Assembly (NCBI GenBank): GCA_965652545.1
Contig: CBFGWV010000128.1
Location: forward strand, 1-13,127
Length of the DNA stretch: 13,127 nucleotides
Direction: 5' to 3'
DNA from: an uncultured Candidatus Competibacteraceae bacterium
Lineage (GTDB): Bacteria; Pseudomonadota; Gammaproteobacteria; Competibacterales; Competibacteraceae
Below the pieces are notes generated by a model. That model was not told the DNA's origin, searched no databases, and saw only the letters and a list, made by a program, of their open reading frames with translations. Positions 1-13,127 of this stretch are shown here, one piece after another (position 1 is the stretch's first letter; every line of letters begins with the position of its first letter). Both the position numbers and the translations under genes were made by a program.

Positions 1-3000
1 CTAGTCCACCGGGTCCTCGGGCGAGAAGTTGCGCCGGGTTTCGGCATCCAGCCGAATATCCTTGAACGTGTCCTTGTCGAGCTGGCGCAGTGCCTTGAGC
101 ACGTTGTTGAGCGTATCCCAGATATCGTGATCCAGTCGCAGCTTGTGGCTCATGGCCCGCACGACCGGTAGCAGCGATGACTCGATGGTGTTGGCCAGGC
201 TGCCCAGCAGCAGCTCCACGCCGGGCACAGGGTGGACTTCCACCTGCGGCGGTGTCCTGGCCAGGACATCGACCGACTCCCGCAGCTGGCTGAGGATTTG
301 CTCGTCCACGGGCTTGGCGGCGGCTTTGTGGATGGCCTCGGCGATGTGGTCGACCTGGCCGCCGAGGAAGTTGAGCTGCGCAATCAACCGGCTGGTGGGG
401 TCGTCTTCGCCGCCCAGGGCCTGGCGGCGCACATAGCCTTTCTTGATCTGATCCCATCGCGCTTGCTGCTCGGGGGTGGCATTGCCGCGCAACTCGGCCA
501 GTTTGAGCAGGTTTTCTTCCGCACCGATGGTCAGGGTCTGCGCCTCGCCCACGTAGTGGTCGGTGACCAGCGCGTCCAGTTCGTCCTCGTTCATGGCCGC
601 GACGATCTTCTCCGCCAGTCGGTTCATGTTGCGGTAGGAGCCTTGCAGGCGGAACGGGGGCTCGGTGCGGTAGGCATCGTCCTGGGCGGCGGAGGCGATG
701 TACTGCTGGTTCACGGCCAGCAGCACCTGCTGCACCTTGAACAGGTGTTTGAGTACGGCGACGATCTCGTTGATCTCGGCCGTGGAGTAGTTGTGCCTCA
801 GTTCGCTGGATGCCACCTGCTCGCCGCGCGCCATGCGCACGAGCTTGTAGAAGTCGTCCATCTCGCGGGTGGCCAGCGGGGCCAGGGCGGCGTTGGAGGT
901 GAGCGTGTTCTCGATGTAGCTGAGGCGAAAGGCGTCCTCATGACCGCTGAGCACATCGCCCAGGTTGTAGACGTCGGCGCGGTTGGCCAGCATGTCAGGG
1001 ATCTTGAACGCCTCGCCGGATTCGGTGTACGGGTTGCCGGCCATGACCACGCAGAATTTCTTGCCGCGCAGGTCGTAGGTTTTCGCCCGCCCGCGCCACA
1101 CGCCCTCGATGCGTCGCTGGCCGTCGCACAGCGAGATGAACTTCTGCAACAGCTCGGGGCTCGAGTGCTGGATGTCATCCAGGATGAGCATCACGTTGTT
1201 GCCCATCTCCAGGGCGAGGTTGAGCTTCTCCAGCTCCTGGCGGGCGGCGGCGTTGGGCGCGGCAGCTGGGTCCAGCGAAGTCACCTCGTGGCCGATGGTC
1301 GGGCAGTTGACCTTCACGAACATCAGCCCCAGCCGGCTGGCGACGTACTCCATCAAGGTGGTCTTGCCGTAGCCCGGTGGGGAGATTACCAGCAGCAGGC
1401 CCATCAGGTCGGTGCGTTTGCCCGCGCCCGCGGCGCCCATCTGTTTGGCCAAGTTGTCGCCGACCAACGGCAGGTACAAGTCGTTGATCAGCTTGTTGCG
1501 TACGAAGGACGTGAGCGCTGTCGGCTTGAACTCGTGGATGCGCAGTTGCCGCTTCTCGCGCTCGATGATGGCGTGCTTGAGCGCGCGGGCTCGATGGAAG
1601 CCGGTGACCTGGACGTTGCGATGCTGCGCCAGGCGGGCGATGAACGTCGGCAGGCGCAGATGCAGGCTGCGCTCGTGGATCAGCGGATGCTGGCCCAGCA
1701 GGCCCTCGACCGTGGCGTCGACCACCGCATCGCTGATGCTGCGCTCCAGGCGCTCTCCGGTGACCAGCAGCACGGCGGCCTCGGGTATCACCGGCAGGAA
1801 CCGCGCCTGCTTGGAGGCCGAGGTCTGACGGACGAAGGCCTCCAGCCAGGCCTGGGCCAGGCGCAGGGCCTCACCGGGCAGGTCGGCCAACTCGCCCAGG
1901 CCCTTCTGGAGGGCATGGCGTTGGTTTTTGCCATCCAGGTGGTGCAGCAACTCGTCGGCGAGCTTGCGGGCCGCGCCGCTGAGCACGAAGTGCGGGTTCT
2001 CGGCCTGCAATTCCTCCGCCAGGTAACGCCCGGCCAGGGGTAGCTCGTCATCCCCAATGTCGATGCCATGGCGCTCGATGAAGCCGGCGAGCGCGGCGGT
2101 CAATTCCCGCCCCAGCGCTTCCAGGACATCGCCCTGGCCGAACACGCTCGTCAGGCGACCCAGGCTCTCGCCTTTGAGCGACCAGCGGCGGACTGAGGCG
2201 AGATCCTTGTTGCCGGCCCAGAAGAGCAGGGCGACGCTGCGCGGCAACGGGCCGTAACGCAGCAGCCCCGCGGTGTCGCGCAAGTGGATGAGTTTCTCGA
2301 GGATGCGCGCCGCGTCGTGGTCGTGCACGCCGCGCTCGTAGCCCTCGTCGTAACGGGCCTCGGCAAAGCGCTGCACCCGCTTGACCAGGCCGTCCTCTTC
2401 GAGCATGGCTTGGCGCAGGATGTCCATGCTCAGGTCGTCCTGCCCGGCTTCGGCGGCGGTCAGCACGCTGTCGGCCAGGTATTCGCCGCGGTACACGTGT
2501 GCCGTCTCCGACACCAGGGCCTGCTCCCAGAATGGGCGGGTGGCCTCCAGCTCCGGGTCGTCGATGGCCTCGAAATAGTCCGTGCCGGCAATGTGCAAGG
2601 CCAGGCCGTCGCCATGCGGCACCAGGGTGAGATCCGGCTCCTGCGTGTTGACGCTGAAGCGGTGACGGCCCAGGCGAATGAGGTTGCCGCCCTCCTCGTA
2701 GATGTCCAGCTTGTCGCGCAGGGCGCGGACCGCCTGGTCTTGGGCGGATTTGATGCGACCGGCGATATCCTCGGCGCGCACGCTTTCCTTCAGCGTGCGC
2801 AACTCCTCGACGATACCGCGCACTTTCAGCGCCATGGCGTCGGAGGCGAAAAAGCCGTTGAGTGCGTCGACCGAATCCAGTTGCTGGGCGCGGCGGGTCA
2901 GCCCTTGCAGAATGCGCTCGGCGGCCTTGGCCAGGTTCTGCGAGCGGCGTTGCTGGGCATCCAGCAACTGCTGCTTGCGGGTCTCGAATGCCTCGTAGAT

Positions 3001-5244
3001 CTCCTCCCGCTTGCCGGCCAGGTCGGCGGCAAACTGGTCGTGCTCGCCGAAACGGCCTTCCATCTCCTCCAGTTGCAGCAATAGCCGGGAGAGCTGGTCG
3101 TCGGCTTTGTCCGGTGTGTCCGCCGCGGCCAGGGCGCCGGTGACGCTTTGCCCCAGCAGGCGGAACTGGGCGCCGAACTCGGCCACGGACTCGCGCGCGC
3201 CAAGTGCTTTGCGCTTGAGGTCGGCGCCGGCCTTGGCCTGGTTGAGCCGGCCGAAGCAGTTGGAGATGCGATCGAGAATCTCGGCGCGGGCGGTTGCATC
3301 GTCCACTTGGAGCTCGTTGAGCACCTCGGTGAGCAGATTCAGCCCCTCGCCGATGGCGTCCAGCGCGCTCTGGATGGGCTTGAGATCGACCCGCCGCTCG
3401 ACTGTCTCCAGTGCCTGCGCCTGGGTGTCGATCTCGCTCAGATAGGGGGCGAGGGCAGCCTCGCCGAGCAGGAACTGCACCGTGTGTTCGCTGACGGTGC
3501 CGGTGGCCTCGATGACCTCGGCCTCCAGCGCCTCGACCTGTGCGATGTCGATATGACGCAGGTCCTTGAGCGAGATCAGCGTGCCACGCTGGCCGCGCAG
3601 GCGGGCGAGGGCCTGCACATAGCCGTCGATGCTGTCCCAATCGCCCCGCCGGGCCTGGCTGAGGATGTCGCGTTGCGCTGCCTGGGCCGCGTTGACGGCC
3701 TCCTGGGCGCGGCGGCGGATGCTCTCGACCTTCTCGAACTCATCAAGCACCTGCTCCGCGGTGGCGCGGATGGTCTTGAGGTCGTGTTCCAGCGCCTCGG
3801 CCGCTTCGCCGCCCAGCCAGTGGTAGGTGTCCAGCACCCGCGTGGCCGCCGCGATAAGGTCCTCATAGGTGCCGAGGCTGGGTCGCTGGGCCTCGATCAA
3901 CCGCGCCACCGAGTATACGTCGGAGATCGCCCGTACCAGCTCGGCATTGCCCAGCCGGGCCAGCGGCGAGCCGTCGGTGGGCTGTGCGGCGGCGTGTTCA
4001 TCACTGAAGAACGGCGTGCGCCACACCTGGAGGTTGTGCACCCGCGTGGGCTCGGCCTCGGCGCGGAACAGCACCATGTGCCCGTCGGCGAGTTGGGCGT
4101 AGCCGTTGGTCACCAGCGGGTTGGCCAACGCCTTGCGAATGAGGTTGTAGGAGAGCAGGACGAAGCGCCCGTCCACCTCGTGATAGAACACGTACAGCAC
4201 GTCCTCGCCGTTGGGCGAGCGGATCGTGCGCTTGTAGTGCATGCCGGCGACATCGGTGTCGAAGCGCTTGGTTTCGCCGGACTGGAGATAATAGCCACCC
4301 GGAAAGATGAGCCCGTGGTCCTCCGGTAACTGGATACACGCGGTGCCGATCTCGTCGATGCGGTCCACTTGGTGGGTGCGGGTGTTGAAGACAAAGTAGC
4401 GCGCCTGGCGCTCGCGGTAGGGCAGGATGCGCAGCACGATGAGCGTGCCGACCTGTGCGTACTGGATGTCGGCATCCTGCAAGGTCTGGTTACGGTCCTC
4501 CACCGGTTCGGTATACAGCCCCTCGCCGGTCTCGGTGTTGTCCTCGACCTTGATCGTCAGCGTGCCGCCCAGGCATTCGACGAAGACCGTATTGAGAATA
4601 TTGATGTGCGGGTGCTTGCCCAGGACGTGCTGTTCGCGCCCGGTGCGCTGCCATTCGAAATCGTGCGAGGCCGGCAGTACATTGTCCGCATTGCCACGGT
4701 CGTCGATGTAGCGCACGCCGCCATCGGGCGCCACCGCCCAGCGGAAGACCTTCAAATCATCGAAGGTACTGCCGGTCTGGAACACCGCCAGCAGCTTGCC
4801 GGTGATCCGCCGCAACTGCACCAGGCGGGCGTTCTTGTAGTACTTGTAGAGCTCGTGAAAGTCGCGGGTGAAGCCGGGGTCATCGAGAAAGCTGCCCTCG
4901 CGCTCCACCGCGTCGAGTTCCGGGCCAGTCTCGGTCAGGTTGAAGCGGTGCAGGGAGAAGACATCCGCGACCTGGGTTTCGGTCTTCAGGCCGATGAACA
5001 CGTTGTAGCCGAACAGCAGCAACTCGCCCACGGCGACGATATCGCGGGGCACACAGTTGTGCTCCGTGCGTACCCGCAGGCTGCCGGCCACGGCCAGCTC
5101 GGTGCTGCCGAAGGTCTCCAGGCGGCGGGCGTTGAGACGCTCGGCCTTGTGCTTCAGCCCGCTGCCCTGCGACTCGAGGCGCTTACGGATGATCTCGTAG
5201 GCGCCGCCGGCATCCAGTGTCTGATCCTGCTTCTCGTCGGCCAC
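1..5244 (-). CDS. Giant 1747-aa cytoplasmic protein translationally coupled to the flotillin gene. It has an N-terminal ~400-aa non-coiled domain, ~900 aa of coiled-coil/helical region and a C-terminal MoxR/AAA_5-like AAA+ ATPase module. Function unknown.
   Basis: A complete 5.2-kb ORF runs from a GTG start at 5244-5242 (with an AGGAG ribosome-binding site, RBS) to a TAG stop at 3-1. The first ~330 codons read by eye show strong GC3 codon bias, and the protein composition is non-degenerate. The P-loop ISPPGYGKTT sits at nt 1357-1386, and Walker B reads MLILDD at nt 1174-1191. A MoxR-like sensor-1/arginine-finger block reads VVMAGNPYTESGEAFKIPDMLANRADV. There is no signal peptide or TM segment. 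The product name is an inference from these motifs only. Confidence 0.85.
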   Translation of the reverse strand: MADEKQDQTLDAGGAYEIIRKRLESQGSGLKHKAERLNARRLETFGSTELAVAGSLRVRTEHNCVPRDIVAVGELLLFGYNVFIGLKTETQVADVFSLHRFNLTETGPELDAVEREGSFLDDPGFTRDFHELYKYYKNARLVQLRRITGKLLAVFQTGSTFDDLKVFRWAVAPDGGVRYIDDRGNADNVLPASHDFEWQRTGREQHVLGKHPHINILNTVFVECLGGTLTIKVEDNTETGEGLYTEPVEDRNQTLQDADIQYAQVGTLIVLRILPYRERQARYFVFNTRTHQVDRIDEIGTACIQLPEDHGLIFPGGYYLQSGETKRFDTDVAGMHYKRTIRSPNGEDVLYVFYHEVDGRFVLLSYNLIRKALANPLVTNGYAQLADGHMVLFRAEAEPTRVHNLQVWRTPFFSDEHAAAQPTDGSPLARLGNAELVRAISDVYSVARLIEAQRPSLGTYEDLIAAATRVLDTYHWLGGEAAEALEHDLKTIRATAEQVLDEFEKVESIRRRAQEAVNAAQAAQRDILSQARRGDWDSIDGYVQALARLRGQRGTLISLKDLRHIDIAQVEALEAEVIEATGTVSEHTVQFLLGEAALAPYLSEIDTQAQALETVERRVDLKPIQSALDAIGEGLNLLTEVLNELQVDDATARAEILDRISNCFGRLNQAKAGADLKRKALGARESVAEFGAQFRLLGQSVTGALAAADTPDKADDQLSRLLLQLEEMEGRFGEHDQFAADLAGKREEIYEAFETRKQQLLDAQQRRSQNLAKAAERILQGLTRRAQQLDSVDALNGFFASDAMALKVRGIVEELRTLKESVRAEDIAGRIKSAQDQAVRALRDKLDIYEEGGNLIRLGRHRFSVNTQEPDLTLVPHGDGLALHIAGTDYFEAIDDPELEATRPFWEQALVSETAHVYRGEYLADSVLTAAEAGQDDLSMDILRQAMLEEDGLVKRVQRFAEARYDEGYERGVHDHDAARILEKLIHLRDTAGLLRYGPLPRSVALLFWAGNKDLASVRRWSLKGESLGRLTSVFGQGDVLEALGRELTAALAGFIERHGIDIGDDELPLAGRYLAEELQAENPHFVLSGAARKLADELLHHLDGKNQRHALQKGLGELADLPGEALRLAQAWLEAFVRQTSASKQARFLPVIPEAAVLLVTGERLERSISDAVVDATVEGLLGQHPLIHERSLHLRLPTFIARLAQHRNVQVTGFHRARALKHAIIEREKRQLRIHEFKPTALTSFVRNKLINDLYLPLVGDNLAKQMGAAGAGKRTDLMGLLLVISPPGYGKTTLMEYVASRLGLMFVKVNCPTIGHEVTSLDPAAAPNAAARQELEKLNLALEMGNNVMLILDDIQHSSPELLQKFISLCDGQRRIEGVWRGRAKTYDLRGKKFCVVMAGNPYTESGEAFKIPDMLANRADVYNLGDVLSGHEDAFRLSYIENTLTSNAALAPLATREMDDFYKLVRMARGEQVASSELRHNYSTAEINEIVAVLKHLFKVQQVLLAVNQQYIASAAQDDAYRTEPPFRLQGSYRNMNRLAEKIVAAMNEDELDALVTDHYVGEAQTLTIGAEENLLKLAELRGNATPEQQARWDQIKKGYVRRQALGGEDDPTSRLIAQLNFLGGQVDHIAEAIHKAAAKPVDEQILSQLRESVDVLARTPPQVEVHPVPGVELLLGSLANTIESSLLPVVRAMSHKLRLDHDIWDTLNNVLKALRQLDKDTFKDIRLDAETRRNFSPEDPVD
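805..1500 (-). other. AAA+ ATPase module of the giant protein, MoxR/AAA_5-like (approx. aa 1250-1480)
   Basis: GPPGxGKT-type P-loop (SPPGYGKTT, Lys at nt 1363-1365). Walker B hhhhDD with the catalytic Glu replaced by Asp (nt 1174-1179). The block DDIQHSSPELLQKF parallels MoxR DEINRAPPKTQSAL. AGNP...TESGE...IPD..ANRAD parallels MoxR TQNP.EQEGTY.LPEAQLDRF. Domain boundaries are approximate. Confidence 0.6.
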
Positions 5245-5252
5245 CGCCGTTT

Positions 5253-5257
5253 CTCCT
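5253..5257 (-). promoter_or_regulatory. RBS (AGGAG) for the giant ATPase gene, overlapping the flotillin TAG stop. This indicates translational coupling.
   Basis: Minus-strand sequence reads TAG-GAG-AAACGGCG-GTG. AGGAG lies 8 nt upstream of the GTG start. The stop of the upstream gene and the start of this gene are 11 nt apart. Confidence 0.5.
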
Positions 5258-7442
5258 AGCCCAGACCGAGCTCTTTGGCTTTGGCGATGAGCCGGTTGAC
5301 CTTCTCGTTCTGGTTGGCGTCGCCATTGGCCAGCAGCTTGGCCAGTACGGCAGAGACCGTCAGGTTCTGCAGGTCGGCGCTGGAGAGCTTGGCGTTGGTC
5401 AGGATGTCCTTGATATCGGCCAGGATGTCCTTATCGCCACTGAGGTAGGGGCCGGCGACCTCTTGCACGACCTTGCTGTGGTTGACCACGGCATCCAGGG
5501 ATTTGCCGCTGGAGATGGCATTGACCATACGATCGAAGAAGGCGCCGTCGCCACCGACGATATTGATGTTGGCGCTCTTGAAGGCCTCGCCCAACACCTG
5601 GGCTTGTGCCTCGCCCAACTGGCGGTGGGCGTCCAGCGCGGACAGTTCGATCTCTTTCTGCTTCTCCAGTTGCAGGCGGAACTCCTCGTGCATCCGGCCG
5701 CCTTCATCCAGCCCGCTGATGGCCTGGAACTTCTCCTTGAGCCCTTGGCTCTCGGCCTTGTAGCGCTCGAGGATGGCGGACGCATCGGCGTGGCCACGCG
5801 CTTCGATGGCATCGGCTTCGGCACGCTGCACCTCCACCAGGGCCAGACCCTTGGCCTTCTCGCCCTCGGCGCCGGCGAGCAGGCCTTCCTTCTTGACCCG
5901 TGCCTCGGCGAAGCCTTTTTCCTGAATGACTTTGGCCTCGGCCTCCTGGACACGCACGCGGACCATGCCGCGCTCCTCTTCGCCCTTGGCCTGGGCATGC
6001 AGAGTTTCGTAAGTGACGTTGGCCTCGGCCTTGCCCTGCTTCTCGGCGGCCACGGCGAGCGCCTCTTTCACCCGCGCCTCGGCGAGGCCGGGGGCTGCGG
6101 TTTCGGCTTGGCTGCCCTCGGCCAGCACTTTCTTCGACTCGGCGAGCTTGGCGGAGGCCTCCAGTTCGGCCTCAGCCAGCGCGATACGCTTCTGCGCCTC
6201 GAAGCGGGCGGCCTTCTCGTCGGCCTCGGCGCGCTTGAGCTCCTTGACCAGGCCTTCCTCGGCCTCGGCCTCGGCGGCGGTCACCCGCACCTGCTTCTGC
6301 CGGCTGGCTTCGCTGATGGCACGGACTTCCTTGATCTTCTCTTCCTCGACCGCGACGGTCTTCTCCACCGCCACCCGCTCGCGCACCACATCGGCGATGG
6401 CTTTGCGCTCGACCTCCAGCGCCTTTTCCTTTTCGATGACCTTCAGCGCGACTTCCTTCTCACGGGCGACGATCTCGACCTGGCGGAAGCGATCGACCTC
6501 CTCTTGCTTGATGCCGAGGATCTTCAAGCGCTCCTGCTCGGTGACCTCCACCTCGCGCCGCTTGTTTTCTTCCTGGATCGCGATGTCCTGGTCGGCACGG
6601 ATGCGGGCGGTTTCCATGCGCAGGCGTTCTTCCTCGGAGACCAGCTTGGCCGCGGCCTGCTCGCGGGACTGCACGGTTTCGATTTCACGCCGCTGCTTGG
6701 CCTCGGCTTCGGCTTGCTGACGGTCGAGCGCGAGCACGGCCTCGCGCGCTTCGACATCCTGCTTGCGGATCTGCTTCTCTTCGTTGCGGCGGGCGTCATT
6801 GGCGGCCACGCGCTGGGTGGCGGTCAACTCGGTGATCTTGCGGATACCCTGGGCATCGAGGATGTTGGAGTCGTCCAACTGGGCGATGGGGGTTTGTTCC
6901 AGGTAATCGATGGCCACGTCTTCGAGGCTGTAGCCGTTGAGGTCATCGCCGACCATGCGCTTGATGGCATCGCGGAACGCATCGCGGGCCTGGTAGAGCT
7001 CCTCGAATTCCATCTGCTTGCCGACGGTCTTCAAGGCCTCAGCAAACTTGGCCGCGAAGAGGTCGTTCAGCGTCGTCTCGTCCGAGGCGCGGTTGCAGCC
7101 GATGGAGCCGGCCACCTTGCGCACCGCATCGACCGTCGGGTTGACGCGCACGAAGAAGTTCACCGAGATATCGCCGCGGATATTGTCCTTGCAGATCAGT
7201 CCGTCCTTACCGCGACGGTCGATCACCAGGCGCTTGACCGAGATGTCCATGATCTCGGCCTTGTGGATCACCGGTATGACGATTCGCCCGGTAAACGTGA
7301 CCACCGGCTCGGCCTTCATGGTGTTGACGATCAAGGCGGTGCCTTGTTCGACCTTGCGGAAGAACTTGGCGATCATGACCAGTACACCGATAAACAGGAC
7401 GAATGCAATAACCGCAATCAGCAATATCAATTCCACATTCAT
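5256..7442 (-). CDS. yqiK: Flotillin-like SPFH/band-7 protein of the YqiK family, 728 aa, with an extended C-terminal Glu/Ala-rich coiled-coil region
   Basis: N-terminal TM helix LILLIAVIAFVLFIGVLVMIAKFF is followed by an SPFH-like region (TFTGRIVIPVIHKAEIMDISVKRLVIDRRGKDGLICKDNIRGDISVNFFVRV...). A long EA/KQ-rich coiled coil of ~450 aa then follows. It sits directly downstream of an NfeD-like gene, as in E. coli yqiJK. The start is placed at the ATG at 7442-7440 because it has a strong RBS GAGGGAGG (7448-7455) with a 5-nt spacer. The ORF-track start at 7460 is a TTG with no RBS. Orthology to yqiK is not verified. Confidence 0.9.
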   Translation of the reverse strand: MNVELILLIAVIAFVLFIGVLVMIAKFFRKVEQGTALIVNTMKAEPVVTFTGRIVIPVIHKAEIMDISVKRLVIDRRGKDGLICKDNIRGDISVNFFVRVNPTVDAVRKVAGSIGCNRASDETTLNDLFAAKFAEALKTVGKQMEFEELYQARDAFRDAIKRMVGDDLNGYSLEDVAIDYLEQTPIAQLDDSNILDAQGIRKITELTATQRVAANDARRNEEKQIRKQDVEAREAVLALDRQQAEAEAKQRREIETVQSREQAAAKLVSEEERLRMETARIRADQDIAIQEENKRREVEVTEQERLKILGIKQEEVDRFRQVEIVAREKEVALKVIEKEKALEVERKAIADVVRERVAVEKTVAVEEEKIKEVRAISEASRQKQVRVTAAEAEAEEGLVKELKRAEADEKAARFEAQKRIALAEAELEASAKLAESKKVLAEGSQAETAAPGLAEARVKEALAVAAEKQGKAEANVTYETLHAQAKGEEERGMVRVRVQEAEAKVIQEKGFAEARVKKEGLLAGAEGEKAKGLALVEVQRAEADAIEARGHADASAILERYKAESQGLKEKFQAISGLDEGGRMHEEFRLQLEKQKEIELSALDAHRQLGEAQAQVLGEAFKSANINIVGGDGAFFDRMVNAISSGKSLDAVVNHSKVVQEVAGPYLSGDKDILADIKDILTNAKLSSADLQNLTVSAVLAKLLANGDANQNEKVNRLIAKAKELGLG

Positions 7443-7447
7443 GACGA

Positions 7448-7455
7448 CCTCCCTC
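7448..7455 (-). promoter_or_regulatory. RBS (GAGGGAGG) for the flotillin gene
   Basis: Minus-strand sequence reads GAGGGAGG-TCGTC-ATG. There is a 44-nt gap to the stop of the upstream NfeD-like gene, so the two genes are co-transcribed. Confidence 0.55.
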
Positions 7456-7486
7456 GACAAAAAGAATTTATTGAATCCGGTTGCGC

Positions 7487-8113
7487 CTACAGGACCGACA
7501 TGTCGATCGTGTGCGCGGTGATCAGGTAGCGGTCCCTGGCGTTGTCGTAGTCGACGATCAACGCGGTGTCGCCTTTGCTCAGTGGTGCTTTGTTGCTGTA
7601 GACGCGCAACACCAGCTCGGTACCGCGGTCGGCTACCCGCGCCTCACCCCAGGTGTCATCCACCGCGGTGCTGGAAACCACGCAGATCCGGCCGACCAGC
7701 TCGCGATTGCTCAAGGCATGGCCTTGCTGCACGAACAGTCGCCGCAAGGGGTGCACGCTCAGCCGTGTCAGCGCGATCGACCCCAGCAGCGCGCCGACCA
7801 GGACCGCAAGGCCCAGCGGATAGCGCAGCGCGTCGTCGAAACCGGCAAGCAGGTTGAGCGAGACGAGGCTGGTGATCACCCAGGCCCAGAACACCAGCAG
7901 GGTGAAGACGATGGGCAGGGGAACGCCCTTGAGACCCAGCGCCGAAAGCAGGCCGGCTGCGCTGCCCAGGCTCCCGTCGACGTCCACGTCGACATCCAGA
8001 TCGAAATCCGCGAAGCCGATGATGACCAGCAGCCAGTACAGCAGGCACAGCACCATGAGCACGGAGTACAGCGCTGTGGGAAAGCTGAAAAGCATCGAGA
8101 AAAGCGCAGCCAT
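7487..8113 (-). CDS. yqiJ: YqiJ/NfeD-like inner-membrane protein (208 aa). It has three predicted TM helices and a C-terminal OB-fold (NfeD short-form) domain, and is the partner of the flotillin.
   Basis: Start ATG is at 8113-8111 with RBS GGAG (8119-8122) and a 5-nt spacer. The ORF-track extension to 8281 has no RBS and encodes Arg-rich junk. Hydrophobic helices are MLFSFPTALYSVLMVLCLLYWLLVIIGF, PLPIVFTLLVFWAWVITSLVSLNLL and LGLAVLVGALLGSIALTRL. The C-terminus LVGRICVVSSTAVDDTWGEARVADRGTELVLRVYSNKAPLSKGDTALIVDYDNARDRYLIT matches the NfeD beta-barrel pattern G..G.V....G.V.V..G...KG..V.V. Its length is ~209 aa like E. coli YqiJ, and it lies upstream of the flotillin. Confidence 0.8.
   Translation of the reverse strand: MAALFSMLFSFPTALYSVLMVLCLLYWLLVIIGFADFDLDVDVDVDGSLGSAAGLLSALGLKGVPLPIVFTLLVFWAWVITSLVSLNLLAGFDDALRYPLGLAVLVGALLGSIALTRLSVHPLRRLFVQQGHALSNRELVGRICVVSSTAVDDTWGEARVADRGTELVLRVYSNKAPLSKGDTALIVDYDNARDRYLITAHTIDMSVL
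7976..8008 (-). other. Alternating acidic motif DFDLDVDVDVD between TM1 and TM2 of the YqiJ-like protein
   Basis: Read directly from the sequence: the reverse complement of 7976-8008 reads gatttcgatctggatgtcgacgtggacgtcgac. Confidence 0.7.
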
Positions 8114-8395
8114 GATTGCTCCGTACCGGTAGACGAAAGTCGTAATCGCGCGCGGCCGATTACTGCCTGGGAGGACGAATGGAGCGTCCCGCAAGGGCAA
8201 GTAACAAGCGCCGGATAATGCCGATGGTCGGAGCGTAGGGCCGAAAATGCATTTGTCTTTTCGCAAATACGCGATGGCCAAACCACCGCGGCATTTTCGT
8301 GCTTGGCCCGAATGCTACGAAACTGTTCCAGAATGCGCAAGCTCGGTACCGTATGGTGCGAAGGCGGCCCCTGCCGGCCGCGTAGGGAGGCAACG
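8114..8395. promoter_or_regulatory. Divergent intergenic region that presumably holds the promoters of the flotillin operon (leftward) and the DUF2254 gene (rightward). It contains the dyad GCATTTG-N8-CAAATAC at ~8249-8270.
   Basis: This is the longest non-coding stretch in the window (282 bp) and sits between divergently oriented starts. Its GC content is visibly lower than that of the flanking coding DNA. No convincing sigma70 -35/-10 pair or sigma54 -24/-12 element was found by eye. Confidence 0.35.
8385..8390 (+). promoter_or_regulatory. RBS (GGGAGG) for the DUF2254 gene
   Basis: The sequence reads gggagg-caacg-ATG. Confidence 0.55.
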
Positions 8396-9682
8396 ATGGC
8401 CCCAGTGAGTCTGCTGACCGATCGGTTGCGCACCAGCCTGTGGTTCGTTCCGGTGATCATGGTTGTCGCCTCGGCACTGCTTGCCGCATTGCTGCTGTGG
8501 CTGGACGGGTTTCTGGGCGCGCTATGGCAGGGCGGCTGGCTCTCGCGCCTGCTTGGCGGCCTGGGCAGCGACCGGGCGACCGGCATGCTGCAGGCGATTG
8601 CCGGGTCGATGATCACAGTGGTCGCGCTGGTCTGCACCCTGACGACGGCGGCGATCAGCCAGGCCAGTGCGCAGTACACATCGCGGGTACTGCGCAGCTA
8701 CCTGCGCGACCGGATCACCCAGGCCGTGCTCGGGGCGCTGGTGGGGGTGTTCGTGTACTGCCTGCTGGTGTTCGGTGCCATATCCACTGATGGCGAACCG
8801 GCGGTGCTGGCCGTCCTGGGCGCCGTTTTGCTGACGTTGTTCGCCGTCTCGTTGCTGGTGTATTTCGTCCATCACATCGCTCGCTCTTTGCAGGCCTCGA
8901 GCATGGCCGAGGCCATCGCGCTGGAGACCCAGGCGGCGGTGAACCGGCTCTATCCGCCGGACGGCCGGTCGGGCCCGCAAGACGGGCCGGCTCTCATGGC
9001 GCCAGTGCATACGGTTCGGGCGCACTACAGCGGCTACGTGGAAATCTTCGACCACACGGCACTGTGCGAACTGGCGCGGGAGCTCAAGACGGTCATCCAT
9101 GTCCGCCGCGCTGTGGGCGAGTTCATCACCGCCGGTGATGAGATCCTTACCCTGTGCGGGGGCGATGCGCCGGATGAGACACAGGCCGCGCGCCTGGCGC
9201 GGGTCGCGGTGCTGGGTGCCGAGCCGACGCTGGAGCAGGATGTCGGCTTCGGCATTCGCCAGTTGGTGGATGTCGCGCTCAAGGCCTTGTCGCCGGGCGT
9301 CAATGAAACCACCACGGCGATTATCTGCATCGATTGGTTGGGGGTCATTCTGCGTGAGCTCGCCGAGCGGCCGTTTCCGTCGCCCCGGCTCGAAGAGGAC
9401 GGCGAGCTGCGGGCAGTGCTCACCAAACCGGCCTTCAGTGACCACCTGGCGGCGGGGTTCAACCAGATCCGCCAGAGCGCAGCGAGCAATGTCGCGGTCA
9501 TGGTGCGGCTGCTCGATGTGCTGGGCGGCATGGTCGACGCGGCCATGCAACACGATCGCCAGAGCGCGTTGACTGCCCAGATCGATGCCCTGGAGGCACT
9601 TGCCGAGCGCACGATCCACTGGCCGCCCGATCGCGAGCCGGTCATGGCGCGCGTCGCCCGGCTGCGCGAGCGTCTGGGTTAG
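8396..9682 (+). CDS. DUF2254-family predicted membrane protein (428 aa). It has ~4 N-terminal TM helices and a C-terminal soluble domain. Function unknown.
   Basis: ATG at 8396 has an excellent RBS GGGAGG (8385-8390) with a 5-nt spacer. The ORF-track start at 8303 adds an Arg/Cys-rich N-terminus with no RBS. The N-terminus LRTSLWFVPVIMVVASALLAALLLWL and later helices are hydrophobic. Conserved-looking blocks TLEQDVGFGIRQLVDVALKALSPGVNETTTAI and IDWLG resemble what I recall of the DUF2254 (PF10011) signature. That recollection is not verified. Confidence 0.75.
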   Translation: MAPVSLLTDRLRTSLWFVPVIMVVASALLAALLLWLDGFLGALWQGGWLSRLLGGLGSDRATGMLQAIAGSMITVVALVCTLTTAAISQASAQYTSRVLRSYLRDRITQAVLGALVGVFVYCLLVFGAISTDGEPAVLAVLGAVLLTLFAVSLLVYFVHHIARSLQASSMAEAIALETQAAVNRLYPPDGRSGPQDGPALMAPVHTVRAHYSGYVEIFDHTALCELARELKTVIHVRRAVGEFITAGDEILTLCGGDAPDETQAARLARVAVLGAEPTLEQDVGFGIRQLVDVALKALSPGVNETTTAIICIDWLGVILRELAERPFPSPRLEEDGELRAVLTKPAFSDHLAAGFNQIRQSAASNVAVMVRLLDVLGGMVDAAMQHDRQSALTAQIDALEALAERTIHWPPDREPVMARVARLRERLG

Positions 9683-9789
9683 CCAAAAACTTTTTCGAGC
9701 GCGCGCTGCCAACAGGCAAGGACCTGTTGCCCGGGACTCGATGTGGAATGGATCATCCGCACGCGGCTGCTGCCGTGTTCACGCCGCCT

Positions 9790-10764
9790 ATGAACGGTGC
9801 CCGCCTGTCAGTGGCACTCTGCTGCGTGTTGACCGGTTGTGGTGGAGTACAGTCCGCCCTGGCCCCGGCTGGCCGCCAGGCCGACGAGGTGGCGACGCTG
9901 TTCTGGGCGATGTTGATCGCGGCGGCCGCGATCTGGCTGCTGGTGATCGCCGGCGCCCATTGGGCCTTGCGTGCCGACCCGGCGCGCTATGGGGAACGCG
10001 CAGCGGGGTGGATCATCATCGGCGGGGGCGTCGTCTTTCCGGTGACTGTTCTCGCCGCTCTGCTCACCTATGGCCTGAGCCTGCTGTCGCAGGCCGACGC
10101 CGAGCCGGCACTGACGGTGCGGGTGAGCGGCGAGCAGTGGTGGTGGCGTATCGGCTATGTGCATGAGGCGTTCGATGCGCCAATCGAGAGCGCCAACGAG
10201 ATCCGCGTGCCCGCCGGCCGGCCGGTGGCGTTCGAGCTCGATAGCCCCGATGTGATCCATTCGTTCTGGATCCCCTCGCTGGGGGGCAAGCTGGACATGA
10301 TCCCGGGGCGTACCAACCGGCTGGTGCTGACGCCGTTGGAACCGGGCCGTTATCGCGGCGTGTGCGCCGAGTTCTGCGGTACCGCCCATGCCCTGATGGC
10401 GTTCGACGTGGTGGTCATGCCGTCACGGGATTTTACGCGTTGGTTGCGCGCCCAAGCCGCGCCGGCACACGAGGCCTCGGACGAGCCGGCCAGACGCGGC
10501 CGCGAGTTGTTCCACAGCACCGGCTGCGCGGCCTGCCACACCGTTCGCGGGCACACCGAGACCGGGCGGGTGGGGCCGGACCTGACCCATGTCGGGACGC
10601 GTGCCTCGCTGGGTGCCGGCACTCTGCCCAACACCCGCGACAACCTCACGCAATGGATCGCCTCGCCGCAGGCCATCAAGCCCGGTGCCCTCATGCCCGC
10701 GTTCGCCATGCTGGCGCAGGAAGAGATCGACGCCCTGGCCGCCTACCTGGCCGGTTTGGAATGA
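9790..10764 (+). CDS. coxB: Cytochrome c oxidase subunit II with a fused C-terminal mono-haem cytochrome c domain (caa3-type subunit IIc). It is a probable lipoprotein.
   Basis: The CuA centre motif HSFWIPSLGGK...CAEFCGTAHALM lies at nt 10363-10398. The haem c motif CAACH lies at 10525-10539. There are two TM helices before the cupredoxin domain. The start is uncertain. ATG 9790 gives a classic lipoprotein signal MNGARLSVALCCVLTGC (lipobox LTGC) but has no Shine-Dalgarno (SD) sequence. Alternative starts are ATG 9748 and TTG 9727, which has AAGGA 4 nt upstream. The stop TGA at 10762-10764 overlaps the coxA ATG. Confidence 0.9.
   Translation: MNGARLSVALCCVLTGCGGVQSALAPAGRQADEVATLFWAMLIAAAAIWLLVIAGAHWALRADPARYGERAAGWIIIGGGVVFPVTVLAALLTYGLSLLSQADAEPALTVRVSGEQWWWRIGYVHEAFDAPIESANEIRVPAGRPVAFELDSPDVIHSFWIPSLGGKLDMIPGRTNRLVLTPLEPGRYRGVCAEFCGTAHALMAFDVVVMPSRDFTRWLRAQAAPAHEASDEPARRGRELFHSTGCAACHTVRGHTETGRVGPDLTHVGTRASLGAGTLPNTRDNLTQWIASPQAIKPGALMPAFAMLAQEEIDALAAYLAGLE
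10525..10539 (+). other. CXXCH haem c attachment motif (CAACH) in the C-terminal domain of subunit II
   Basis: The sequence reads tgc gcg gcc tgc cac, in frame with coxB. Confidence 0.8.
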
Positions 10765-13127
10765 GCACCTCACCACCGCTGTCGAATGCCTCGTCGCCAC
10801 AGGACGAGCCGGCCGTTCGTCGTGCCCAGGCCGAGCGGCTGATCGCGGCCTGGGCACGGCCCACCGGCTGGCGGTATTGGTCTGCGGTCAACAACGATAC
10901 GGTGGGTCTGTGGTACATCACCACGGCATTCGCGTTCTTTTTGTTCGCCGGTGTGCTGGGCCTGATCATACGAGCCCAGTTGGCGGTCCCGGAGAACGAC
11001 CTGGTATCAGCCGGGCTGTACAACCAGGTGTTCACCTTGCACGGCACGGTGATGATGTTTCTGTTCGCGGTGCCGATCTTCGAGGCCGTGGCCATCCTCA
11101 TCCTGCCGGAGATGCTGGGTGCGCGGGACTTGCCGTTTCCCCGCCTGTCGGCATTCGGCTATTGGTGCTTCCTGATCGGCGGCATCTTTGTCTGCGGGTC
11201 GATTTTCTTCGATGCCGCACCCAACGGCGGGTGGTTCATGTATCCGCCGCTGTCGACCGACCTGCGCCAGTCGGGCATCGGGGCCGATATCTGGCTGCTG
11301 GGCTTGTCGTTCATCGAGGTCGCATCCATTGCGGCGGCGGTGGAGCTCATCGTCGGTGTGCTCAAATGCCGCCCGCCCGGCATGCACATCAACCTGACGC
11401 CGCTGTATGCCTGGTACGTGCTGATCGTCGCCGGGATGATCCTGTTCGCGTTTCCGCCCCTGATCGCCGGCGACATCCTCCTGGAGATGGAGCGGGCATT
11501 CGACTGGCCGTTCTTCGACCCCGCCCGCGGGGGGGATCCGCTGCTGTGGCAGCACCTGTTCTGGATCTTCGGCCACCCGGAGGTCTACATCATCTTCCTG
11601 CCGTCCATTGCCCTGCTGGCGATGATCATCCCGACCTTCGCCGGGCGGCCGATCGCCGGCTACTCGTGGATCGTACTCTCGGCGGTGGGCACCGGCTTCC
11701 TGAGCTTCGGCCTGTGGGTGCACCACATGTTCACCACCGGCTTGCCGGCGATATCGCTGGGCTTTTTCTCGGCCGCGTCCGAGGCGGTGGCGATCCCCAC
11801 CGGTATACAGATTTTTGTCTTCATCGCGACCTTGCTGCTGGGCCGGGTGGTGCGTTCTACACCCATGCTGTTCGCCATGGGGGCGCTGGCCATTTTCGTC
11901 CTCGGGGGGCTCACCGGCGTCATGGTTGCCGTGGTGCCGTTCGACTTTCAGGCCCATGACAGCTACTTCGTCGTCGCGCACCTTCACTACACACTGGTCG
12001 GTGGGGTGTTGTTCCCTTTGGTGGCCGGGCTGTATTACTTCTATCCCTTCGCCCGCGCGAAAATGCTGTCAGACCGCTGGGGGCGGCGGGCGTTCTGGTT
12101 GATGTTCATCGGCTTCAACCTGGCCTTCCTGCCCATGCACCTGACCGGCTTGCTGGGCATGCCGCGACGGGTGTTCACCTACGCGCCGGATCTGGGCTGG
12201 AACGGGCTGAACCTCGCCTCCAGCATCGGTGCCTTCGTGCTTGCCGCCGGTGTGGCGGTCGTCGTCATCGACGTGCTCCGGCCGAAGTCGAGCCAACCGT
12301 CCTGCAAGCGCAACCCCTGGGGCGCCGGCACGCTGGAGTGGCTGGCCGAGATGCCTGATGAGCCTTGGGGAGTGCGGTCCATCCCCATCATCGAGAGCCG
12401 TTATCCGTTGTGGGACCAACCCGATTTCGTGCGCCGGGTCGATGAGGGGCGCTTCTACCTGCCGGATGCCGAGGAGGGGCGGCGCGAGACGCTGGTCACC
12501 TCGGTGCTCGATGCCGAACCGGTCCAGTGCATGCGGGTGCCGGGGCCGACGTTCCTGACGTTCTTCGCGGCCGTGTTCGTCGGCGGAGTGTTCATCTTTG
12601 CCACCTATCACTGGTGGTGGGCCACGCTGATCAGCGGCCTGCTTGGCCTGGGGACCATCTTCGCGTGGGTGTGGACCGGTACCGGGGACATCCCCGAGAA
12701 GGCCGAGAAGCACGTCGGCCTGGGCAAGTATCTACCGCTCTACCAGTCCGGGCCCAAGTCAGTCGGCTGGTGGGCCATGTTCATCACCATGACCGGGGAC
12801 CTGACGGCCTTCCTGAGCCTGATCTTCGGTTATCTGTTCTATTGGACGGTGCATACGGACTTTCCCCCACGTGAAATCGCCGGCCCAGGGTGGCAATGGC
12901 CGGCGCTCGCCGCGGCCCTGCTGCTTGCCGCCTGGGGGGCGACGCTGATGGCGAAGTCGGCCAATCGCGCCGCGGCGGTGGGCCGGATGCGCCTGTGGCT
13001 GCTTGCCGCCATGGCGCTTGCGCTGGCCGGTACGCTGGCCTTGTGTCTCGGCCCCTGGGCTCATGGCATGGCGCCCACGACGCATGTGTACCCGGCCATG
13101 GTCTGGGTGCTGGTGATCTGGGCCGGC
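10761..13127 (+). CDS. coxA: Cytochrome c oxidase subunit I with a C-terminal subunit-III-like multi-TM extension (caa3-type I/III fusion). It is 3'-partial and runs off the window (>=789 aa).
   Basis: The frame-0 ORF has no stop up to the window end, which is why it is missing from the ORF track. Hallmark haem-copper oxidase motifs are read in frame: WSAVNNDTVGLWYITTAFAFF, YNQVFTLHGTVMMF, GGDPLLWQHLFWIFGHPEVYIIFLP (nt ~11529-11603), VAHLHYTLVGGV, FLPMHLTGLLGMPRRVFTY and NPWGAGTLEWL (~12309). After the expected end of subunit I at ~aa 550, the ORF continues for >=230 aa with >=5 hydrophobic helices. The start ATG at 10761 overlaps the coxB stop (ATGA). Confidence 0.9.
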   Translation, partial: MSTSPPLSNASSPQDEPAVRRAQAERLIAAWARPTGWRYWSAVNNDTVGLWYITTAFAFFLFAGVLGLIIRAQLAVPENDLVSAGLYNQVFTLHGTVMMFLFAVPIFEAVAILILPEMLGARDLPFPRLSAFGYWCFLIGGIFVCGSIFFDAAPNGGWFMYPPLSTDLRQSGIGADIWLLGLSFIEVASIAAAVELIVGVLKCRPPGMHINLTPLYAWYVLIVAGMILFAFPPLIAGDILLEMERAFDWPFFDPARGGDPLLWQHLFWIFGHPEVYIIFLPSIALLAMIIPTFAGRPIAGYSWIVLSAVGTGFLSFGLWVHHMFTTGLPAISLGFFSAASEAVAIPTGIQIFVFIATLLLGRVVRSTPMLFAMGALAIFVLGGLTGVMVAVVPFDFQAHDSYFVVAHLHYTLVGGVLFPLVAGLYYFYPFARAKMLSDRWGRRAFWLMFIGFNLAFLPMHLTGLLGMPRRVFTYAPDLGWNGLNLASSIGAFVLAAGVAVVVIDVLRPKSSQPSCKRNPWGAGTLEWLAEMPDEPWGVRSIPIIESRYPLWDQPDFVRRVDEGRFYLPDAEEGRRETLVTSVLDAEPVQCMRVPGPTFLTFFAAVFVGGVFIFATYHWWWATLISGLLGLGTIFAWVWTGTGDIPEKAEKHVGLGKYLPLYQSGPKSVGWWAMFITMTGDLTAFLSLIFGYLFYWTVHTDFPPREIAGPGWQWPALAAALLLAAWGATLMAKSANRAAAVGRMRLWLLAAMALALAGTLALCLGPWAHGMAPTTHVYPAMVWVLVIWAG

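What the first reader, a model, noticed from the sequence alone, without database searches (positions are those of the whole stretch)
1..8113. NfeD-flotillin operon extended by a translationally coupled giant coiled-coil AAA+ ATPase: a candidate uncharacterised three-component membrane system
The sequence shows three same-strand genes with 44-nt and 11-nt gaps. The RBS for gene 3 overlaps the stop codon of gene 2. The order is a YqiJ/NfeD-like membrane protein, then a YqiK-type flotillin, then a 1747-aa soluble protein. That third protein has a unique N-terminal domain, ~900 aa of coiled coil and a MoxR/AAA_5-type AAA+ module. From established knowledge, the NfeD-SPFH pair is an ancient two-gene operon (E. 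coli yqiJK, B. subtilis yuaFG/floT), and the function of bacterial flotillins is still debated. I am not aware of any functional description of the giant ATPase partner. The tight coupling implies stoichiometric co-production. The architecture is an AAA+ ring on a long coiled-coil stalk, which loosely recalls dynein/midasin-like mechanochemical devices, or Vps4 acting on ESCRT-III scaffolds. This suggests ATP-driven assembly, disassembly or remodelling of flotillin microdomains, in membrane stress repair or possibly a phage/stress-defence role. I have a vague and unverifiable memory that proteins of this architecture get generic auto-annotations such as 'DNA repair ATPase', which would not reflect real knowledge.
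Basis: partly seen in the sequence, partly recalled or inferred. Interest (0 to 1): 0.85.

Follow-up and report, generated by a model that had tools for sequence, protein, structure and literature searches.

The report
Flotillin operon with giant AAA+ ATPase
A membrane-anchor protein, a flotillin scaffold protein and a 1747-residue ATPase form a gene trio conserved across many bacterial phyla; a 2024 comparative-genomics paper already described it as a partner of the PspA membrane-repair system, but nobody has tested what it does.

Summary
Three intact minus-strand genes lie at 8113-7487, 7442-5256 and 5244-1, with 44-nt and 11-nt gaps. The AGGAG for gene 3 overlaps the TAG of gene 2.

- **g1** is a remote YqiJ-family protein with three transmembrane segments.
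- **g2** is a YqiK-type flotillin.
- **g3** is a soluble protein made of a beta-propeller (Pfam DUF3686), about 430 aa of segmented helices (including DUF7902), an unmatched domain of about 375 aa, and one AAA+ module.

The linkage is very strong. g2 sits directly upstream of g3 in 81 of 81 testable loci from at least six phyla. Searching from g2 instead, g3 follows in 60 of 67 loci.

The system is not newly discovered. Ravi et al. (mSystems 2024) described exactly this operon, usually joined to a CesT/Tir-like gene plus PspA. Here that pair lies just beyond the window edge.

No experiment exists. The label "DNA repair ATPase" has no support, and I found no defence-system or phage link.

The most likely role is an ATP-driven remodeller of a cytoplasmic flotillin scaffold, working in envelope-stress repair alongside PspA. 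This mechanism is inferred, not shown.

I rate it a new member of a known, computationally described kind, with moderate interest.

The parts
7487..8113 (-). g1: 208-aa membrane protein with three hydrophobic segments (residues 14-32, 68-86, 102-120), an Asp-rich loop (residues 36-47) and a beta-rich C-terminal domain. It is a remote member of the YqiJ (DUF1449) family.
   Evidence: ORF, start and SD. Hydropathy. Profile of 24 homologues against E. coli YqiJ: hhalign probability 94%, E=1.3e-7 over 135 columns. Pfam finds nothing for the window protein, and YqiJ_N hits only 1 of 24 homologues. NCBI labels the Hymenobacter homologue DUF1449.
5256..7442 (-). g2: 728-aa YqiK-type flotillin. It has an N-terminal membrane helix (residues 6-24), an SPFH/Band_7 domain (about residues 30-180), a Glu/Ala/Lys/Arg/Gln-rich helical region (about 216-590) and a C-terminal region (591-728).
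   Evidence: Band_7 E=8e-11 on residues 1-214. BLASTP against E. coli YqiK: 28% identity over 453 aa, E=4e-40. Hydropathy and composition. Homologues are about 50% identical across phyla.
1..5244 (-). g3: 1747-aa soluble giant ATPase (GTG start at 5244, stop at 3-1). Public databases label the family 'DNA repair ATPase', 'AAA family ATPase' or 'MoxR-like ATPase'.
   Evidence: No transmembrane segment was found.
4009..5244 (-). g3 residues 1-412: an N-terminal helix (15-45) followed by a beta-propeller (strands 51-409). This is Pfam DUF3686.
   Evidence: PF12458 E=3.4e-205. AF2 pLDDT is about 90. Foldseek PDB hits are generic propellers such as prolyl oligopeptidase, WD40 and sialidase.
2701..4002 (-). 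g3 residues 415-848: helical stalk of 13 helices (longest 58 aa). It includes DUF7902 (residues 597-679, window 3208-3456).
   Evidence: AF2 secondary structure. PF25472 E=1.9e-23.
1540..2682 (-). g3 residues 855-1235: a small beta unit followed by a mostly alpha middle domain. It carries the invariant motif E967-G-Y-x-x-G-x-H974-D975-x-D977. No family or fold match was found.
385..1527 (-). g3 residues 1240-1620: a single AAA+ module with conserved C-terminal helices. Walker A is SPPGYGKT (1288-1295). Walker B is LILDD (1353-1357), with Asp in place of the usual Glu. N1404 and R1422 are invariant. A beta-hairpin lies before the fourth core strand.
5253..5257 (-). AGGAG Shine-Dalgarno sequence for g3. 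It overlaps the TAG stop of g2 (5258-5256) and lies 8 nt before the GTG.
7448..7452 (-). GGAGG Shine-Dalgarno sequence for g2, 5 nt before the ATG at 7442.

Best explanation
**What it is (shown).** The trio is one conserved, co-inherited operon module.
- g1 is a three-pass YqiJ-family membrane protein. Its C-terminal domain is predicted to face the cytoplasm.
- g2 is a long YqiK-type flotillin anchored by one N-terminal helix. Its SPFH and helical regions are predicted to be cytoplasmic: the residues KFFRK follow the helix, which fits the positive-inside rule.
- g3 is a soluble protein of about 1750 aa. Its order is beta-propeller, segmented helical stalk, unmatched middle domain, then one AAA+ module.

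This is the PspA-less ('abbreviated') layout of the operon that Ravi et al. 2024 described as CesT/Tir-PspA-YqiJ-flotillin-AAA+. In this genome the CesT/Tir-like and PspA genes sit immediately past the g3 stop on the other strand.

**How it most likely works (inferred).**
1. g2, helped by g1, assembles an SPFH/flotillin cage or microdomain on the cytoplasmic face of the inner membrane. Solved SPFH complexes (QmcA-YbbJ, HflK/C, Flot1/2) do this.
2. g3 oligomerises through its AAA+ module.
3. Its stalks hold the propellers out as binding modules for the flotillin scaffold or its clients.
4. ATP binding and hydrolysis then assemble, disassemble or turn over the scaffold.
5. This happens during envelope stress, in cooperation with PspA-type (ESCRT-III-like) membrane repair.

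My confidence that the module is real, conserved and membrane-associated is about 0.95. The figure below is for the flotillin-remodeller mechanism.
For: **Synteny.**
- g2 lies directly upstream of g3 on the same strand in 81/81 testable loci. The loci come from Gamma-, Beta- and Zetaproteobacteria, Myxococcota, Actinomycetota, Acidobacteriota, Planctomycetota and Bacteroidota.
- g1 lies upstream of g2 in 76/76 loci.
- Gaps larger than 500 nt, where examined, hold unrelated inserted genes.
- In the reverse sample anchored on g2, 60/67 loci have g3 downstream and 68/69 have g1 upstream.

**Co-inheritance.** Pairwise-identity matrices correlate at r=0.92 for g2-g3, 0.87 for g1-g3 and 0.82 for g1-g2. 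None of 500 permutations reached these values.

**Partner specificity.** g3 always comes with the flotillin, but PspA is adjacent in only 31-45% of loci.

**Membrane context.** Recurrent neighbours are PspA/IM30, the CesT/Tir-like DUF2170, rhomboid protease, a PLD-like hydrolase and TelA.

**Domains.** Band_7 and YqiK homology are.

**Constraint.** g3 is 50-58% identical across phyla over about 1750 aa. The propeller family collapses into only 759 clusters at 50% identity.

**Literature.** Ravi et al. 2024 made the same contextual inference. A 2025 review states that the role of Band-7 partners is undetermined and that no Vps4-like ATPase is known in bacteria.
Against: - No experiment of any kind exists for any member, and no physical interaction was tested here.
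- The AAA+ module lacks an obvious aromatic pore loop. The stretch after the second strand reads GPxxGHxVTS. The catalytic Walker B Glu is an invariant Asp. It may therefore be a slow switch rather than a processive unfoldase.
- About 10% of flotillins in the g2 subfamily have no adjacent g3.
- The best-studied flotillins (E. coli YqiK, B. subtilis FloT) work without such an ATPase. No match was found in 5,426 complete E. coli genomes.
- The C-terminal extension of g2, a candidate docking site, is absent from several homologues.
- The mirror-tree correlation is confounded by shared ancestry.
Confidence: 0.45

Rival explanations
1. g3 is a functional analogue of Vps4. Its real substrate would be the PspA/IM30 (ESCRT-III-type) polymer, and the flotillin and YqiJ proteins would act only as the membrane platform that recruits both.
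For: A CesT/Tir-like plus PspA pair is fused directly upstream of g1 in 26/83 genome loci and is present in 36/80 metagenome loci. It is adjacent in the window's own contig, in pQBR103 and in a Bacteroidota plasmid. Ravi et al. propose ATP-dependent, ESCRT-like remodelling. A 2025 review says no disassembly ATPase is known for bacterial PspA.
Against: - More than half of the loci lack an adjacent PspA, whereas the flotillin is essentially always present.
- No Pfam match, and so no MIT domain, was found in g3 outside the DUF3686, DUF7902 and P-loop/AAA regions.
Confidence: 0.2
2. The trio is a membrane-protein quality-control device built like HflK/C-FtsH or prohibitin with the m-AAA protease. 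The SPFH cage would corral client membrane proteins or damaged lipid patches. g3 would extract or remodel the clients for separately encoded hydrolases.
For: Known SPFH cages partner with an AAA+ machine (HflK/C-FtsH; established knowledge, and cited). Rhomboid protease (9 loci) and a PLD-like hydrolase (10 loci) recur immediately downstream of g3.
Against: g3 has no protease domain. Most loci have no linked hydrolase. The pore loop is not canonical.
Confidence: 0.12
3. g3 is a nucleotide-gated structural tether or scaffold, not a remodeller. It would link flotillin domains to another cellular structure, with ATP acting as an assembly switch.
For: The Walker B Glu is replaced by Asp in every homologue examined. 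The protein has long helical spacers and a terminal propeller, as many tethers do.
Against: The sensor-1 Asn and the arginine are invariant, which argues for retained hydrolysis. No second binding partner is conserved in the neighbourhoods.
Confidence: 0.1
4. The trio is an anti-phage or abortive-infection system acting at the membrane.
For: The distribution within genera is patchy. The trio is carried on the megaplasmid pQBR103 and on other large plasmids. Similar identity levels across phyla suggest horizontal transfer.
Against: - No PADLOC family matches apart from a trivial P-loop hit.
- No match in 50,697 phage records.
- No nuclease or toxin effector is present.
- Sequence conservation is unusually high for a defence gene.
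- The neighbours are membrane-stress genes, not defence islands.
Confidence: 0.06
5. g3 is a DNA repair ATPase of the SMC/Rad50/SbcC type, as the database name suggests.
For: Only the inherited names: 'ATPase involved in DNA repair' for Pfam DUF3686 and 'DNA repair ATPase' in NCBI records.
Against: - The N-terminus is a beta-propeller with no P-loop.
- The single P-loop, at residue 1288, belongs to an AAA+ fold and not to a split ABC head.
- No nuclease partner is present.
- The obligate partners are membrane proteins.
- The name probably comes from coiled-coil similarity. That is my inference.
Confidence: 0.02

Closest known systems
CesT/Tir-PspA-YqiJ/YuaF-flotillin-AAA+ operon described by Ravi, Anantharaman et al., mSystems 2024 (PMC11237479; example Dokdonia donghaensis ANH61663.1)
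   Same: [quoted passage not shown] The paper also notes abbreviated operons without PspA and an occasional PLD/HKD gene.
   Different: Here the CesT/Tir-like and PspA pair (plus a conserved 110-aa ORF) is not upstream. It lies inverted just past the g3 stop. The paper gives no counts, no structure model, no mention of the middle domain and no experiments.
E. coli yqiJ-yqiK and B. subtilis yuaF-floT (NfeD-type protein plus flotillin pairs)
   Same: The two-gene core is the same. g2 is 28% identical to YqiK over 453 aa (E=4e-40). The g1 profile matches YqiJ at 94% probability.
   Different: No ATPase gene follows yqiK in E. coli, and no match to the AAA+ region was found in 5,426 complete E. 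coli genomes. The g2 subfamily is longer (630-790 aa against 553 aa). Its members are about 50% identical to each other but only 26-28% identical to YqiK.
HflK/C-FtsH and prohibitin with the m-AAA protease (SPFH cage plus AAA+ machine)
   Same: An SPFH-family scaffold is genetically or physically coupled to an AAA+ ATPase at the membrane.
   Different: FtsH is a membrane-anchored classical AAA protease, and the HflK/C cage is periplasmic. g3 is soluble, has no protease domain, and its AAA+ module is of another type. No homology is implied.
Vps4 with ESCRT-III (CdvC/CdvB in archaea)
   Same: There is a genomic association of an AAA+ ATPase with an ESCRT-III-superfamily protein (PspA) in a third to a half of loci.
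   Different: g3 shows no Pfam MIT match and no classical aromatic pore loop. Its domain order is different, and PspA is dispensable for the linkage.
MoxR-family AAA+ ATPases (NorQ, CbbQ, RavA) and AAA_5 proteins (midasin, dynein)
   Different: The margin over ClpA, ClpB and p97 is small. The sequence profile prefers the P-loop region of NVL, Rix7 and p97. No VWA-domain partner is called in this contig. MoxR proteins are about 300 aa, not 1750 aa.

Membership tests
SPFH / Band_7 (PF01145) | Sequence match to the SPFH domain model above Pfam's threshold | tested here: met
   g2 residues 1-214 score 42.7 bits against a cutoff of 23.6, E=8e-11. The full-length protein gives no hit, probably because its compositionally biased helical region suppresses the match.
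Flotillin (YqiK/FloT type) | N-terminal membrane anchor, an SPFH domain, a long Glu/Ala-rich helical flotillin region, and homology to a named flotillin | tested here: met
   One hydrophobic helix at residues 6-24. Residues 216-590 are 63% E/A/K/R/Q. BLASTP against E. coli YqiK gives E=4e-40 over residues 2-440. No Pfam model other than Band_7 (on the N-terminal 214 aa) matched g2.
YqiJ / DUF1449 (NfeD-like partner of flotillins) | Sequence membership in the YqiJ or NfeD Pfam models | tested here: not met
   No Pfam hit for g1 even at E<=10. Only 1 of 24 homologues hits YqiJ_N.
YqiJ / DUF1449 (NfeD-like partner of flotillins) | Remote homology to E. coli YqiJ, a multi-pass N-terminal part with a soluble C-terminal domain, and a gene position directly upstream of a flotillin | tested here: met
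   hhalign probability 94%, E=1.3e-7 over 135 columns. Three hydrophobic segments. g1 lies upstream of g2 in 76/76 and 68/69 loci. The OB fold of the C-terminal domain was not modelled.
AAA+ ATPase | Walker A, Walker B, sensor-1 and an arginine, within an AAA+ alpha/beta fold followed by a lid | tested here: met
MoxR subfamily of AAA+ | Closest to MoxR proteins specifically, and paired with a VWA-domain partner | tested here: inconclusive
   NorQ and CbbQ rank first, but only 0.2-0.6 Z units above ClpA. The sequence profile favours the P-loop region of NVL and p97. No VWA gene is among the called genes of L001. Other loci were not scanned for VWA.
DUF3686 (PF12458) / DUF7902 (PF25472) giant ATPase family | Matches to both Pfam models in the N-terminal half, with a C-terminal AAA+ module and a length of about 1600-2000 aa | tested here: met
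   E=3.4e-205 and E=1.9e-23. The same domain set appears in all 120 listed homologues. Full-length representatives are 1550-2036 aa.
Vps4 / classical-clade AAA | N-terminal MIT domain, an aromatic pore loop 1, and no beta-hairpin before sensor 1 | tested here: not met
   No Pfam MIT match. The loop reads GPxxGHxVTS. A hairpin at about residues 1378-1391 precedes the fourth strand in the model.
SMC/Rad50/SbcC-type 'DNA repair ATPase' | Split ABC head: Walker A at the N-terminus, signature motif and Walker B at the C-terminus, joined by an antiparallel coiled coil | tested here: not met
   The only P-loop is at residue 1288, inside an AAA+ fold. The N-terminus is a propeller.
Known anti-phage defence systems (PADLOC-DB v2) | A match of any of the three proteins to a defence-system model | tested here: not met
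   The only match is a 34-residue P-loop hit to IetA at E=0.0046. NCBIfam IteA scores 17 bits against a cutoff of 510.

The most novel reading that the evidence does not exclude
g3 is the missing ATP-driven motor for bacterial membrane scaffolds. It would be a non-Vps4 AAA+ machine whose propeller-tipped arms grip flotillin cages, PspA (ESCRT-III-type) polymers, or both, and disassemble or reshape them. That would make it the first dedicated remodeller of an SPFH or flotillin assembly in any organism. It would also answer how bacteria recycle ESCRT-III-like polymers without Vps4.
Probability: 0.3. Interest if true: 0.85.

Novelty: new member of a known kind. Interest (0 to 1): 0.5.

Why it matters
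The function of bacterial flotillins is still debated. A 2025 review states that bacteria appear to lack a Vps4-like ATPase for PspA-type polymers, and that the role of Band-7 partners is undetermined.

This trio offers a concrete handle on both questions. It contains an enzyme, so it is easy to mutate and assay. That enzyme is essentially inseparable from one flotillin subfamily across at least six phyla, and it is often fused to a PspA operon. The trio occurs in hosts that can be grown and manipulated, including Stenotrophomonas maltophilia, Proteus mirabilis, Myxococcus, Xenorhabdus and P. fluorescens SBW25 carrying pQBR103.

The idea itself is already published as a comparative-genomics prediction. 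What this analysis adds:
- counts for how strong the linkage is;
- a domain map that includes an unmatched, highly conserved middle domain;
- the Walker B Asp variant;
- the argument that the flotillin, not PspA, is the obligate partner.

It also shows that the widespread database name 'DNA repair ATPase' is unfounded.

Tried and rejected
- **Pfam, NCBIfam and PADLOC on the full-length proteins.** Nothing was found for g1 or g2, and only P-loop noise for g3 in NCBIfam and PADLOC. The Band_7 domain appeared only after truncating g2.
- **PDB sequence searches.** I used g2, g3 and profiles A1, A4 and A6. Only matches around the Walker A region came up, and nothing matched g1.
- **Literature.** 'DUF3686' and 'DUF7902' occur in no paper of the library. 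No paper pairs 'DNA repair ATPase' with flotillin or PspA. No paper pairs 'bacterial flotillin' with MoxR. The P. aeruginosa PA14 SPFH survey does not include this operon. Popp et al. 2022 do not mention the ATPase.
- **Phage and E. coli searches.** No matches.
- **Insertions between the genes in outlier loci.** Among those examined are a PDDEXK_2 transposase, a NYN-domain protein, surface proteins and a zinc-ribbon protein. I rejected them as additional components.
- **Loci of the g2 subfamily without g3.** The downstream genes are unrelated (kinase, trypsin-like protease, EPSP synthase, TsaD), so there is no alternative ATPase partner.
- **The HD-like motif in the middle domain.** I considered a phosphohydrolase site, but I have no supporting match and did not pursue it.

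Full report
**1. The observation**

The window carries three consecutive minus-strand genes.
- g1 runs from the ATG at 8113 to the TAG at 7489-7487 (208 aa).
- g2 runs from the ATG at 7442 to the TAG at 5258-5256 (728 aa).
- g3 runs from the GTG at 5244 to the stop at 3-1 (1747 aa).

The intergenic gaps are 44 nt and 11 nt. An AGGAG at 5257-5253 overlaps the stop codon of g2 and lies 8 nt before the GTG of g3. g2 and g1 have GGAGG and GGAG sequences 5 nt before their ATGs. A near-identical metagenome contig (L001, 99.82% identity over 12,224 nt) carries the same three gene calls. No terminator-like site lies on the coding strand between the genes. g3 is a genuine single gene: more than 100 homologues of 1738-2024 aa align over 93-100% of its length.

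**2. What the proteins are**

*g2.* The full-length protein hits no Pfam model. Its first 214 residues alone match Band_7/SPFH (E=8e-11). The whole protein is 28% identical to the E. coli flotillin YqiK over 453 residues (E=4e-40). It has one N-terminal hydrophobic helix (residues 6-24), followed by KFFRK, and then a region of 375 residues that is 63% E/A/K/R/Q.

*g1.* It hits no Pfam model. It has three hydrophobic segments. A profile of 24 homologues matches E. coli YqiJ with 94% probability. NCBI labels a Bacteroidota homologue DUF1449. I therefore treat g1 as a remote YqiJ-family member and not as a demonstrated NfeD.

*g3.* It has no membrane segment. It matches Pfam DUF3686 (residues 30-475, E=3e-205) and DUF7902 (residues 597-679). 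It also matches AAA and AAA_5 just above their thresholds (residues 1284-1407).

AlphaFold models were built with 35 homologues, giving mean pLDDT of 83.7 and 77.1. They show the following parts:
- a helix at residues 15-45;
- a beta-propeller at residues 51-409;
- thirteen helices spanning residues 415-848, the longest 58 residues;
- a small beta unit at residues 855-893;
- a mostly alpha domain at about residues 870-1235, with pLDDT above 90;
- an AAA+ core and lid at about residues 1283-1620;
- a low-confidence tail.

The protein has a single P-loop, SPPGYGKT. Walker B is LILDD, and the second acidic residue is Asp in every homologue examined. N1404 and R1422 are invariant. The middle domain has no Pfam or fold match. 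It carries the invariant motif E967-G-Y-x-x-G-x-H-D-x-D.

**3. Conservation of the linkage**

I examined the best 80. They come from Pseudomonas, Stenotrophomonas, Xanthomonas and Lysobacter, Xenorhabdus, Comamonas, Pseudoalteromonas, Methylomonas, Zetaproteobacteria, Myxococcota, many Actinomycetota, Acidobacteriota and Planctomycetota. With three further loci (L001, pQBR103 and a Hymenobacter plasmid) the results are as follows:
- g2 lies upstream of g3 on the same strand in 81 of 81 loci that have upstream sequence;
- g1 lies upstream of g2 in 76 of 76 loci;
- the median g2-g3 gap is 92 nt, and it is 150 nt or less in 59 loci;
- overlapping or nearly abutting genes, as in the window, occur mostly in Actinomycetota and Myxococcota;
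- gaps over 500 nt, where examined, hold unrelated inserted genes.

*Sample anchored on g2.* In 80 metagenome loci, g3 follows in 60 of 67 testable cases and g1 precedes in 68 of 69. The seven loci without g3 have unrelated downstream genes.

*Co-inheritance.* Pairwise-identity matrices of the three proteins correlate at r=0.82-0.92, above all 500 permutations. This shows co-inheritance as a unit. It does not prove physical contact.

*Family size and spread.* The family is large but compact. More than 5,500 clusters at 90% identity collapse to 759 clusters at 50% identity for the propeller domain. E. coli yqiJK has no such third gene. No match to the AAA+ region was found in 5,426 complete E. 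coli genomes.

**4. The wider system**

In L001, three genes lie 40 nt past the g3 stop on the other strand: a 110-aa ORF, a PspA/IM30 gene and a DUF2170 gene. In 26 of 83 genome loci and 36 of 80 metagenome loci, a DUF2170/YjfI plus PspA pair is adjacent. It is usually directly upstream of g1 on the same strand. Examples are the megaplasmid pQBR103 and a Hymenobacter plasmid.

Other recurrent neighbours are a rhomboid protease (9 loci), a PLD-like hydrolase (10 loci) and TelA (9 loci). All are membrane-related.

**5. What is already known**

Ravi, Anantharaman and colleagues (mSystems 2024; bioRxiv 2020) describe this operon. They list the CesT/Tir-PspA dyad combined with three proteins:
[quoted passage not shown] - a 3TM YqiJ/YuaF protein.

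They note a PLD gene in some Proteobacteria. They also note 'abbreviated operons' without PspA that are more widely distributed. They infer ESCRT-like membrane dynamics. Their Table S3 lists 'Betapropeller+Coiled-coil+AAA-ATPase'.

I found no experimental study. DUF3686 and DUF7902 appear in no paper of the library. A 2025 review still calls the Band-7 partnership undetermined and says a Vps4-like ATPase appears absent from bacteria.

**6. Mechanism**

*Shown.* The module is conserved and co-inherited. It consists of two membrane proteins plus a soluble AAA+ protein, set in a membrane-stress gene context.

*Inferred.*
1. g2, with g1, forms a cytoplasmic SPFH cage or microdomain. This is by analogy with the solved QmcA-YbbJ, HflK/C and Flot1/2 assemblies, from established knowledge and the papers cited.
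2. g3 oligomerises through its AAA+ module.
3. g3 uses its propeller, stalk and middle domain to engage the scaffold.
4. ATP then drives assembly, disassembly or turnover of the scaffold during envelope stress, alongside PspA.

I favour the flotillin as the direct partner because it is essentially always linked to g3, whereas PspA is linked in less than half of the loci.

*Caveats.* There is no canonical aromatic pore loop. Walker B is Asp-Asp, so g3 may be a slow switch rather than a threading unfoldase.

*Rivals.* These are a Vps4-like action on PspA (0.2), client quality control like HflKC-FtsH (0.12), a nucleotide-gated tether (0.1), phage defence (0.06) and DNA repair (0.02). The architecture contradicts DNA repair. 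Defence has no positive evidence.

**7. Verdict**

The families, the conserved linkage and the absence of functional data all hold. However, the system is already described in the comparative-genomics literature. It is commonly larger than three genes. The coiled coil is about half the length claimed, the N-terminal domain is a catalogued propeller, and tight translational coupling is not general.

I classify it as a new member of a known, computationally defined kind. Interest is moderate (0.5). It is a good and tractable experimental target for two open questions, but it is not a new discovery.

Noticed in passing
L001 12263-13868 (the contig continues past window position 1, on the opposite strand to g3): A 110-aa ORF with no Pfam match, a PspA/IM30 gene and a DUF2170 (YjfI, CesT/Tir-like) gene lie immediately beyond the g3 stop. 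The window edge therefore cuts off part of the likely system. Homologues of the 110-aa ORF sit between PspA and g1 in L009, L067 and L070, and after g3 in L026. It may be a sixth component.
   Followed up: partly
window 1540-2682 (-), g3 residues 855-1235: This is the best-predicted part of g3 (pLDDT above 90). It has no Pfam match and no PDB fold match. It carries the invariant motif E967-G-Y-x-x-G-x-H974-D975-x-D977, which could be a metal-binding or catalytic site.
   Followed up: partly
window 1174-1188 (-), g3 residues 1353-1357: Walker B reads LILDD. The position of the usual catalytic Glu is an invariant Asp in all homologues aligned. This hints at slow or regulated ATP hydrolysis.
   Followed up: no
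window 7973-8008 (-), g1 residues 36-47: The loop after the first membrane segment is Asp-rich (DFDLDVDVDVDG). In homologues it is expanded into variable Asp/His/Gly-rich repeats, for example HVNMHGHVDAHVHLDADVD in L020. It may bind cations.
   Followed up: no
window 5256-7442 (-): Full-length g2 gives no Pfam hit at all, even at E<=10. The Band_7 domain is found only when the N-terminal 214 aa are scanned alone. This probably explains the 'hypothetical protein' labels on some homologues, for example in the Hymenobacter plasmid.
   Followed up: yes
L002 15175-16464; L022 15198-16955; other loci listed: Genes that recur just downstream of g3 in other genomes are a rhomboid protease (9 loci), a PLD-like HKD hydrolase (10 loci) and TelA (9 loci, e.g. 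L022, L027, L028).
   Followed up: partly
L082 (pQBR103, NC_009444.1 84437-97641): The Pseudomonas megaplasmid pQBR103 carries one same-strand run of yjfI, pspA(yjfJ), a rhomboid gene, DUF2491, DUF350, DUF1190, a glutathionylspermidine-synthase-like gene, g1, g2 and g3. This joins the polyamine-linked PspA operon to the flotillin-ATPase trio.
   Followed up: no
window 8303-13127 (+): Upstream of g1 and divergently oriented lies a DUF2254 membrane-protein gene (about 8303-9682). It is followed by a cytochrome c oxidase subunit II gene with a fused cytochrome c domain (about 9727-10764) and the start of a further gene, not identified here. None of these recurs next to the trio in other genomes.
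   Followed up: partly
g3 family as a whole: Identity to the window protein is about 50-58% whether the homologue comes from Gammaproteobacteria, Myxococcota, Actinomycetota or Acidobacteriota. Across 75 loci the mean pairwise identity is 52% and the minimum is 40%. This implies either very strong constraint over about 1750 residues or extensive horizontal transfer.
   Followed up: no

Follow-up and report, generated by a model that had tools for sequence, protein, structure and literature searches.

A DUF3686-family AAA+ ATPase with an invariant Asp-Asp Walker B motif in a conserved flotillin operon, and its candidate role at membrane scaffolds

The flotillin operon and its terminal ATPase gene

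The window (the whole stretch of 13,127 nt that was analysed, from an uncultured Candidatus Competibacteraceae bacterium) carries a tight three-gene operon in which a YqiJ/YuaF-like gene is followed by a flotillin-like gene and, lastly, by the gene of a large AAA+ ATPase, whose start lies 11 nt downstream of the flotillin-like gene (Table 1). The full-length flotillin-like protein has no Pfam match, and its Band_7 domain appears only when the N-terminal 229 residues are scanned alone. The 208-residue protein has no match in Pfam or NCBIfam and is termed YqiJ/YuaF-like on the basis of its architecture, its position and Ravi et al. 2024 (PMC11237479). Scanning the operon region for promoters and terminators returned nothing beyond shuffled expectation.

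Of 70 loci, which span Pseudomonadota, Myxococcota, Acidobacteriota and a MAG labelled Clostridia, 65 have a flotillin-like gene of 57-77% identity directly upstream of the ATPase gene and in its orientation; the same arrangement occurs on a Streptomyces (Actinomycetota) plasmid. In 47 loci, tblastn located YqiJ/YuaF-like relatives upstream of the flotillin gene, and the complete triad is annotated in pQBR103 and in a Streptomyces plasmid. Genes for PspA and DUF2170 adjoin in three loci (L001, L003 and L006), and PspA/YjfI is sometimes also found in the neighbourhood. Four loci (L005, L082, L083 and P0049) have the ATPase gene without an adjoining flotillin gene. The original prediction regarded the context as unusual, with no VWA partner in the operon. 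The latter point was borne out, since the window and eight annotated neighbourhoods contain no gene for a VWA protein, and the adjacent or fused VWA/MIDAS partner of MoxR-type systems is thus missing. The setting itself, however, is highly conserved, and the flotillin-like SPFH and YqiJ/YuaF-like genes had been overlooked. A functional tie to the adjoining cytochrome oxidase/DUF2254 genes, like that of NorQ, which serves NorB, was also weighed but rejected, because no other locus has DUF2254 and these genes lie on the opposite strand.

The ATPase is very widespread and exceptionally conserved: there are more than 5500 homologues, with 51-73% full-length identity among the matches listed, a scan of species-representative genomes yielded at least 571 confirmed coding stretches, and the AAA module is 62-72% identical across Proteobacteria, Actinomycetota, Deinococcus and Bacteroidota. 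The family already exists in Pfam (DUF3686), and the operon was described computationally by Ravi et al. 2024 (PMC11237479), with a proposed role in membrane dynamics. The window protein fits an architecture string in the supplement of that paper, and the window operon (genes 5256-7442 and 7487-8113; 65/70 loci) corresponds to its flotillin-PspA-associated AAA+ ATPase, with no difference in kind from the β-propeller, coiled-coil and AAA+ ATPase operon described there. As both family and operon have been catalogued and published, the window protein is an ordinary member and not a discovery. The searched text and supplement of the same paper (PMC11237479) make no mention of a DD Walker B motif or of an AAA_5/NorQ-like fold, and the term 'MoxR' is absent from the supplement. 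Literature searches on DUF3686/PF12458 and on 'DNA repair ATPase' with flotillin/SPFH found no report.

The protein has the DUF3686-family layout, namely an N-terminal DUF3686 domain (PF12458; 682 bits, 446 of 448 profile positions in the Pfam scan), a helical region and a C-terminal AAA+ module. This module, at about aa 1245-1545, is the only one in the protein. The β-rich domain at aa 50-410 is probably a β-propeller, and this head is a candidate for binding a partner or substrate. In the AF2 model, the long-helix region has the appearance of antiparallel bundles of the spectrin type and not that of a plain coiled coil with two strands. Residues 851-1200 scanned alone gave no Pfam match. The C-terminal helices are weakly similar to the chemoreceptor signalling hairpin in a profile search of the PDB (E ~1e-3), a similarity that is probably compositional. 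The earlier description of the module as ending a giant coiled coil thus stands in part: some 430 residues of long helices are present, but in the model they resemble spectrin bundles, a β-rich domain precedes them, a small β domain and a helical domain of ~250 aa separate them from the module, and ~200 helical residues follow the module.

Table 1. Genes, domains and motifs of the operon, with positions in the window
Feature	Residues or length	Position (nt)	Strand	Remarks
DUF3686-family AAA+ ATPase gene	1747 aa	1..5244	-	GTG start at 5244, stop codon 1-3; Pfam DUF3686 (E 3e-205), DUF7902, AAA_5, AAA
N-terminal DUF3686 domain	aa 30-475	3820..5157	-	One helix, then β-rich domain of ~26 strands (aa 50-410)
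Long-helix region	aa 415-850	2695..4002	-	DUF7902 at aa 597-679; helices of up to 58 residues
Small β domain and helical domain	aa 855-893 and aa 919-1162 (~250 aa)	1750..2694	-	Between stalk and AAA+ module (AF2 DSSP)
AAA+ α/β core	aa 1245-1430	955..1512	-	Best-conserved region of the chain; identity to 77 homologues averages 81%
Walker A (P-loop), SPPGYGKTT	aa 1288-1296	1357..1383	-	Invariant in 120/120 homologues apart from a single T-to-M change in the final residue
Walker B, MLILDD	aa 1352-1357	1174..1191	-	β3 at aa 1351-1356 (AF2 model); DD invariant
Pre-sensor-1 β-hairpin, RRIEGVWRGRAKTY	aa 1378-1391	1072..1113	-	DSSP strands between α3 and β4; aligned with MoxR hairpin region
Sensor 1, AGNP (N1404)	aa 1402-1405	1030..1041	-	End of β4 (model); aligns with MoxR ATQNP; N and P invariant
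ANRAD	aa 1420-1424	973..987	-	R1422, presumed arginine finger, at end of helix α4 (model); R invariant
All-helical lid subdomain	aa 1431-1545	610..954	-	AF2 model, conservation, CbbQ superposition
C-terminal helical extension	aa 1546-1747	4..609	-	First ~80 residues conserved; last ~120 poorly conserved, low model confidence
Flotillin-like protein gene	728 aa	5256..7442	-	N-terminal TM helix, SPFH/Band_7, long coiled coil; Band_7 E 9e-11 on N-terminal 229 aa
YqiJ/YuaF-like (NfeD-type) gene	208 aa	7487..8113	-	Multi-TM, C-terminal soluble β-rich part; first gene of the operon; gene call in L001

Motifs and fold of the AAA+ module

The P-loop, Walker B, sensor 1 and arginine-finger blocks of the original prediction were confirmed and all fall within one minus-strand frame, the 1747-aa ORF, and the match to these motifs is far beyond chance given the Pfam AAA_5 and AAA scores and the number of homologues. 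Sensor 1 opens the segment AGNPYTESGE (aa 1402-1411; nt 1012-1041, minus strand), and DSSP analysis of the AF2 model places the two strands of the preceding hairpin at aa 1378-1383 and 1386-1391 with high model confidence. The module displays the features of the AAA+ superfamily, with Walker A, an hhhhD[DE] motif ending β3, sensor 1 ending β4, an arginine finger and a C-terminal helical lid. No nucleotide-site residue is lacking, and all are invariant, from the Walker A K/T and the Walker B D-D to the sensor-1 Asn and the arginine finger. Judging from the motif, R1422 would be equivalent to the arginine of MoxR LDRF, the hhalign alignment ending three residues short of it. LQGSYRNM, an invariant block of the lid, is a possible sensor 2.

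When the module is scanned alone, its top Pfam match is AAA_5 (33.5 bits, E 5e-8, profile positions 3-125 of 139; gathering threshold 22 bits), the dynein-related subfamily to which NorQ/CbbQ, midasin and McrB belong, followed by AAA_22 and PF00004 (AAA) at 31.2 bits each. Both AAA_5 and AAA are matched by 18/18 family members with nearly equal best E-values; AAA_5 and classical AAA are not separated by Pfam. Neither the whole protein nor an 88-aa family consensus, running from Walker B to just beyond the arginine finger, matched any PDB sequence with phmmer, so that sequence alone cannot place the module. Profile searches of the PDB with the module matched only the P-loop-to-β2 segment of Rix7, NVL, p97 and RuvB (E ~2e-5), and hhalign against FtsH gave an E-value of 2e-7 over 33 columns. 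This segment is closer to classical AAA proteins (p97, NVL, FtsH), but these matches were rejected as evidence of clade, their alignments spanning only 33-67 residues. With the AF2 model, the closest solved structures belong to the AAA_5/MoxR class (the PS1-hairpin plus helix-2-insert superclade), core and lid superposing together (239 of 267 residues in the case of CbbQ), and RuvB comes near behind NorQ in Foldseek. The modelled fold thus falls in the NorQ/CbbQ-midasin-dynein (AAA_5) group.

The original assignment to a MoxR/AAA_5 clade therefore survives as regards the AAA_5-type fold; membership in MoxR proper does not, because AAA_3 scores only 13 bits (E 0.09) against a cut-off of 27 bits. 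The alleged residue-for-residue parallel to MoxR was overstated, hhalign giving only an E-value of 2e-4 and a probability of only 45% with MoxR proper (e.g. L084:16907-17962), in addition to the null phmmer result with the consensus. The 116 aligned columns extend from the P-loop via Walker B and the hairpin to sensor 1, and P..GH.V, D[DE]I[QN][HR]..P and NP.E..G...P are common to both. Over the MoxR helix-2 hairpin segment the alignment is poor and gapped; in place of this segment, the module is predicted to have a conserved 18-residue loop and then an uninterrupted helix (aa 1332-1347, pLDDT >90), with no β-hairpin insert. Unlike MoxR proper, the module has no VWA or DUF58 partner.

The differences from NorQ and CbbQ (PDB 9qh4 and 6l1q), which are of the MoxR class (AAA_5), are also substantial. 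Their identity to the module is only 15-16%; they are proteins of ~260 aa, whereas the module here is one part of a chain of 1747 aa that also has a putative β-propeller head and a helical stalk; they work with separate VWA proteins (NorD and CbbO), whereas no VWA gene lies near the window ATPase; and they have a DE Walker B and the helix-2 β-hairpin, which give way here to DD and to a segment without predicted hairpin. Midasin/Rea1 and dynein concatenate six modules per chain. Here there is one per chain, and any ring would therefore be a homo-oligomer. The MIDAS domain and the microtubule-binding domain are also missing, and the architectural resemblance to midasin and dynein is meant as an analogy, with no claim of homology.

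The Asp-Asp Walker B motif

The replacement of the canonical catalytic Glu by Asp was confirmed: DD closes β3 and is matched to DE in a MoxR protein (LILDDIQH against LLADEINR in hhalign), D1357 occupying the usual position of the Glu, and the hhhhDE motif of MoxR/AAA_5 proteins is thus hhhhDD in the module. D1356-D1357 is conserved in 120/120 close homologues, in all 84 genome loci and in 145 of the 147 informative 50%-cluster representatives, which makes it a fixed family hallmark. DnaA (LLIDDIQF) and STAND NTPases also have hhhhDD and are slow, regulated ATPases. By analogy with them, the 'slow switch' reading of the original prediction is plausible.

Candidate function and alternatives

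Bacterial membrane organisation and repair depend centrally on flotillin/SPFH cages and PspA (ESCRT-III-like) polymers, and AAA+ machines are known to be coupled to such assemblies at the membrane, as with HflK/C-FtsH for an SPFH cage and Vps4-ESCRT-III for an ESCRT-III (PspA-family) polymer. To our knowledge, no bacterial ATPase has been found to remodel flotillin/SPFH cages or PspA polymers. According to a 2025 review, a Vps4-like ATPase for bacterial PspA "appears absent". Being nearly always encoded right after a flotillin gene, the DUF3686-family ATPase is therefore an obvious candidate for a scaffold-remodelling ATPase, and its most likely role would be to remodel or regulate flotillin/PspA membrane scaffolds by means of ATP. 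We give a probability of roughly 55% to the reading that this last product of the flotillin operon is a ring-forming AAA+ ATPase with a NorQ/CbbQ-like fold that uses ATP to remodel the flotillin scaffold or, in some genomes, the PspA/YjfJ scaffold. The large protein, with its propeller-like head, spectrin-like stalk, helical domain, AAA+ module and C-terminal helices, would be cytoplasmic, and its module would form a ring, as do NorQ and CbbQ. ATP binding and hydrolysis, probably slow or stimulated by a partner, would drive assembly, disassembly or other remodelling of the scaffold at the inner face of the membrane, while the β-propeller head and stalk of the ATPase itself would fill the adaptor role played by a separate VWA protein in MoxR-type systems. 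The pairing of SPFH and AAA+ proteins in HflK/C-FtsH offers a precedent. Against the proposal speak the loci in which no flotillin gene adjoins the ATPase gene, the overlap of AAA_5 and classical AAA in Pfam, the classical look of the P-loop segment and the predicted lack of the helix-2 β-hairpin that is typical of MoxR-type rings. Both this system and Vps4-ESCRT-III are functional analogies, belonging to another AAA clade and having features (protease domain, MIT domain, TM anchor) that are missing here.

A more elaborate version of the proposal, which we put forward only tentatively, has a homo-hexameric ring of the NorQ/dynein type from which six spectrin-like arms with propeller tips would grip flotillin cages and, where co-encoded, PspA/ESCRT-III-like polymers, and assemble or dismantle them, the DD motif holding hydrolysis off until a partner is engaged. 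Such a machine would be the functional equivalent in bacteria of Vps4 or midasin, with an AAA module of another clade and no VWA adaptor. The NorQ/CbbQ-like fold, the invariant DD Walker B and the lack of a VWA adaptor, which the present analysis adds to the published description, offer a testable hook.

Two alternatives concern the way in which ATP is used. The module could act as a switch governed by its nucleotide state, hydrolysing hardly any ATP or none, in which ATP gates oligomerisation or partner binding without mechanical work; the family-wide fixation of DD, the local similarity of LDDIQH to the DnaA motif and the DnaA/STAND precedent are consistent with this, but invariance extends equally to the binding residues and to the sensor-1 Asn and arginine finger, which act in hydrolysis in trans, and an Asp may still act as general base. 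We hold such a switch to be unlikely. Alternatively, a classical or HCLR-type threading unfoldase, pulling substrates such as damaged membrane proteins of flotillin microdomains through its pore in the manner of FtsH, p97 or ClpX, would account for the PDB profile matches confined to the P-loop-to-β2 segment of Rix7, NVL, p97 and RuvB, for the FtsH alignment, for the parity of PF00004 with AAA_5, for the rank of RuvB in Foldseek and for the strong conservation of the 18-residue β2-α2 loop, located at the place of pore loop 1. We nevertheless regard an unfoldase as distinctly improbable.

The two remaining explanations concern DNA repair and defence. Pfam ('ATPase involved in DNA repair') and the RefSeq product name ('DNA repair ATPase', as in other databases) suggest a repair enzyme, but these names have no visible basis: no paper backing them was found in the literature searched, Pfam detects no DNA-binding, nuclease or helicase domain, the RuvB-like similarity is confined to the generic AAA+ core, and the conserved neighbours are membrane proteins. 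With no meaningful NCBIfam or PADLOC match either, repair was rejected as the primary explanation and appears scarcely credible. An anti-phage or other conflict system, with the large coiled-coil ATPase as sensor or effector, is evoked by genes carried on megaplasmids (pQBR103 is one) and on plasmids of Streptomyces and Deinococcus, by a phospholipase D gene nearby in pQBR103, an association also noted by Ravi et al. 2024 (PMC11237479), and by weak IetA/IteA matches limited to the P-loop. This explanation, which we consider very unlikely, was likewise rejected as the primary one, PADLOC models giving nothing past a 14-bit P-loop match to IetA, NCBIfam IteA reaching 17 bits where the cut-off is 510, and Pfam revealing no nuclease or other effector domain. 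Moreover, unlike fast-evolving defence genes, the AAA module retains its high identity across phyla, and the gene keeps a stable synteny with membrane-scaffold and PspA genes.

The Asp-Asp Walker B motif and its family

The ATPase is encoded on the minus strand by a 5244-nt ORF (1747 aa) that opens with a GTG at 5244 and closes with a stop codon at 1-3. The stretch read in the original prediction as a MoxR/AAA_5-clade module, nt 805-1500, corresponds to aa ~1249-1480 (ORF list, translation), and all the quoted motifs were found in this frame (see table). Plus-strand ORFs overlapping nt 805-1500 are unsupported. The minus-strand product has >5500 homologues, among them the near-identical NCBI/ENA protein P0001. 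The latter is listed at 100% identity, yet carries at least one substitution relative to the window translation; residue 1230 (nt 1555-1557, minus strand) is E in the window and Q in P0001. Contig L001, moreover, stops about 900 nt short of the window end, so that the window derives from an assembly closely related, but not identical, to the database one.

Features of the ATPase, its operon and related loci (nt, window positions; aa, ATPase residues)
Feature	Position	Strand	Basis or remark
Helix	aa 15-45		AF2
DUF3686 ("ATPase involved in DNA repair")	aa 30-475		Pfam, E 3e-205
Beta-rich domain, ~26 strands	aa 50-410		AF2
Long helices	aa 430-850		AF2
DUF7902	aa 597-679		Pfam
Small beta domain	aa 855-893		AF2
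Helical domain	aa 919-1162		AF2
Single AAA+ domain	aa 1285-1407		Pfam
Walker A SPPGYGKTT	aa 1288-1296, nt 1357-1383	minus	Translation
β2-α2 loop	aa 1315-1332, nt 1099-1152	minus	P.[LI]GH.V.S[LI]DP..AP[NS]A
Walker B MLILDD	aa 1352-1357, nt 1174-1191	minus	Translation
Sensor-1 block AGNPYTESGE	aa 1402-1411, nt 1012-1041	minus	Translation
ANRAD	aa 1420-1424, nt 973-987	minus	Translation
728-aa flotillin-like protein	nt 5256-7442	minus	N-terminal TM helix, Band_7/SPFH, long coiled coil
208-aa multi-TM protein	nt 7487-8113	minus	44 nt further upstream of flotillin-like gene
DUF2254 predicted membrane protein	nt 8396-9682	plus	Divergent from operon
COX2 domain fused to C-terminal cytochrome c	nt 9727-10764	plus
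COX1 ORF, at least 789 aa	nt 10761-13127	plus	4-nt overlap with COX2 gene; runs past window end
PspA_IM30 + DUF2170 (YjfI/CesT-like), source contig	L001:12734-13868	opposite	Just outside window
PspA_IM30 + DUF2170, Teredinibacter	L003:4021-5180
PspA_IM30 + DUF2170, Alkalilimnicola	L006:15835-16732
pQBR103 operon (L086)	NC_009444.1:87142-106284		425-kb Pseudomonas fluorescens SBW25 megaplasmid

D1356-D1357 were invariant in 120/120 homologues and at 84/84 loci from species-representative genomes, and Asp-Asp was retained in 145 of the 147 informative 50%-identity cluster representatives, the rest being one DN and one aberrant alignment. Walker A, the sensor-1 N and R1422 are fixed to the same degree, and conservation within the protein peaks in the AAA core (81% mean identity vs 24-60% elsewhere). 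The nucleotide site is thus intact and highly constrained, with an Asp-Asp pair fixed family-wide that is a hallmark of the family and not a lesion. A single-sequence search against 1.84 billion representatives returned just 898 proteins at E<=1e-3, indicating that the module forms an isolated, tight family and is not a widespread AAA that has drifted in sequence. DnaA (LLIDDIQF) and STAND NTPases, which are slow, regulated ATPases, also carry hhhhDD, so that by analogy a slow-switch role for the pair is a reasonable possibility.

Clade and predicted fold of the AAA+ module

Scanned alone against Pfam, the module matched AAA_5 (33.5 bits), AAA_22 (31.2), PF00004 (31.2) and RuvB_N (20), and scored 13 bits against AAA_3 (MoxR proper), below the 27-bit cut-off. 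Since 18/18 diverse family members matched AAA_5 and AAA about equally, Pfam confirms an AAA+ module without separating its clade. Matches of the family profile to PDB sequences were confined to the P-loop-to-β2 segment of Rix7, NVL, p97 and RuvB, and phmmer found no PDB match for an 88-aa family consensus that begins at Walker B and extends slightly beyond the Arg finger. With a bona fide MoxR gene, present by chance in locus L084, hhalign gave an alignment of 116 columns (E 2.2e-4) that starts at the P-loop, takes in LILDDIQH/LLADEINR, the hairpin and AGNP/ATQNP, and reaches IPDML/LPEAQ; FtsH scored better (E 2e-7), but over 33 columns at the P-loop only. The predicted motif parallels with MoxR are therefore real yet statistically weak, the P-loop neighbourhood being classical-AAA-like whereas the remainder is MoxR/AAA_5-like.

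In an AF2 model of aa 1180-1747, built from 78 sequences, pLDDT averaged 79.6 and exceeded 90 across most of the core. The predicted topology runs from β1 (1283-87) through the P-loop, α1, β2 (1308-13) and an 18-residue conserved loop to α2 (1332-47), β3 (1351-56), α3 and a β-hairpin (1378-91), followed by β4 (1397-1403), N1404, α4 up to R1422, β5, a helical lid and more helices. As D1356 ends β3 in the model and D1357 directly follows, the pair falls where Walker B canonically reads hhhhD[E], and hhalign sets it against the DE of MoxR, in agreement with the original prediction. The pre-sensor-1 hairpin is present, and no helix-2 β-hairpin insert is predicted within aa 1180-1747. The place of this MoxR hairpin is taken by the nearly invariant β2-α2 loop, modelled confidently as non-regular structure, whose start (P..GH.V) aligns with the MoxR segment MPADVMGHSV and which possibly serves as pore lining of the ring or as a contact site for the partner. 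Foldseek returned NorQ chains (E 2.6e-6, TM 0.57, target-normalised), CbbQ (TM 0.60) and RuvB (TM 0.37-0.46). The modelled fold is NorQ/CbbQ-like and of AAA_5 type, but the module is not MoxR proper.

A conserved flotillin-like partner and the proposed role

The ATPase gene starts 11 nt downstream of the flotillin-like gene, whose product matches Band_7/SPFH (E 9e-11, first 229 aa scanned). Of 80 species-representative genome loci and five additional ones, 70 have enough upstream DNA; in 65 of these an SPFH gene (57-77% domain identity) directly precedes the ATPase gene on the same strand, in 2 it is found within 6.5 kb, and 3 lack it. Synteny with the flotillin-like scaffold and the 208-aa YqiJ/YuaF-like membrane protein, the latter detectable in 47 loci, is near-obligate. 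The flotillin-like gene lies 5-6 kb from the ATPase in L023 and L065, and the fetched flanks of L005, L082, L083 and the contig of homologue P0049 contain none; flotillin-less loci belong to some Sorangium and Labilithrix genomes and one Methylococcales contig. The partners need not, therefore, be encoded in one operon.

DUF2170 was found in 19/84 loci. In the source contig, Teredinibacter and Alkalilimnicola, the operon has PspA_IM30 and DUF2170 genes as neighbours, upstream and co-directional in Teredinibacter, downstream and convergent in the other two. In RefSeq, pQBR103 and a Streptomyces plasmid share the order hypothetical protein, SPFH/flotillin, "DNA repair ATPase". Directly upstream of the pQBR103 operon are yjfK/L/M/C-like genes (DUF2491, DUF350, DUF1190, glutathionylspermidine synthase family), with an MvaT/MvaU gene and a phospholipase D gene nearby. 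Other carriers of the ATPase family include plasmids of Streptomyces, Deinococcus and Hymenobacter.

The predicted lack of a VWA partner was borne out in eight annotated neighbourhoods, none of which contains a VWA gene. Reading the context as merely unusual for the clade missed the real conserved partner, the flotillin-like SPFH gene, as well as an existing family description: the same operon, with widely distributed abbreviated versions, was reported by Ravi et al. 2024 (PMC11237479), whose supplement gives the architecture as "Betapropeller+Coiled-coil+AAA-ATPase". The window ATPase is an ordinary member of this catalogued, uncharacterised family, and our literature search found no experimental work on DUF3686 ATPases.

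We propose that the ATPase would assemble as a ring, like its structural relatives, and act on the flotillin (and PspA) scaffold at the cytoplasmic membrane face in an ATP-dependent way, by remodelling or regulating it, its own head and stalk perhaps acting as the adaptor that VWA proteins provide for MoxR-type ATPases. We judge several other roles less likely than such scaffold remodelling: a switch that depends on nucleotide state alone, substrate threading by a classical or HCLR-type unfoldase, a defence system, and the DNA repair ATPase of the database label. According to a 2025 review, bacterial PspA appears to lack a Vps4-like ATPase. For the ATPase still missing from bacterial flotillin/PspA systems, the DUF3686 family offers a strong and testable candidate.

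Remaining protein regions and window genes

The AF2 model of aa 1-1200 reached a pLDDT of 85.8. The C-terminal helical tail (aa 1546-1747, window 4-609, minus strand) gave weak profile matches to the MCP signalling hairpin (E about 1e-3), a likeness that is probably an artefact of composition or of coiled-coil structure. Nowhere in the protein is conservation lower than in its final ~120 residues (24% identity), for which model confidence is low as well.

The remaining window genes, on the opposite strand, encode DUF2254, the COX2-cytochrome c fusion and COX1. DUF2254 is probably unrelated to the ATPase, since it was found at none of the 84 related loci, and the COX cluster is not kept beside the ATPase in other genomes. 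The COX1 ORF exceeds COX1 alone in length and is thus possibly a COX1-COX3 fusion.
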